DNA of 64,000 nt from Deltaproteobacteria bacterium (GTDB lineage Bacteria > Desulfobacterota > BSN033 > UBA1163). Made by a program: the position numbers and the translations under genes. This document shows positions 1 to 64,000 of this stretch, piece by piece; positions within the stretch are counted from its first letter, which is position 1, and each line of letters opens with the position of its first letter. A model generated the notes under the pieces. It worked only from the letters and a program-made list of their open reading frames with translations. It was not told where the DNA came from and made no database searches. The stretch covers positions 27,541-91,540 of the forward strand of contig VGRY01000006.1 of assembly GCA_016875195.1 (NCBI GenBank), read 5' to 3'.

Positions 1-942
1 GTCTGACCGGTTCTTCTGAGCCCAGGAGATATAGACCGGCGCTTCATAACCCGGGACCAACCGCTTATAGGAGTTCACCCATTGATTGGTGACCAGAGTG
101 ATCTCCCGCGCATGCTTCATCAGGCCGGCAATATAATATTTACCTATCGCCGACAGATGGTACTCATCCTTAGGATCGAAAAAGGCATTCTTACTCCCTT
201 TGAAAAGGGACTGATGGGTATGCATCCCGCTTCCATTGATGCCAAAAACGGGTTTGGGCATGAAGCTGGCGTAAACATTATTTTTTAAAGCCACTTCCTT
301 GACTACCAGCCGGTAAATCATCGTGCTGTCAGCCATGGTCAAGGCATCCTTGTACTTGAGATCAATCTCATGCTGGCTGGGGGCTGCCTCATGATGGCAG
401 TATTCAACCTGCACTCCCATCTCTTCCAGGGTTGTCACAGCCTGTTTGCGGAGATCGCTTGCTACATCCATGGGTGTCAGGTCGAAATAGCCTCCTGAGT
501 CGAGAAGCTCCGGTTTGCCCGAAGAGTTTTTAAAAAAGAAGAACTCCAGCTCAGGGCCCACATTGAAGGTGTATCCCATCTTGTGAGCCCTCTCTAAATT
601 CTTTTTTAACACCCAGCGGGGATCACTCTGATAGGGCTTTCCATCCGGTTGGAGGATATCGCAGAACATGACTGCCACGACATGGTCGTTCGCCTTCCAG
701 GGGAAAATTCTGAAGGTGGATGGATCCGGTTTTGCCACCATGTCGCTTTCGTCAATCCTTGCGAAACCGGCCACAGAGGAGCCGTCAAACCCCATCCCGT
801 CTTCAAGAGCTGCCTCCAGCTCACGGATGGTGATGGCAAAGCTTTTCAAAAAACCGAGGATATCGGAGAACCAGAGCCTAACAAACCTGACTTTTTTCTC
901 CTTAGCAATCCGTAAAACGTCTTTTTTACCCAGTTTAGCCAT
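1..942 (-). CDS. glnA: Glutamine synthetase type I, paralog 1 (first 314 codons; C-terminus lies beyond the window start)
   Basis: Own translation of the minus strand from ATG 942-940: MAKLGKKDVLRIAKEKKVRFVRLWFSDILGF..GMGFDGSSVAGF..GPELEFFFF..HHEAAPSQHEIDLKY..NGSGMHTHQSLF..SYKRLVPGYEAP. The frame is open to position 1, so it is absent from the ORF track. It is colinear with the complete GlnA at 53800-55122. Confidence 0.92.
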   Translation of the reverse strand, partial: MAKLGKKDVLRIAKEKKVRFVRLWFSDILGFLKSFAITIRELEAALEDGMGFDGSSVAGFARIDESDMVAKPDPSTFRIFPWKANDHVVAVMFCDILQPDGKPYQSDPRWVLKKNLERAHKMGYTFNVGPELEFFFFKNSSGKPELLDSGGYFDLTPMDVASDLRKQAVTTLEEMGVQVEYCHHEAAPSQHEIDLKYKDALTMADSTMIYRLVVKEVALKNNVYASFMPKPVFGINGSGMHTHQSLFKGSKNAFFDPKDEYHLSAIGKYYIAGLMKHAREITLVTNQWVNSYKRLVPGYEAPVYISWAQKNRSD

Positions 943-1027
943 ACGGTCCCCCTCTGATTAAAAATTATATATAGATCAGGTTTAGCATAATCTCCCTTCT
1001 CCGGTCAACCCCAATGGTTTCTTATAT

Positions 1028-1056
1028 TTGACAACGCTTCACCTTTTTTGTAAATT
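1028..1056 (+). promoter_or_regulatory. sigma70-type promoter TTGACA-N17-TAAATT for the GAF-ANTAR gene
   Basis: TTGACA at 1028-1033, 17-nt spacer, TAAATT at 1051-1056, about 30 nt upstream of the 1088 start. The same TTGAC(A/T)-N17-TAnAnn architecture recurs at 11993, 14033, 27909, 49894 and 63799. Confidence 0.45.
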
Positions 1057-1087
1057 AAATTCAAATGACTGAGAAAGGAGTCCGCCT

Positions 1088-1792
1088 TTGCTCTACAAAA
1101 AGACTTCCTACAAACAGCAGATCAAAGCTCTGACCGAAATCAGTAAAGCCATCTCATCGGATAGGTACTTAGACGATATTTTAAAACTGATCGTAACAGT
1201 CACGGCCAATGTGATGGACTCAAAGATATGTTCTCTCTGGCTTCTCGATGAGGAAGAGAAGGCTCTCAAAATCCGTGCCACACAGACCATGAGCGAGGAA
1301 TATCTTAAGGAAAGGAGCCTGAAATTAGGCGAGGGTGTGGTGGGTTATGTGGCCCAGACCAAAAAACCCCTGGCCATTCTCGATGTCTTGAAGGAGCCAC
1401 GGTATAAGGAAAAAGAGCTGGCCCAGAAGGAGAGCCTGGTATCCATGATCAGCGTTCCGCTGGCCGTAAAAGATAAAGTGATCGGAGTGATCAACTGTTA
1501 TACTTCTTACTCCCATCAATTTACCGAGGCTGAGAAGGAGATGCTCACCGCTGTTGCCAGTCAGGCTGCCATCTGTATTGAGAGCGCAGAGCTGATGGTA
1601 AAAACCAAGGTCATCCAGGAAGAACTGGAGATCCGAAAACTGGTGGAGAGAGCCAAGGGGATTTTAATGAAACGGCATGGGCTGAACGAAGAAGAAGCGT
1701 TCAAACGAATCCGGAAAGCCAGCATGGACAGCCGGAAGACCATGCGCGACATTGCCGAAGCAATCCTCCTCACCGATAAAATGGGAGGATAG
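1088..1792 (+). CDS. One-component GAF-ANTAR RNA-binding antitermination regulator
   Basis: N-terminal GAF domain (residues ~14-170). C-terminal ANTAR signature EELEIRKLVERAKGILMKRHGLNEEEAFKRIRKASMDSRKTMRDIAEAIL. No receiver domain. Confidence 0.88.
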   Translation: MLYKKTSYKQQIKALTEISKAISSDRYLDDILKLIVTVTANVMDSKICSLWLLDEEEKALKIRATQTMSEEYLKERSLKLGEGVVGYVAQTKKPLAILDVLKEPRYKEKELAQKESLVSMISVPLAVKDKVIGVINCYTSYSHQFTEAEKEMLTAVASQAAICIESAELMVKTKVIQEELEIRKLVERAKGILMKRHGLNEEEAFKRIRKASMDSRKTMRDIAEAILLTDKMGG

Positions 1793-1865
1793 TTTCTAGG
1801 TGAATTAATTTGTGAGTATAAGGCAACCCTGCAGTGGCGGAGTGATATGTTATTAGACGGATCAT

Positions 1866-2001
1866 AAATCCGAATCACGAAATCCGAAATTCGAAACAAT
1901 CTCAAATGACCAAATTCCAAATGTTCGGGAAAAAGTTTAAGGCATTTGGATTTTGAAAATTCGGATTTGTTTCGGATTTCGATATTCGAATTTCGATATT
2001 T
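1866..2001. repeat. Long imperfect palindrome built from CGAAAT/ATTTCG-type words (intergenic hairpin element E1)
   Basis: Left arm aaatccgaatcacgaaatccgaaattcgaaac..ccaaattccaaatg. Right arm catttggattttg..gtttcggatttcgatattcgaatttcgatattt. Lies between convergent genes 1088-1792 and 2044-3789. Confidence 0.7.
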
Positions 2002-2043
2002 ACCAATTCTAAAATCCTAATAGCTTTTCCCACAATCCACGAA

Positions 2044-3789
2044 TCAAACCTTACCCATGGCTGTTTCGATCTTTGGTTTTAAGGAGTTAAAATCCACCTT
2101 CTGCTCTTCACAGGCTTTCCGTATCGTGATCGCCCTTCCAAGAGTCTTTCGAAGAAGTGGATTGGTAATCTTCTCAAACCCCGCCTCTTTCAAAACCGGA
2201 ATCACCCCGGGAAACTGCTCGGTCAGGGCATAAACGGTTTCGTTTCCGGTAAAGACCTCGATGGGCTTTTCTTCATAAGCCTCTTCCTTTGTCATCGTCA
2301 CCCATATATTGACTCCAAAGAGGATCAGGGCGAGGACCTCTAAAAAACCGGTGAATCCTACAATATGATGGATGGTCGGATTTTTTGTGACCGAAAGGAT
2401 TTCAAATCCGATCCTGGCCCCATTGCCGATATTCAAAAGCCAGAAGGTCCAATGGGTCAGACGATTACTCCAGATTCGGTTCCCCGTAAAAACAGGAAGC
2501 ATCTTCATCGAATAGCCGATCATGAGCATGCTCACAAAACCAACCGTATAGCCATGATTCGCCGCCCCTCTTAACATGTGCTGGGTATAAGGATCTTTTG
2601 AAAAAAGTTGAAAGAGGGCAACCCCGAAAGAGATTGCCAGCCAGCCGTAACCCACACGGATGAAGCGCTCGTGGCTCCGATCCATCTGAACATCATCCAG
2701 GTCTCCCACCTTCTTTTCGAAAACCCTCAATGAACCGATGAAGAACCAGGTAAAATGGCTGATGATCAGAAGGGTCACAAAATAGATTCCTTGAATTCTG
2801 GTCAGCGCAGAGATGACGTATCCGATTAAGCCGATATTGTAGATGTAAAAGAATTTTCGGATTAACCCTTCTCGAACAGGGGGCGTATCCAGAAAAGAAG
2901 GTAGGGTCTTTGCAGAGATGCCAAAGATGAAATTAAAGGCAAACCCCATGAGAAAGAGATGCACCCAGGCGCTGAAGAGATAAGGAGGAACTGAACCTGC
3001 GATCAAAGGATTGTCTGATGGGAATTGACCCAGATAGAGCTGTAGATTGAGAATGGAGTAAACGATTCCACTGATCAGAAACCAAACAATTCCGACAAGA
3101 AGAAAATTATCCTGAATTCCTTTGGGTTCTCTGCTCTGTTTGAGGGTCTTCAGGCAAACAACCAGAAAGATGGCTGCGGCTCCTGTATCCAGACCCCCTG
3201 CAATCAATGGATAAAGAGGCGTATTCGATTCCTCAACATAATAGAAAAGGGCACGGATGATCAACCCGGCGAGCACCAGGTAATAACTGAGATTTGCCCA
3301 TTTTCTTCCAACCAGAGTCGTTCCTTTCAAACGAGGGAGGATGAAATAAAAGAACCCCATGATATAGAGGCCGACCCATCCTATCAATTGGCTTGAACCG
3401 TGCATCTGAATTGCCCTCTTTGATAGGACATCAAAAGAACCGCCCATTCCAGCTTCAAAGAGTTTGACCGCTCCGTAAAGGCACCCTGTCGTTACTGAGA
3501 CGATCAGCGCAGTTTTAACAAACTTCTGGTAGATCGTATCGCCGATCAAAGAAGGATCAATCTCAATGGCTTCTATCTTTCCCGGCTTTTCAGAGATGGC
3601 TGCTTCAAGTTCCTGGGCAAACTGCTCATATTCAACCCCGTGGGCCTTTGTAAAAAAGGCCATGGGTTCATGGGGTCCGCAGGATTTACCAACGATGAGC
3701 AGGTTATACTTCTGGAAAACCTTTGCCGTCTCCGGATATTGATCCAGAACCTCTTTCACCGTCATGTTTCGATCGATATGCTTTGCCAT
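2044..3789 (-). CDS. Polytopic membrane protein: DUF1858 - NnrS-like multi-TM core - DUF1858
   Basis: N-terminus MTVKEVLDQYPETAKVFQKYNL..CGPHEPM and C-terminus ETVYALTEQFPGVIPVLKEAGF..LGRAITIRKACEE look like DUF1858 (hybrid-cluster-protein-associated) domains. The middle ~400 aa is strongly hydrophobic with ~12 helices, resembling the NnrS family. Confidence 0.65.
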   Translation of the reverse strand: MAKHIDRNMTVKEVLDQYPETAKVFQKYNLLIVGKSCGPHEPMAFFTKAHGVEYEQFAQELEAAISEKPGKIEAIEIDPSLIGDTIYQKFVKTALIVSVTTGCLYGAVKLFEAGMGGSFDVLSKRAIQMHGSSQLIGWVGLYIMGFFYFILPRLKGTTLVGRKWANLSYYLVLAGLIIRALFYYVEESNTPLYPLIAGGLDTGAAAIFLVVCLKTLKQSREPKGIQDNFLLVGIVWFLISGIVYSILNLQLYLGQFPSDNPLIAGSVPPYLFSAWVHLFLMGFAFNFIFGISAKTLPSFLDTPPVREGLIRKFFYIYNIGLIGYVISALTRIQGIYFVTLLIISHFTWFFIGSLRVFEKKVGDLDDVQMDRSHERFIRVGYGWLAISFGVALFQLFSKDPYTQHMLRGAANHGYTVGFVSMLMIGYSMKMLPVFTGNRIWSNRLTHWTFWLLNIGNGARIGFEILSVTKNPTIHHIVGFTGFLEVLALILFGVNIWVTMTKEEAYEEKPIEVFTGNETVYALTEQFPGVIPVLKEAGFEKITNPLLRKTLGRAITIRKACEEQKVDFNSLKPKIETAMGKV

Positions 3790-3821
3790 CTAAACCACCT
3801 CTTTATTTTGTCTTTGATTTA

Positions 3822-3863
3822 ACTATAACGATTCATTAGATAAATTTCATTGACTTGTGTCAA
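3822..3863 (-). promoter_or_regulatory. CRP/FNR-type palindrome TTGAC-N4-GTCAA with TATAGT -10 at class-II spacing
   Basis: TTGACTTGTGTCAA at 3850-3863. On the minus strand TATAGT (3827-3822) starts 22 nt after the box, so the box centre is about -41.5. Lies upstream of the NnrS-like gene start at 3789. Confidence 0.4.
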
Positions 3864-3926
3864 AAAAACTCTTGCATTTAAATCTTTGGATAATTACCTT
3901 TTGATTAAAAAAACGGGGAGGTTCAA

Positions 3927-4376
3927 ATGATCAAAGATGATCGGAATTATCACCAGAGACTACAGGAATTCTGCGACTGTTATATGGAGACAGACCCCAA
4001 AAAGGAATTAGAGAAGGCGAGTAAAGGGGTCTCCGGGGATCCGGGCAGGGATATGGATGAATTAGCCCTTAAGTTTCTTGGACTTGGAATTTTTTATGGG
4101 GTCAGCGAGAAGGCAAAAAAGTTTACTCTCCAGCAATCAAAAGAGGGAAAGGTCATTTTTACGATAGAATCTCGTGGTCAATATCAGCTCTCCCCTCCTG
4201 GCATCCAGGTGGCAGACCGTATCATCTCCATTGCCCGGTCCATCACCCACATTGATGCGGACCGGGGGAGCGAACCTGTCTCTTTGGGTTTAAGGAACGA
4301 TCGAATAGAATTAACTTTCCAATTCGACCGTACTGAAAAAGGAGAAACGTTCTCGGTTCTGTTCCCGGAACTTTAG
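3927..4376 (+). CDS. Hypothetical protein (149 aa)
   Basis: ORF with SD-like ggggagg 8 nt upstream of the ATG. No family recognised. Confidence 0.5.
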   Translation: MIKDDRNYHQRLQEFCDCYMETDPKKELEKASKGVSGDPGRDMDELALKFLGLGIFYGVSEKAKKFTLQQSKEGKVIFTIESRGQYQLSPPGIQVADRIISIARSITHIDADRGSEPVSLGLRNDRIELTFQFDRTEKGETFSVLFPEL

Positions 4377-5044
4377 AGTGGATTGTGTTCACAGAAACAC
4401 CCAAACGTCCCAAACTCGCAACAATTGGGAATCTCATCCAATCTGACACATTTTCCGCAAAACTCCCCAGGGTCTTTAACTCCATGGCAGGGGACAACCA
4501 CTCCGGGGCAAACAAAATCGCACCCACGACAGAGGCGGCAGGTATCCGGCCTTACCTCAAAAGGCATACTCACCTTTCTGTCCATTCCCCTGCCCGCAAA
4601 TCCGAGTGCCCTTCCATCCATCTGCTCATAACACATCCGGATGCAGAGGCCGCAGAGTACGCACCGGTTGTCTTCCATAGGAAATCGGACTTTGAGAAGC
4701 CCCATACGAGCGGCTATATCCTGCGCAATCTTCACATTGGGGGCACTGGCGACCATCAGTTCTGCCAGCATCTTTCGTGCACGGATGATCCTTGGGCTCT
4801 TGGTTTGAATCACCAGGCCATCTCTCACCTCGTATGTGCAAGCCGTATCGACAAACGGTTTGCTGCCATTGTTGGCAATCTCTACCACACAGATCCGACA
4901 TCCTCCATAAGGGGTGAGGTGCTCCATGAAACACATCGTTGGGATATGGATCCCAAATTCGCGTCCGGCCTGAAGGACGGTACTCCCCTTCTCTACCTCT
5001 AACAATCTCCCATCGATGGTGATATGAACGGTCTCTCTTTTCAT
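4373..5044 (-). CDS. Fe-S subunit: NuoG/HndD N-terminal-like 2Fe-2S plus 4Fe-4S clusters, no catalytic domain
   Basis: ITIDGRLLEVEKGSTVLQAGREFGIHIPTMCF..GGCRICVVEI matches the 2Fe-2S fer2_4 type. This is followed by Cys-rich CVLCGLCIRMC and CRLCRGCDFVCP motifs. Confidence 0.8.
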   Translation of the reverse strand: MKRETVHITIDGRLLEVEKGSTVLQAGREFGIHIPTMCFMEHLTPYGGCRICVVEIANNGSKPFVDTACTYEVRDGLVIQTKSPRIIRARKMLAELMVASAPNVKIAQDIAARMGLLKVRFPMEDNRCVLCGLCIRMCYEQMDGRALGFAGRGMDRKVSMPFEVRPDTCRLCRGCDFVCPGVVVPCHGVKDPGEFCGKCVRLDEIPNCCEFGTFGCFCEHNPL

Positions 5045-5122
5045 TTTTCCTCTCCTTTACCGGATGAGTATCAAAAAGGTCATGCTGAATTTATTTCAGC
5101 ATCTCTGCCTAAAATAAGCAGA

Positions 5123-5250
5123 TTATAGTGGACGACTTTTAAAAGTAGTCATTGCGAGGAGCGAAGCGACGTGGCAATCCCATGAGATTGCTTCACTTCG
5201 TTCGCAATGACACATGATGGATGTCAATTTATTTAAGTCGTTCACTATAG
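5123..5250. repeat. Nested imperfect palindrome (element E2) inside the nuoF-like / Fe-S subunit intergenic gap
   Basis: Outer arms tatagtggacgac / gtcgttcactata match 12 of 13 positions. Inner arms are gtcattgcgaggagcgaagcgacgtggcaatc / gattgcttcacttcgttcgcaatgac. Confidence 0.7.
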
Positions 5251-5329
5251 TAATCCTATTTGAGAACTCCTGAGACCCTGAAACAAGTCAATGCGACTCG
5301 AAACTGAGTTCAGGGTGACATAACTGGAT

Positions 5330-7183
5330 TTATTGAATCATCACGGCCTCTGCTTTGCACACATCTTTACAGGAACCGCATTTTGAGCAGAGCTCTGTAA
5401 GGATATGGTGGACCTGCTTCTTCTTTCCTTCAATAGCCTGTGTTGGGCAGATCTTTGCACAGGCGCCACATCCTGTACATTCATCTGAGATGGAGTATTG
5501 GATAAGAGGTGTACATACGCCAGCGGGACATCTCTTCTTATGAATATGAGCCTCAAACTCAGATCTGAAATACCTCAAAGCTGAAAGAACCGGATTGGGA
5601 GCTGTCTTTCCCAGACCACAGAGCGACGTATCGCCAACTACTTCGGCCAAATCTTGAAGAAGCGCCAGGCTCTCTCCATCCCCTTTTCCTTCGGTGATGT
5701 CGTCAAGAATTCCCCCCATCCTTTTTAATCCTTCACGGCAGGGGAGACATTTCCCGCAGGATTCCTCCTGCAGGAAGTGAACAAAATATTTTGCTACATC
5801 GACCATGCAGGTCCCTTCATCCATCACGATCATTCCGCCAGAGCCCATCATAGAACCAGCCTCAGTGAGGCTGTCGAAATCGACCGGCAGGTGAAAGAGA
5901 GAGGCTGGAATGCAGCCACCGGATGGCCCCCCTGTTTGAACGGCTTTAATCTTTTTCCCGTTCTGTTGACCGCCTCCAATGTCGAAGATAATCTTTTTGA
6001 GGGTCATGCCCATGGGTACTTCCACCAAACCTGTATTCTTCACCTTCCCTACCAGGGAGAAGATCTTTGTCCCTTTGCTCTTCTCGGTGCCGATGGAGGA
6101 GAACCACTCGCTTCCCTTTTCGATGATCAAAGGAACATTGGCCCACGTCTCAACATTGTTGAGATTGGTAGGCTTCCCCCAGAGCCCCTGTTTCACCGTA
6201 TGAACCTGCTTGCTCCTGGGCTCTCCAACCCGACCCTCGATCGACGCAATCAATGCCGTTGACTCTCCACAGACAAAGGCTCCGCCTCCCTTGGAAATCT
6301 CCACATCGAAATCGAATCCCGAGTCCAGAATGTTTTTCCCGAGCAAACCAACCTTCCTCGCCTGTTGAACCGCAATCTCTGCATTCTTGTGCGCCAGGGG
6401 ATATTCATGCCTCACATAGATGTACCCCTGGCTGGCGCCGATCGCATAGGCTCCGATCAACATCCCTTCAAGGACGGAATGAGGATTGCCTTCCATCAGG
6501 GCTCTGTCCATAAAAGCTCCGGGGTCTCCCTCGTCGCAGTTGCAGATAACATATTTAGGTGTTCCGGGTGCTTTTTTACAGTCCTCCCATTTTTTCCCGG
6601 TCGGATAACCTGCTCCACCCCTTCCTCTTAAACCAGAGGTCTTGATCTCTTCGATAATCGCAGTGGGTTCCATTTTAAACAGTGCTTTGGCCAACGATTG
6701 ATAACCTCCAACCGATAGATAATCCTCAATATGGGTTGGATCAATCAGATCATTCCGGCTGAGGAGGACTCTCATCTGAGACCGATAAAAAGGAATTTCA
6801 TTGGCAGAAGTAAGTTTCTGTTTGGCGCCCGAATCTTCAAAGAGAAGACGCTCCACCTTTTTACCTTTCTGAATGGTTTTTGAAATGATCTCTGAAACAT
6901 CCTCGGGTTTCACTTTTTGATAGAAAATATCCTGCGGGAGAATGGTCACAAGAGGCCCCCTCTCACAAAAACCCGGGCATCCAGTAACCTTTAAGGCCAC
7001 CTTTTCCTTTAAATTTTTCGTTTTCGTTAATTCTTTCTGGAATGCCTCTTTGACTTGTTGGCAGTCATAGGCCTGACATCCGGTGCCACCGCAAACCGAT
7101 ACGATCATCTCATGGCGCTTCTCTTTTAAGAGGATATCCTCTCTCCACTTCTCCAGGTCCTTAAGTGATTTGACTTTTCTCAT
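5330..7183 (-). CDS. NuoF/HydB/HndC-like flavoprotein (NADH-binding, FMN, multiple Fe-S)
   Basis: N-terminal thioredoxin-like 2Fe-2S ([17 protein letters not shown]). [17 protein letters not shown] and [11 protein letters not shown] are NuoF FMN/NADH motifs. [12 protein letters not shown] is the NuoF 4Fe-4S motif. C-terminal 2x CxxCxxCxxxCP ferredoxin. Confidence 0.92.
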
Positions 7184-7725
7184 GACTTCACCCCGCTCGG
7201 TTTATTATTTATTTTCTCAATAATTTTTTTGGCTTTGATTGAAGTCATCTCCCCATAAAACTTCTGGTCCACCATCATGACCGGGCCAATGGCACATACC
7301 CCGAGGCAGTTCACCACATTCAGAGAAAACTGTTTATCTGGAGTGGTCTGCCCTGGTTCGATACGGAGGAGACTCTTAAGTTCCCTTAAAATCTTTGGGC
7401 CTCCCCGAACATGGCATGCCGTCCCAAGACAGAGGGTAATGGAATGCTTTCCTTGAGGAACAAGGGTGAAGGACTTGTAGAAAGTCGCAACGCCATAGAC
7501 CTCATTGATGTCCATCCGGAGTCTTGACGCAACCACCTTAAGCGCCTCGATCGGGAGATATTTATACCGGTCCTGAACATCATGAAGGATGCTGATGAGG
7601 GCTGTCCTCTTTTCCTGATGCCTGTCTACGATTAAATCCACTGTTTTTAGGTCCATTTCACCTCCAAAATTATGTTTAGTTAACTTTTGTAAGATAAATA
7701 CATTTTCACTTAAATTATTTTGCAA
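7180..7725 (-). CDS. NuoE/HndA-like thioredoxin-fold 2Fe-2S subunit
   Basis: [60 protein letters not shown]. Overlaps the nuoF-like start by 4 nt. Confidence 0.9.
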
Positions 7726-7754
7726 AAAAATTTCATTTTAAGTTTTACTTAAAT

Positions 7755-9062
7755 TCACCATCCTGCCCTGGGAGGGCTCAATACCCATAGGACAATAGCA
7801 TCTCCTTTCCCAGTATTGACCCATCTTATAGGGATTGATGAGCCTATATAAAGGCTATCTCCCTGTCTTAATATCTGTTTTTCATCCTGGAATTCTACCT
7901 CCAGATATCCTTCGATGACGTATATAAATTCATCGCCTTTATGTTTATAAAAATGCCCTTTGATCACTGCTCCCTCTTTAATGGTTAGTAGATAGGGCTC
8001 CATTCTTCGGTTGATCGCATCCGAAACCAATAGCTGAAGTTTGATATCTACACCCTTCAGTCCGGGGAGTTGAATATCCTGCCTTTCTCCGGATTTGATC
8101 ACCATTTTTTGTTGAGGACCGCTTTCACCCTCCACCAGAAAGTAGATGGGTTGGGTATTCAATTTCTCGCTCAATTTGAGAAGGGAATCGAGCGAGGGGC
8201 TGATCAGGTTCTTTTCTAACTGCGAGATAAAACTCGGGGTCAGGCCCACCTGCTCGGCCAGTTCCTTCTGGGTCATCCCTATCTTCTTCCTTAATGTTCT
8301 AACCTTGTCACCCAGGTTGCTGGGCGCTCGCCCCCCTATGGAAGGGAAGATGATATCCTCATCCCATACTTCATAATGTTTCGGAAGAAAGGCGCTCCTT
8401 GAAAACCGACCCTCAATCTTAATCGCCTTCAAAAAGAGGTCTCCATCCTGTTTTTCGAGCCCAATGGCCACCTGAGTGATATGTCTCAGATTGGCTTTAA
8501 AGGCCGGAGAATGAGCTTCTTTCTCCAACACCCAGTAAGCCACGGTTTGAAGGTCATAAAGCCGGGGGCAGGAGTAGGTGAAAAATTTGTAGGTCACATT
8601 CTCATCGCCCCAGATGTCCTGCATTCCAGTGAGACTGTCGAAGATATAACGAACGCCCGCTCCCTTCTCGATTTCTACTCGATCCATGGCAACGCGAAAT
8701 TGCGAAAGATCCTTCGGGTTTTCAACTTTAATAACATTGCCCTTAAACCCTTCCCGTTCTTTCTCATAGAATTGGACAAACAGGGGGTCACTGTTCCCCT
8801 TTCCAGAGGTGAAGCAGTCTAAGATGGTTAAATATTCTAAATGGGGAAGATGGGATAAGCGTTTAGTCAGGGTGGAGGGAGAGGCATTGAAACTGACGTA
8901 AACCAGATTGTAACCGCTCTTTAAATTGTGCTCGATAAACCGTTGGAGGAAGGTTTCGATATAACTCCCTGCCTCCACTTCCCAGAGCACATTATCCCCG
9001 GCCTTGAGGAAACCAAGGATATGATCAACATAATTAATTCCAGTCGAAATTTTTAAGCTCAT
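7755..9062 (-). CDS. Transcription regulator: KaiC/RecA-like pseudo-ATPase domain + XRE HTH + cupin
   Basis: N-terminal domain with GDNVLWEVE in place of a Walker A. HTH MTQKELAEQVGLTPSFISQLEKN. C-terminal cupin (GDEFIYVIEGYLEV). The ORF track starts at TTG 9137, but that TTG is the TTGACA of a TTGACA-N15-TATAAT motif. ATG 9062 (MSLKISTGINYVDHILG) aligns with the paralogous N-terminus of 9316-11964. Confidence 0.7.
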   Translation of the reverse strand: MSLKISTGINYVDHILGFLKAGDNVLWEVEAGSYIETFLQRFIEHNLKSGYNLVYVSFNASPSTLTKRLSHLPHLEYLTILDCFTSGKGNSDPLFVQFYEKEREGFKGNVIKVENPKDLSQFRVAMDRVEIEKGAGVRYIFDSLTGMQDIWGDENVTYKFFTYSCPRLYDLQTVAYWVLEKEAHSPAFKANLRHITQVAIGLEKQDGDLFLKAIKIEGRFSRSAFLPKHYEVWDEDIIFPSIGGRAPSNLGDKVRTLRKKIGMTQKELAEQVGLTPSFISQLEKNLISPSLDSLLKLSEKLNTQPIYFLVEGESGPQQKMVIKSGERQDIQLPGLKGVDIKLQLLVSDAINRRMEPYLLTIKEGAVIKGHFYKHKGDEFIYVIEGYLEVEFQDEKQILRQGDSLYIGSSIPIRWVNTGKGDAIVLWVLSPPRAGW

Positions 9063-9315
9063 TTTTAATATACACTGAAATTTATAGTCAAATAATTCAT
9101 TTAGAATGTTATTATACTCTTTAAACTCAAATGTCAACTAATTTTTAATAATTTATAAAATTCCATGTTTTCTCCCATCCCCAAAGTTCTTTAAGGGGTC
9201 ACTTTCCGTTGCTATCCAATTGTATTTTTGTTAATATTTTTTAAAACTTCCAAATCATTAATAACGAAGTCTAATTCACCATTTAACGATTTTCTTTTGG
9301 AAAGAAGGAATGTGA

Positions 9316-11964
9316 ATGAATAAAGGAACCGGGGGTTTAACCATTCCAAGCGGAATTGAAGCCTTAGACGATGTGTTACAGGGGCTTCGGCTTGGCGATA
9401 ACGTGGTCTGGCAAGTAGAGCGGTTGGAGGATTATAAATACTTTGCTGAACCGTTCACTCAATCTGCCATTGCTTCGCATCGAAAAATCGTCTATCTGCG
9501 ATTTGCCTCCCATCCTCCTATCCTGACGCCCCGTCCTGGACTCGAGATGATCGAGTTGAACCCCACTTTAGGGTTTGATCATTTTACTCGGGAGACACAT
9601 CATCTTATTGAAGCCTATGGTCATGGGGTGATGTACGTTTTTGACAATCTATCTGCCCTGGTTGTAGAGTGGGCTACGGATGAACTTCTTGCCAATTTTT
9701 TTCAAATTACCTGCCCTTTTCTAGCGGAATTAAATACGATCGCCTACTTTGCTTTGACTCGCGGGCAGCACGCACATTACGCCGTAGCCCGAATCCGGGA
9801 TACAACCCAGATCTTGGTCGATGTCTATCCATCACAGGGGCAAATACATATTCACCCCATCAAGGTATGGGACCGTTACTCACCCCAGATGTTTCTTCCC
9901 CATCTTGTCACTGGAAACCGATGGGCTCCCCTCTCTCACAGTCACGAGGCTGCCAAAGTGCTTTCCTCCGCCCACCCCATCTCTTTGCTCGATACGACAC
10001 GGACCATCGCTCCCTGGGAAAGCGTTTACCAAAAACTCTTACACTATTGCAGCACGCCAGCCGGCTTTAACGATACAGACCCGGAACAAAGGGCTTTAAA
10101 GTTAGAATTAAGCCGGATGCTCATCGGTCATCATCCCGTCTTTAGTCAACTGGCAGACCAGTATTTTACTCTTGAAGATCTGTTTGAAATTCGTAACCGT
10201 TTGATCGGGGCTGGACGCATTGGCGGTAAAGCCGCCGGCATGTTACTGGCACGACGCATCCTGCTGTCTTCCAAAGAGCGAGAGGGCAATATTTTTTCAG
10301 ATCGGCTCGATGACCACGATTCCTTCTTTATCGGTTCGGATGTTTTTTTCACCTTTCTGGTAAACAACGATTTGTTCCGCCTTCGTCTGCATCTCACCTG
10401 TAATTCCGAAACCTCCCAGGAAGAATTTCAAGAAATTGAGAACCGCTTTTTAGATGGCCATTTCTCAGAAACGATTCAAGAACAATTTCGAGCCATGCTC
10501 GACTATTATGGCGAAGCCCCGATCATCGTCCGATCGAGCAGCCTGCTGGAGGATAGTTTCGGAAATGCATTTGCCGGCAAATACTCAAGTATTTTCTGCC
10601 CAAACCAGGGTCCCCCTGAAGCCCGCCTCGCTGAATTCATGAAGGCGGTCAAGTTAGTTTATGCCAGCGCCCTCAACCCCGATGCCCTCTGTTATAGAAG
10701 CAAGCGGGGCCTGGGGGAGTATGACGAGCAGATGGCCATTCTGGTCCAGCGCGTCTCTGGCATGCCATATCACCACTATTTTTTCCCCACTCTGGCCGGT
10801 GTTGGTTTATCGCAAAATCTCTATGCCTGGAACGACCGCATTGATCCCCGGCAGGGAATCATTCGATTGGTCTTTGGGTTGGGGACACGCGCCGTGGACC
10901 GGGTTGATTCGGATTACCCTCGAATGATCGCCATCAGTCATCCCAATCTACGTCCGGATGTAGGATCGAAGGTTTCCAAATATTCCCAACACCATATGGA
11001 CCTGATCGACCTAAAAAACAACCGGTTCACGACTTGTTTGTTGACCGATGTCCTATCCGATGGTGACTATCCCAACCTTCATCTGCTTCTCTCGACCATG
11101 CAGGACCATTATCCCTATGATCCCATCTCAAAAAAAATCTCGGGCAGTAAGGACCAATGGGTGCTCACCTTTAACAACTTGATCCGTCAGACCGACCTGG
11201 TGCCACTCCTCAGAAAGATATTGGTCAAATTGGAGGAAGCCTATGGTCAACCGGTGGACATTGAGTTTACTGCCACTGTCAACTCCGCAAGCCAAACCCG
11301 CATCAATCTGGTTCAGTGCCGTCCACTCTATTTCCCCGGTTCACCGGAGGAAGTATCCCTACCGACCTCCCTTGATCGTCAGCGGGTGTTATTTCGCGCC
11401 CACCGAATGATCTGTGGCGGTCTGGTGGACCAAATTCGTTACATTCTCTACATCGATCCGAAGCGCTATACCCACCTGAATTTCGAGGCAAAAAAATCTT
11501 TGGGCCGACTGGTGGGACAGATCAATCGCCATCCATTGATGCATTCTAATAAGATGATCATGATGGGACCAGGACGCTGGGGAACAAGCAATATTGCCCT
11601 GGGAGTCAACGTGAGTTATGCCGACATCGGTAATGCATCCGTATTAGTGGAAGTAGCCTTGGAGGAGGAAGGCCATGTGCCTGAAGTCTCTTATGGCACC
11701 CATTTTTTTCATGACCTGATCGAGGCCCGGATCATTTATCTGCCGGTCTATCCTGCGGATCCGGCAGCAGAGCTCCATAAAAAATTCTTTGAAACCTCGC
11801 CGAATATCCTCCTGGAGTGGTTGCCCGAAGCCAGGGAATATGAATCGATCCTGCGTTTGATCGATGTTCCCAGGGTGACAGAAGGGGCATTCGCTCACGT
11901 AGTGGCCGATCCCCAACGCCAGCAGGCGGTTTGTTTCCTGGATAAACCCTTTCCCCTCATCTGA
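9316..11964 (+). CDS. KaiC-like pseudo-ATPase domain fused to PEP/pyruvate-binding (PPDK_N, ATP-grasp) domain protein
   Basis: N-terminus SGIEALDDVLQGLRLGDNVVWQVE, with no P-loop. Central LIGAGRIGGKAAGMLLARRIL..IVRSSSLLEDSFGNAFAGKY is typical of pyruvate phosphate dikinase N-terminal domains. Confidence 0.8.
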   Translation: MNKGTGGLTIPSGIEALDDVLQGLRLGDNVVWQVERLEDYKYFAEPFTQSAIASHRKIVYLRFASHPPILTPRPGLEMIELNPTLGFDHFTRETHHLIEAYGHGVMYVFDNLSALVVEWATDELLANFFQITCPFLAELNTIAYFALTRGQHAHYAVARIRDTTQILVDVYPSQGQIHIHPIKVWDRYSPQMFLPHLVTGNRWAPLSHSHEAAKVLSSAHPISLLDTTRTIAPWESVYQKLLHYCSTPAGFNDTDPEQRALKLELSRMLIGHHPVFSQLADQYFTLEDLFEIRNRLIGAGRIGGKAAGMLLARRILLSSKEREGNIFSDRLDDHDSFFIGSDVFFTFLVNNDLFRLRLHLTCNSETSQEEFQEIENRFLDGHFSETIQEQFRAMLDYYGEAPIIVRSSSLLEDSFGNAFAGKYSSIFCPNQGPPEARLAEFMKAVKLVYASALNPDALCYRSKRGLGEYDEQMAILVQRVSGMPYHHYFFPTLAGVGLSQNLYAWNDRIDPRQGIIRLVFGLGTRAVDRVDSDYPRMIAISHPNLRPDVGSKVSKYSQHHMDLIDLKNNRFTTCLLTDVLSDGDYPNLHLLLSTMQDHYPYDPISKKISGSKDQWVLTFNNLIRQTDLVPLLRKILVKLEEAYGQPVDIEFTATVNSASQTRINLVQCRPLYFPGSPEEVSLPTSLDRQRVLFRAHRMICGGLVDQIRYILYIDPKRYTHLNFEAKKSLGRLVGQINRHPLMHSNKMIMMGPGRWGTSNIALGVNVSYADIGNASVLVEVALEEEGHVPEVSYGTHFFHDLIEARIIYLPVYPADPAAELHKKFFETSPNILLEWLPEAREYESILRLIDVPRVTEGAFAHVVADPQRQQAVCFLDKPFPLI

Positions 11965-11992
11965 ATAGAACCCTCTTTTTCAGAAAATTTGC

Positions 11993-12021
11993 TTGACAAA
12001 AAATATTCTTTATTGTAAAAA
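11993..12021 (+). promoter_or_regulatory. sigma70-type promoter TTGACA-N17-TAAAAA
   Basis: TTGACA 11993-11998 and TAAAAA 12016-12021. The predicted TSS at ~12028 is 3 nt before hairpin P1. Confidence 0.5.
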
Positions 12022-12030
12022 GGAATTAAT

Positions 12031-12085
12031 CAATACAGTGGTGTATTGAGGACAAAGGGGTCGAAGAAATTCGGCCCCTTTTTTT
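12031..12085 (+). promoter_or_regulatory. ANTAR-type dual-hairpin antiterminator / intrinsic terminator module, copy 1
   Basis: P1 CAATAC-AGTGGT-GTATTG at 12031-12048. P2 GAC-AAAGGG-GTC at 12051-12062. Terminator GGGGTCGAA-gaaa-TTCGGCCCC at 12057-12078 plus T7. The terminator 5' arm overlaps the 3' half of P2. Confidence 0.75.
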
Positions 12086-12138
12086 ATACAAAGGGGTATC
12101 CGCGACAGGGGCGTCCAAGGAATGGGCTCCCTTTTTTT
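12086..12138 (+). promoter_or_regulatory. ANTAR-type antiterminator/terminator module, copy 2
   Basis: P1 ATAC-AAAGGG-GTAT at 12086-12099. P2 GAC-AGGGGC-GTC at 12104-12115. Terminator stem 12109-12131 (8 bp with one C/T mismatch) plus T7 at 12132-12138. Confidence 0.65.
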
Positions 12139-12144
12139 ATTTGA

Positions 12145-12194
12145 TACAATGGAGTACGAAAGACAAAGGTGTCAAAGCAAGTTGGTTCTTTTTT
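12145..12194 (+). promoter_or_regulatory. Degenerate third copy of the module
   Basis: P1 TAC-AATGGA-GTA at 12145-12156. P2 GAC-AAAGGT-GTC at 12162-12173. T-run at 12189-12194, but I could not draw a convincing terminator stem. Confidence 0.4.
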
Positions 12195-12224
12195 ATCCAT
12201 TTACTGAAAAGGAGGAACTATAAA

Positions 12225-13877
12225 ATGAGCTTTGCCAAACCGAATAGAAGTCCAGCGACCTTTACCAAAAATCGAGTCGAGCCAGCCCCGCAATCGGGAA
12301 TCTGCGTGACCTGTCTGGATGGCTGCCCGGGTCCCTGTGAAGTGGGTCGGTCTGCCTTGAGGGGAAGAGAGGTTCTGTACCCTCAGCCCTATTCCAAGAT
12401 AACGGCCGGGTCTGAAAAGGATTACCCGGTTGACTTGTCCCATTTTAATATCCAGGGAACCTGTGTGGGAGCGATTGGGGTGAACGCTGATTCAGATCAT
12501 GCGACCTTTCCTGCCGTCGATGTTTCAACACAGGTGGGAGCGAAGGAAAAGATCAAAATGAAAGTCCCCTACTTTACGGGTGCCCTGGGTTCAACCGACA
12601 TTGCCCGGATCCACTGGGAATCAATGGCCATTGCAGCCGCTATTTCAGGGACACTGGTCGTGGTGGGAGAAAATGTCTGCGGAATGGATCCCAATTCTGA
12701 ACTTAAAAATGGCCGTGTGGTCCATTCTCCAGAGTTGGAGCGGCGCGTCAACATATTCCAACAGTGGTATGATGGATATGGTGGAATTGTTGTCCAGTAC
12801 AATGTAGAAGATGGTCGCCTCGGGGTTCCAGAATATGCTGTTGAAAAATTGGGCGTCCAGATCATCGAGCCAAAATGGGGACAGGGCGCCAAGGATATCG
12901 GCGGCGAGGTCAAACTGCCTTCTCTTGAAAGAGCGCAGCAATTGAAGAGCCGTGGCTATATCGTTTACCCTGACCCTGAAGATCAAGTCATCCAGGAAGC
13001 TTTTAAACAAGGAGATTTTAAAGAATTTGAAAGACACTCAAGATTGGGAATGGTGGATGAAGAAGGCTTTCACAAAGAAGTCGCTCGCCTGAGAAAAATG
13101 GGAGCAAAGTATGTAACCTTGAAGACCGGAGCCTATCGGCCGGCTGATCTGGCACGGGCCGTTAAATACTCTTCCGATGCCCAAATCGACCTTCTCACAG
13201 TCGATGGCGCGGGTGGAGGAACTGGAATGAGTCCCTGGCGGATGATGAACGAGTGGGGAATCCCGACCGTTTACCTCGAAGGCCTTCTTTACCAATACCT
13301 GAAACGATTAGACCAGAGGGGTGCATTCATTCCTGACTGCGCTATGGCAGGAGGACTTGCCCTTGAAGACCATATCTTCAAATCGATCGCCTTGGGCGCA
13401 CCTTATATCAAAGCCATCTGCCTGGGTCGGGCTTCGATGACAGCCGCTATGGTGGGCAATACCATCGGTGAGATGGTTAAAAAGGGAAAGGTCCCCGCTG
13501 ACATTGCCAAATACGGCGCTGATGTCGAACATGTCTTTATCCTGGCTGCTAAGCTGAAGGATAGATTCGGAAAAGATTTTGAACGCATTCCCACGGGAAC
13601 GATCGGAATGCTCACCTATTTTGACCGGTTGAATGCAGGACTTCAACAATTTATGGCTGGAGCTAGAAAATTTGCTCTAAATTATATTTCCAGAAGTGAC
13701 CTCTGCAGTTTAACCCGGGAAGCAGCCTACGTCTCTGGGATTCCTTATGTGATGGATTCGGATAAAGAGGAAGTTGACAATATTTTACGAAAAGGAGACC
13801 ATGTGGAGAAAACCTCCTCGAAAATTCTAAACCTGAACCTCGAGGCCCTCATCAAATCAAAAGCCGTCATGGGTTAA
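12225..13877 (+). CDS. Glutamate synthase-related FMN-binding (GltS central domain family) protein with N-terminal Cys motif
   Basis: Strong SD aaaggagga 9 nt before ATG 12225. CVTCLDGCPGPCEV motif. VPYFTGALGS, QGAKDIGGEVKLP and LLTVDGAGGGTGMSP match GltB FMN-domain motifs. The 12141 TTG start in the ORF track lies inside the leader modules. Confidence 0.85.
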   Translation: MSFAKPNRSPATFTKNRVEPAPQSGICVTCLDGCPGPCEVGRSALRGREVLYPQPYSKITAGSEKDYPVDLSHFNIQGTCVGAIGVNADSDHATFPAVDVSTQVGAKEKIKMKVPYFTGALGSTDIARIHWESMAIAAAISGTLVVVGENVCGMDPNSELKNGRVVHSPELERRVNIFQQWYDGYGGIVVQYNVEDGRLGVPEYAVEKLGVQIIEPKWGQGAKDIGGEVKLPSLERAQQLKSRGYIVYPDPEDQVIQEAFKQGDFKEFERHSRLGMVDEEGFHKEVARLRKMGAKYVTLKTGAYRPADLARAVKYSSDAQIDLLTVDGAGGGTGMSPWRMMNEWGIPTVYLEGLLYQYLKRLDQRGAFIPDCAMAGGLALEDHIFKSIALGAPYIKAICLGRASMTAAMVGNTIGEMVKKGKVPADIAKYGADVEHVFILAAKLKDRFGKDFERIPTGTIGMLTYFDRLNAGLQQFMAGARKFALNYISRSDLCSLTREAAYVSGIPYVMDSDKEEVDNILRKGDHVEKTSSKILNLNLEALIKSKAVMG

Positions 13878-13903
13878 TATTCATCTGTGAGCGAATTGCA
13901 TCA

Positions 13904-13940
13904 GGGGATACTTCCAAGCGAAGTATCCCCTTTTGTTTTT
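13904..13940 (+). terminator. Intrinsic terminator after the GltS-family gene
   Basis: GGGGATACTT-ccaagcg-AAGTATCCCC followed by TTTTGTTTTT. Confidence 0.8.
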
Positions 13941-14032
13941 CTGACTTCCCGCCCCCCTTTCGTGTTAGGAGGGGTCTTTTTCTAAAGCCTCCATAACAAA
14001 TGGGGTCTGTCTTGTCGTTGTTAAAGTTTCTC

Positions 14033-14061
14033 TTGACAAACAATAGGTTTCATATTAAAAG
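14033..14061 (+). promoter_or_regulatory. sigma70-type promoter TTGACA-N17-TAAAAG for gdh
   Basis: TTGACA 14033-14038 and TAAAAG 14056-14061. The predicted TSS coincides with the start of P1 at 14069. Confidence 0.5.
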
Positions 14062-14068
14062 AACATCA

Positions 14069-14120
14069 CAATACAAAGAGGTATTGGAGATCGGGCATCA
14101 AGTTTTTGATGCTTTTTTTT
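14069..14120 (+). promoter_or_regulatory. ANTAR-type antiterminator/terminator module (gdh leader, copy 1)
   Basis: P1 CAATAC-AAAGAG-GTATTG at 14069-14086. P2 GAT-CGGGC-ATC at 14089-14099 has a 5-nt loop. Terminator GCATCAA-gttt-TTGATGC at 14095-14112 plus T8. Confidence 0.7.
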
Positions 14121-14122
14121 AA

Positions 14123-14178
14123 ACGATAAAGCGTCGTATGAATGACAAAGGCGTCAGAGTGAATGGACGCCTTTTTTT
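14123..14178 (+). promoter_or_regulatory. ANTAR-type antiterminator/terminator module (gdh leader, copy 2)
   Basis: P1 ACGA-taaagcg-TCGT at 14123-14137. P2 GAC-AAAGGC-GTC at 14144-14155. Terminator GGCGTC..GGACGCC at 14150-14171 plus T7. Confidence 0.7.
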
Positions 14179-14212
14179 ATCATTAGAATAACATAATAAA
14201 GGAGAACAAGTT

Positions 14213-15460
14213 ATGCCGGAGATGAATCCTTTCATGATTGCTCAGAAGCAACTCGATGTCGCGGCTGAAAGATTAGGCTTGGACCAGGCAACCCATAACC
14301 TTCTTCGCTGGCCCCAGAGAGAACTTCGGGTGACACTTCCTGTGACGATGGATGACGGGAGGGTCCACATTTTTCATGCGTATCGAGTCCAGTACAATAC
14401 GGCCCGGGGACCTGCCAAAGGTGGCCTCCGATGGCATCCGGATGAGACCATAGATACGGTGCGCGCCCTATCAGCCTGGATGACCTGGAAGACAGCAGTG
14501 GTGGATATCCCATTGGGCGGAGGAAAAGGGGGAATCACCTGTAATCCTAAAGGGATGTCTGAAGCTGAGAAACAACGTTTGGCTCGTGCCTATATTCGTG
14601 CAGTTGCACCGATCCTATCCATCTCCAAAGATGTTCCAGCCCCGGATGTCTATACGACACCACAGATCATGGCTTGGATGATGGATGAATATGAAACGAT
14701 CGTGGGACATCATCATCCCGGTGTGATTACAGGAAAACCAATTCCCCTTGGAGGATCTGAAGGTCGGGGAGACGCAACCGCAAGGGGTGGCGTTTATGTC
14801 ACACGGGAAGCAGCCAAAGCCTTAAATATCGATCTCCAGGGGAAAACCATGGCCATTCAGGGGTTTGGGAATGCCGGTCAATATGCCGCTCTCCTCGGAG
14901 CCGAGATTCTCGGGTTAAAACTGGTTGCGGCTTCGGATTCCAAAGGGGGCATCTATAATGCCAAGGGGTTAGACCCTAAAAAAGTGGTGGACCACAAATT
15001 AAGAACGGGTAGCCTGGAGAGATTTGCTGAAGCGGAGAAGATAACCAATGAAGAACTCCTGGAGTTGGACGTCACTGTTCTTTTCCCTTCTGCCCTCGAA
15101 AACGTGATTACGGCGGAGAATGCAAATCGAATCAAGTGTAAGATTTCCTGCGAACTCGCCAATGGGCCCTCAACACCCGAGGCCGACGAAATTCTCCATC
15201 AGAACAATGTCTTTGTCCTTCCCGATTTTCTTGCCAATGCGGGAGGGGTCACTGTATCCTATTTTGAGCAAGTTCAAAATGCCTATAATTTTTACTGGCC
15301 ATTGGAGGAAGTCCACGAAAGGCTCAATGAAAAAATGTCACGGGCATTTCACGGAGTCTACCAGATGTACTTAAAGGAGAAGGTTGATATGAGACAGGCC
15401 GCCTATCTCGTTTCGGTGGCAAGGGTGGCAGAAGCCTGCAAGTTGCGGGGATGGGTTTGA
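14213..15460 (+). CDS. gdhA: Glutamate dehydrogenase (Glu/Leu/Phe/Val dehydrogenase family)
   Basis: [21 protein letters not shown] and the Rossmann motif [12 protein letters not shown] aaaggaga upstream. Confidence 0.93.
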
Positions 15461-15500
15461 TGAACGGGTGAATAAAAATTGTGGAAGAACGCATGCCAAT

Positions 15501-15535
15501 GGGGATACCCAGCAACCGGGTTATCCCCATTTTTT
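15501..15535 (+). terminator. Intrinsic terminator after gdh
   Basis: GGGGATA-cccagcaaccgggt-TATCCCC followed by ATTTTTT. Confidence 0.7.
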
Positions 15536-15617
15536 ATGATGTGACGACTTCCCAAATCTGATATTTTCGTATATGATAGGGCTATAAAATGAGTTCGAAA
15601 CTTATAAAGGAGGTGGC

Positions 15618-17354
15618 ATGCGGATATTGAGAATTGGGCTCTGTCAGATCAATACGACGGTAGGGGATATCGAAGGCAATACCAAAAAGATCCTCGACTA
15701 TATGGCCAGAGGAAAGCGGATGGGCGCAGACCTTCTGGTTTTTCCGGAGATGGCTGTCACAGGATACCCCCCTGAGGATCTCCTCTTCATGCCGAAGTTT
15801 ATTGAGGCTAACCTGAAAGCGATCAAAAAAATTGCCAGAGCCACTTCCTCGATCACAGCCATTGTCGGATTCGTCCATAAAGAGGGGGATATCTTTAACT
15901 CTGCAGCCCTCCTTCACCATGGCAAATTGATCGATGTCTATTCCAAGGTCTATCTTCCCAACTACGGGGTCTTTGATGAGTTACGATATTTCCACCCCGG
16001 CAAAGAAAATTTCATTTTCACTCTTCAAACCATCCCTATCGGCATCAGCATCTGTGAAGACCTATGGTATCCCGGAGATCCGGTCCGCACTCAAGCCCTC
16101 TACGGGGGAGCCGAACTGATGGTCAATATCTCCTCATCGCCTTATCATTCGGGAAAGACGACATCACGTGAAAAACTGATCTCCACCAGGGCCTCTGACA
16201 ATGTGGCCATCGTTGCCTATTGCAATCTGGTGGGAGGCCAGGATGAATTGGTCTTTGATGGCGGAAGTATGGTTTTTGATCAAAAGGGGGAGTTGGTTGT
16301 TCGGGGGAAACAATTTGAAGAGGATTTGGTCCTGGCGGATCTCGATCTGGAAGCGGTCTTTCGGATGAGGCTCCATGACCCCCGAATCAGAAGAGAGAAA
16401 CTGACCGAGGAAGAAAAATGGATAAAAAAAATTGACCTTCCACATCGAGCCCGTTCAGTAGGAAAAAAGCCGCCTATTCCGAAAAGAGATTCAAGGCCAT
16501 TGGATCACCTCGCTGAAATCTATTCTGCCCTGGTGCTTGGAACAGGAGACTATATCAAAAAAAATGGATTCCAGAAGGTCTTAATTGGCCTCAGTGGCGG
16601 AATTGACTCTGCTTTAACTGCGGCCATCGCAGTGGATGCATTGGGAAAGAAATCCGTGGTGGGAGTGGCAATGCCATCCCAGTATTCTTCGAAAGCCTCT
16701 CTGGAAGACGCAAAACTTCTGGCAAAAAACCTCAGCATTCAATTCCTCACCATCCCCATTGAAGAGGTCTTTGAAGCCTATCTTAAAACGCTCGCCTCAG
16801 CGTTTAAAAAACTAAAACCGGATGCAGCCGAAGAGAATATCCAAGCCCGGATTCGTGGAAATATCCTGATGGCCCTCTCCAATAAGTTTGGCTGGCTCGT
16901 CTTGACCACCGGGAATAAGAGCGAGATGAGCGTAGGCTACTGCACCCTTTACGGAGATATGGCCGGAGGGTATGCGGTTTTAAAGGACGTCCCAAAGACT
17001 CTGGTCTATGAATTAACCGAATATAAAAACAGAAAAGAGGGAAAGGCCATCATCCACCAAAATGTTATCGATAAACCTCCTTCCGCAGAATTGAGGCCAA
17101 ATCAGAAGGATGAGGATTCCCTCCCGCCCTACTCTATTCTTGACCCCATTCTTCAAGCTTATGTGGAAGAAGATAAGGGAGTGGATGAGATTACCAAGAT
17201 GGGGTTTAAAGAGAAAATGATCAAAGAAGTGATTCAGATGGTTGACCGGAATGAATATAAAAGGAGACAGAGCTCACCGGGAGTCAAGATCACCCACCGC
17301 GCCCTCGGAAAAGACCGAAGACTTCCCGTCACCAACAAGTATCGAAATTTTTAG
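15618..17354 (+). CDS. nadE: Glutamine-dependent NAD+ synthetase (CN-hydrolase domain + NAD synthase domain)
   Basis: N-terminal nitrilase-like domain (MRILRIGLCQINTTVGD..FPEMAVTGY..ICEDLW). C-terminal GLSGGIDSA PP-loop and the TGNKSE motif. Confidence 0.92.
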   Translation: MRILRIGLCQINTTVGDIEGNTKKILDYMARGKRMGADLLVFPEMAVTGYPPEDLLFMPKFIEANLKAIKKIARATSSITAIVGFVHKEGDIFNSAALLHHGKLIDVYSKVYLPNYGVFDELRYFHPGKENFIFTLQTIPIGISICEDLWYPGDPVRTQALYGGAELMVNISSSPYHSGKTTSREKLISTRASDNVAIVAYCNLVGGQDELVFDGGSMVFDQKGELVVRGKQFEEDLVLADLDLEAVFRMRLHDPRIRREKLTEEEKWIKKIDLPHRARSVGKKPPIPKRDSRPLDHLAEIYSALVLGTGDYIKKNGFQKVLIGLSGGIDSALTAAIAVDALGKKSVVGVAMPSQYSSKASLEDAKLLAKNLSIQFLTIPIEEVFEAYLKTLASAFKKLKPDAAEENIQARIRGNILMALSNKFGWLVLTTGNKSEMSVGYCTLYGDMAGGYAVLKDVPKTLVYELTEYKNRKEGKAIIHQNVIDKPPSAELRPNQKDEDSLPPYSILDPILQAYVEEDKGVDEITKMGFKEKMIKEVIQMVDRNEYKRRQSSPGVKITHRALGKDRRLPVTNKYRNF

Positions 17355-17376
17355 GTTCGTTTTTCCCCGGATAAGT

Positions 17377-17670
17377 CTACTTATTCCGCAGGCATTTTGC
17401 TGAACGCCTGGCTATCTTGGTCCACTGCCGATCTTCATTCAGTTCGGCTTTTGAAAGGGAAAGGTAGTATTCCTCTGTCTGGCGATCAAGTTCTTTTTTG
17501 GCTTGTTCGCGCAGCCACCGGCGCACTGCCTCCTCTACCAATTGACTTCTGGAACTGGCTTCTGGAGAATCGAGCAGCTTATCTATTTGATGAACCAGCT
17601 CATTGCTTAAGGTGACCGTAATCTTAGCTTTCCGAGACCGTAGCGAATGGGTCCGCATATCGTACTCCAT
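17377..17670 (-). CDS. Ribbon-helix-helix (CopG-family) DNA-binding protein
   Basis: KITVTLSNELVHQIDKLL..SRSQLVEEAVRRWL is a typical RHH beta-strand plus helices. No partner toxin gene is adjacent. Confidence 0.6.
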   Translation of the reverse strand: MEYDMRTHSLRSRKAKITVTLSNELVHQIDKLLDSPEASSRSQLVEEAVRRWLREQAKKELDRQTEEYYLSLSKAELNEDRQWTKIARRSAKCLRNK

Positions 17671-17811
17671 TATTTCTTATTTTGAATAACATTGTATACC
17701 ATACCATATTGTTTGCCAATAAGAGATTCAGTTCTAAATTCTTTCAAGTTGCTATTTCCTCTTTAGATAGATATGATTTTTCTAAGAACACACCTTTCAG
17801 AGGGTTCAGCA

Positions 17812-18228
17812 ATGAGAAAAAGAAAGCACCTTGAACAGATAAGAAAAGAGGTTAATAACTCACCATACTACCAGCTTCTGGGAATGGAAGTCATAGAAAT
17901 CAAGAAGGGGGAGTCTAAAGTCCAGATGCCATTTAAACAGGGGCTGACGCATCCCTATGGAATTGCCCATGGAGGAGCGATCGCATCTCTTGCCGATTCG
18001 GGCGTAGCCTTGGCCTTGATCAGCCTGGTAGACCCAAAGGATAGAATCGCCACGATTGAATTCAAAATCAATTTTTTTGCACCTATAAGCAAAGGAATCC
18101 TGGAAGCACATACGAAGATTATCCACAAAGGATCTAAGACAGCCGTAGGAGATGTCGAGGTCAAAAATGAGGAAGGAAAACTGGTAGCAAAATTAATAGC
18201 AACCTATAGCATCAAGAAAGGTGATTAA
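17812..18228 (+). CDS. PaaI-family hotdog-fold thioesterase
   Basis: NPYGIAHGGAIASLADSGVALA and the C-terminal GDVEVKNEEGKLVA pattern. ATG 17812 (MRKRKHLEQ) is preferred over 17773. Confidence 0.75.
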   Translation: MRKRKHLEQIRKEVNNSPYYQLLGMEVIEIKKGESKVQMPFKQGLTHPYGIAHGGAIASLADSGVALALISLVDPKDRIATIEFKINFFAPISKGILEAHTKIIHKGSKTAVGDVEVKNEEGKLVAKLIATYSIKKGD

Positions 18229-18250
18229 ACGCTCCAGACCTCTTCTTACA

Positions 18251-18275
18251 AAAAAAGATGGCAACTGCCATTTTA
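18251..18275. terminator. Bidirectional hairpin terminator between convergent genes
   Basis: AAAAAAG-ATGGC-aact-GCCAT-TTTT. An A-run lies on one side and a T-run on the other. Confidence 0.5.
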
Positions 18276-18284
18276 AGACTTGAG

Positions 18285-18467
18285 TCAGGTCTCTTTTTTT
18301 ATTCCGCAGACACCGGGTGTTAAATCATCTTGTTCCTTTTCGGATAACATCTCAACACCATTGCCTTGGCAATAAGGACATGTCATCTTCTGGGTGGCTT
18401 CACTCGGACGAAGAAAGACTTCAAAAGTCTTATCACATTTTCTGCAGTAAAATGGATAAAGAGGCAT
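18285..18467 (-). CDS. FmdB-family zinc-ribbon putative regulatory protein
   Basis: MPLYPFYCRKCDKTFEV...CPYCQG, a CxxC..CxxC zinc ribbon. Confidence 0.7.
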   Translation of the reverse strand: MPLYPFYCRKCDKTFEVFLRPSEATQKMTCPYCQGNGVEMLSEKEQDDLTPGVCGIKKET

Positions 18468-18468
18468 A

Positions 18469-18873
18469 TTACCCCCCCTTCGTTCCTATAATCACCAATT
18501 CCGCCACCTTAAAGATGCGAGTTCCTTCGTTGATAGCTCCGCCGCTGACTTCTCTCCCTGCTTTACTGACAGAGCCATGCAGGTGAACCTTGATCTCTCC
18601 AGCCTCCTGCTTAATATTTCCTGAAATGCCGTTGATCTCAAAGAGCCCTTCCAGGGTAATTCGCTCGACCTCGGGCGGGATCTGTTTTGTCTTTGGATAG
18701 GCAAGAACAACCTCTTCCAGGGATCCAATGCAGGAGAGGATGTAGGCCTCTTTTAACCTCTCCTGTTTGAAGAATTCCCTCAACGCATGAAAAAGGTCTT
18801 CTCCTGCCCACAAAGTCACCCTGTACCATATTGGTGTTGAAAATTTGTTAACTTCCATAAATGCTCCAATCAA
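18469..18873 (-). CDS. PPC (DUF296) domain protein
   Basis: FEINGISGNI..VHLHGSVS..GGAINEG resembles the PPC/DUF296 fold. Confidence 0.6.
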   Translation of the reverse strand: MIGAFMEVNKFSTPIWYRVTLWAGEDLFHALREFFKQERLKEAYILSCIGSLEEVVLAYPKTKQIPPEVERITLEGLFEINGISGNIKQEAGEIKVHLHGSVSKAGREVSGGAINEGTRIFKVAELVIIGTKGG

Positions 18874-19796
18874 CTTAAACCATATTTCTCTTTCAATTCA
18901 AACCGGCGGATCACATCCTCCAGGGGTTTCAGTTTGTCTCCTTCAATCTTTGGCAATGGCGGGCGCGGGTCACCTGACGGAAGCCCCATCAGTTTCACCA
19001 TGGCTTTAATCGCCACCGGATTGGTCGCTGAATAAGCCGCCTCCATCAGGGGAAGATATTTGAAATAGCATCCCCTGCCCTTCACTACATCTTCCCATGA
19101 CTTCCAGGGTTTTGATAACTCCGCTATCTCCCCCGGAGCCGCATTGCCGGTCACATTGGCTGTCCCATGTCCTCCCATTCCGAGAGTCGGAATGGTCAAC
19201 GCATAATTGGGAGCGTCACAGCAGAGAAGCCTGAGACGACCTCCTGTTCCTTCGAATACAGAGGCTAACTGGGCAACATTAGGAACAGCTTCCTTGTCAG
19301 CCACCAGATTGGGACATTCCTTGAAAAGCTTGACAATGGTGGGAGGATCAATATTGACGATCACCCGGGCAGGATTATTGTAAACAGCCACAGCAATATC
19401 CACAGACTGGCAAACGTCCTTGAAATATCGATAGACCGCAGGTTGCGGAGGAGCGATATAGGGAGGAACGACCAGCATGATCCCATCCGCCCCTTTTCCC
19501 TGAGCATATTTCGACAATTCAATCGTTGCTTCGGTGGAGCCACAAGTAACCCCAAAGAAGACAGGGATCTTATTCTTGCAATAAGGGGCCATTTCGGCAA
19601 TGATCTCTTTTCTCTCCTCCATAGAGAGAGAAGTGGGTTCGCCGGTCGATCCCATCAGGAGAAGCCCACTCGTTCCATTGCGCGCTTGGAAATCGACTAA
19701 TCGTTTAAAACCATCCATATCTACCCTTCCCTTACCATCAAAGGGGGTAATGAGAGCCACCCACGAACCCTCAGGATAAATCAGCTTTTTATCCAT
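18870..19796 (-). CDS. Dihydrodipicolinate synthase/N-acetylneuraminate lyase family (class I aldolase)
   Basis: ALITPF..GSTGEPTSLSMEERKEII..VYNNPARV motif series. Confidence 0.85.
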   Translation of the reverse strand: MDKKLIYPEGSWVALITPFDGKGRVDMDGFKRLVDFQARNGTSGLLLMGSTGEPTSLSMEERKEIIAEMAPYCKNKIPVFFGVTCGSTEATIELSKYAQGKGADGIMLVVPPYIAPPQPAVYRYFKDVCQSVDIAVAVYNNPARVIVNIDPPTIVKLFKECPNLVADKEAVPNVAQLASVFEGTGGRLRLLCCDAPNYALTIPTLGMGGHGTANVTGNAAPGEIAELSKPWKSWEDVVKGRGCYFKYLPLMEAAYSATNPVAIKAMVKLMGLPSGDPRPPLPKIEGDKLKPLEDVIRRFELKEKYGLS

Positions 19797-19851
19797 TTAT
19801 CTATCTCCTCCTTTTTCAATTATCTATACGATAGCCTATTTTTCGAATGTA

Positions 19852-21780
19852 TCAAAGTCCTCCCCTCTTCTTCGCCAAGGTCCACAGGATGAAGAGAACC
19901 GCAAGTAAACCAAACCCAATCAAATCTGTGGTCAATCCTGGCTTGATAAGCAGAAGAGCGGAAACAAAAAGAATTCCGGTTTGAAGCCACGAAGCGCCTT
20001 TTCCCATGAACCAACGCTCCATCGCACCTGCAAGAGCGCTGACCCCAATGATGGCTGTAAGGGTAGCCCAGATGACAGAAAAAAGATCGCCTTTCAAAAG
20101 TAAGGCAGGGCCATAGACAAACATGTAAGGAACGATAAAGGCCACGATCCCTAATCTCACTGCAGTGAACCCAACCTTGACGGGATTTGCCCTGGCAATA
20201 CCCGCAGCCACATAGGCAGCCACTGCGACCGGGGGTGTGATCGCTGAGAGGCAACTGAAGTAGAAGATAAAGAGATGAGCCCCCAATGGGGGCAGGCCCA
20301 GTTTGATCAGGGACGGCGCGACAATCGCCGCGCAGATGATATAAGCCGCCGTGGTAGGAAGTCCCATTCCCAGAATCAGGCTGATACACATCGCGATGAA
20401 AAGGGAAAGGAGGATGCTCACGCCTCCGAGATCGATCATGATCGAGCTGATCTTGAGCCCCACTCCTGTCAGGGCAACAATGCCAATGATGATGCCGGCA
20501 CAGGCACAGACCGCTGCCACCTGGGTCGCTTTGATCGCCCCATCCGCAAGGGTATCCAGAAGTTTCTTCCCACCCATCCGGGTCTCTTTCTTGAAGAAGG
20601 TGATGGCAAACGTGACAACCGTTGCCCAGAAACCAGCCAGCGTTGCCGTTGTCTTCAATCCAACCAGAAAGAAGATCAGCGCAAAAATCGGAAGGATGAA
20701 GAGAAAATCTTTCTTAAGAAGAGGACCGAGCTTCGGAAGTTCGGCCCAGGCAAGCCCCTTCAGTCCGGTCTTGGCCGCTTCCAGATCGATCATGATGTAG
20801 ATAGAGAGAAAGTAGAGGACAGCCGGAATGGCAGCTGCCTTGCAAACATCGAGGTAAGAGATTCCCACCAGCTCTGCCAGAATGAAAGCCCCTGCCCCCA
20901 TGACCGGAGGCATGATCTGCCCTCCAGTGGAGGAAACACATTCCACAGCTGCCGCAAAATGGCCTTTATATCCGATGCTCTTCATCATCGGGATGGTAAA
21001 GGTTCCAGTTCCGATCACATTGGCCACCGCGCTTCCAGAGATGGTCCCGAAGAAAGCGCTGGAGACAGTCTCGGCTTTGGCCGGACCTCCCCGCGTCCCG
21101 CCAAACATGGCTGTCGCAAGGTCGATCAGGAACTTTCCGCCTCCGCACGCTTCGAGAAAAGAACCAAACAGGATGAAGAGGAAGACATAGCGCACCGAGA
21201 TGCCGATGGGAATATTGAAGATCCCCTGCTCACTGAAGAGATGGCTGATCACCCTCTCCAGGTCATATCCCCGGTGTCGTATCATGGAAGGCAGGTAATG
21301 TCCCACAAAAGCATAGACCAGAAAGACCACAGCCACCACAGGCATGGAAAGTCCGATGGTGCGACGCGAAACCTCAAGAACAAGGAGAATCGTAATCGCC
21401 CCAAGGATCAAGTCAGAAATCGTGGGAGCATTATCGATCCGAAAGATGAAATCCTGGTAGAAGACGATAATGTAGATACTGGTGCATGCTCCAAGGAGGC
21501 CGAGGATGAGGTCGTAGAGCGGGAACCGGGTTTTGATCTTCCTCGATGTTGAAGTCAAGGGATAGACGAGAAATATTAAAAAGATGCTGAACCCGAGGTG
21601 GATGGCATAGAGTTTAACAGAGGTGACAATGGTGAGTCCGCTGAGGGCGTAAAGGTGGTAAAGAGTCATGGCCACCGCTAAAATTAGGATGAACCACGCA
21701 TGAAACCCTTTTGTCTTCTTACCACCCTCATCTTCAAGAGGGCTCAGCCCCTCTTCGAATTTCGGATTTTTTTTATCCAT
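19852..21780 (-). CDS. TRAP transporter fused permease (TAXI-type DctQM)
   Basis: 642 aa and highly hydrophobic. Sits directly downstream of a TAXI solute-binding gene with a 1-nt gap. Confidence 0.85.
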   Translation of the reverse strand: MDKKNPKFEEGLSPLEDEGGKKTKGFHAWFILILAVAMTLYHLYALSGLTIVTSVKLYAIHLGFSIFLIFLVYPLTSTSRKIKTRFPLYDLILGLLGACTSIYIIVFYQDFIFRIDNAPTISDLILGAITILLVLEVSRRTIGLSMPVVAVVFLVYAFVGHYLPSMIRHRGYDLERVISHLFSEQGIFNIPIGISVRYVFLFILFGSFLEACGGGKFLIDLATAMFGGTRGGPAKAETVSSAFFGTISGSAVANVIGTGTFTIPMMKSIGYKGHFAAAVECVSSTGGQIMPPVMGAGAFILAELVGISYLDVCKAAAIPAVLYFLSIYIMIDLEAAKTGLKGLAWAELPKLGPLLKKDFLFILPIFALIFFLVGLKTTATLAGFWATVVTFAITFFKKETRMGGKKLLDTLADGAIKATQVAAVCACAGIIIGIVALTGVGLKISSIMIDLGGVSILLSLFIAMCISLILGMGLPTTAAYIICAAIVAPSLIKLGLPPLGAHLFIFYFSCLSAITPPVAVAAYVAAGIARANPVKVGFTAVRLGIVAFIVPYMFVYGPALLLKGDLFSVIWATLTAIIGVSALAGAMERWFMGKGASWLQTGILFVSALLLIKPGLTTDLIGFGLLAVLFILWTLAKKRGGL

Positions 21781-21781
21781 T

Positions 21782-22729
21782 CTATTCTGTGGGAATCAAC
21801 GAAGGAGGAATGGAGACCTTCATCTCCCGCAAATATTTAATCGTCCCCGGATGAAGAGGAATGGGTGTGTTGATTGCATTCTCCACCTTGGTCGCACTGG
21901 AGACCGGGTGAACCGCTACCAGATCCGGATTGCGCTCATACGTGGCCTTTACCAATTTATAAGCAAGATCCTCTGAAAGGCTTTTACTGGCCAGAATCAG
22001 GTTCCAATCGACAACGGTCTCATAGGGTTTGTCTGACAGGGTTTTATAACTCCCCTTGGGGACAACCCCCCTGCGGTAGGCCTGGAAAACGTTAATGATG
22101 GCCTGAATATCTTTCTCTGCCATCGTGAGAAATACGATGTCGTGGGTTGCCTCAATGCTGGTGAGCCCTGGCCATTTCTCAGGCCCGATCACAGCCGAGC
22201 AATGAAGGGTTCCGTCCTGAAGTCCTTCTACTGTGGCTGCATGCGTCAAAATATGGGACTTTGCCGGCTTAATCCCAAGCGTTTCAAAAATCTTGACGGT
22301 GGTATCATGAAGCCCTTTGACATAACCGATATCTTTCCCGTTGACATCGTATAAGGTTTTAAGCCCGCTCTTTTTCAGCGCATAAAAATAGTAATAACCC
22401 GGATAGGCGGGAAACAGTGCCCTCAGGTTTTTCATCTTCTTGTCAGTGTACATATCATAAGTCACCTGGGCAAGGGAAAAACCCACCTGGAGTTTCCCTC
22501 TTTCAATCAGCTGACAATTGGCAGTGGAACCTCCGGTGGACTCTGCTGTCACCTCAATACCAGGAAGCGCTTTGTTCATCACCTTGGCCCAACCTCCACC
22601 CCAGATATAGTAGAGGCCTCCTTCTGTCCCAGTTCCAAAGGAGATAAACTGCTGGGCGTAGGATGAATGGACGACGATCAGAGAGAATAGAGCTGATAAG
22701 AACAGATAAGATAATCCATACCTCTTCAT
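21782..22729 (-). CDS. TAXI-family TRAP solute-binding protein
   Basis: Signal peptide, then FGTGTEGGLYYIWGGGWAKVMN..ESTGGSTAN, characteristic of the TAXI family. Confidence 0.85.
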   Translation of the reverse strand: MKRYGLSYLFLSALFSLIVVHSSYAQQFISFGTGTEGGLYYIWGGGWAKVMNKALPGIEVTAESTGGSTANCQLIERGKLQVGFSLAQVTYDMYTDKKMKNLRALFPAYPGYYYFYALKKSGLKTLYDVNGKDIGYVKGLHDTTVKIFETLGIKPAKSHILTHAATVEGLQDGTLHCSAVIGPEKWPGLTSIEATHDIVFLTMAEKDIQAIINVFQAYRRGVVPKGSYKTLSDKPYETVVDWNLILASKSLSEDLAYKLVKATYERNPDLVAVHPVSSATKVENAINTPIPLHPGTIKYLREMKVSIPPSLIPTE

Positions 22730-22870
22730 TGCATTCCTCCTTTATGTCTTTTATGTGACTCATTTCGAGTGTAGGGGATATTCACTTCCTTGTCAAGAGT
22801 TCCCCCTTTAAAACTTCGTTGTCCTCGTTTCAGGAATATGTTAGGATTTTTTAAAAGATTGAATAAATTA

Positions 22871-22987
22871 CACGAATGATAACGAACTTCACGAATAAGG
22901 GGCACCATAACCCCTCCACACCTCCCGGTCTGGGGAGTTATAAGGGAAGGCTGGGTGGGGTTATTCGCTGACATTCGTGCCATTCGT
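22871..22987. repeat. Imperfect palindrome (E3), CACGAAT/ATTCGTG words flanking a (T)AACCCC/GGGGTTA core
   Basis: Left arm cacgaatgataacgaacttcacgaataa. Right arm ttattcgctgacattcgtgccattcgt. Inner arms ataacccctccacacctccc / gggaaggctgggtggggttat. Confidence 0.7.
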
Positions 22988-23016
22988 TTTTCTTGCGAAA
23001 GTCAGGGGGAACGCCA

Positions 23017-24234
23017 GTGGTGAATGAAGATCTTTCAAAGCTCAGGATCGAAAAGACAAAGGCCATCTCACGACCCCGTAGACGACGAAAAATCATCTTC
23101 TGGGTTCTCCTGATCGTTGCGATCATTCTCGCAGGAATCCTCTATACTCAGGGAATGTTTACCCCTCCGGTTCAGGTCCAGATTGTAACGGTCAGCCAGA
23201 TCTACCCCTCTCAAACATTGATCGTGCTCAATGCAAGCGGATATGTCGTTCCTCAGCGCAAATCCGCTCTTGCCTCAAAGGTGACCGGCCGCCTCATCTG
23301 GCTCGGGGTTGAAGAGGGAAATCGAGTCAAACAAGACCAGATCGTTGCCCGCCTCGAAAGTCAGGATGTCACCGCAGCAAAAGGTCTCGCAGAGGCCAAT
23401 GTTAATGCAGCCCGTCACAATATTGAACTTGCCCGAGCAGAACTCAAGGAAGCAACCCTCAATCTGGAACGGAACAAAGCCCTTCTTGCAAAGGGATATG
23501 TGGCGAAATCGATCTATGACTCTGCCCTTGCCCGATATGAGAAGGCAGTTGCAGCGGTTGAGGCTTCGGAAGCCAGTTTGAAGGCAAGCCTTGCCGCATT
23601 GGAAGCGGCTAACATCAACCTCGAATATACCTTGATCCGGGCTCCATTTGACGCTGTGGTCTTAACTAAAAATGCGGATGTGGGCGATATCGTCACTCCC
23701 ATCGGTGCGGCAGCCAATGCCAAATCAGCGGTCATCACCATTGCGGACATGAATTCCCTCCAGGTGGAAGCTGACGTTTCGGAATCCAACCTCAATAAGA
23801 TTAAGGTCGGTCAACCCTGCGAGATTCAGCTCGATGCCCTGCCTGAAGAACGTTTCCGAGGAGCCATCCATATGATCGTACCCACAGCTGACCGCACCAA
23901 GGCTACAGTGATGGTTAAGATCCGTTTCGCCGAAAGAGACAGCCGCGTGTTACCAGAGATGAGTGCGAAGGTTGCTTTTCTCTCCAGGCCGCCCAAACCC
24001 GAAGAACAGAAACCCCGCGTGGCGATCAACCAGTCCTCCATCGTAAACAGAAAAGGCAGCGAGAAAGTCTTTCTGATCAAAGAAGAAAAAGTGATCGAAA
24101 CATCAGTTAACCTTGGAACGAAGATCGGCGACATGGTGGAGGTTCTCGGCGGTATCAAAGTCGGAGACCAGATCGTCCTTAATCCTCCCGAGCGCTTGAG
24201 GAATGGGCTGAAGATAAAAGTTGCTGAAAAATAA
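23017..24234 (+). CDS. Efflux transporter periplasmic adaptor (HlyD/MacA family)
   Basis: TM anchor, coiled-coil AAKGLAEANVNAARHNIELARAEL, and RAPFDAVV lipoyl-like motifs. GTG 23017 with SD GGGGGA is preferred; the ORF track TTG is at 22993. Confidence 0.8.
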   Translation: MVNEDLSKLRIEKTKAISRPRRRRKIIFWVLLIVAIILAGILYTQGMFTPPVQVQIVTVSQIYPSQTLIVLNASGYVVPQRKSALASKVTGRLIWLGVEEGNRVKQDQIVARLESQDVTAAKGLAEANVNAARHNIELARAELKEATLNLERNKALLAKGYVAKSIYDSALARYEKAVAAVEASEASLKASLAALEAANINLEYTLIRAPFDAVVLTKNADVGDIVTPIGAAANAKSAVITIADMNSLQVEADVSESNLNKIKVGQPCEIQLDALPEERFRGAIHMIVPTADRTKATVMVKIRFAERDSRVLPEMSAKVAFLSRPPKPEEQKPRVAINQSSIVNRKGSEKVFLIKEEKVIETSVNLGTKIGDMVEVLGGIKVGDQIVLNPPERLRNGLKIKVAEK

Positions 24235-24241
24235 AAAAACC

Positions 24242-24317
24242 AGGTTAAGGCTAAGGCTGAGGTTTAGGTATAGAGTAAGTTCCTCATTTTTCTCAACCTT
24301 AACCTTAACCTCAACCT
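24242..24317. repeat. Imperfect palindrome (E4) of GGTTAAGG/CCTTAACC words
   Basis: aggttaaggctaaggctgaggtttagg ... ctcaaccttaaccttaacctcaacct. Confidence 0.7.
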
Positions 24318-24331
24318 GATGATTTGCCCTT

Positions 24332-25027
24332 ATGCCTCCTATCGTTGAAATCATCAATGTGAGCAAGTCCTACCGCAGGGGAAGCCGGATGATCCCCGTG
24401 CTGGTCGATATCAACCTCAACATCGAAGAGGGTGAATTCATGGCCCTGATGGGACCCTCCGGCTCCGGGAAAAGCACGCTCCTCAATCTGATTGCCGCCC
24501 TTGATCAGGCTGATAGCGGAGCCATTCGGGTCGGTGGAATTGACATCACCACCCTCTCCGAAAATGAACTGGCGGAGTGGCGAGCTCTGAATGTCGGATT
24601 CATCTTCCAATTCTACAACCTGATTCCGGTCCTGACAGCCTTTGAAAATGTGGAACTCCCCCTTCTTCTCACCGGACTTTCACGAAAGGAACGAAGCGAG
24701 CATGTGGAGACAGCGCTTCGGGTTGTCAATTTAGAGGCAAGAATGGATCACTATCCATCTCAACTCTCAGGCGGCGAGCAGCAGAGAGTCGCCATTGCTC
24801 GAGCCATTGTGACCGATCCCACCATCCTCGTCGCAGACGAACCCACCGGCGACCTGGATAAAGTGGCCGCCAGAGAGATCCTCGATTTGATGGACCAGCT
24901 TAATCGTCAATCCCGGAAAACGATCATCATGGTGACTCACGACCCAAGGGCTGCTGAAAAAGCACGAGTCATCAGACGGCTGGAAAAAGGGTTTCTCGAC
25001 AATGTTCATTCTCAAGATCCTCATTAG
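24332..25027 (+). CDS. ABC transporter ATP-binding protein (MacB/LolD-type)
   Basis: Walker A GPSGSGKST, signature LSGGEQQR, Walker B ILVADEPTG. Confidence 0.92.
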   Translation: MPPIVEIINVSKSYRRGSRMIPVLVDINLNIEEGEFMALMGPSGSGKSTLLNLIAALDQADSGAIRVGGIDITTLSENELAEWRALNVGFIFQFYNLIPVLTAFENVELPLLLTGLSRKERSEHVETALRVVNLEARMDHYPSQLSGGEQQRVAIARAIVTDPTILVADEPTGDLDKVAAREILDLMDQLNRQSRKTIIMVTHDPRAAEKARVIRRLEKGFLDNVHSQDPH

Positions 25028-26159
25028 AAATGCCTTTCGCCACAAACTCCGGACCCTGTTGACCATCCTCGGCATCACCGTTGCCATTCTGGCCTTCGGC
25101 CTTCTCCGGACCTTCATCAATGCCTGGTACGGAGGGGTTGAAGCCTCTTCTGCCTCGCGCCTTGTCACGCGAAGTTCCATCTCCCTCATCTTCCACCTGC
25201 CCCTCTCCTACAAGGATAAAATCCGTCAGGTGGACGGAGTCAAAACCGTCTCCTGGGGCAACTGGTTTGGGGGAATCTATATCGATGAGAAGAACTTCTT
25301 CGCCAATTTTGGCGTGGATGCAAAGAGCTATCTCGAGCTCTATCCTGAATTCATTCTCACCCCTGAAGAAGAGAAATCCTTTTTCCGGGACCGGAAGGGT
25401 TTTGTGGCCGGCCAAAAACTGGCGAAGCGATTCGGCTGGAAGATCGGCGATACCGTTACGCTCAAGGGAACGATCTACCCGGGCAACTGGGATTTTGTCC
25501 TTCGCGGAATTTACCGCGGAAGAGATCAGACCATCGATGAGACCCAGTTCTTCTTCCACTGGGACTATATCAACGAAACAATGAAAAAGAGGGGCTCTCC
25601 ACGCACCGACATGGTTGGATTTTATATGGTGGGGGTAACACGGCCTGACCGTGCAACCGAAGTCGCCCTGGTCATCGACAACCTCTTTAAGAATTCGATT
25701 GCGGAGACATTGACCGAGACGGAAAAGGCTTTCCAGCTCTCCTTCATCTCCATGTCCCAGACGATCATCATGGCCATCGAACTCGTCTCTTTCGTCGTCA
25801 TCATCATCATCATCGCCGTCGTGGCCAATACGATGTCGATGACCTACCGGGAACGGATCGGCGAGTATGCGATTTTCAAAACACTGGGCTTCCGGGGCTT
25901 GCGCATTGCAGGGATGATCGTTGGAGAATCGATGGTCATCACCCTGATCGGAAGCTTTCTCGGGATCATCCTCACTTTTCCGGTCGCTGTCATCGTCGGA
26001 AAGATGTTGAGCAATTACTTCCCGGTCTTCAATGTGGCTGAGGAAGCGATCTATATGGATCTGGCCGCCTCCTTCGTCATCGGGCTTCTGGCGGCCATCG
26101 TTCCGACCTATCGTGCCATGCGGATTCGTATTGCGGATGGATTGAGGAGGATCGGTTAA
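25002..26159 (+). CDS. ABC transporter permease, FtsX/MacB-type
   Basis: N-terminal TM, periplasmic domain and C-terminal FtsX-like 3-TM bundle. Overlaps the ATPase gene. Confidence 0.85.
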   Translation: MFILKILIRNAFRHKLRTLLTILGITVAILAFGLLRTFINAWYGGVEASSASRLVTRSSISLIFHLPLSYKDKIRQVDGVKTVSWGNWFGGIYIDEKNFFANFGVDAKSYLELYPEFILTPEEEKSFFRDRKGFVAGQKLAKRFGWKIGDTVTLKGTIYPGNWDFVLRGIYRGRDQTIDETQFFFHWDYINETMKKRGSPRTDMVGFYMVGVTRPDRATEVALVIDNLFKNSIAETLTETEKAFQLSFISMSQTIIMAIELVSFVVIIIIIAVVANTMSMTYRERIGEYAIFKTLGFRGLRIAGMIVGESMVITLIGSFLGIILTFPVAVIVGKMLSNYFPVFNVAEEAIYMDLAASFVIGLLAAIVPTYRAMRIRIADGLRRIG

Positions 26160-27326
26160 TTGGGCGTGCCACTCTCTTACAGCTTTCGTAACCTCTGGAC
26201 GCGGAGGCTTACGACAATCCTGACCGCTTCGGGCATGGCCCTCGTCGTCTTCGTCTTTGCGGCCATGCTGATGTTAGCCCAGGGCTTGCAAAAAACTCTG
26301 GTGGAAACCGGCTCGAGTGACAATGTCGTCGTCATTCGAAAGGGTTCGGCAACCGAGGTCCAGAGCGGGATCGATCGTTACCAGACTTCCGTCGTAGAGA
26401 CACAACCAGAAGTGGCCATCGGTGAGGACGGTCAACCCTTTCTTGCTAAAGAATCTGTCATTATCATCAGCCTCCGCAAACGGGGGACGAAACAGGAGAA
26501 CTATATCACGATCCGAGGGATCGGGAAGAGTTCCCTGGCCCTGCGTCCTCAGGTGAGTTTGACGGAGGGACGGCTGCCAAGGTTTGGCTCGTCCGAACTC
26601 ATCACGGGCCGAAGTGTGGCGGAACGTTTTGAAGGAAGCGGCCTGGGCGAGACGCTTCGCTTTGGATTGAGGGACTGGAAAGTGGTGGGGATTTTCGATG
26701 CCGGAAACACGGGATTCAATTCCGAGGTCTGGGTGGATGGGGATCAGCTGATGCAGACCTTCCGGAGGTATGCTTACTCTTCAATCATCTTTAAACTGCG
26801 TGACCCTTCCAGGTTTGAAGAGGTAAAGAAACGGATCGAAAACGACCCGCGCCTGACCCTCGAGGCTAAGCGGGAGAACCGTTACTATGCGGAGCAATCG
26901 GAGATGATGGCCACCTTCCTCCGCATCCTCGGCACTTCGCTGACGATCATCTTCTCCCTGGGTGCCATCATCGGCGCCATGATCACGATGTATGCCGCCG
27001 TCTCAACCCGCACTGCCGAAATCGGCACCCTGCGCGCCCTTGGCTTTAAGAGGTTCAGCATACTCACCGCCTTCTTATTTGAGGCTTTGCTTCTTGGGCT
27101 GATCGGAGGGCTGGCCGGGCTGTTCTTCGCCTCTTTTCTCAGGTTCCTCACGGTCTCGACCATGAACTTTCAGACCTTTTCGGAATTGGCCTTTGACTTC
27201 ACTCTCAATTTCGACATCGTTTGGAAAGCACTGGTCTTTTCTCTGATCATGGGTTTTGTGGGAGGCGTGCTGCCCGCTTTCAGAGCCGCACGAATGAACA
27301 TCGTTGAATCACTCCGATCTACTTAA
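26160..27326 (+). CDS. ABC transporter permease, FtsX/MacB-type (second)
   Basis: Same architecture as 25002-26159. Starts immediately after its stop. Confidence 0.85.
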   Translation: MGVPLSYSFRNLWTRRLTTILTASGMALVVFVFAAMLMLAQGLQKTLVETGSSDNVVVIRKGSATEVQSGIDRYQTSVVETQPEVAIGEDGQPFLAKESVIIISLRKRGTKQENYITIRGIGKSSLALRPQVSLTEGRLPRFGSSELITGRSVAERFEGSGLGETLRFGLRDWKVVGIFDAGNTGFNSEVWVDGDQLMQTFRRYAYSSIIFKLRDPSRFEEVKKRIENDPRLTLEAKRENRYYAEQSEMMATFLRILGTSLTIIFSLGAIIGAMITMYAAVSTRTAEIGTLRALGFKRFSILTAFLFEALLLGLIGGLAGLFFASFLRFLTVSTMNFQTFSELAFDFTLNFDIVWKALVFSLIMGFVGGVLPAFRAARMNIVESLRST

Positions 27327-27372
27327 AGACGGCTTAGAAACAAAGAAAGGGTATCCCCTATTCTGTTGCCAA

Positions 27373-27753
27373 CTACCTCTTTCTTTTCTGCCAGTAATTG
27401 ATGAAAAGGCCCACCAGAACAATTCCGCACACGTCGAGTAAAACATCCGTGATTGAAGCATCTCGATATGGAATAAAGGCCTGATGTATCTCGTCGAGAA
27501 CTCCAACGAGGGTTGCAATCCCGCCCGGCAGCATGAGGGAAATAGGCCTGAAAGAGGACATTTTCGCATTGACCAAATTGGGAAGAAAGGCAACGGTGAG
27601 GAGACCCATTAAAACACCATAGAGAGGGATATGGAGAAGACTATAGGGATTCCATATTTGCTCCATAGATTGCTGTGCAATCAACCTGGGAAGTATAAAG
27701 ATGCAGGAGACATAGATCGCCGATAAAATAAATAAGATTCGCTTTATCATCAC
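27373..27753 (-). CDS. VanZ-family membrane protein
   Basis: Four TM helices. DEIHQAFIPYRDASITDVLLD is the VanZ signature region. Confidence 0.7.
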   Translation of the reverse strand: MMIKRILFILSAIYVSCIFILPRLIAQQSMEQIWNPYSLLHIPLYGVLMGLLTVAFLPNLVNAKMSSFRPISLMLPGGIATLVGVLDEIHQAFIPYRDASITDVLLDVCGIVLVGLFINYWQKRKR

Positions 27754-27908
27754 AAGTTATTGAAATTCAAATCAAACTTAATCGTTTCAGATAATATTGA
27801 AACCTCTTGTGCCCCCTCCTCTTTTTCCCATAATTTACCCGCTACTGTCAACCTATATCTCAAAAATCAGTAACATTTGAGATTTACTCATAATTTTTAT
27901 ATTTTTTC

Positions 27909-27937
27909 TTGACATGGCAAAAATAGTGTGATAAATA
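27909..27937 (+). promoter_or_regulatory. sigma70-type promoter TTGACA-N17-TAAATA
   Basis: TTGACA 27909-27914 and TAAATA 27932-27937, upstream of 27981. Confidence 0.45.
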
Positions 27938-27980
27938 TATTTCATGTAATTTTTTATACACATGTGGTGAAATAATCACA

Positions 27981-28262
27981 ATGGCAGATTTGGTTAAAAC
28001 GCTTTGGGAACTGATTCGCAAGGAGTCTTCTGTCAGGAGGGTGGCAAAGGGGTTGGAAGTTGACCGAGCCAGTCTCTACCGATCCCTGAAGAAAGGAACC
28101 CATCCACGGATTGATACAGTTGTGAAAATCCTTGATCACCTGGGCTATGAATTGCAGGTGGTTAAAACAGATAAAAAAACGAAAAAGATATCAGAGAGCA
28201 AAGAACCACCAACGAAAGAAACGCTTGACAAGGGGAGAGAGGTTCAGCAAGAAGCTTCATAG
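27981..28262 (+). CDS. HTH DNA-binding protein resembling addiction-module antidote (HI1420-like)
   Basis: VAKGLEVDRASLYRSLKKGTHPRIDTVVKILDHLGYELQV resembles the ..ReSLYraLs..gnP...Tv.kvl.aLG..L.. motif of that family. No killer gene is adjacent. Confidence 0.5.
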   Translation: MADLVKTLWELIRKESSVRRVAKGLEVDRASLYRSLKKGTHPRIDTVVKILDHLGYELQVVKTDKKTKKISESKEPPTKETLDKGREVQQEAS

Positions 28263-28289
28263 GTTCATCTCATCTTAGGAGGGAAACGG

Positions 28290-28508
28290 ATGATTACCTA
28301 CAAAGTCTTTCTTAAGAATCGCGACCTTGAAAAAGAAGATCTCATCGGCGTACTGATTGAAAGAAGAAATGATTTGAGGGGAAAAACACAGGTCAAATCC
28401 GGATCGGAATGGGCTGAGTTGTTTTTTGGAAATCTTGTTGAGGATAAACGTGCAATCTTCATTGTCCCCGATGAATTGAAGTCAATGGACCTATCAGAAG
28501 CCCCTTGA
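28290..28508 (+). CDS. Hypothetical small protein (72 aa)
   Basis: ORF with SD aggaggga upstream. No family recognised. Confidence 0.45.
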   Translation: MITYKVFLKNRDLEKEDLIGVLIERRNDLRGKTQVKSGSEWAELFFGNLVEDKRAIFIVPDELKSMDLSEAP

Positions 28509-28562
28509 TTTGGAGTAAACTACAAAACAGTCAAGGCTATTTTGGAGTAGACTACAAAACAG
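28509..28562 (+). repeat. Two direct 22-nt repeats, period 32 nt
   Basis: tttggagtaaactacaaaacag at 28509-28530 and tttggagtagactacaaaacag at 28541-28562, with one mismatch. Confidence 0.8.
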
Positions 28563-28792
28563 CCATTTCTCCAGTCCAAAGGATTTTTAAAAGCCCTTTC
28601 AACTATTTCTCAACGCTTTATTATTTATCCATTCCTATGCACCACCTAATCGTTTCATATTCTTGAATTTTAATTGACAAAAAAGAGTCGAATGTGTAGG
28701 ATTTTTACAAATCACATTATGCAGTTCAATCATTGTTGGGCACACAGGACCTAATTCATTCCCGTGATTCACTGGTGCTGTGAGGGATAGAT

Positions 28793-29566
28793 ATGAACCG
28801 AACACTTATTGCTGAGATAGCATGTATATCTCTATTCCTCGGGATGTCATCGCTCTCAATCATCTGTTACCGATTCGGACGCCGACGACTACAAAAAGAG
28901 TACGCTCCGTCGGAGGTGTCTGGTGTCATTATCAGCGCCGTTTTTGCTCTTTTGGGTCTGTTGATTGCATTCACGTTTTCCGGTGCCTATTCACGTTTCG
29001 ATACGCGGCGCCAGCTGATTGTTCAAGAAGCAAATGCGATTGGAACGGCATATCTCCGATTGGATCTGTTACCGGTTTCTGCCCAGGCCCCTTTACGCGA
29101 AAAATTCCGGGCCTATGCGGTTTCCCGGGCTGCTTTATATGAAAAACTCACGGACGCCTCGGCGGCAAGAAGCGAGCTTGCCAGAGCCAGCGCACTTCAG
29201 AAAGAAATCTGGGCTCACGCAGTAGCCGCGAGCACCGGTCCTCAATATCATTCCGCACGCATATTGCTCCTCCCTGCACTTAACGAGATGATTGACATTG
29301 TAACTACTCGCACGGTCGCCATACAGACACATCCTCCTCTGCTCATTTGGGCCATGCTGTTTACGATCGCCCTTGCTTGTGGCGGATTGACAGGATATCG
29401 AGCAGCTATTTCCGGACAGCCTGGGTATTTCTACCACATCTTATTGGCCTTCATTACTGCCTCCGTCCTCTATGTTACCCTTGATATTGAATACCCACGC
29501 TATGGCTTGGTGCGCCTCGACACAGTCAACCAAGTACTGGTTGAGTTGGCGAATGCACTGAAATGA
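28793..29566 (+). CDS. DUF4239-like membrane protein
   Basis: TM helices at both ends. The central RFDTRRQLIVQEANAIGTAYLRLDLLP resembles DUF4239. Confidence 0.5.
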   Translation: MNRTLIAEIACISLFLGMSSLSIICYRFGRRRLQKEYAPSEVSGVIISAVFALLGLLIAFTFSGAYSRFDTRRQLIVQEANAIGTAYLRLDLLPVSAQAPLREKFRAYAVSRAALYEKLTDASAARSELARASALQKEIWAHAVAASTGPQYHSARILLLPALNEMIDIVTTRTVAIQTHPPLLIWAMLFTIALACGGLTGYRAAISGQPGYFYHILLAFITASVLYVTLDIEYPRYGLVRLDTVNQVLVELANALK

Positions 29567-29645
29567 AAAATGCTGCCCAACGAGTCAATCCACCAGATGG
29601 CTTACAGCCGCCGGTGATCCACCATTCTATTTGAGGAAGCAAAAA

Positions 29646-30746
29646 TCATTCCCTTATTGGGATGGGAACAACATCTTCTGATGAAAATATTAGGGAGACT
29701 TCTGCACCCTCGTGGAAGAGGGCCTTCTTTCTTGGATTAACAACGTTGACCTTTATCTTCTTTTCGTCAGCCACTTCAACTTCATATTGAACCAACGATC
29801 CGAGATAGGCCGATGTTTTAACTTTTCCATCGATTCGATTTCCCTCTGAGGAAACTTCGTTAGGATATGAGATTTGAATTGATTCGGGACGGATATTGAG
29901 AAGGAGACTCGACCCGGGATTAAAGGAAACCTCTTCCTGCCGCCCCACAACGAGCGAAACTCCTTCTTCGGTCTTGAGGTGGATCTGATTTCCCTTTGCC
30001 TCAACCACCTGAGCCTTAAAGAAATTGGATGTCCCCACGAAATCAGCCACCTCCTGGCTCTGCGGGTTTTCATAGATATCCTTGGGAGTGCCCACCTGGA
30101 CCACACTGCCCTTGGACATGACGGCAATCCTTGTGGACAGGGTCAAAGCCTCATCCTGGTCATGGGTGACATAGATGGAGGTGATGCCCAGATCTCTCTG
30201 TATCCGGACCAGTTCAAGCCTCATCTGGATCCGCAATTTTGCATCCAGATTGCTCAGAGGCTCATCGAGCAGCAGGAGTTTGGGCTCGATAACCAGGGTC
30301 CTGGCTAAGGCAACCCGCTGCTGTTGCCCACCCGAAAGTTCGGAAGGCCTTCTCTTTTCCAATCCGCTTAAATTGACCATCCCGAGGGCTTTGAGCGTCT
30401 TTTCCTGAACCGTTGATTTAGGTAGGTCTCGTTCCTTCAATCCGAAAGCCACATTTTCAAAAACAGTGAGATGAGGCCAGAGAGCATAATTTTGAAAAAC
30501 CATGCCGACATCCCTTTTCCAGGGCGGGATATCATTCACCACTTTTTCATCGAAAAGAATCTTTCCTTGATCGGGTATGGCAAACCCTGCAATCATTCGA
30601 AGAACTGTCGTCTTGCCACATCCGCTTGGGCCGAGGAAGGTGAAGAAGTCCCCTCTTCCAATGGTAAGGTTGACATCTTTCACTGCTTCAACCTCACCAA
30701 AGCTTTTTCTTAAAGCAACAAGCCTAACCTCAGTAGCTTTGCTCAT
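29646..30746 (-). CDS. ABC transporter ATP-binding protein (PotA/FbpC-type with C-terminal TOBE-like domain)
   Basis: GPSGCGKTT, LSGGQQQRVALARTL, LLLDEPLSNLD. Confidence 0.9.
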   Translation of the reverse strand: MSKATEVRLVALRKSFGEVEAVKDVNLTIGRGDFFTFLGPSGCGKTTVLRMIAGFAIPDQGKILFDEKVVNDIPPWKRDVGMVFQNYALWPHLTVFENVAFGLKERDLPKSTVQEKTLKALGMVNLSGLEKRRPSELSGGQQQRVALARTLVIEPKLLLLDEPLSNLDAKLRIQMRLELVRIQRDLGITSIYVTHDQDEALTLSTRIAVMSKGSVVQVGTPKDIYENPQSQEVADFVGTSNFFKAQVVEAKGNQIHLKTEEGVSLVVGRQEEVSFNPGSSLLLNIRPESIQISYPNEVSSEGNRIDGKVKTSAYLGSLVQYEVEVADEKKIKVNVVNPRKKALFHEGAEVSLIFSSEDVVPIPIRE

Positions 30747-30757
30747 CTGATATCTCC

Positions 30758-30850
30758 GTCCATCGTCTATCGTTCCTCTAATAACCCCCCTACATCCCCC
30801 CTTAGCTTAAGGGGGGAATAGAGGGGGGTTACTTCGTCCATCGTCCATCT
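30758..30850. repeat. Imperfect palindrome (E5): AACCCCCC../..GGGGGGTT core flanked by TCCATCGTC direct words
   Basis: aataacccccctacatccccccttagc-ttaa-ggggggaatagaggggggttac. Confidence 0.7.
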
Positions 30851-30852
30851 TT

Positions 30853-32550
30853 TTATAACTTAAAGGCGGTGCCACTTCCTCCGGCAAAGACTTTGTTCAC
30901 GATATAGGTACCGATAGCAACAAGCAATATGGCGACTACCCCGAGAGCCGCACCCGGCCCTCTTCCGACCGCACTCTGCATGTAGATGTAAATCCCGTAG
31001 GAAAGCGGGCCATGTTCCATCCGGGGAACGAGCATGATCGTAGAAGATAACTCCACCGAGGAGGTGATGAAAGCCAGCAGACCTCCGGCGACCAGCCCGC
31101 CGATCATCAACGGGAAAGTAATTTTAAAAAAGGTTCGTCGCCTGTTCGCTCCCAGGTTCTGGGCTGACTCCTCCAGGGTGATATGGATTTGCTGCATGGC
31201 AGCATAACAAGACCTCAACGAATAAGGAAGCCTCCTTGCTGCATAGGCGATAACCAAGATGATCCAGAGAGAGGTCAGGGGTTGATGAAGGAAGGGCAGA
31301 TTGGTCCCGTGAAAGACCCTCAGGTAACCTGTCGCCAGAACGACTCCGGGAATGGCCAAGGGCATCATGGCGATCGCATCGAGAATCCCCTTCCCCCATA
31401 TCTTCCCCCGGATCAGGAGAAAGGCGATCACCGAACCGAAAAAGACGGCGATGCCCGCTGCCATCAGGCAATAAAGAAGTGTGTTCTTGACGAAGTGGGG
31501 AGTCCTGTAAAAAATTTCTATATAGTTGCCCAAGGTATAGGATTTTGGGAGGATGGAGAAACTCCAGACTTTGGCAAAGGAAAGGATGAAGATCCCGAGA
31601 TGGGGGATGAGGCTGATGCCCAGGACAAAAATGGAGAAGGTCCAAACCAGACCCAATTTTAAACCCCTTATCTTTTTTGAGATCGGGGTACCCGCTCCTC
31701 CACGCTGAACCATAGCATACTCAGAGCGGCTTAAAAATTTCATAGCGACCCAGAGGGAGATGAAGGAAAGAATGACCATGATCACACAGATCACATATCC
31801 AGCCTTATCCTCTATTCCGATGGTCGTCACTCGAAGGTAAGCCTGCGGCGCAAGCATCTTTGTATAATTCAGAATGAGGGGGGTCGCCAGATCATCGATC
31901 ACCTTGATAAATACAAGAAGGGCCCCAGCGATAAACCCGGGCATCATCAAGGGTAAAGTCACTTTTCTGAAAAGGCGGAAACCGTGTGCACCCATATTTT
32001 GGGCCATCTCTTCCAGCGAAGGATCCACATTGGCCAGGGAGGCAGAGGCATTGAGGAAGATGAAGGGAAAGTAGTGGAGGGTCTGAACGATGATCACTCC
32101 CCTTAATCCATCCATAAAAGGGATGGAAGTGCCAAACCATTCGAGGAGCAGGAGATTGGCGACCCCGCTTCGGCCGAGGGCCAGCTGGAGTGCGACCGCA
32201 CCCACATACGGCGGAAGGACAAGGGGAAGAACCCCAAGGGTCTGAATCAGTGTCTTCCCCTTGAAATCATATTTAATGGTGAAGAAGGCTAAAGGCAGGC
32301 TGATCAGGCTTCCGAAGAAAACAGCCATGAGTCCGGCAATCAGGCTGTTGACGAACGATTCTTTGAAGAGTGCCCTTTCAAAAAAATTGACGAAATGGCT
32401 GAGGGAGAGATGGTCTCCCTCGGTGAAGGCAACATAAAGGACACGAATCAGCGGATAAAAGATGAAGAGGAAAAGGAATGCCAGAAGGATGAGAAAGATG
32501 AGAGACTGGGAAAGATCTATATCTTTAAGTTTATCCTTAATCGTCTTCAA
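30853..32550 (-). CDS. Two-domain ABC permease (FbpB/ThiP-type)
   Basis: 565 aa with duplicated BPD-transporter modules. Confidence 0.85.
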   Translation of the reverse strand: MKTIKDKLKDIDLSQSLIFLILLAFLFLFIFYPLIRVLYVAFTEGDHLSLSHFVNFFERALFKESFVNSLIAGLMAVFFGSLISLPLAFFTIKYDFKGKTLIQTLGVLPLVLPPYVGAVALQLALGRSGVANLLLLEWFGTSIPFMDGLRGVIIVQTLHYFPFIFLNASASLANVDPSLEEMAQNMGAHGFRLFRKVTLPLMMPGFIAGALLVFIKVIDDLATPLILNYTKMLAPQAYLRVTTIGIEDKAGYVICVIMVILSFISLWVAMKFLSRSEYAMVQRGGAGTPISKKIRGLKLGLVWTFSIFVLGISLIPHLGIFILSFAKVWSFSILPKSYTLGNYIEIFYRTPHFVKNTLLYCLMAAGIAVFFGSVIAFLLIRGKIWGKGILDAIAMMPLAIPGVVLATGYLRVFHGTNLPFLHQPLTSLWIILVIAYAARRLPYSLRSCYAAMQQIHITLEESAQNLGANRRRTFFKITFPLMIGGLVAGGLLAFITSSVELSSTIMLVPRMEHGPLSYGIYIYMQSAVGRGPGAALGVVAILLVAIGTYIVNKVFAGGSGTAFKL

Positions 32551-32567
32551 TAATTTTCATCCATCTA

Positions 32568-32735
32568 CGGAAATTCCAAACACCAACATCCAACCAATAA
32601 CCCCACCCAGCCTCCCCTTATAACTCCCCCTTCCCCCTCTTACCTTAAGAGGGGGAAGATGGATGGGGGCGTTAGACTGGGGGGTGTGCCTGCCTGCCGG
32701 TAGGCAGGGAGGGGTTAAAATTGGTTATCGGAATT
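32568..32735. repeat. Composite imperfect palindrome (E6)
   Basis: ccaaccaataacccc ... ggggttaaaattggtt outer arms. Inner hairpins ccccctcttaccttaagaggggg and ctgcctgccggtaggcag. Confidence 0.65.
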
Positions 32736-32737
32736 TT

Positions 32738-34078
32738 TTATATTGCCTCCATTGCCTTAGTGGCAAGTTCCTTGGCTTTTGAATAGTTCGCCTTGGCAGT
32801 GGCATCCCACTGGGTTTCCAGCTTTGCTCTGGTCTCGGTCTTCTCCTTGGGAAGAAAGGCCTTGTTAAATTCCTTGTCTTTGGCCTGAGCCTCGGTCACT
32901 GGCACTTTAGTTGCTAATGACCGGGCCTCGGCAACCATTCCAATCGCCTTTGTTACATCCTTCCCTTTCTTTTTCCCTTCCTCAATAGCCTTCTCCGCTT
33001 TATATATCGCGCCCCATGCCTCTTTCAATTCGTTTAACCTGAAGGTGATGATCTGATCGAAGAGGGGATTGACGATGCTATACCTCAAAGAGGAGAGTTC
33101 AGAGTTGAAATCAAGACCACCCAGTTTCATCTTAAAAGGATTCGGATATCCTCCAGGGGCTTTCACATAGAGTTCGGGGATGACAGGAAGCCTTCCGATC
33201 TCCGGTTTAAAAAGAAGCATCTGCCCTTCTTCACTGAGAAGATAATTGACAAACCTTTTCGCATTCTCAGGGTTCGGCCCTCCCTTTACAATACCTACGT
33301 TGGCTGGAACAATCGGAGTCAGAGAGGGATAGGCGAAATCAACCGGGAAACCGCTCGCTATGGCTGAGAGTCCGAAAAAGTCGATGACAATCCCAATTCC
33401 ATATTGTCCGTTGTTGACGCCTTCCGGCACACCGAAACTTCTCTCTGTTACGACAGCCATGTTACCGCCCATATTGAGCAGAAGTGCCCAGCCTTTATCC
33501 CAACCATAAGCCTGAAGGATGGATTCGACCGTGAGATGGGTGGTACCACTTCTCGAAGGCGCTGAAATCGAAAGGTGACCGAAGTAGCTGGGGTCAACCA
33601 GATCAGTCCATTCTTTCGGAGGTTTCACTTTGTGGGTCTGAAGATAGGGTTTATTCCACATCATCCCGTAACCGGAAAGCGCAAACCCGAAGAAGAACCC
33701 GTCAGGGTCATGGACTGGAAAAGCCCCGACCTTGGGGGGAATCCTTGATGCGATCTCTTTGGTAAGGTCATATTTGGCCAATAGCTTATCTGTCTTTAAA
33801 ACCTGGAAGGCATCCACGGCGCTGGCCCACATGAGGTCCGTATCTGGTTTTGCTGCTGTCTCACGGATATAGGTTACCCCCTGTGTGGTCGGTTTCTGCT
33901 GAATGACGACCTTAACCCCGGGATATTTCACTTCGAACGCTTTTTTATAAGCCTCAAAAAGCTCCTTTGGAAAGGAGGTAACAATGACCACCTCCTTGGT
34001 CTGGGCCCCCGCCATGGAAGAAATGAAAACGAATATAACCAGAGATACGACGATAAGTAGAGATTTCTTCATAGCCAT
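32738..34078 (-). CDS. ABC transporter periplasmic substrate-binding protein (family 1; iron(III)/polyamine/thiamine type) with Lys/Ala-rich C-terminal extension
   Basis: Signal peptide plus SBP fold motifs. First gene of an SBP-permease-ATPase operon. Confidence 0.8.
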   Translation of the reverse strand: MAMKKSLLIVVSLVIFVFISSMAGAQTKEVVIVTSFPKELFEAYKKAFEVKYPGVKVVIQQKPTTQGVTYIRETAAKPDTDLMWASAVDAFQVLKTDKLLAKYDLTKEIASRIPPKVGAFPVHDPDGFFFGFALSGYGMMWNKPYLQTHKVKPPKEWTDLVDPSYFGHLSISAPSRSGTTHLTVESILQAYGWDKGWALLLNMGGNMAVVTERSFGVPEGVNNGQYGIGIVIDFFGLSAIASGFPVDFAYPSLTPIVPANVGIVKGGPNPENAKRFVNYLLSEEGQMLLFKPEIGRLPVIPELYVKAPGGYPNPFKMKLGGLDFNSELSSLRYSIVNPLFDQIITFRLNELKEAWGAIYKAEKAIEEGKKKGKDVTKAIGMVAEARSLATKVPVTEAQAKDKEFNKAFLPKEKTETRAKLETQWDATAKANYSKAKELATKAMEAI

Positions 34079-34098
34079 CCCTCCTCCATATTTAAATT

Positions 34099-34449
34099 CT
34101 ATTTCGATAAATCCGAAAGATATTCCTTGATCAGCATCCCGTTTCTATGCTGAACCTTCTGCATCTCACCCAAGGCTACGTTCTCGAAGGGTTGTTTCCT
34201 TCCTTTGTTTCTCAGGCGGGCGATCTCCTCATCGAGGTAGCGGATGGTGTTGGCAATAGCCTCTGCCATGGAAAAGACCGATTCCTGGGCCCTTTCAAAG
34301 GTTTCTTTATCCAGATAGGCCCGGTTTAAAAGGTGGAACCGTTCAAAGAATTTCTGGAGTTTTTCTGTCTCCTCTTTCTTTTCCTTCTTTTTCTTGTCTA
34401 TCCCCTTTGCGATCTCTAAAAATTTTTCCAACTCCATAAAAACCCCCAA
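34099..34449 (-). CDS. Hypothetical coiled-coil protein
   Basis: Lys/Glu-rich ORF. A TTGACA-N17-TAAATT promoter lies on the minus strand about 34470-34510. Confidence 0.45.
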   Translation of the reverse strand: MGVFMELEKFLEIAKGIDKKKKEKKEETEKLQKFFERFHLLNRAYLDKETFERAQESVFSMAEAIANTIRYLDEEIARLRNKGRKQPFENVALGEMQKVQHRNGMLIKEYLSDLSK

Positions 34450-34682
34450 GCGTTTCTCAAGTTTGATTTAAATACAAATTTATGAAAATAGACCCAATTT
34501 GTCAACTAAAAGTGGAAAATCATTGCTTGTAAAGGATGGGCTTATGATTTGTACTTAAAAATGCGGTATTCTTAACGAAAGGAATGGAAACAAGTCTTGC
34601 ATTAACACATTATAAAAACCTTTTTTTTGCCCGAAACCTAGTCAACTCCCTCGTCCAAAGTATTTTATCTCAGCATACGGTT

Positions 34683-35327
34683 CTATAAACACTTCTCTCT
34701 CAATTCAAGAAAAGAATAGCGCCACGATTCTGAAAGGGACTCTACAGCAAGCACCTTTTCAATCGCCTCCAAATTCCTCCTCTCATGATGGTAAATGCGG
34801 TTTGCGAAGGAAATCGTGACGCCCTGGGAGTCTTTCTTCTTCTCTATAAGGGCGTCCCCCTTCTTCACTGATCCCTCCTTTAGGACCCTGAAATAAAATC
34901 CTGTGTATCCCGTTTTGACCATAAGTTTGATCATATCGTCCCTGCCGTAGCGTGCCAGAAGTGTTTTACAGGGTTGACGTGGCTGGCTCACCTGTAGAAG
35001 CGCCGTCCCTACTTGGAAAATATCACCAATACAGATATTATCCTCGTGGAGATTCGAAATGGAGAGGTTTTCTCCGAATGGAGCAGCAGGCAGGGATATA
35101 CCAAGAACCTGTTCCCAGTAAGGATAATGATCAATGCTGTAAACACAAACAGCCTTGTCAGGGCCTCCGTGACTCTTTGTATCGGCAACGCCATTGCCTT
35201 CAAAACCGAGAAACCCGAGCGAGACAGGACCAGATACGGGTTGTTTGCACATCCCTGTCTGAACTTCCTTCCCGTGAAAAATCTCCTTTTTCGGAAGACC
35301 GACGTTAAGCGATTCGACGATCATCAT
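34683..35327 (-). CDS. MOSC domain protein (YiiM-like)
   Basis: HGGPDKAVCVYS..GENLSI..IGDIFQVGTALLQVSQPRQPC. Confidence 0.85.
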   Translation of the reverse strand: MMIVESLNVGLPKKEIFHGKEVQTGMCKQPVSGPVSLGFLGFEGNGVADTKSHGGPDKAVCVYSIDHYPYWEQVLGISLPAAPFGENLSISNLHEDNICIGDIFQVGTALLQVSQPRQPCKTLLARYGRDDMIKLMVKTGYTGFYFRVLKEGSVKKGDALIEKKKDSQGVTISFANRIYHHERRNLEAIEKVLAVESLSESWRYSFLELREKCL

Positions 35328-35423
35328 AGGCCACTGCCCTTGAGACTATGTTGAAATGAAAATAGACCTCTTCCTTACCTTCGCCCCCTCTTCCCTCAAG
35401 GTTTTCGAGTGGCACTGACTTCC

Positions 35424-35606
35424 CTACTCCTCACGAATTACCGATTTAACTTTTTTTACAACCTCATCGGTAATCTCTGTAAGATGATGTACTGTTCTTG
35501 CGTGTTGGGCGACTTTTGCTAGCAACTCTTCCTCTGTATGGGCCCGCACGATCCCATCGCAGTCAAACCCAACTTCCCGACAACGCACAATTTTTTCTTT
35601 TGCCAT
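35424..35606 (-). CDS. DUF1059 small metal-binding protein
   Basis: MAKEKIVRCREVGFDCDGIVRAHTEEELLAKVAQHARTVH. SD aaggaggta precedes ATG 35606. The longer track ORF to 35741 is rejected. Confidence 0.75.
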   Translation of the reverse strand: MAKEKIVRCREVGFDCDGIVRAHTEEELLAKVAQHARTVHHLTEITDEVVKKVKSVIREE

Positions 35607-35619
35607 AATATCTACCTCC

Positions 35620-35793
35620 TTATTGTGTATAAGATTCGGCTCTCTTAACCCCCTGTTCCTCTTCCTTTCTAATAAACCCGAATCCTCCGCATGTCGGGCA
35701 GCATTGGCGATCTGGATGTTGAATAAACCCATTCCCGACACAGGACGGACAAACCACCATGCCGTATTCTTCTGAATTAAAATTCTTCTTCAT
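35620..35793 (-). CDS. Small zinc-finger (CxxCxGxG, DnaJ-type) protein
   Basis: MKKNFNSEEYGMVVCPSCVGNGFIQ..CCPTCGGFGFI. Confidence 0.55.
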   Translation of the reverse strand: MKKNFNSEEYGMVVCPSCVGNGFIQHPDRQCCPTCGGFGFIRKEEEQGVKRAESYTQ

Positions 35794-36014
35794 CAGATTC
35801 CCTCGCTCTGTGGTTGATCGATTCCTAAGGCTTGCTCCTGTATAGCTGTTGATTGTTGCGCCCTGACCCCCATTTTTGATTGTTCGGCGCGACAACGAAG
35901 ACCTTCTTCAACGACGGCAGTGGCAGCTTTGTCCGTATAGCGACACTCACCAGGATGCTCCGACAGATACTTGATGACCCCTTCAATGGATTGTTGAATA
36001 TGATTCTCAGACAC
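35793..36014 (-). CDS. Hypothetical 73-aa protein; N-terminal ~35 aa resemble OsmC/Ohr N-termini, possibly a truncated remnant
   Basis: EHPGECRYTDKAATAVVEEGLRCRAE, then an unrelated Gln-rich tail. Confidence 0.3.
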   Translation of the reverse strand: MSENHIQQSIEGVIKYLSEHPGECRYTDKAATAVVEEGLRCRAEQSKMGVRAQQSTAIQEQALGIDQPQSEGI

Positions 36015-36096
36015 GATTACCTCCTTGAGTGAATATCCATACTTTCCGATATCGCGTCAACCGACCATACACATTTGCCCTTTGCAATTGACCGAA

Positions 36097-36690
36097 TCAA
36101 TAAGCATCATGACTCTGTCCACCGCGTACGCACCAAACTAATGCCGAGCATTCAGGGCCTTTACAGGCTGTGCCGATATTTAATGAAACATCATTCCTGA
36201 ATTTTACATACCACGCTTTCCCTGGCTCAACTGATGACGTTGTGGAGGACCAATAATATGATGTGTCATTCACATAGACAAAGGGATGGACGCCTGGTAG
36301 AGCCAAACTTGGTGTGGTTGGATCCACGAGGCTTAGCAGTTGCTCCGCTGTTGGAAGGTGCCATCCTCTTCGGCCTCCCTTGCTAAGAGTTAAACACTGA
36401 GTTATACCCGACTCCCAACTCTTAGGAACTACACCGAGCACTTTTTCCCACACCAGCCCGGTCTCCTTGTCCAACACTGCTTCACCGTCAAGGACCAGCA
36501 CAAACCGCTCCGAAGCCGGGAGTTTATGACTCCAGGAGGGCGGAATCTGGTCCAGCGTTTTCATGGTTGGGGCAGGCGGCCCCGGAGGATTAAGATCCCC
36601 GGCATTCAGCATTCCCGGCAGGAACAGCATGACAGCCAGAACCGCAATATGTCTTCCCAATAAAATCGACCTCCTCTTCTTACTCATCAT
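36097..36690 (-). CDS. Secreted DUF1566 (Lcl C-terminal-like) domain protein, paralog A
   Basis: Signal peptide MMSKKRRSILLG... Motifs DKETGLVWEK, GGRRGWHLPTAEQLLSL, YWSSTT, VWCVRGG. Confidence 0.8.
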   Translation of the reverse strand: MMSKKRRSILLGRHIAVLAVMLFLPGMLNAGDLNPPGPPAPTMKTLDQIPPSWSHKLPASERFVLVLDGEAVLDKETGLVWEKVLGVVPKSWESGITQCLTLSKGGRRGWHLPTAEQLLSLVDPTTPSLALPGVHPFVYVNDTSYYWSSTTSSVEPGKAWYVKFRNDVSLNIGTACKGPECSALVWCVRGGQSHDAY

Positions 36691-36841
36691 CCTTTCCTCC
36701 TTCGTTGTGATTTGTCCATAATCTTGGTCTGGACCTAACCTCAGGGCTTTTTATTAATCCGTCTAACATTGTATAGACACGGAGGATAAGAAGCCGGGGA
36801 CCCTTCGCCCCCTTTTTTATGCTACTCCTCCGATGTACCGA

Positions 36842-38794
36842 CTATTTTTTTGAAGTATGGATAACGATGGAGCCTCCGCCGATCTCGGTCAGGTCGGCAT
36901 CGCTGTCACTGCCGAGAGCATTGTCATAGATCACCGTCTCATTGCCGGCGCTGTCTTCAGACCAGATCTTGATCCGGAACCTGTCGATGTTGAACGCATC
37001 TGCCTTACTAATATCAGCGTCAACCGCCGTGATCATGAATTTATACGGCCCCTGACCATTGATCGTTCCGGTCCCTTTATACTGCGCCTTGGCTCCCGCC
37101 ACCACCAGCCACTCATACATGTTGGAATGGAAATTCAGATCAGCCACCTTAAACTGAAACTCCGTGACTCCGGTGGGAACGGTTGCTCCCTTCTTGTACT
37201 TGGAGACAAAGCCAAAGGTAGCCTTTCCGGTGAGTGTCGGATTGATTGCATAGGCCCCTACTGGCGAGACAATCCATCCGCCGCCGGTGACAAAACCACC
37301 CTCTGGATCATAAACTGGCAGTAACAGACAGTCATCCGATGCTGTGATATTTTCAAACACGTCCCTACCCCTCACACATATTTCATAAACACCCGGGACG
37401 CCGAAACCTATGATGTTTGCGGTTACATTTTCAACTGGGCTGTTAAAAACTCCGTCCTGTGCAGCCATCGGTGTATAACTTCCTCCGTCAATACGGTATT
37501 CGGCGCTTTTGATCGGAGAGTTTCCGGTTTGTGAATCATCCAGGGTTGCTGTAACGGTTACAGGTGTGTTAATGGCTGCCGGGTTGGGGTTGCTTTGTAA
37601 GGAAGTGACGACAGGTCCCATCGCATCTGTAAAGGTTGCTATAACCGTGCAGTTGGTGGTTATGGCATTGGTGGTATAGGTATTGCCTGAAATCGAGCCA
37701 CCGCAGGTGCCTCCTACGGATGCCACATAGCCTGGATCAGGGGTAACCGTAAAGATGATGGTATTCCCATGATTGACGGTCTGGGGGGTATTGGGACTGA
37801 TACTGCCGTTGGGCCCGGTTGAAGGTGTTACGGTATAGGTGTTGATCGCAAAGTTGGCCGTTACGCTGATATTGGTCGTCACATTCAAATCCTGGCGCGG
37901 GTTGGCCGTTGATCCGTCACTCCAGTTCACGAAGTGATAGCCGATATGAGGCACTGCTGTAACGGCTGAGCCATTTGCGCCGTGATTTACTGTCTGAGGG
38001 CTTGTTCCGGAGATAGAGCCGTTAGCTCCTGCCGTATAGCTAAGGGTATAAGTCAATATGGATGTGACAGGAGAGATGGTTGTATTGGAGGTCAAACTGG
38101 TTATGGTGCATTGGATTGCTGTTGCAACATTACAACCAGAACCCCATAATATGACTGTCCCTGCCGGGAGCCCTGCGGTTAAGGTCACCTGAGTCCCGGT
38201 ATTGATCGGACCGGAGGTACACACCCCGCCCTGGGCACCGCCATCCCAGGTGCAGTTGATGTTGCCCGTATCGCTTGTAATCGTAACTATACCAGTAGTC
38301 GCACCGGAGGGGGCAACCATCAGGGTTATGCCTTCTTTCCAGGAGGTCTTTGCCGCACCAGAAAACGGTCCGCAATTGATCCATCCGATATTTTCTCCCC
38401 AGGCTTTGCCGCTGAACGCCCCTGTGACCGGGTTTATGATAACCCCGGCCCCTGCGGGATCGAATCTGATCCATCCCACATTCTCTCCCCAGGCATATCC
38501 GGAGAGATTGCCAATGCCGTCATTCAAGACCCCTCCGTTTGACGGGCTGAAGTTGATCCAGCCGACGTTTTCACCCCAGGCCATACCGCTCACCACTGTA
38601 TCAGTCACGGTAATGCCCGGGCCCTGGGACGGCTGAAGATTGATCCAGCCGATGTTCTCGCCATAACAGTATTGCGAGCCGTCATTGTCGGGATCTATGT
38701 TTCCGCCAGATGCCAGAGAGGAAAAGGCAAAAAACACCATGGCAATCATGATAAAACCTGCTCGTCTATATCCCATATATCCACCGCCTTTCAT
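36842..38794 (-). CDS. Large secreted repeat protein: 4x WGEN(V/I)GWI(N/R)F repeats + InlB-B-repeat-like modules + conserved beta-rich C-terminal domain
   Basis: Signal peptide. Repeats at residues 44-141. YTLSYTAGANGSISG..GYHFVNWSDGS is Listeria-Bacteroides-type. C-terminus VYDPEGGFVTGGGWI..GKATFGFVSKYKKG..FRIKIW..GGSIVIH. Confidence 0.8.
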   Translation of the reverse strand: MKGGGYMGYRRAGFIMIAMVFFAFSSLASGGNIDPDNDGSQYCYGENIGWINLQPSQGPGITVTDTVVSGMAWGENVGWINFSPSNGGVLNDGIGNLSGYAWGENVGWIRFDPAGAGVIINPVTGAFSGKAWGENIGWINCGPFSGAAKTSWKEGITLMVAPSGATTGIVTITSDTGNINCTWDGGAQGGVCTSGPINTGTQVTLTAGLPAGTVILWGSGCNVATAIQCTITSLTSNTTISPVTSILTYTLSYTAGANGSISGTSPQTVNHGANGSAVTAVPHIGYHFVNWSDGSTANPRQDLNVTTNISVTANFAINTYTVTPSTGPNGSISPNTPQTVNHGNTIIFTVTPDPGYVASVGGTCGGSISGNTYTTNAITTNCTVIATFTDAMGPVVTSLQSNPNPAAINTPVTVTATLDDSQTGNSPIKSAEYRIDGGSYTPMAAQDGVFNSPVENVTANIIGFGVPGVYEICVRGRDVFENITASDDCLLLPVYDPEGGFVTGGGWIVSPVGAYAINPTLTGKATFGFVSKYKKGATVPTGVTEFQFKVADLNFHSNMYEWLVVAGAKAQYKGTGTINGQGPYKFMITAVDADISKADAFNIDRFRIKIWSEDSAGNETVIYDNALGSDSDADLTEIGGGSIVIHTSKK

Positions 38795-38845
38795 GAATAT
38801 TCATGTTTGTTAATTGGCCTCTGCTATTCCAGCCGAATGATCAAA

Positions 38846-39421
38846 TCAATCAGCATAATCATTAGTCTGTCCACCGCGCACGCATAGAACGTGGAATGAC
38901 CAACCAATTGTCGAATAGTTTAAAATATTGCCATCGTATAAACTTACAGTCCATTTAATGTCTGGACTATAGATGGCAGTGGAAGTCCAATATCGGTCAA
39001 ATACCATAGAAAAGGGGTGATCGTTAGGAAGAGCCGGATTATTATTTAGTGGTTCTATAAGGCTCGCTAATTGTTGAACTGTTGGGAGGTGCCACCCTTT
39101 CCGGCCCCCCTTATTAAGAATAATGCAACGGATATTAGCCTCATTCCAAGTCATAGTTGATGTTATCGGATACCTCTCCCACACGAGCCCAGTTTCTTTG
39201 TCCAGTACTGCAGTACCAGCAAAAGTTTCCACAAAACGTCCCTGATTGATCTTCTGGCTCCAAGTCGGCGGGATTTGATCCAGCGTCTTCATGGTTGGGG
39301 CAGGCGCCCCCGGCGGGGGATTAAGATCTCCGGCGTTCAGCATCACCGGCAGAAACAGAGTGACAGTCAGAACCGCAATAAGTTTTCCTGCTAAAATCGA
39401 TCTTCTCTTCTTACTCATCAT
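38846..39421 (-). CDS. Secreted DUF1566 domain protein, paralog B
   Basis: MMSKKRRSILAGKLIAV.. starts at ATG 39421 with SD aaaggaggaaagg. DKETGLVWER, GGRKGWHLPTVQQLASL, YWTSTA, VLCVRGG. Confidence 0.8.
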   Translation of the reverse strand: MMSKKRRSILAGKLIAVLTVTLFLPVMLNAGDLNPPPGAPAPTMKTLDQIPPTWSQKINQGRFVETFAGTAVLDKETGLVWERYPITSTMTWNEANIRCIILNKGGRKGWHLPTVQQLASLIEPLNNNPALPNDHPFSMVFDRYWTSTAIYSPDIKWTVSLYDGNILNYSTIGWSFHVLCVRGGQTNDYAD

Positions 39422-39572
39422 CCTTTCCTCCTTTGTGATTTGCTCGCAGCCCAATGTTTTACTTAGCTTGGTTACGGCTTAATGGTTTTTTATTAGTCAA
39501 TTCGGAATCTCGTTTGTGTTTTTTCAACTTACCTCATCCTTTGTTTTAAGATCCATTTCCCTCTTGGTTTTT

Positions 39573-39899
39573 TTACAAAGTTAATAAGTCTTCGGCCAGG
39601 TAAGCTGCTTCAACCTTCGATAGATTCTTATAGAATCTTATCTCATGGGGCTTCTTGAGAAGGATCATCGCCCCGAGCAACACCTTAAACACATCTGATT
39701 GGAGGTGTTTGGAAATAGCCTCGACGGTTTCCCACTCTTCTAAAAGAAAGAACTCATTTTCATCTTCGACACTCTGGTAAAAGTCACAGCAACGGCAGCC
39801 CGTCTCTTTTCTGATTGAACCCATCAGGGAGGTAATCGATTGTAAGAGCTCCAGCCGTTTCTCCGGAATCACATTCATCCGAATCGTAAGTGACGTCAT
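39573..39899 (-). CDS. Antibiotic-biosynthesis-monooxygenase (ABM) fold protein
   Basis: MTSLTIRMNVIPEKRLELLQ..FYQSVEDENEFFLLEEWETVEAISKHLQSDVF. The 5' extension in the ORF track contains the sigma54 promoter. Confidence 0.7.
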   Translation of the reverse strand: MTSLTIRMNVIPEKRLELLQSITSLMGSIRKETGCRCCDFYQSVEDENEFFLLEEWETVEAISKHLQSDVFKVLLGAMILLKKPHEIRFYKNLSKVEAAYLAEDLLTL

Positions 39900-39910
39900 A
39901 GACGGCCTTA

Positions 39911-39926
39911 AGCAAAAGAGTTGCCA
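39911..39926 (-). promoter_or_regulatory. sigma54 promoter TGGCAA-N5-TTGCT
   Basis: Minus strand tggcaactcttttgct with canonical GG-N10-GC spacing. TTGCT is followed by 11 nt, then ATG 39899. Confidence 0.7.
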
Positions 39927-40085
39927 AGAATAGGGAGAATATAAAAGTTTCGAATAATGGCTTAAAATACAAAAGGGTAGAGATGAAGGGGAAAGTGGAT
40001 GAAGGGCGTAAGATTGTGGCCTGGCTCTCAATATTTGGTGAAGTCTCAACATATTGAGATTTGTGTTGCGAGAAAGGAGGATCGT

Positions 40086-42266
40086 TTACTCTGGAAGCTT
40101 CACTTCAGGACGGCATATTCTGAGTTTCTGCATCCTTGCTCTCAGGGTGCTTGGGTGGAGGTCCAGAATTTCCGCGGCTCCCTTTAGCCCATTGATGCGC
40201 CACCGGGTTTCAGAAAGAGTCTTAAGAATCTGGTCTCGTTCCGTCTCCGCAAGGGTCCTCAGCGTGGATGGTAATAGGGGAGAGGTATTTTCCAGTTTAT
40301 CCGATAGCTTTAATAGCGGCCCGGAGGACAGGATCACAGCCCGCTCGATGACATTCTCAAGTTCCCGGATGTTTCCGGGCCACGAGTAATCCTGGAGTGC
40401 CTTCATCGTTTCCTTCTGAATTGATGTGATCTGTTTGCCCAGTCCTTTGGAAAGTCTCTCGATGAAGGTCTGAACCAGCAGCGGGATGTCCTCTTTCCGC
40501 TGCCTGAGCGGGGGCACCGTAATGGGAAAGGTGTTGAGCCGATAGTACAGGTCTTGTCGAAAACGACCCTTTCGAACCTCTTCTTCAAGGTTTCGATTGG
40601 TCGTTGCTATAATTCGCACGTCCACTCTGACCGTATGGGAGGAACCCAGACGTTCAAACGCATTGTGCTGGATCACCCGGAGCAACTTGGCCTGGACTTC
40701 CAGTGGTAATTCTCCTATCTCGTCGAGGCAAAGGGTCGAACCATTGGCCACCTCGAACCGCCCCACCTGCCGGGTATCAGCTCCGGTAAATGCCCCCTTC
40801 TCCCGGCCGAACAGCTCGCTTTCAATTAAATTGGCCGGCAGGGCTGCGCAGTTTACGGTGACCAGCGGCCGGTCCTTACGAGGGCTCATCTGATGGATGG
40901 CGGAAGCGATCAACTCCTTTCCCGTACCGGTCTCGCCGAGGATGAGGACCGTCGTGTTCGTCGGAGCGACCTGCTCCGCCCGATGAAGGACGTATTTGAA
41001 GGCATTGCTTTGACCGATGATATGGCCGAACTGGTATTTCAACTTAACTTCTTGCCGGAAGTAAAGATTCTCAGTCTCCAGTTGGTCTTTTAATGTCTTG
41101 ATCTCAGAAAGAGCATTGCGCAGGGATTCCTCCACGCTCTTATGTTCGGTGATGTCGTGGAGAATCTCCATCTTCATAACATCCCCGCGTTCGTTGAGGA
41201 TCGGCGTGCTAAAAGCATCATAGGTCTTGCCGGTTTGTGGCGAATCCCATTCCCACTGGACAGACTTTCCGGCAAATACCTCTTGAATCTTGCACCAGGT
41301 ACAGGGTGTCGGGAGATCATGAAAATAGGCATGGCACTTGCGTCCATTGACCGGGCCATGTTCCTTTTCGATGACGGGGTTAATGTACTGTATGTCACGA
41401 TTTTGATTGGTGATATAGACGCCGTCATTCAGGGATTCCAGGATGCCCTTCAGTTTATTACGTTCCAGTTGCAGGATCTTTTCGGTCTGCCTGCTTCGCT
41501 CGATCTCCTTCTTCAGTTGCTCGTTGGCTCTCTGGAGTTCGACAGTGCGCTCATGGCCCCGCTGCTCCAGGTATTCGAGCAAAGATTCCCGTTCCTCTTC
41601 CATCCTCTTGTTGGTGAGGATGATCGCCATGATTTTACCGAATCCGGAAGCCATGTGTGCGTCGTCTTCGGTGAATCCCCCTGGTTTGTTTGCAAAGCCA
41701 AGCAAACCTATCCCCTCCCCATTGACAATCATTGGAGCAAACAGAACATTAAAAAGCGGCAAAGGTCCTTCCGGCATCAATCTCATACGACCGCCATTCG
41801 AGAAATCATTCTGAAAAACGGCCCGCCTCGTATGGAACACCGTGTCACACAACACCCGAATAGGCATGGCAAGGTTGCAATCGACCGGGTAAGGCAATCC
41901 CTCCGAGTCCAGAAAAAAGACTCCATTTTCTGTGCCCTTCTTATTCAAAAGAGCAACGTATCCTATTTTGGCTCCAAGCAGGTTCTTGCAAGAATCGAAT
42001 AGGGTTTGGGTTGCCTCTTTAAAATCGTTTTGCACCAAGACAGCCTTCGCCCTGCTCATCAACCCCGATATCTCCTCTTGAGACCTCTGAGATTGTCCAA
42101 GAGTCTTAGTAAGAGTTTGCTCTGCTCTGATACGCTGGGCAGCTCTCCCGAGCTGAATGGCATACGCTTTTATCACGTGTGGCTGCCTCTCTAGAAAGGG
42201 ACTCTCATTGTCTATTGCCTTTTCGCCCATATCATCAACCTCAATCGACTTACAATGATTCAGCAA
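40086..42266 (-). CDS. sigma54-dependent transcriptional activator (GAF + PAS + AAA+ + Fis HTH)
   Basis: GETGTGKE Walker A, GAFTGA sigma54-contact loop, C-terminal [22 protein letters not shown]. Confidence 0.9.
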
Positions 42267-42271
42267 GGATG

Positions 42272-43054
42272 CTACTTGCGTCCATGAAAAGAGATCCCTT
42301 GAGTACCAAAATCGAGTGCACTCGATGGGTCAGGCACTCCCACAAACAGATCAGGGTACTTGTGGACAATCTTGACTTCTGAAAAACCAGCAGACTTCAC
42401 GGCGCTGATCAGCTCTGCTTCCAGCAGAGCGCCCGCAATTCAGCCCGTCCATAACGAGATGTCCTCCATCGCATCAGCAGGCACAGGGCGCTCGACGAGA
42501 ATATCGCCTATTTGCAATCGACCGCCTGGCTTGAGGATGCGAAACCACTCGCGAAGCATCGCGATTTTATCAACGGCAAGGTTTAGGACGCCGTTGCTGA
42601 TCACCACGTCTGCAAAGTGGTCTGGCAGGGGCAGAGATTCGATCAATCCCTCTCGGAACTCGACATTGGTCGCACCCATCGCCTTCGCGCCGGCGCGTGC
42701 TTTCTTCAGCATCTCTGGAGTCATGTCAAACCCGATGACCCGACCGGAGGGGCCAACCAAACGAGAGGCGATGAGGGAATCGAAGCCTGCACCGGAGCCA
42801 GCATCCACGACCGTCTCGCCCGGATGGATGGGACCGACAGAGAAGGGGTTGCCTGTACCGGCGAAAGAAGCAATGTTACTTTCAGGGAGGCCGGCAAACA
42901 GGCTCTCATCATACCCCAATATCTTCGCGGCACGGCGTCCAGTATGGAAATGGTAACCCTTGTCAGGGGTGAGGGCGACATGAGTGTATTCTTTGCTGAT
43001 CTCCTGTCGTAGCTCATGAAGTGAAATTCTGGGAAGGGCTTGCTGTGTGGTCAT
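42272..43054 (-). CDS. ArsM-like SAM-dependent methyltransferase with in-frame TGA (candidate selenocysteine) at 42442-42440
   Basis: [14 protein letters not shown] motif. The ORF track stops at ..ISLWTG-TGA, but the same frame continues [29 protein letters not shown].. for 55 sense codons to TAG 42274-42272. This continues the ArsM-like WxGC(I/V)xGAL..AGF pattern. Confidence 0.6.
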
Positions 43055-43078
43055 TGATTTCCTCCTTTCTTTAAGTTG

Positions 43079-43533
43079 TTATTGGGACCTTAGGCTGGCG
43101 TATTGATTGTTTTCTTCAAGCCGTGCGAGGCGCTCGATAATGGCGTTGTTGAGCAACTCAAACCACTCGACCCATTGAGGTTGACCATATTCAATCCGCA
43201 GTCCGATCCAAATCGATTCAACCTTTTTCCAGGAAGTGATGATTGGACCAGAGAGAAGGTCGTCAAGAAGATCGAGAGGGGCGAGTCGGCGCTTATAGAG
43301 GAGGCCCATGTTCTCGAAGAATACGCTTACGACCATGAGAGAGATGTGGTCATCTTCGGTAGCCGCCATCTTGAAGTCCTCATAGGCGTCATATTTCCAT
43401 GTGGTGACATGACGGTATCAATCTGGCGGAGGCGGTTCTGGTTGCGTAGCTGAAGAAGAGCGATGACGACGCCGACAATAATAGCGAGTGGAGCGGCGAT
43501 GGTAAGAGCCTTTTGAATAACCTCGAATGACAC
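43079..43533 (-). pseudogene. Membrane-anchored hypothetical protein split by an apparent frameshift near 43410
   Basis: ORF 43327-43533 (TM helix, LQLRNQNRLRQID) and ORF 43079-43369 overlap in different frames. The second frame is already open from 43416 (YRHVTTWKYDAYEDFKMAATEDD..). Confidence 0.45.
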
Positions 43534-43880
43534 GTTTCACCTCGCCATAGAAGGATTAAGAAACTCAAAGCACCCATGAAAGGTGCGTTAAGAATTAATA
43601 TGATTCTTAGTTTTTGACCATGTAGCCCCCCTAATTTAAAAATGGTCCCTCACAAAAAATACTTCCTTTCTATCATGAAAGCATATCCATGTGAGATTTT
43701 CTTTGACTTAAGTCAAAAAAAAACCGCAGGCTCGTCTGTTTGATTTTCAACAGACTGCCTAAACTTCAACAAAGAATTCCTTAAGACATGATTGCAACGT
43801 AACAACATTCCAGGATCTCTTTTCCGGTAACTATCCAATATTTTTTGTTAAATCAGCTTTTACCCTTTCCCATCAAGGTC

Positions 43881-43896
43881 TGGCACAAGGATTGCT
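43881..43896 (+). promoter_or_regulatory. sigma54 promoter TGGCAC-N5-TTGCT
   Basis: tggcacaaggattgct is a perfect consensus. 11 nt (ctctatactgc, no SD) lie between it and ATG 43908. Confidence 0.75.
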
Positions 43897-43907
43897 CTCT
43901 ATACTGC

Positions 43908-44594
43908 ATGAATGTTTTAATCATCAAACATGCGGAGATTGAAGGACCTGGATTGATTGGAGACCTTCTTGTGCAGGGGAAAATCCCCTATCAGATGATC
44001 GAACTCTATCTCAACACTCCCCTTCCCAAGCCTGAGGGTTTTTCACATATCGTCATCCTGGGAGGGCCGATGAATGTCTATGAGGAAGACCAATATCCTT
44101 TCCTTAGAAACGAAGACATTTTTATTAAAGAAGCGATTCAAAGGGGGAGAGCTATCCTGGGAATATGTCTGGGAGCCCAGTTGATCGCCAAAGCCTTGGG
44201 TGCAAAAGTTTTTAAAGCCCCTGTGAAAGAGATCGGATGGTATGAGGTCTCGTTGACCAGGGTAGGTTCTCAGGACCCTCTCTTCTCCAATCTTCCCAAA
44301 AAATTTCCTGTGTTCCAGTGGCATGAGGATACTTTTGAAATTCCAAGAGGAGGTCAATTGATCGCTACATCCAGCCCCGTGTCTCACCAAGCCTTCCGGT
44401 ATGGAGAGGCTGCTTACGGCCTTCAGTTTCATCTCGAAGTGACCAAAGAGATGATCCGTGACTGGTTGGAAGCTGATGAGGATGGGGATAAAAAACCCCA
44501 GATTTTAATTCAAACAGAGAGGAAGATCGAAAGCTATAAGCAAAGGGGAATGAACTTTTTTAGAACTTTTTTTGAGGCTCATGGACCCATTTAA
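43908..44594 (+). CDS. Class I glutamine amidotransferase (stand-alone GATase1, GuaA-N-like)
   Basis: MNVLIIKHAEIEGPG..ILGICLGAQL (nucleophile Cys)..FQWHED..LQFHLE. Confidence 0.85.
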   Translation: MNVLIIKHAEIEGPGLIGDLLVQGKIPYQMIELYLNTPLPKPEGFSHIVILGGPMNVYEEDQYPFLRNEDIFIKEAIQRGRAILGICLGAQLIAKALGAKVFKAPVKEIGWYEVSLTRVGSQDPLFSNLPKKFPVFQWHEDTFEIPRGGQLIATSSPVSHQAFRYGEAAYGLQFHLEVTKEMIRDWLEADEDGDKKPQILIQTERKIESYKQRGMNFFRTFFEAHGPI

Positions 44595-44625
44595 GACTTG
44601 AAACAGATTCTGCAGGAGGGATGCA

Positions 44626-48879
<4,254 letters not shown>

Positions 48880-48898
48880 GAGGTGCGCATCTAGTACA

Positions 48899-49087
48899 TT
48901 AGGCCACTTTTTTCTTCTTAAAAACCACAAGAGGTTTTGGCTGGCGACAAACAATTTGTTCCGAAAAGGGTTTCTGCATTTTTTTCAGGTGTTGGTAAAA
49001 TAATTCAGGATCTCGCTTAGCCTCGTTCTCAATCTGTTTTCGTATTCGACGCACTTCCTTTACGATTGGATCAGTCTTCATCTTCAA
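48899..49087 (-). CDS. Small basic hypothetical protein, overlaps the upstream PIN-like gene by 17 nt
   Basis: 62-aa ORF; no family recognised. Confidence 0.4.
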   Translation of the reverse strand: MKMKTDPIVKEVRRIRKQIENEAKRDPELFYQHLKKMQKPFSEQIVCRQPKPLVVFKKKKVA

Positions 49088-49574
49088 CCTCCATAAGTTC
49101 CTCGGGAGTACATACGATGGGTGTGCTAATCCCTTGAACTGTATTTATAGTCTGGACAACCGTCCGAACCCGAGGGTTGAGGATATGACCAAAATTCCAC
49201 GTTACTAAGAAGTCCATGCCGTGAAAAGCTGCCAGGGCAAAGTGATAGGTATCCCCTCTGGCTTTTTCAGGGATCTGTATAGCTCCAAAATAGGTGTCAG
49301 CCAATCGCCGCACCCCATTCGTAATTTCCAGTATCGGGAACTTAGCTATCTTCTCGATGCGCAATCTCGCCGCAGCTTCATCCCCTCGTGATATTTCTTC
49401 GATCACAAGAGATGAAATGAATGGTTCAAATAGTGGTAACCAATTCTCCCACCATTCTGTTGTTACCTGTTGGTGTGCAGCCACAAGCAGATCTCGACTC
49501 GGCCTTGAGGTTAAATAGCTTAACACAGTTGTCTCAATATAAACAGTTTGCTTGGGTATATTCTTCCTTTTCAT
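49071..49574 (-). CDS. PIN-like nuclease domain protein (VapC-like)
   Basis: VYIETTVLSYL..DTYHFALAAFHGMDFLVTWNFGHI resembles the PIN acidic-residue pattern. Confidence 0.45.
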   Translation of the reverse strand: MKRKNIPKQTVYIETTVLSYLTSRPSRDLLVAAHQQVTTEWWENWLPLFEPFISSLVIEEISRGDEAAARLRIEKIAKFPILEITNGVRRLADTYFGAIQIPEKARGDTYHFALAAFHGMDFLVTWNFGHILNPRVRTVVQTINTVQGISTPIVCTPEELMEVEDED

Positions 49575-49893
49575 TTGCTTATTGGCTTTATGCTTCTGTC
49601 AGTTGTACCCATCAACGCATTGTAATATACACCATTTAAAAAATATTTTGAAGTAAATATTTCAGAAAGAAATTTACAGATCCGAATTTCCATTAGATAG
49701 TAGAAATTTATAAGCAGATTACCCTCTCAACGGCTGAGTCAGGTTTCTTCTTTAGGTTCGTAGACGTCCAACGTTAAATCATTAGGGTTATTTTTTTAGA
49801 TAATCAATACCAAAATGGAATTTCCAAAAGATTCCCTGTTTATAACAAATGGATTTATCCAATCCTCCGAAATTCTTTTCCGAAATTCTTTTC

Positions 49894-49922
49894 TTGACTT
49901 AAATAGGAATCTATATTAGAAA
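49894..49922 (+). promoter_or_regulatory. sigma70-type promoter TTGACT-N17-TAGAAA
   Basis: TTGACT 49894-49899 and TAGAAA 49917-49922. The predicted TSS at ~49929 abuts P1. Preceded by a perfect 13-nt tandem duplication at 49867-49892. Confidence 0.5.
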
Positions 49923-49929
49923 TATTAAA

Positions 49930-49983
49930 AATACGAAGCTGTATTGGGGACGAGGGCGTCAAGGTTTATTGACGCCTTTTTTT
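49930..49983 (+). promoter_or_regulatory. ANTAR-type antiterminator/terminator module (kinase operon leader)
   Basis: P1 AATAC-GAAGCT-GTATT at 49930-49945. P2 GAC-GAGGGC-GTC at 49949-49960. Terminator GGCGTCAA-ggttta-TTGACGCC at 49955-49976 plus T7. Confidence 0.75.
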
Positions 49984-50201
49984 ATCCGCCTACGCAGAAG
50001 ACCACCCCGCTCAGCGGGATGGATGAATGCGCATAATTGCCAAAGTAAGTTATGGGTTTATAAATTACTGCTTCGGCGGATTTCGCTGAAGGCGGATAAC
50101 CCTCCGAAGCCTTGGCGTAGGAGGGTATCTTTATGGAGATACTACGAGCTTTGCCCGTGGGGCTCCATCGGTAGCCACTGGCCCAGCGGGTCAACAGTAG
50201 A

Positions 50202-51929
50202 ATGGGATCAATTGGATTGAATAAAAAAAATTCAATTCCCGATGCGAAAGAGATCAATGCTTTGCTTGAGATCAGTAAAGCCATCGCTTCGGGTCTCTAT
50301 CTCGAGGATGTCCTTCGTCTGATCGTGACGGTGACCGCTAATGTGATGGACTCGAAGATCTGTTCTCTCTGGATCCTCGATGAAAGAGATCAGAGGTTGA
50401 AATTAAAAGCCACCCAGTCCATCAGCGAAGAATACCTCAGGGAGAGAAGCCTGGCTCTTGGAGAGGGAGTGGTCGGTCATGTCGCCCTTCATAATAAACC
50501 CATGGCCATTGCCAATGTCCTTCAAGACCCTCTCTATAAGGAGAAAGAGTTAGCAAAGAGGGAAGGATTGGTCTCCATGCTCAGCGTGCCAATGTGCATC
50601 AAGGAGAAGGTGATCGGGGTGATCAACTGTTATTCGTCCTCCCCTCGAACCTTTTCGAAGTCGGAAGAGGAGATGCTCTCAACCGTGGCCAATCAGGCTG
50701 CCATCTGCATCGAAAACTCCGGCCTCATGGAAACCCTCGATATCGATGAAATCCTGAGGCTGGTGCTGGAAGGGGTGATCAAGAACATCGGATTTGATCG
50801 GGCACGACTCTATCTGATCAACGAAAAGAGAAATGTCCTTGAATGCAAGATGGCTGTGGGAGTGGATGTGGAGAAGATCAAAGGGATTGAACTCCCTCTT
50901 ACCCTCGAAAGCAGTGTGGTATCGAGGTCTGTGATTGAAAAGAAACCCTATTTCATTCCCGATGCCAGGAATGACCAAAGGGTCAACCCTGTTTTAAAAG
51001 AGAAATTCAATCTTCACTCCCTCGTGGTCATTCCTCTCTTCACAAAAGAAAAAGTTCTCGGGGTGATTGCCGCAGACCATATCGAACCCGGAAGAAGGCT
51101 GACACAGGAAACGCTCGATTCGGTGATGACTTTTGCTCAACAGGCAGGATTGGCCATTCAAAATGCCTCCATGTATCAGGAGCTCAAGAATTTCAGCCAG
51201 CAGATGGAGGAGAAGATTGAAAAGACAACTGCGGACCTCAGAAAAACAGAGGCTCAGTTGATTCGGTCTGAAAAACTGGCAGCCCTGGGTCAACTGGCCG
51301 CAGGCATTGCCCATGAAATCCGAAATCCTCTGACCAGCATCAACATCCTCATTCATTCGATGAGGGAGAAATTGCCCTCTGAACATTCACAGCAGGAAGA
51401 CCTGAAAGTGATCGAAGAGGAAATCTATCGCATGGATGAGATCGTCAGCCAGTTTCTTCGATTCGCAAAACCCGCTTCTCCATTCCTTGAAAAAACAGAT
51501 CCCCTCTCTATTTTTGAGGAGATCCTTCAATTGCTCAGGCCTCAGATAGAAAGGCAACGCATCATGGTTGAAAAGGAGTTCCAAGCCCTTCCTATGATCC
51601 TGATCGACCGTGAGCAGATGAAACAGGCCATGCTCAATCTTCTGCTCAATGCCATCCAGGCCATGCCGAAAGGAGGTCATCTGATCCTTTCAGGTCGGAA
51701 TTCCGAAGATGGCCAATGGGTTTGTCTATCCGTCCAGGACTCCGGAATAGGAATCTCTTCAGAAGACATGGATAAACTGTTCGACCCCTTCTTCTCCACA
51801 AAAGAGGGGGGAATGGGCCTTGGCCTCTCCATCACCCATCGCATCATTGACCAGCATCATGGAAAGATTGAGGTGAATAGCATCCCTGAAAAGGGAACGC
51901 TTTTTACAGTTTGGTTACCTATTTCATGA
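50202..51929 (+). CDS. Sensor histidine kinase: GAF-GAF-HisKA-HATPase_c
   Basis: First GAF is 106/157 identical to the GAF of the ANTAR protein (hand alignment). H-box AHEIRNPLTSI. N/G boxes LLLNAIQAM and DSGIGI..GGMGLGL. Confidence 0.9.
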   Translation: MGSIGLNKKNSIPDAKEINALLEISKAIASGLYLEDVLRLIVTVTANVMDSKICSLWILDERDQRLKLKATQSISEEYLRERSLALGEGVVGHVALHNKPMAIANVLQDPLYKEKELAKREGLVSMLSVPMCIKEKVIGVINCYSSSPRTFSKSEEEMLSTVANQAAICIENSGLMETLDIDEILRLVLEGVIKNIGFDRARLYLINEKRNVLECKMAVGVDVEKIKGIELPLTLESSVVSRSVIEKKPYFIPDARNDQRVNPVLKEKFNLHSLVVIPLFTKEKVLGVIAADHIEPGRRLTQETLDSVMTFAQQAGLAIQNASMYQELKNFSQQMEEKIEKTTADLRKTEAQLIRSEKLAALGQLAAGIAHEIRNPLTSINILIHSMREKLPSEHSQQEDLKVIEEEIYRMDEIVSQFLRFAKPASPFLEKTDPLSIFEEILQLLRPQIERQRIMVEKEFQALPMILIDREQMKQAMLNLLLNAIQAMPKGGHLILSGRNSEDGQWVCLSVQDSGIGISSEDMDKLFDPFFSTKEGGMGLGLSITHRIIDQHHGKIEVNSIPEKGTLFTVWLPIS

Positions 51930-51974
51930 TGACCGATGAACCATCATCTGTTCATCGTATTGAAAGGGGCAAAC

Positions 51975-53414
51975 ATGCAGACGATCCTCATTGTTGACGA
52001 TGATAAATCGATCCGCTACTCTCTGAAAAGGATGCTGGAAGATCATTTTTCCATCCTCACTGCCCAGAATGGAGAAGAAGCCCTATCGCGCATGAAAGAA
52101 TCTTCCCCTGATCTGATCATCATGGATATCAAGATGCCTGGCCGGAACGGAATCGATGTGTTGAAGGAGATGAAGTTCCTTGACCCGAAGTCCCTCATCA
52201 TTCTGATGACCGCCTATGGCACTACAGAGACGGCGATCGAGGCGATGAAATTTGGGGCTTTCGATTACATCCTCAAACCTTTCCCGATTCCACAGATGAA
52301 AGAGTTGGTGCAAAAGGCGATCGCATTGCGGAAACTGATGAAGGAAGAAGTCTCCTATGCATCCGAACCGGATCAACAAAAAGAGGAAGAACAGATCATC
52401 GGTTCCGCTCCCAAGATGCAGGAGATCTATAAGGTGATCGGACAGGTGGCTCCCAGCGATGTCACTGTCCTCCTCAGAGGCGAGAGTGGAACGGGAAAGG
52501 AATTAGTGGCACGTGCAATCTATCACTACAGCCTCCGTTCGAGCTACCCGTTTCTTCCGGTCAATTGTGCTGCCATCCCGGATACCCTTCTCGAAAGTGA
52601 ACTCTTCGGCCATGAAAAAGGAGCTTTTACCGGTGCCATCTCCAGGCGCATCGGAAAACTGGAACAATGTCAGGGAGGGACCATTTTTCTGGATGAAATC
52701 GGTGACATGTCTCTCTCCACTCAGGCCAAACTCCTCAGAATCCTTCAGGAAAAGACTTTTGAAAGGCTTGGGGGAAGGGAAACGCTCAGGGTGGATATTC
52801 GATTTATCGTGGCAACGAATAAAGATCTTGAAGAGGCGATGGTCAGGGGGGAATTTCGTGAAGACCTCTATTACCGGCTCAATGTGGTCTCTATCAAGAT
52901 TCCTCCTTTAAGGGAAAGAAAAGAGGATATCCCGAACCTCACCTCTTACTTCTTAAAAAAATTCAATCGTGATTTAAAGCGGAAGGTCGCCGGGATCACT
53001 CCATCGGCAATGGGAAAAATCACCTCCTACGGATGGCCAGGAAATGTGAGACAATTGGAAAATGTTCTGAAAAGAGCCGTGCTCCTCTGCCAGGGAGAAT
53101 GGATTCTTGATGATCAACTCCTTCTTGATGTAGAAGAGAGACGAGAGGCTGCAGAGGTTCTGAAAGGAAAGACATTCGAGGGCCTACTCGATTCCCTCTT
53201 TATGGAACTCACGGAAACCTCCCCGGACCGGGAAGGTCTGGATATGGTTTCAGCCATTGAGAAAGGGTTGATCCTTCGTGCCCTTCAAAAGACGAACGGA
53301 AACCAGGTTCAGGCAGCTTCGCTTCTCGGAATCAATCGGGGCACGCTCCGGAGCAAAATGGAGCGGTATCACATTAGAAAAGAGGTGCTGGTTTCCGAAG
53401 AGGATAATGAATAA
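51975..53414 (+). CDS. NtrC-family sigma54-dependent response regulator (REC-AAA+-Fis HTH)
   Basis: MQTILIVDDD..DLIIMDIKMPG, GESGTGKE, GAFTGA, and C-terminal AASLLGINRGTLRSKM. ATG 51975 with SD aagggg is preferred over 51936. Confidence 0.9.
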   Translation: MQTILIVDDDKSIRYSLKRMLEDHFSILTAQNGEEALSRMKESSPDLIIMDIKMPGRNGIDVLKEMKFLDPKSLIILMTAYGTTETAIEAMKFGAFDYILKPFPIPQMKELVQKAIALRKLMKEEVSYASEPDQQKEEEQIIGSAPKMQEIYKVIGQVAPSDVTVLLRGESGTGKELVARAIYHYSLRSSYPFLPVNCAAIPDTLLESELFGHEKGAFTGAISRRIGKLEQCQGGTIFLDEIGDMSLSTQAKLLRILQEKTFERLGGRETLRVDIRFIVATNKDLEEAMVRGEFREDLYYRLNVVSIKIPPLRERKEDIPNLTSYFLKKFNRDLKRKVAGITPSAMGKITSYGWPGNVRQLENVLKRAVLLCQGEWILDDQLLLDVEERREAAEVLKGKTFEGLLDSLFMELTETSPDREGLDMVSAIEKGLILRALQKTNGNQVQAASLLGINRGTLRSKMERYHIRKEVLVSEEDNE

Positions 53415-53589
53415 ATTTCTCTGTTTCAAAAACAGATGATCACCTTTTTTAACCAACCTGATTAATTTTCATCATTTCCACCTAACCCTCTATCTTTGTC
53501 CAGGAGTTTCATCTCTTTCTTACTAAAATAATCCTATGTGATTACAAAAGGTTACAACATATTAACTTGCCTGCGTAGATTACGAACAA

Positions 53590-53605
53590 TGGCATATTAT
53601 TTGCT
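53590..53605 (+). promoter_or_regulatory. sigma54 promoter TGGCAT-N5-TTGCT upstream of glnA
   Basis: tggcatattatttgct with canonical spacing. The predicted TSS at ~53616 is 4 nt before P1. Confidence 0.75.
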
Positions 53606-53619
53606 ATTAATATTTCGTT

Positions 53620-53684
53620 AATACGATGGGGTATTAGAATGACAAGGGCGTCTTTCTTAAAACGGAGAGACGCCTTTTTATTTT
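53620..53684 (+). promoter_or_regulatory. ANTAR-type antiterminator/terminator module (glnA leader)
   Basis: P1 AATAC-GATGGG-GTATT at 53620-53635. P2 GAC-AAGGGC-GTC at 53641-53652. Terminator GGCGTCTTTC-ttaaaacg-GAGAGACGCC at 53647-53674 plus TTTTTATTTT. Confidence 0.75.
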
Positions 53685-53690
53685 AATAAA

Positions 53691-53780
53691 GCACGAATAC
53701 CACGAATGAATAACGAATTACGCGAATCAAAACATAGAAGGTTTTATTCGGTAAATTCGTTATTATTCGCCTAATTCGTA
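53691..53780. repeat. Imperfect palindrome (E8) of CACGAAT/ATTCGTG-type words inside the glnA 5' UTR
   Basis: gcacgaataccacgaatgaataacgaattacgcgaatc ... attcggtaaattcgttattattcgcctaattcgta. Confidence 0.7.
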
Positions 53781-53799
53781 ACTACACAAGGAGGAGAAG

Positions 53800-55122
53800 A
53801 TGGACAAAGCAACTGTATTGAAGATGGCGAAGGAGAATGATGTCAAATTTATCCGACTCTGGTTTACGGACATTCTGGGATTTCTGAAGGGGTTTTCGAT
53901 CACCATCCATGAACTCGAAGGGGCCCTTGAGGAAGGCATGGGGTTTGATGGTTCCTCGATCCAGGGATATGCTCGAATCGACGAAAGCGATATGATCGCT
54001 AAGCCTGACCCAAAGACCTTCCAGATCATCCCGTGGCGACCCAAAGAGAATGCAGTAGCCCGGATGTTTGCCGATGTCTATGAACCTGATGGAACCCCCT
54101 ACAAAGGCGACCCCAGATTCGTCTTAAAAAAGACTCTTAAGAAGGCGCATGACCTTGGATATACCTTATATGTCGGGCCTGAACTGGAATATTTCTACTT
54201 TAAAAGCAGTGATGGGGCGCCACAGATTCTTGATAAAGGAGGATATTTTGACCTCACCCCTCTGGATGTGGCAACCGAACTCCGGCGTGAAACCATTCTC
54301 ACACTTGAAGCCATGGGTATCAGGGTGGAATACAGCCATCACGAGGTAGCCCCGAGCCAGCATGAGATCGATCTCCGTTATGCCGAGGCTCTGAGCATGG
54401 CAGACAATGCCATGACCTATCGCCTCGTGGTGAAGGAGGTTGCATTGAGACACGGTGTCTACGCCACATTCATGCCCAAACCCATTTTTAAACAGAACGG
54501 AAGCGGGATGCACACCCATCAGTCCCTTTTCAAGGGTGACACGAATGTCTTCTTCGATCCGAAGGATGAATTCCATCTTTCAAAGATTGCCAAGTCTTAT
54601 ATGGCCGGAATTTTAAAACATTCAAAGGAAATCACCTCCATCACCTCCCAGTGGATCAACTCTTACAAAAGACTTGTCCCAGGATACGAAGCGCCGGTCT
54701 ATATCGCCTGGGCCCGGAGAAACCGTTCGGCACTGGTCCGGGTTCCCATGTATAAACCTGGAAAAGAGAAAGCCACACGGATGGAACTCCGCTCCCCCGA
54801 TCCGGCATGCAATCCCTATCTGGCCTTTGCTGTCATGTTGGCTGCAGGCCTGAAGGGAATCGAGAAGGGTTATGAACTTCCGTCTCCTGTTGAGGAGGAC
54901 ATTTTTGAGATGTCTGAAGAGGCACGGAAAAGACACGGAATCGAATCGCTTCCGGGAAGTCTATATGAAGCCATCCAGCTCACCGAACAGAGTGAACTGG
55001 TAAGAGAAACCCTTGGAGACCACATCTTCCATAAATTCATTGAAAACAAGAAGATCGAATGGGATCAGTACCGGACCCACATCTCCCAGTTCGAATTGGA
55101 GAAGTATCTGCCTATTCTTTAA
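53800..55122 (+). CDS. glnA: Glutamine synthetase type I, paralog 2 (complete, 440 aa)
   Basis: GMGFDGSSIQGY, GPELEYFYF, HHEVAPSQHEIDLRY, NGSGMHTHQSLF, RVPMYKPGKEKATRMELRSPD. SD aaggagga upstream. Confidence 0.95.
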   Translation: MDKATVLKMAKENDVKFIRLWFTDILGFLKGFSITIHELEGALEEGMGFDGSSIQGYARIDESDMIAKPDPKTFQIIPWRPKENAVARMFADVYEPDGTPYKGDPRFVLKKTLKKAHDLGYTLYVGPELEYFYFKSSDGAPQILDKGGYFDLTPLDVATELRRETILTLEAMGIRVEYSHHEVAPSQHEIDLRYAEALSMADNAMTYRLVVKEVALRHGVYATFMPKPIFKQNGSGMHTHQSLFKGDTNVFFDPKDEFHLSKIAKSYMAGILKHSKEITSITSQWINSYKRLVPGYEAPVYIAWARRNRSALVRVPMYKPGKEKATRMELRSPDPACNPYLAFAVMLAAGLKGIEKGYELPSPVEEDIFEMSEEARKRHGIESLPGSLYEAIQLTEQSELVRETLGDHIFHKFIENKKIEWDQYRTHISQFELEKYLPIL

Positions 55123-55130
55123 AAAAGTTT

Positions 55131-55338
55131 AACGGTTAGGGTAACGAGGCCTCTGCCTACCGGCCCCGGGCCCGACCGAGGGTGGGGCAGGCAGGCGCTT
55201 CGGTTAATTTTAAATTGACGTTTGTCGTTGTCGAAGCTCGTATCGATGCTCGACTGTCGAAACTGGAGGTTCGAATCCATTTTTGCCGGGTTTCGAGCAT
55301 CGAGCTTCCAGCTTCGATACCAGCGTCGTCACCGTTAA
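55131..55338. repeat. Two adjacent imperfect palindromes (E9)
   Basis: gcctctgcctacc..ggtggggcaggcaggc, then gtcgaagctcgtatcgatgctcga .. tcgagcatcgagcttccagcttcgatacc. Confidence 0.6.
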
Positions 55339-55429
55339 ACGATATTCTCTTGAACCTTAATTGATACGGATTTTGTCACCGTAACCCTTAGAGTACTTCC
55401 GAAAACGAATCAAGGTGAGGTGAACGAAA

Positions 55430-58400
55430 GTGAGCCAGAAGAGAGAAAAGTTAGCCTGGAGAAAGTATATTGAAGATTTTTTACAGCAAAGCCCGGACTT
55501 GAAGGCCATTTCCGACCCAGAGAAACTCGAATACTACCGGAATGACCTCAATGTGGACCTCCCGCCTTTGATCCGGGGCCTGATGCTCAAAAGCCTTCCC
55601 GACCTTATTCTCCAGCCTGCAACTGAAGAACACCTCCTCAATATCTTTGCATTTGCAAGCAAACATAAAATCCCTTTAACCGCCAGGGGCGCGGGAACAT
55701 GGGGTTACGGTGGAGCTGTCCCAACCCGCGGAGGAATTGTTATCGACCTTAGCTCGATGGATACGATTGAGGTTGATCCAGGAACCCTCCAAGTGACAGT
55801 TGGACCGGGAGCTCGTTTTGCCGATATCCACGCAGAACTTGAAAGACACGGCCTCACCTTACTTACCATGACATCCGGCAAGGGCGGAACCCTTGCAGGC
55901 TGGATGGCTACGGGTGGAATGGGATTCGGAACCTATTATCACGGACCAGTAAAGAATCAGATCATTTCCCTGCGGGTCATTACCCCTGATGGAAATGTTC
56001 TGAATCTAAAAGGGGATGATCCTGAGATCAACCATTTCCTCTCAACAGAAGGGCAGATGGGAATCATCGTAAAGGCCATATTGAAGTCTGGGCAAAAACC
56101 AGCCCATTGGTTTCCATTTGTCGTCCCTTTCGAAAAGGCATCTAACGCATATGCATTTGTCAGTAAACTTGACCGCCATCCATTTATCAAACCCCATGAC
56201 CTCATCGTCTATCATGCAGGATTGGCGCGCGTCCTCCAGTCAAAGTCAAATGGAAGATTGACTGTTGGAGATAAACATCTCGTTCTCATTGCCTTCGCTG
56301 ACCAGGAGCAGTCTCAATTGTTTAGACTCTACCTGGATGAGAGTGGAATTCAAATAGCAGATGAGGAATCAGCCTCTTTTCTCTGGGAGGAACGATTCCT
56401 TCCGATATCCATCAAGCACCTCGGCCCTTCTCTCTTAGCGACAGAGGTGATCCTGCCGCTTGATCAAGTGGGAGCCTATGAAGAAAAGATAAGTGAGTGG
56501 GGGAAGCGGTTGGGCTTAACTTTCTATTCCTCTTCCCATCTCATCAATCGAGATCAGGTCCTCTTTCTTGCCATGATCACCTCTGATCACAGGAAGGCCA
56601 TCTTCTACATCGACCTCATGCTCGTTCCGATGATGGTCAGGCTGGCCATTCAGTTTTACAGCGGAAAGCCCTACGGTCTGGGAATATGGAACACGCCTTT
56701 TCTCCGTGACCTCTTTTCAAAAGAAGAAGTGACAAAACTGGTTCAATATAAGAAGAAGGTAGACCCTCATGGAATCCTCAATCCGGGAAAGTTTTTTACT
56801 GTATCTGGAAAACTGGGTCCTCTTCAGAAGATGATCTTTCATTCGGATATCTTCAACCTCGAACTCACCGCGATGAACTGGCTTCTCTTCAAGCTCTTCT
56901 CCATCATTCCTGAGAAGACCCTTAGGCAGCAACTGCCAGCTTCACCCCTGGGGCTTGAAGGGGTTTCAAATGAGGTCAACTCCTGCGCCCAGTGCGGAAA
57001 TTGTGTCTCCCGATGTCCAGTTTATCGGGCAACAAGAGATGAAACCTTCTCAGCGAGAGGCAAACTTCTGACGATCAAGAGGGCAATGGAGACGAAGAAG
57101 ATCGAGCTGTCAAAGGTCTTACCTCTCTACTTCTGTCTCCACTGCGGCCGTTGTGATGAAGAGTGCCAGGTCAACATCAAACATCGCCCACTTTACAGCA
57201 ACCTCGAAGCCCATTTCTCCAGTACCATCGACTTCCCGATCCAGGAGGTGACCCGCTTCATCCAGGAAGTTGAAAATAGTCCGGAGTTCTACCGGTTCCT
57301 CGACGTGATCAGAACGGGGTTCGACCAGAAAGTTCGTGAACAGCGGCAGACGTTCCCCAGGTACCATGTGGCGATTGACGACGAACACTGTATCCATTGT
57401 GGGACCTGCGTCGATGCCTGCATCTACGGTGTTCGAAAACGTGACGAGAAAGATCCACGTTGCGTGGTGATTGCCGATGAAGCGCTCTGCCGGGGCTGCG
57501 GTTCCTGTCTTGAGCGTTGCCCACAGGTCGCCAAAGGAATCCCGGCAACCACTGTGGAACTCCACCCGGATTACCTGAGCATGCACGACCCGTACTGGAC
57601 GAGTGAAGCCATCACCCGTATCGACCTCGAAGCCACCACCGGAAAGATCCCTGTTTCCGGGACTGGACAGGGAGATCCCCATCGCGGTTACGGCAATGAC
57701 GGGATTCGCTTCGGCCACTTTCATATTGTCGGCCCTGCTCAGAACCTCCTCTATGAAAGTTCTGAGGATGCCATCTCGATCCTGATTGGACAAAGGCCAA
57801 AATACCTGACCTTTGACGGGGAAACTCTCAAAACCCCGCCTCCACGGTTGATCCATTTAAAGACACCCCTGATCCTCGATATCATGCCCATGGATGGAGG
57901 AGAAGATCTGTTGGAGCCCATGTTCGAGGCAGTCCAGCAAACAGGAACCCGACTGACGCTCCGCCTCGAAGAGTTGGAACGTTATGAGTCGCGGATTGCC
58001 GATCGGATGAAGAATCTAATATTGAGATTAACTTCTGAAGACTTGAAAAGCCTTCTCAATGGAAAGGCATGGCCGGAGGTGTTGAAAAACAATCCTCCTG
58101 ATCTGGTCGAAATCGAGCTGGAGGGAGAAGCCTTAAAAAAGGCAGAGAAAATTTCAGCGCTCCTCCCGAATTCGGTTCTCTGTGCTGTCATTAAAATTGA
58201 AAAGGGATTTGTTGATGCAGAGCTTCGGCCCACCTCTGCCCTGAAGAAAAAACTGGAGTCCCTCTTCGAATCGCCTTTTGATGCTATCTGCCTCACTTCT
58301 GATTATGATTCAGAAAAAGGGTACTACCCCACTACCGATGCTGTTCCTGCTGTTCACCGTTTTCTCGTAGAAAAGAAAATTCGCCATCGCTTTTCTATCC

Positions 58401-61400
58401 TGGCAGCTGGTGGAATCCGTTCTGCAGCCGATTCTCAGAAAACGATCCAGCGCGGTGCAAATGGGATCAAGATCGATTGGCCGGTCCTTCTGGCTGCCAA
58501 TCCTCAAGCACGACAGAAATTTTCACAGGGAGAGCGCCTCCATCTTCTCCATGATTCCTCCTCCCTAACCAAACGGATCACCCACCTTATTCGGGTCTGG
58601 AATGTCCAGATCATTGAAGTCTTGGGCGCTTCAGGGTTTAAGGATATTAAAAAGACGGTTGGAGAGGAAAACCGTCTCCTCATCTTCGATGACCTCGAAG
58701 AAAGGGTCTATGACATTTTCAAAAACAAAGATTGCATTGAAAGAAACCGTGTGACTAATCTGGCACGTCTCCAGAGGGAAGGCAAAGGTGATGGCTGGAA
58801 ATACAGTCAATTGAAGAATTTGATCAAACCTACTCAATCCCCTCACCGGTTCTATAGCTGCAGCCTGAAGTCTTCCTGTTACCAGATTTTCGACCGCGAT
58901 TATGTCTGGCCAGCCTCTCTGATTGCTTCGGTGGGCCATATGGCAAGTGGAAATCCAGAAACGCTTCAACTTGGCCACACAGAGGAGCGCGGGAATTTAG
59001 GGGATGGTTTTGATTTCATACAGGTCCTCTTTCAACGCAACCCCGATACCCTTTCGGAAGATCTCATTGACCATGTCTCCACCAGTCTTCAGATCAATCC
59101 TGAATTGAGGCTAAAAGCCCCCTTTATTGGAGCAGGAATGTCAGTGGGTTCAATCGGACCTGGAACCTGGCGCGCCCGGGTCCTGGCCACTCGTGCCCTT
59201 GGGACACAGATGGACACGGGTGAAGGAGGATATCCCACTTTCTATATCCTCGATGAAAAGTGGAACTCTATTGATTTGACCGACGCACAGGTTCTCCTGC
59301 TTGGCCAGATCATGGAGCCCCGGAAATTGATTCCCATGGCTGAGTTGATCAGAAAGGTCCAGGAAGAATTGGCAGAATCTCCTGAAATTGAAAAAATTCT
59401 ACAGGTTCTCCAGAAATATCCGGCCTCCAGGACTGTTCAGTTTGTCCCAATCGTCTTGCACGAAGACGAACCTTATGTCTCCACCCAGCTCAAGACAGGT
59501 CTCTTTGGGGTAACCAAGGAGACGATTCGGAAGGCACGTCGTGTGGTAATCGCGTACAGCCAGGGAGCAAAACAGGGTGTGGGCGGTCATCTATTAGGCC
59601 GAAAAGTGTTTGGTCTGGTCTCAAGGCTCCGCGGCGTGGCAGAAGGGGTCAGCCTCATCTCCCCCTTCCCCTTCCATAATTGCTACTCCATTGAAGATGT
59701 GAAGGCCTTCATCGATGCAGTACGCATGATCAACCCGCAGGCCTCGATCTGCATCAAGGTCTCCCCATCGCCTGATATCGAGTTTATCGTCTCCGGGCTC
59801 GCCCGGATTGCCAAGGACAACAGGATGGCCATTGAGGTCTGGCTCGATGGGCCTCGCGGAGGGACAGGTGCAGCCCCAGACATCATCAAGGGTCAGATGG
59901 GAATGCACATCGAATATGCCATCCCCATCTGTCATGAGAAATTGATTAGTGATGGACTGAGAGATAACGTCGTTTTCCTGGGAAGCGGTGGATTTCGCAC
60001 CTGGGGAGATATGGTGAAAGGCATAGCCATGGGGTTGGATGGCATTGTCCTCGGTACCTCTGATCTGGTTGCTATTGGCTGTGTTCGTGACCGCAATTGC
60101 GAGTCAGGATGTCGAAGTGGAATCTCAACGATTGAACCCAAAATGCAATTGCTAAGAGATGTCGGGATCAACACCCAGCAGTTGATCAATTTCCGTGCCA
60201 TCTTACAGGCTCAGGTTGCAAGGGCTGTCGCGGGCCTTGGATTGGAAGACATCCGTGAACTTCGGGGCCGATATGATCTGATTCAATGGCCTGTGCTCGA
60301 AGAAAGGGTCCAGGAGCGTCGTCGCCGTCGTTCTGAGATCTCAATCAAGGAACCGTCACGAATCTATCCCTCTGATTCATTCCCTCATTATACATTGAGC
60401 GAATCAGCACCTCCTCCTTCGGATTGTGGTGTGGCAGCGATCGTCTCCAACCATTTCATCCCGAGCCATGTGATGGACCTGATGCTCGACCGGATGGCAA
60501 ACCGTGGAATGGACGGTGTGGGCATATGGAAAGGAGGATGTTACCCGGCTCATATCGACCACTATGCCTTCCATGTCCTGATTAAAGGGACTCTCCAGCC
60601 TCAGGTTGAAGAAAAATTCTCGTTAGCCCATCCGAACCTGAATTCTGAAGAGGTCCGGCAAATGGCCCGGAGAAAAATTCTCTCTAACCGACGTCTCCTC
60701 ATGCGAGAGATTCTGGAGAAATATTTCTATGGTCTTCAACTCGATTCATTCGATGGGGATCTGGAGAAATGGAGAATTCCGTATAAACGCGATGAAAACG
60801 GAAGGGAGAGAGATTTTCTATATTATGGAGAAAGAGATCCCGGAGATGTTTTCCGGTTCTTTGTCCGCGTCCTGCCGCCCGAACTCTTTCGCTTCATTGA
60901 AGATGAGTTACTCAATGATCCCATTTGGCCCCCACGACAGGTCCGTTACCAACATCTGACCGTTCAAAATTATAGGGAGAATAAGGAATTTCTGCGGGAA
61001 GCTGAGGACGAATATATCTATCGACTCTCACGTAAGATCACTCGTGAGAATTATGTAGAAGCTCACCAGAAGAAGGCATCTGTACTCTCCTGTGGTAAAA
61101 ACTCCGGCTGCTGGAAGACGGATGGTCAACATATCCCATGGGAAACTCCGGATGCTCCGGTCAATGTGATTCATAGACGGCTGGCCACGGGATCTGTGGT
61201 GGATCAGATGAACTCCCATCCTTTTGCCGAACTGCACACAGCATTGACGCATAATGGAGAGACGACGAATTATCGCACCATGTTGAATCGGGTTTCCCAA
61301 ACGAACTTAACACCGCTGGCTCAAACCGACACCGCAGTAGCTTCCCTGAAGCTCCATCTGCTCAGTCAGTATCTCCACTATCCCTTTGATGCCCTGGTAG

Positions 61401-63025
61401 AATCCTTCTCTCCCACCACAGGTTGGAGCTTGACCCAATTCTCCTCTGAGGTCAGAGAGCGTTTTGAGCGCGTGCAGGAGGTTGAGCTGGAAAGCGCTCC
61501 AGATGGCCCCTACCAATACCTCTGTGGCCGGATTGACCCTTATCAACGGGTGATTGAACGGCTCGATGTCATCGATCCTTCCCTGCTCAGGCCTAATGTG
61601 GCCATGCTTTATGATGACGGAGAAAACTTCGCGTCCATCATCTGTTCCGAGAAACAGGGCTGTGATGCAGGAATGCAGGAACTTCACCGGTTGGGATTGA
61701 CCAAAAGTACGGTTGCTCCAGTCACTTTAACCGTTAACCCCGGGATGGTAAGTAGAGTATTTTACGATGAGAACGGGAAGATTTCAGGCTATGAGGTCCT
61801 CGATAAATTTGGAAAGAAACTGGACATCCCTCATGGAGCTTTCCCCTCTTCAGAACCTATCTTCTCTATAGGAGATTCTGAAAAAATAGATTCAGGATCC
61901 AATCCTTCAGCTTTCATCCGTGAACGACTGCCTCAATGGGGGTTTGGTGAGTTTAAAAAGGAACTGGATAAAATTTCAGAAAATTTCCCTTCCCAGCAGG
62001 TCATTGAGGAACTTGCCCGGATCCACGATCATCTGCCAGGCTGGGATACCGGAAATAAGGATAGGGGAGCTTTAATTCATATCGTGCGGGACCAGATCGA
62101 TTCATGTCTCGACCGTGGGAAAGAAAAAGACGGAATGTCCCGCGTCACCATATCCAATGCTAAAACATTGAATCCGCCCAAAGATCCTGCTCAGGTGCTG
62201 GTAGTGGACGCCAAAGGATTTCAGCCCGAAGGCATTGAACCGTTCCGGGTTCTCAATCCTTTCCTCAACCATGCCCACCGAATGGGATGGCGTAAGTTTA
62301 TTGTCTATCGAGTAGAGGGGCAGCGGGGTATCGGTATGGGCATAGGTTCCGGTGATACCTCAGATACGACGATAGATGTCTTTGGAAGCCCTGGCGAGTA
62401 TTGCGGGGCCTTTAATATGGGGGCTTTGGTCCGTGTCCATGGACACGCACAGAATTTTACCGGCATGGTCATGCATTCCGGCACACTCGAAATCCACGGA
62501 GATGTGGGCAAGGTGATAGGATACTCTGCAAAAGGCGGCACGTTTAACATCTTAGGAAATGTCGTTGATCGAGGCTGGGTCTGTGCGGTCAGTGACCCGC
62601 GAGGTCCAGGATTGCAGGTCAATGTCGTAGGGACGGCCTATGAACATCTCTGTCAGGCGTTGATGGGGGGATCGGTCATCATGCTGGGACTCTTTCGGAG
62701 CAATGACGGAATTCTTCATAGGATGGATTCCCCATATCATGGAGCCAAGATCCTTGCCGGTGCATCTGCCGGGGAGATCATCTTCTACGATCCCGCGAAA
62801 AGATTGGAAGAGGCTCAATACGGAAGTGGTAGAGTAAATCCCATTGACCAGAAAAAATGGGAGGAAATTATGAACCGCCTGATGAACCTTGAAAAGATTT
62901 TTGGTCTCGGGATTCTCAGAGAGAACAACCATCTCACAGTCTGTATTGACAAGCAGCGACAGGATATGACTCCTGATGATTTTATATGGATTGCCCCAAA
63001 GGGGGAACTGGCAGGCTATCATTAA
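55430..63025 (+). CDS. Giant fusion protein: FAD-linked oxidase (GlcD-like) + GlcF-like and ferredoxin-type Fe-S + divergent TIM barrel + GltS FMN domain + class II (Ntn) glutamine amidotransferase + GXGXG domain
   Basis: GTG start with SD aaggtgagg. Residues ~60-470: FAD_binding_4/oxidase-C (ARGAGTWGYGG..VDPHGILNPGKFF). ~518-590: CAQCGNCVSRCP..CLHCGRCDEEC. ~650-700: CIHCGTCVDAC..CRGCGSCLERCP. ~1180-1640: GAGMSVGSIGPG..DTGEGGYP..SQGAKQGVGGHLLGRKV..SPFPFHNCYSIEDV..DGPRGGTGAAP..GC..C..GC. From Cys1666: CGVAAIV..HNGETTNYR. ~2255-2480: GSPGEYCGAFN..GHAQNFTGMVMHSGTLEIHGDVG. Confidence 0.85.
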   Translation: MSQKREKLAWRKYIEDFLQQSPDLKAISDPEKLEYYRNDLNVDLPPLIRGLMLKSLPDLILQPATEEHLLNIFAFASKHKIPLTARGAGTWGYGGAVPTRGGIVIDLSSMDTIEVDPGTLQVTVGPGARFADIHAELERHGLTLLTMTSGKGGTLAGWMATGGMGFGTYYHGPVKNQIISLRVITPDGNVLNLKGDDPEINHFLSTEGQMGIIVKAILKSGQKPAHWFPFVVPFEKASNAYAFVSKLDRHPFIKPHDLIVYHAGLARVLQSKSNGRLTVGDKHLVLIAFADQEQSQLFRLYLDESGIQIADEESASFLWEERFLPISIKHLGPSLLATEVILPLDQVGAYEEKISEWGKRLGLTFYSSSHLINRDQVLFLAMITSDHRKAIFYIDLMLVPMMVRLAIQFYSGKPYGLGIWNTPFLRDLFSKEEVTKLVQYKKKVDPHGILNPGKFFTVSGKLGPLQKMIFHSDIFNLELTAMNWLLFKLFSIIPEKTLRQQLPASPLGLEGVSNEVNSCAQCGNCVSRCPVYRATRDETFSARGKLLTIKRAMETKKIELSKVLPLYFCLHCGRCDEECQVNIKHRPLYSNLEAHFSSTIDFPIQEVTRFIQEVENSPEFYRFLDVIRTGFDQKVREQRQTFPRYHVAIDDEHCIHCGTCVDACIYGVRKRDEKDPRCVVIADEALCRGCGSCLERCPQVAKGIPATTVELHPDYLSMHDPYWTSEAITRIDLEATTGKIPVSGTGQGDPHRGYGNDGIRFGHFHIVGPAQNLLYESSEDAISILIGQRPKYLTFDGETLKTPPPRLIHLKTPLILDIMPMDGGEDLLEPMFEAVQQTGTRLTLRLEELERYESRIADRMKNLILRLTSEDLKSLLNGKAWPEVLKNNPPDLVEIELEGEALKKAEKISALLPNSVLCAVIKIEKGFVDAELRPTSALKKKLESLFESPFDAICLTSDYDSEKGYYPTTDAVPAVHRFLVEKKIRHRFSILAAGGIRSAADSQKTIQRGANGIKIDWPVLLAANPQARQKFSQGERLHLLHDSSSLTKRITHLIRVWNVQIIEVLGASGFKDIKKTVGEENRLLIFDDLEERVYDIFKNKDCIERNRVTNLARLQREGKGDGWKYSQLKNLIKPTQSPHRFYSCSLKSSCYQIFDRDYVWPASLIASVGHMASGNPETLQLGHTEERGNLGDGFDFIQVLFQRNPDTLSEDLIDHVSTSLQINPELRLKAPFIGAGMSVGSIGPGTWRARVLATRALGTQMDTGEGGYPTFYILDEKWNSIDLTDAQVLLLGQIMEPRKLIPMAELIRKVQEELAESPEIEKILQVLQKYPASRTVQFVPIVLHEDEPYVSTQLKTGLFGVTKETIRKARRVVIAYSQGAKQGVGGHLLGRKVFGLVSRLRGVAEGVSLISPFPFHNCYSIEDVKAFIDAVRMINPQASICIKVSPSPDIEFIVSGLARIAKDNRMAIEVWLDGPRGGTGAAPDIIKGQMGMHIEYAIPICHEKLISDGLRDNVVFLGSGGFRTWGDMVKGIAMGLDGIVLGTSDLVAIGCVRDRNCESGCRSGISTIEPKMQLLRDVGINTQQLINFRAILQAQVARAVAGLGLEDIRELRGRYDLIQWPVLEERVQERRRRRSEISIKEPSRIYPSDSFPHYTLSESAPPPSDCGVAAIVSNHFIPSHVMDLMLDRMANRGMDGVGIWKGGCYPAHIDHYAFHVLIKGTLQPQVEEKFSLAHPNLNSEEVRQMARRKILSNRRLLMREILEKYFYGLQLDSFDGDLEKWRIPYKRDENGRERDFLYYGERDPGDVFRFFVRVLPPELFRFIEDELLNDPIWPPRQVRYQHLTVQNYRENKEFLREAEDEYIYRLSRKITRENYVEAHQKKASVLSCGKNSGCWKTDGQHIPWETPDAPVNVIHRRLATGSVVDQMNSHPFAELHTALTHNGETTNYRTMLNRVSQTNLTPLAQTDTAVASLKLHLLSQYLHYPFDALVESFSPTTGWSLTQFSSEVRERFERVQEVELESAPDGPYQYLCGRIDPYQRVIERLDVIDPSLLRPNVAMLYDDGENFASIICSEKQGCDAGMQELHRLGLTKSTVAPVTLTVNPGMVSRVFYDENGKISGYEVLDKFGKKLDIPHGAFPSSEPIFSIGDSEKIDSGSNPSAFIRERLPQWGFGEFKKELDKISENFPSQQVIEELARIHDHLPGWDTGNKDRGALIHIVRDQIDSCLDRGKEKDGMSRVTISNAKTLNPPKDPAQVLVVDAKGFQPEGIEPFRVLNPFLNHAHRMGWRKFIVYRVEGQRGIGMGIGSGDTSDTTIDVFGSPGEYCGAFNMGALVRVHGHAQNFTGMVMHSGTLEIHGDVGKVIGYSAKGGTFNILGNVVDRGWVCAVSDPRGPGLQVNVVGTAYEHLCQALMGGSVIMLGLFRSNDGILHRMDSPYHGAKILAGASAGEIIFYDPAKRLEEAQYGSGRVNPIDQKKWEEIMNRLMNLEKIFGLGILRENNHLTVCIDKQRQDMTPDDFIWIAPKGELAGYH

Positions 63026-63028
63026 AAA

Positions 63029-63340
63029 CATTGCAAAGTTAGCAATTAGCAATGAGCAGTTAGCATTAAAAGACTTAAAATCACTGCTAATTTTGAAATG
63101 TTAGTTTTGCAATTTGCATTGATTTTTTAAAAGGATTGGGCGGGGGGCGAATCTGGCATCGGCGGACACATCCCCGGGGAAAAGGCGTAGGGGCAATTCA
63201 TGAATTGCCCCTACCTCATGACGAGAATGCTTCCCAAGGGCATGGATGCCCTCTCCCCTGCCCCTTTTTAGTCTGATAGTCCAATGGTCACTTAGTCATA
63301 TAGTCCTGACTATTTGACTAACGACTACCTGACTAAAAAC
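63029..63340. repeat. Cluster of imperfect and perfect palindromes (E10)
   Basis: TTAGCA/TGCTAA-word palindrome at 63029-63121. Perfect 28-nt palindrome gtaggggcaattcatgaattgcccctac at 63187-63214. gggcatggatgccc at 63238-63251. TAGTCA/TGACTA-word palindrome at 63270-63340. Confidence 0.7.
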
Positions 63341-63408
63341 CATAAATTCCTCTTGAAATCTCTTAAAAGAATTGGTAGGATGAGAGAAAAAAGAGGAGGT
63401 GAGCGGTT

Positions 63409-63696
63409 ATGGCAGTCAGGATCGTTATCGACCGAAAAGTGAAGAAGGGGAAAGAAGTGGAGTTTGCAAAAATGCTCAGAGAGTTGAGAACAAAGGTGGT
63501 TCCTGCCAAAGGGTACATCTCTGGCGAGACGCTCCGGGCATTGAATGACCACTCCAACTATATCGTCATTACCACGTGGCAGAATGTGGATGATTGGAAA
63601 GAGTGGGAGAAAAATCCGGATCGGAAAAAGGTTCAGGCAAAGATGGAAAAACTGATGGCCAGACCGACCAAGGCCAAGATTTACGTCTATGCCTGA
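63409..63696 (+). CDS. ABM-fold (antibiotic biosynthesis monooxygenase-like) protein
   Basis: MAVRIVIDRKVKKGKEVEF..YIVITTWQNVDDWKEWEKN. SD agaggagg upstream. Confidence 0.7.
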   Translation: MAVRIVIDRKVKKGKEVEFAKMLRELRTKVVPAKGYISGETLRALNDHSNYIVITTWQNVDDWKEWEKNPDRKKVQAKMEKLMARPTKAKIYVYA

Positions 63697-63798
63697 TGAG
63701 AACCCTGATGACAGCGATTATGAAATGATTACACCGATTAAAAGGAATAAAAAATCTATGTAATCATCTTTTAGAATCTCTGTAATCTTTTTTGAGCC

Positions 63799-63827
63799 TT
63801 GACAATTGAAAGCCGGAATGTTAATTG
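63799..63827 (+). promoter_or_regulatory. sigma70-type promoter TTGACA-N17-TAATTG
   Basis: TTGACA 63799-63804 and TAATTG 63822-63827. Confidence 0.4.
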
Positions 63828-63880
63828 AATAAAAAATTTTTAGAAAGTGTTATGGCCAAACGGGTAAACGCTAAATCAAA

Positions 63881-63921
63881 GACCCTCGATCCCTCTCAAC
63901 AGGGATCGGGGGTCTTTTTTT
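63881..63921 (+). terminator. Strong intrinsic terminator about 50 nt downstream of the predicted TSS
   Basis: GACCCTCGATCCC-tctcaaca-GGGATCGGGGGTC, 13 bp with one G-U pair, plus T7. Confidence 0.75.
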
Positions 63922-63949
63922 ATGCGCTGTTATCCTTTTCCAGCCCATC

Positions 63950-64000
63950 TTAACCCCTCCCTGCCTCCCCTTAATTTAAGGGGAGGTGAGGTGGGGTTAA
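63950..64000. repeat. Imperfect palindrome (E11) of AACCCC/GGGGTT words at the window end
   Basis: ttaacccctccctgcctcccctta-attt-aaggggaggtgaggtggggttaa. Confidence 0.6.

Follow-up and report, generated by a model that had tools for sequence, protein, structure and literature searches.

A glutamate synthase candidate fused from four subunits, with a GlcD-like flavoprotein as the proposed functional analogue of GltD

Glutamate synthase (GltS, GOGAT) is the main route by which nitrogen enters biomass when ammonium is scarce. The established enzymes take their electrons from NADPH, NADH or ferredoxin, and an F420-dependent class has been predicted, while the electron source of the archaeal-type GltS has, to our knowledge, never been shown. 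What reduces such an enzyme is the question raised by a 2531-residue reading frame in the window, that is, the whole 64,000-nucleotide stretch of a deltaproteobacterial contig analysed here. From sequence comparison we think, with a probability of roughly 0.7, that this gene encodes the GOGAT of the organism as a fusion of four subunits, whose N-terminal flavoprotein would do the work of GltD. The locus thus offers a defined and expressible candidate for what reduces archaeal-type GltS.

The reading frame and its split counterparts

The ORF (55430..63025, plus strand, as are all domains given below) is uninterrupted, starts with GTG downstream of the Shine-Dalgarno sequence AAGGTGAGGTG and encodes a fused glutamate synthase precursor. 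It is a real gene and not an assembly artefact. The identical protein is present on 5 contigs. Full-length single-ORF homologues, drawn from NCBI, JGI, ENA and Logan assemblies, fall into two clades and make up about 190 to more than 200 protein clusters, from metagenome-assembled genomes labelled as around ten bacterial phyla or candidate phyla; more than 110 clusters are 2500-2570 aa long and 63-77% identical, and another 79 measure approximately 2850-2990 aa. The homologue is also a single ORF in 51 GTDB genome loci. In an alignment of 27 full-length ORFs the module junctions are free of gaps and their sequences are conserved. In principle, an overlooked stop codon could make separate genes look fused, and a four-gene split version does exist in related bacteria, so ordinary adjacent genes might have been joined by a frameshift or an assembly error. 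However, the recurrence across contigs and about 190 independent clusters of two clades, together with the conserved junctions, effectively refutes this explanation, to which we give almost no weight.

A first-pass annotation of the sequence had read here an FAD-linked oxidase, a GlcF-like cysteine pair, a ferredoxin, a TIM barrel, a GltS FMN domain, a class II amidotransferase and a GXGXG domain. Pfam finds every one of them in that order. Both halves of its central claim are supported: the protein is a single-ORF glutamate synthase with permuted GltB modules (barrel, FMN, GATase, GXGXG), and these are fused to a flavoprotein of GlcD/LDHD fold with a GlcF-type di-cluster domain. The architecture turned out to be common, both as a fusion and as a four-gene operon, but our search of the published literature found no characterised example of the fused four-module form, as the annotation had supposed.

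Among non-fused proteins, the closest relatives of the N-terminal part, sought by exhaustive phmmer with residues 1-720 as query, measure 610-625 aa and keep a PYGxGIWN motif discussed below. They are encoded in an operon that runs FAD-FeS protein, ferredoxin-barrel (Fd-barrel) protein, FMN synthase, GATase-GXGXG protein, which is the domain order of the window protein. The Fd-barrel gene lies directly downstream of the FAD-FeS gene in 77 of 80 metagenome loci, the other three stopping at a contig edge, and the FMN gene and then the GATase-GXGXG gene follow in the same order in every metagenome locus with enough DNA. Methanocellales and Smithellaceae both have the split operon, which often adjoins glnA; in Methanocellales and another archaeal-type locus the series is glnA, FAD-FeS, Fd+barrel, FMN and GATase+GXGXG. 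Consequently, the window protein is an end-to-end fusion of a four-subunit glutamate synthase, and the archaeal-like order noticed at first pass is that of an operon found in Archaea. A further protein, P0295, has the same modules fused in a different circular order, which argues for an obligate functional unit.

Hosts of the GltS-linked N-terminal module include syntrophs, Calditrichota, KSB1, Methanocellales and Methanomassiliicoccales. Many anaerobes, then, encode a GltS with an obligate flavoprotein partner of a fold wholly unlike that of GltD, physically fused to the synthase in some lineages. A large unannotated "GlcD-like" clade, at present wrongly named glycolate oxidase or D-lactate dehydrogenase, is thereby identified as glutamate synthase subunits.

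The synthase and glutaminase domains

The GltS FMN/synthase domain occupies residues 1216-1625 (59075..60304), according to Pfam (Glu_synthase, residues 1216-1605, E 2e-75) and alignment to 1ea0 and 1llw. Its 2-oxoglutarate-site residues E1265, K1381 and R1401 are invariant and align with E903, K972 and R992 of Synechocystis GltS. Also invariant are C1551, C1557 and C1561, which align with Cys1102, Cys1108 and Cys1113 of Azospirillum GltS (1ea0); the 3Fe-4S-type cysteines seen at first pass are therefore matched by the cluster cysteines of a known enzyme. At the position of Fd-GltS Q978 the window protein has a His, and the archaeal split genes have the same.

Residues 720-1215 (57587..59074) were assigned by hhalign, weak Pfam similarity and Foldseek to a degenerate paralogue of this FMN barrel. 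Compared with residues 1216-1650, hhalign gives a probability of 96.7% (E 3.7e-10); the Glu_synthase/Glu_syn_central-like Pfam match around 937-1027 is weak, and Foldseek alignments of the region to GltS alpha extend over 750-900 columns. The annotation had called this part a divergent TIM-barrel, and a barrel it is, but hhalign corrects its identity to an internal paralogue of the FMN domain and the counterpart of the GltS central domain. Its invariant motifs are PVSGxGQGDxH...HFHIVGPAQN and GGIRxAxDxQKTxQRGA. The Fe-S loop is deleted, and split-operon gene 2 has a 4-Cys loop there; that gene seems to be an intermediate stage in how the GltS central domain arose. The phosphate-binding-like GGIR motif is kept, and the barrel could even act as an additional flavin site with a further role.

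A class II (Ntn) glutamine amidotransferase follows at residues 1666-2115 (60425..61774). It is recognised by Pfam (GATase_6, residues 1898-1970, 31 bits against a cutoff of 27) and by a profile search of the PDB, in which GlmS (E 3e-08) and PurF (2e-04) match with Cys1 aligned. C1666, R1917, N1942-G1943 and D1967 correspond to GlmS Cys1, Arg73, Asn98-Gly99 and Asp123, and all are invariant. Ahead of the domain, the alignment places a variable linker (residues 1626-1665; 60305..60424), a predicted propeptide-like junction and autoprocessing site, which ends in a conserved D/N directly before Cys1666. The split GATase genes likewise have 7-28 residues ahead of their Cys. By analogy with the propeptides of PurF and GltB we predict cleavage ahead of C1666; the precursor would probably be cut between D1665 and C1666, freeing the Ntn nucleophile and giving associated chains of 1665 and 866 residues. 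As the glutaminase Cys is internal, the functional enzyme probably consists of two chains and activity would depend on this predicted cleavage. The single polypeptide described earlier thus holds for the ORF and probably not for the mature enzyme. A connector that is poorly conserved in the conservation profile (residues 2116-2259; 61775..62206) leads to the FwdC-like GXGXG beta-helix, the C-terminal domain of GltS (residues 2260-2531; 62207..63022), identified by Pfam (residues 2311-2461, 46 bits against a cutoff of 32.5) and by PDB matches to FwdC.

A GltS-like enzyme could also catalyse another reaction, for example one similar to that of N-methylglutamate synthase, which reuses GltS-like domain sets, or another amination or deamination. 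The glutaminase is indeed very divergent, with no match in a single-sequence search of the PDB, and the His in place of Q978 points the same way. However, all glutaminase and 2-oxoglutarate-site residues are conserved, and the 3Fe-4S triad implies redox chemistry. The neighbours are glnA, PII, GlnD and NtrC-like genes in bacteria and GS and NrpR in archaea, and Pfam on the scanned ORFs found neither gmaS nor mgd, the methylamine-metabolism genes that accompany N-methylglutamate synthase (MgsABC), among the neighbouring genes examined. We consider a different reaction very improbable.

The FAD module and its electron donor

The N-terminal module (residues 27-460; 55508..56809) is a VAO/PCMH-type FAD domain with a cap and a D-lactate-dehydrogenase-like fold. 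This assignment comes from Pfam (FAD_binding_4, residues 57-193, E 3e-32; FAD-oxidase_C, residues 303-454, 28 bits), phmmer against the PDB (6v42, 7qh2_C), AlphaFold2 (pLDDT about 90) and Foldseek, with TMt 0.74-0.81 to mLDHD (8jde), LctD (7qh2_C) and D2HGDH (6lpn) and about 0.7 to AGPS. The FAD-binding motifs, W319, R322, K329, Y415, W420 and N421 are invariant across deep divergence, which points to a conserved ligand site. We propose this module as the electron-entry flavin.

Two iron-sulfur domains come after it. The first is a GlcF-type Fer4_8 (residues 515-583; 56972..57178; Pfam), consistent with 2 x [4Fe-4S], whose two CxxCxxCxxxC motifs (Cys519/522/525/529 and Cys569/572/575/579) keep all eight Cys in 42 sequences; the NCBIfam GlcF model matches partially here. 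In Fe-S subunits of the GlcF/HdrD/YdiJ type, CCG domains come after Fer4_8; the window protein has none and the ferredoxin domain comes next, whereas CCG is present in PYG-family members that are farther removed, such as P0238. The second, a ferredoxin-type 2 x [4Fe-4S] domain (residues 646-700; 57365..57529; Pfam), has Cys654/657/660/664 and Cys687/690/693/697, again all invariant. The 16 Cys of the four motifs, like the invariant glutaminase, 2-oxoglutarate-site and 3Fe-4S residues named above, are unchanged across two clades about 28-45% identical to each other. AlphaFold2 confidence is low for the Fe-S domains and for the conserved 720-777 segment.

The annotation had suggested that the module oxidises a D-2-hydroxyacid (D-lactate, glycolate or D-2-hydroxyglutarate) and passes on the electrons, D-2-hydroxyglutarate also providing the 2-oxoglutarate. 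Its PCMH FAD-binding and cap domains are those of the FAD-dependent D-2-hydroxyacid dehydrogenases and glycolate oxidase (LDHD, LctD, D2HGDH, GlcDEF, YdiJ), D-lactate dehydrogenases, LctD and D2HGDH provide the best PDB matches, the NCBIfam glcD model aligns over its whole length, and the flavoprotein is followed, as in YdiJ and GlcF, by a CxxCxxCxxxCP pair of GlcF type. Moreover, the lactate/pyruvate couple, at about -190 mV, would be thermodynamically sufficient. In the pocket, the invariant R322 aligns with the LctD Arg and is the counterpart of the carboxylate-binding mLDHD Arg347, K329 is conserved, and H370 (LctD H377) is the sole retained member of the His-His-Glu metal triad (mLDHD His398, His405, Glu442).

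Against this, glcD scores only 86 bits where its cutoff is 568. Of the five residues essential to D-lactate dehydrogenase, three differ here: His405 (the second metal His of mLDHD), Glu442 (its metal Glu) and His443 (its catalytic His) have given way to V377, P414 and Y415. The latter two belong to the clade-wide invariant motif P414-Y415-G-x-G-I-W420-N421, which stands where the family has E-H-G-I-G, and they are kept in every member checked. The roles of mLDHD His398, His405 and Glu442 and of the catalytic His443 have been described, and alanine mutants of His405, Glu442 and His443 each abolish activity (PMC10589216). As far as the active site defines the metal-dependent D-2-hydroxyacid dehydrogenase family, the FAD module is outside it, and its reductant is probably not handled by the canonical metal-dependent chemistry. 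The window protein also differs from the GlcDEF/YdiJ group in having no CCG domains, and from hydroxyacid dehydrogenases in that its electrons would go to an enzyme domain and not to a quinone, ETF or cytochrome. The neighbours of the archaeal locus are NrpR and GS, and those of the Smithellaceae loci GS, CarA and a sigma-54 activator; no conserved hydroxyacid transporter or metabolism gene was found in either. Hydrogenotrophic methanogens are among the hosts, and the Methanocellales and Methanomassiliicoccales, which are hosts too, are not known to have an obvious hydroxyacid supply on the scale of the nitrogen assimilation flux. With the catalytic residues replaced and only nitrogen-assimilation neighbours, a hydroxyacid donor is not supported and we regard it as unlikely; as the site still has its carboxylate-binding Arg and one metal His, the idea is no more than weakened.

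MurB is the one NADPH-using member of the VAO-type superfamily, and the FAD domain might oxidise NAD(P)H in a similar way; it would then stand in for GltD on the same substrate without being homologous to it. The spread over methanogens, syntrophs and Calditrichota and the purely nitrogen-related neighbours favour such a universal donor, and the loss of the hydroxyacid catalytic set leaves the site free for another ligand. A flavin heading an Fe-S chain is, moreover, the classical converter from two-electron to one-electron transfer (PMC8097209). However, apart from the shared FAD_binding_4 (NCBIfam MurB E 1.4e-4), no resemblance to the MurB substrate domain can be detected, the module has no Rossmann or other nucleotide-binding motif, and the conserved Arg and Lys bind carboxylates in its relatives. 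NAD(P)H as the donor thus appears doubtful.

Ferredoxin could also deliver the electrons to the Fe-S domains, with the flavin serving, for example, in bifurcation or confurcation, as a second exit, as a redox sensor or as a GlcE-like structural remnant. The FMN subunit of classical archaeal-type GltS has its own ferredoxin domain, as has split-operon gene 3 (FMN), there are more clusters than a simple wire needs, and the LDHD-family catalytic residues are lost as in non-catalytic paralogues. Yet the invariance of the FAD-binding motifs and pocket residues speaks for a conserved ligand site, and the module is kept in every fused and split member, the permuted fusion included. We find ferredoxin entry quite improbable.

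More speculatively, the protein may belong to a fourth glutamate synthase class, widespread among anaerobic Bacteria and Archaea. Its electrons would come not from NAD(P)H, ferredoxin or F420 but from a small organic metabolite oxidised directly at a VAO-type flavin whose Tyr-based active site would be new, or else the flavin would bifurcate; we put this forward as possible, not as probable. If true, nitrogen assimilation would be directly coupled to a carbon-metabolite redox pair, and models of its energetics in energy-limited anaerobes would change.

Proposed working, related enzymes and gene neighbourhood

In the fused GOGAT that we favour, the FAD of the N-terminal VAO/PCMH-type domain would be reduced by a hydride donor and glutamine would be hydrolysed at Cys1666. 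The ammonia would then pass through a tunnel of the central-like and FMN barrels to 2-oxoglutarate bound at K1381 and R1401, and the 2-iminoglutarate so produced would be reduced to glutamate. The electron path may parallel the wiring of NADPH-GltS, from FAD through 2 x [4Fe-4S] and [3Fe-4S] to FMN (PMC8097209). It would also follow the FAD-to-FMN route of dihydropyrimidine dehydrogenase (DPD) and PreAT; in DPD, a hydride donor feeds FAD, four [4Fe-4S] clusters and an FMN TIM barrel that reduces the substrate (PMC8097209). The FAD module of DPD is, however, unrelated, being GltD-like, and DPD lacks a glutaminase and a 3Fe-4S cluster.

All four GltB modules of GltB/GltD (1ea0, 6s6x) and Fd-GltS (1ofd) are present in the window protein, with the same 2-oxoglutarate-site and cluster residues, the link to glutamine synthetase and, presumably, the same entry from flavin through a [4Fe-4S] chain and [3Fe-4S] to FMN. 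Unlike in these bacterial enzymes, the glutaminase comes after the synthase and not at the N-terminus, four [4Fe-4S] clusters are expected and not two, one reading frame holds everything, and the central-type barrel copies the FMN barrel more fully. The input flavoprotein has a VAO/PCMH fold, whereas GltD is adrenodoxin-reductase-like.

The archaeal-type split GltS and FGltS(I/II) (PMC3448663) share the ferredoxin-type clusters ahead of the FMN-domain protein, GATase and GXGXG apart from the synthase, a gene order equal to the domain order here, and a dedicated, exchangeable electron-input subunit encoded alongside. The F420-dependent FGltS, itself predicted from context, provides a precedent for swappable input partners (PMC3448663). 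In contrast to these systems, the input here is a GlcD/LDHD-fold FAD protein plus Fer4_8 and not an FrhB/FpoF-type F420H2 dehydrogenase, there is an extra Fd+barrel subunit, and all subunits are fused in the window.

The gene neighbourhood, established by ORF scan, is one of nitrogen assimilation. Directly upstream lies glnA, a type I glutamine synthetase (53800..55122), a conserved adjacency that loci L001, L002 and L004 share with the archaeal split operons. The fused gene of the Calditrichota-type clade is not a neighbour of glnA. Farther upstream are amtB (44626-45933), PII glnK/B (46029-46367), the uridylyltransferase gene glnD (46357-48879), an NtrB-like GAF histidine kinase (50202-51929) and an NtrC-type sigma-54 response regulator (51936-53414), all, like glnA, on the plus strand. 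The fused gene would be co-expressed with glnA under this adjacent NtrBC-like/PII system. A motif match to a sigma-54-like -24/-12 element, TGGCATATTATTTGCT (53590..53605, plus strand), 195 nt upstream of glnA, is a lead only, since the window as a whole shows no enrichment of such matches. A 95-aa ABM-domain gene (63409..63696, plus strand) is conserved downstream in L001 and L004, and beyond it lies a strong terminator-like hairpin (63878-63917).

The ORF scan also confirmed that the window holds no GltD-like gene, all ORFs of at least 400 aa having been scanned or being antisense overlaps. The same window carries a GDH (14213-15460) and a separate GltS-FMN-like protein (12141-13877), so that the fused enzyme need not be the sole route to glutamate.

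The fused protein and its split counterpart

The uninterrupted ORF at 55430-63025 (+) encodes 2531 residues and starts with a GTG codon 8 nt 3' of AAGGTGAGGTG. Using Pfam and NCBIfam for domain placement, we found FAD_binding_4 (residues 57-193, Pfam E 3e-32), FAD-oxidase_C (303-454, 28 bits), a GlcF-type Fer4_8 di-cluster domain (515-583), a ferredoxin-type di-cluster domain (646-700), a region (about 937-1027) that resembles Glu_synthase, Glu_syn_central and FMN_dh only weakly, the GltS FMN domain (1216-1605, E 2e-75), GATase_6 (1898-1970) and GXGXG (2311-2461). The domain list of the first-pass annotation matches this order exactly.

The fusion is real, since single long ORFs were recovered from GTDB genome contigs and 27 full-length sequences cover the whole query in a nearly gap-free alignment. 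An identical protein occurs on five contigs, and more than 110 clusters of 2500-2570 aa, 63-77% identical over their full length, come from Syntrophaceae and Thermodesulfobacteriota MAGs. A second clade (79 clusters, about 2850-2990 aa, 28-45% identical to the window protein) derives from MAGs labelled Calditrichota, KSB1, Krumholzibacteria, Zhuqueibacterota and Gemmatimonadetes, and GTDB loci bring in further MAGs labelled Vulcanimicrobiota and Brocadiia. P0200 (746 aa, 53% identical), considered as a free-standing N-terminal module, was ruled out, being a fragment located at one end of a 2.6-kb contig.

An exhaustive phmmer search of 1.84 billion representatives, with residues 1-720 as query, placed next after the fused proteins a family of 610-625 aa, 32-35% identical over residues 27-625, which keeps the PYG motif (P414-Y415-G-x-G-I-W-N in the window protein). 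These proteins are encoded by the first gene of a four-gene operon of fixed order: FAD_binding_4/Fer4_8 (613-623 aa), ferredoxin plus GltS-like barrel (465-475 aa), GltS FMN domain (487-509 aa) and GATase plus GXGXG (843-858 aa). Scanning metagenomes with an alignment of the 610-625-aa proteins gave 342 relatives. Among the best 80 of these, the ferredoxin-barrel gene lies immediately downstream in 77 loci, the sequence of the other three stopping at a contig end, and wherever the sequence extends far enough, the FMN gene and then the GATase-GXGXG gene follow. Most of the metagenome loci belong to Smithellaceae; others are Methanocellales-like, with glnA upstream. glnA is also directly upstream of the split operon in a Methanocellales genome, and a second archaeal-type locus has GS genes on both sides and an NrpR-type regulator upstream. 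One member, from Methanomassiliicoccales, carries the annotation 'GlcD'.

As its domain order equals the gene order of the split operon, the window protein is a conserved four-subunit enzyme whose subunits are fused end to end. A third deep clade has a fusion in the same order (P0268, 3016 aa). Moreover, the single-gene protein P0295 (L059:7001-16459; 3152 aa) shows another circular order, namely GATase, GXGXG, FAD, ferredoxin, barrel and FMN, which is hard to explain unless the modules act together. The predicted N-terminus of P0295 is signal-peptide-like.

Synthase, glutaminase and barrel modules

When the FMN domain is aligned with the Azospirillum and Synechocystis enzymes, the lysine of QGAK (K1381), R1401, the glutamate of GEGG (E1265) and the [3Fe-4S] cysteines C1551, C1557 and C1561 fall in register, and all six residues are invariant across both fused clades. 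The glutaminase has diverged so far that single-sequence searching gave no PDB match, the C-terminal 871 residues matching only FwdC-like GXGXG structures. A PDB search with a family profile of the glutaminase retrieved GlmS (E 3e-08) and PurF (E 2e-04); the profile alignment places C1666 on Cys1, R1917 on Arg73, N1942-G1943 on the oxyanion Asn-Gly and D1967 on Asp123.

Region 720-1215 is paralogous to the FMN barrel of the same protein. It was aligned by hhalign with the last third of that barrel at 96.7% probability (E 3.7e-10), with the Fe-S loop deleted. In addition, Foldseek alignments of an AlphaFold2 model of residues 701-1660 to GltS alpha subunits span 750-900 columns, more than the FMN domain could account for by itself, and we infer that the modelled region covers the central and FMN domains. 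From the FMN, glutaminase, barrel and GXGXG matches it follows that the protein has the full set of four GltB modules, arranged as central-like, FMN, glutaminase, GXGXG.

The ferredoxin-barrel subunit of the split operon (L056:9826-11253, L054:9869-11266) carries a four-Cys loop, ECRYCKRCHDGLSCP, where the FMN domain has its 3Fe-4S loop; this loop is lost from the fused window protein. The split subunit looks like a halfway form linking a full synthase barrel to the cofactor-less central domain of classical GltB.

N-terminal module, electron donor and proposed mechanism

The AlphaFold2 model of residues 1-720 has high confidence over 1-460 (pLDDT about 90). When superposed, it gives a TMt of about 0.8 for mouse LDHD, LctD and D2HGDH and of about 0.7 for AGPS. 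Mouse LDHD binds Mn2+ and substrate through Arg347, His398, His405, Glu442 and His443, and replacing any one of them by alanine inactivates the enzyme (PMC10589216). According to the HMMER alignment to LctD, the Arg and the first His are retained in the window protein as R322 and H370, while the second His is V377 and the E-H of EHGIG is P414-Y415. The active site is different from those of LDHD, LctD and D2HGDH, and by it the protein falls outside the D-2-hydroxyacid dehydrogenase family. Every fused member and the split relatives share P-Y-G-x-G-I-W-N. The glycine-rich FAD-binding motifs are conserved too, and none of the 16 cysteines in the four CxxCxxCxxxC motifs varies. The window protein has no CCG domain, unlike GlcF and YdiJ. 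PDB 6v42, which the FAD domain matches best in sequence, likewise lacks the EHG motif, and a literature search found no publication on it. The gene context of P0353, a CCG-containing relative of the PYG family, did not point to a substrate.

The neighbourhood of the giant gene is related to nitrogen. On its strand, the gene is preceded by amtB, a PII gene, glnD, a GAF histidine kinase, an NtrC-type sigma-54 activator and glnA, and the adjacency of glnA recurs in the closest genomes. The Smithellaceae split operon has GS, carA and a sigma-54 activator as flanking genes. The window contains no GltD-like gene, the conserved neighbours include no gene of hydroxyacid metabolism, and no donor-related neighbours were found around P0295 or around a Calditrichota-type gene on a 4.7-Mb contig.

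These data confirm the observation of the first-pass annotation and support its interpretation in part, while arguing against the D-lactate, glycolate or D-2-hydroxyglutarate that it proposed as electron donor. That proposal was based on fold similarity, and the retained Arg, Lys and His make a carboxylate-bearing ligand possible. However, three of the five essential residues are lost, the enzyme occurs in hydrogenotrophic and methyl-reducing methanogens, and every gene neighbourhood relates to nitrogen alone. NAD(P)H or another universal reductant would be physiologically attractive, although no sequence feature supports it. The identity of the electron donor can be tested directly.

Beyond the parts, their conservation and their genomic coupling, which our data document, the course of the reaction would follow the established GltS mechanism (PMC8097209): a two-electron donor would reduce the N-terminal FAD, glutamine would be hydrolysed at Cys1666, ammonia would be channelled between both barrels to 2-oxoglutarate, and the imine would be reduced as the last step. 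Such a path would make the N-terminal module a non-homologous functional analogue of GltD. By analogy, the enzyme would share with NADPH-GltS and dihydropyrimidine dehydrogenase the logic of a flavin, an Fe-S chain and then an FMN barrel. To our knowledge, catalysis by class II amidotransferases always relies on a Cys1 whose alpha-amino group is free and, as the catalytic Cys is internal here, we predict autoprocessing at the conserved (D/N)|C junction before Cys1666. Split GATase genes too encode 7-28 residues ahead of the Cys, so that propeptide removal appears to be normal in the family.

Apart from an already known input partner and a Cys1 that is demonstrably free, all sequence-level features of a GOGAT were found. 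The sole precedent for a swap of the input subunit in archaeal-type GltS is a genomic prediction, the F420-dependent FGltS (PMC3448663). Our literature search found no description of a VAO-type partner, of the fused protein or of the four-subunit architecture; a Methanocella transcriptome paper calls the glt genes 'NADPH-dependent' by annotation only. Database names are generic ('FAD-binding protein', 'glutamate synthase-related protein', 'glycolate oxidase subunit GlcD'). The fused enzyme is common in uncultured anaerobes, yet apparently uncharacterised.

Regulatory signals and other genes of the window

A sigma-54-like element lies 195 nt upstream of glnA and is the sole noteworthy site; the window holds 26 consensus matches against 24 expected (no enrichment), none of them in the glnA-gltS spacer. 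Two matches to TGGCAC-N5-TTGCW are perfect (window 43881-43896 and 32900-32915 (+)), and one of them sits at the start of a class I GATase ORF upstream of amtB. The spacer contains an imperfect 49-nt inverted repeat (55219-55341, 71% complementary, 25-nt loop), which was rejected as a conserved element, the spacers of two relatives' loci, L001 and L004, showing no conservation of it. Terminator and promoter scans of the window stayed at chance level, and Rfam and tRNA scans gave no matches. Directly downstream of the giant gene, a 95-aa ABM-domain protein is encoded at 63409-63696 (+), a position conserved in L001 and L004, and a strong terminator-like hairpin follows 3' of it (63878-63917).

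A NuoF/HydB-like flavoprotein with Complex1_51K, NADH_4Fe-4S, 2Fe-2S thioredoxin-like and ferredoxin domains (5330-7725 (-)) adjoins a 181-aa ORF, about 48 kb from the GltS gene, to which no link was found. A second nitrogen cluster spans 12141-17354 (+). It begins with a stand-alone protein of 578 aa that resembles a GltS FMN domain, has a Cys-rich N-terminus and is 53% identical to the product of a gene (L054:6220-7809) immediately 5' of the FAD-FeS gene of an archaeal locus; the cluster continues with glutamate dehydrogenase (14213-15460) and glutamine-dependent NAD synthetase (15618-17354). At 9316-11964 (+), an 882-aa protein combines a KaiC/RecA-like N-terminus with a PPDK_N (PEP-utilising) domain. 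Along its entire length it shares 42% identity with the product of the gene directly downstream of a split operon (L081:16849-19440), and homologues occupy that place in nine Smithellaceae loci; this protein is a recurrent neighbour of nitrogen-assimilation genes.
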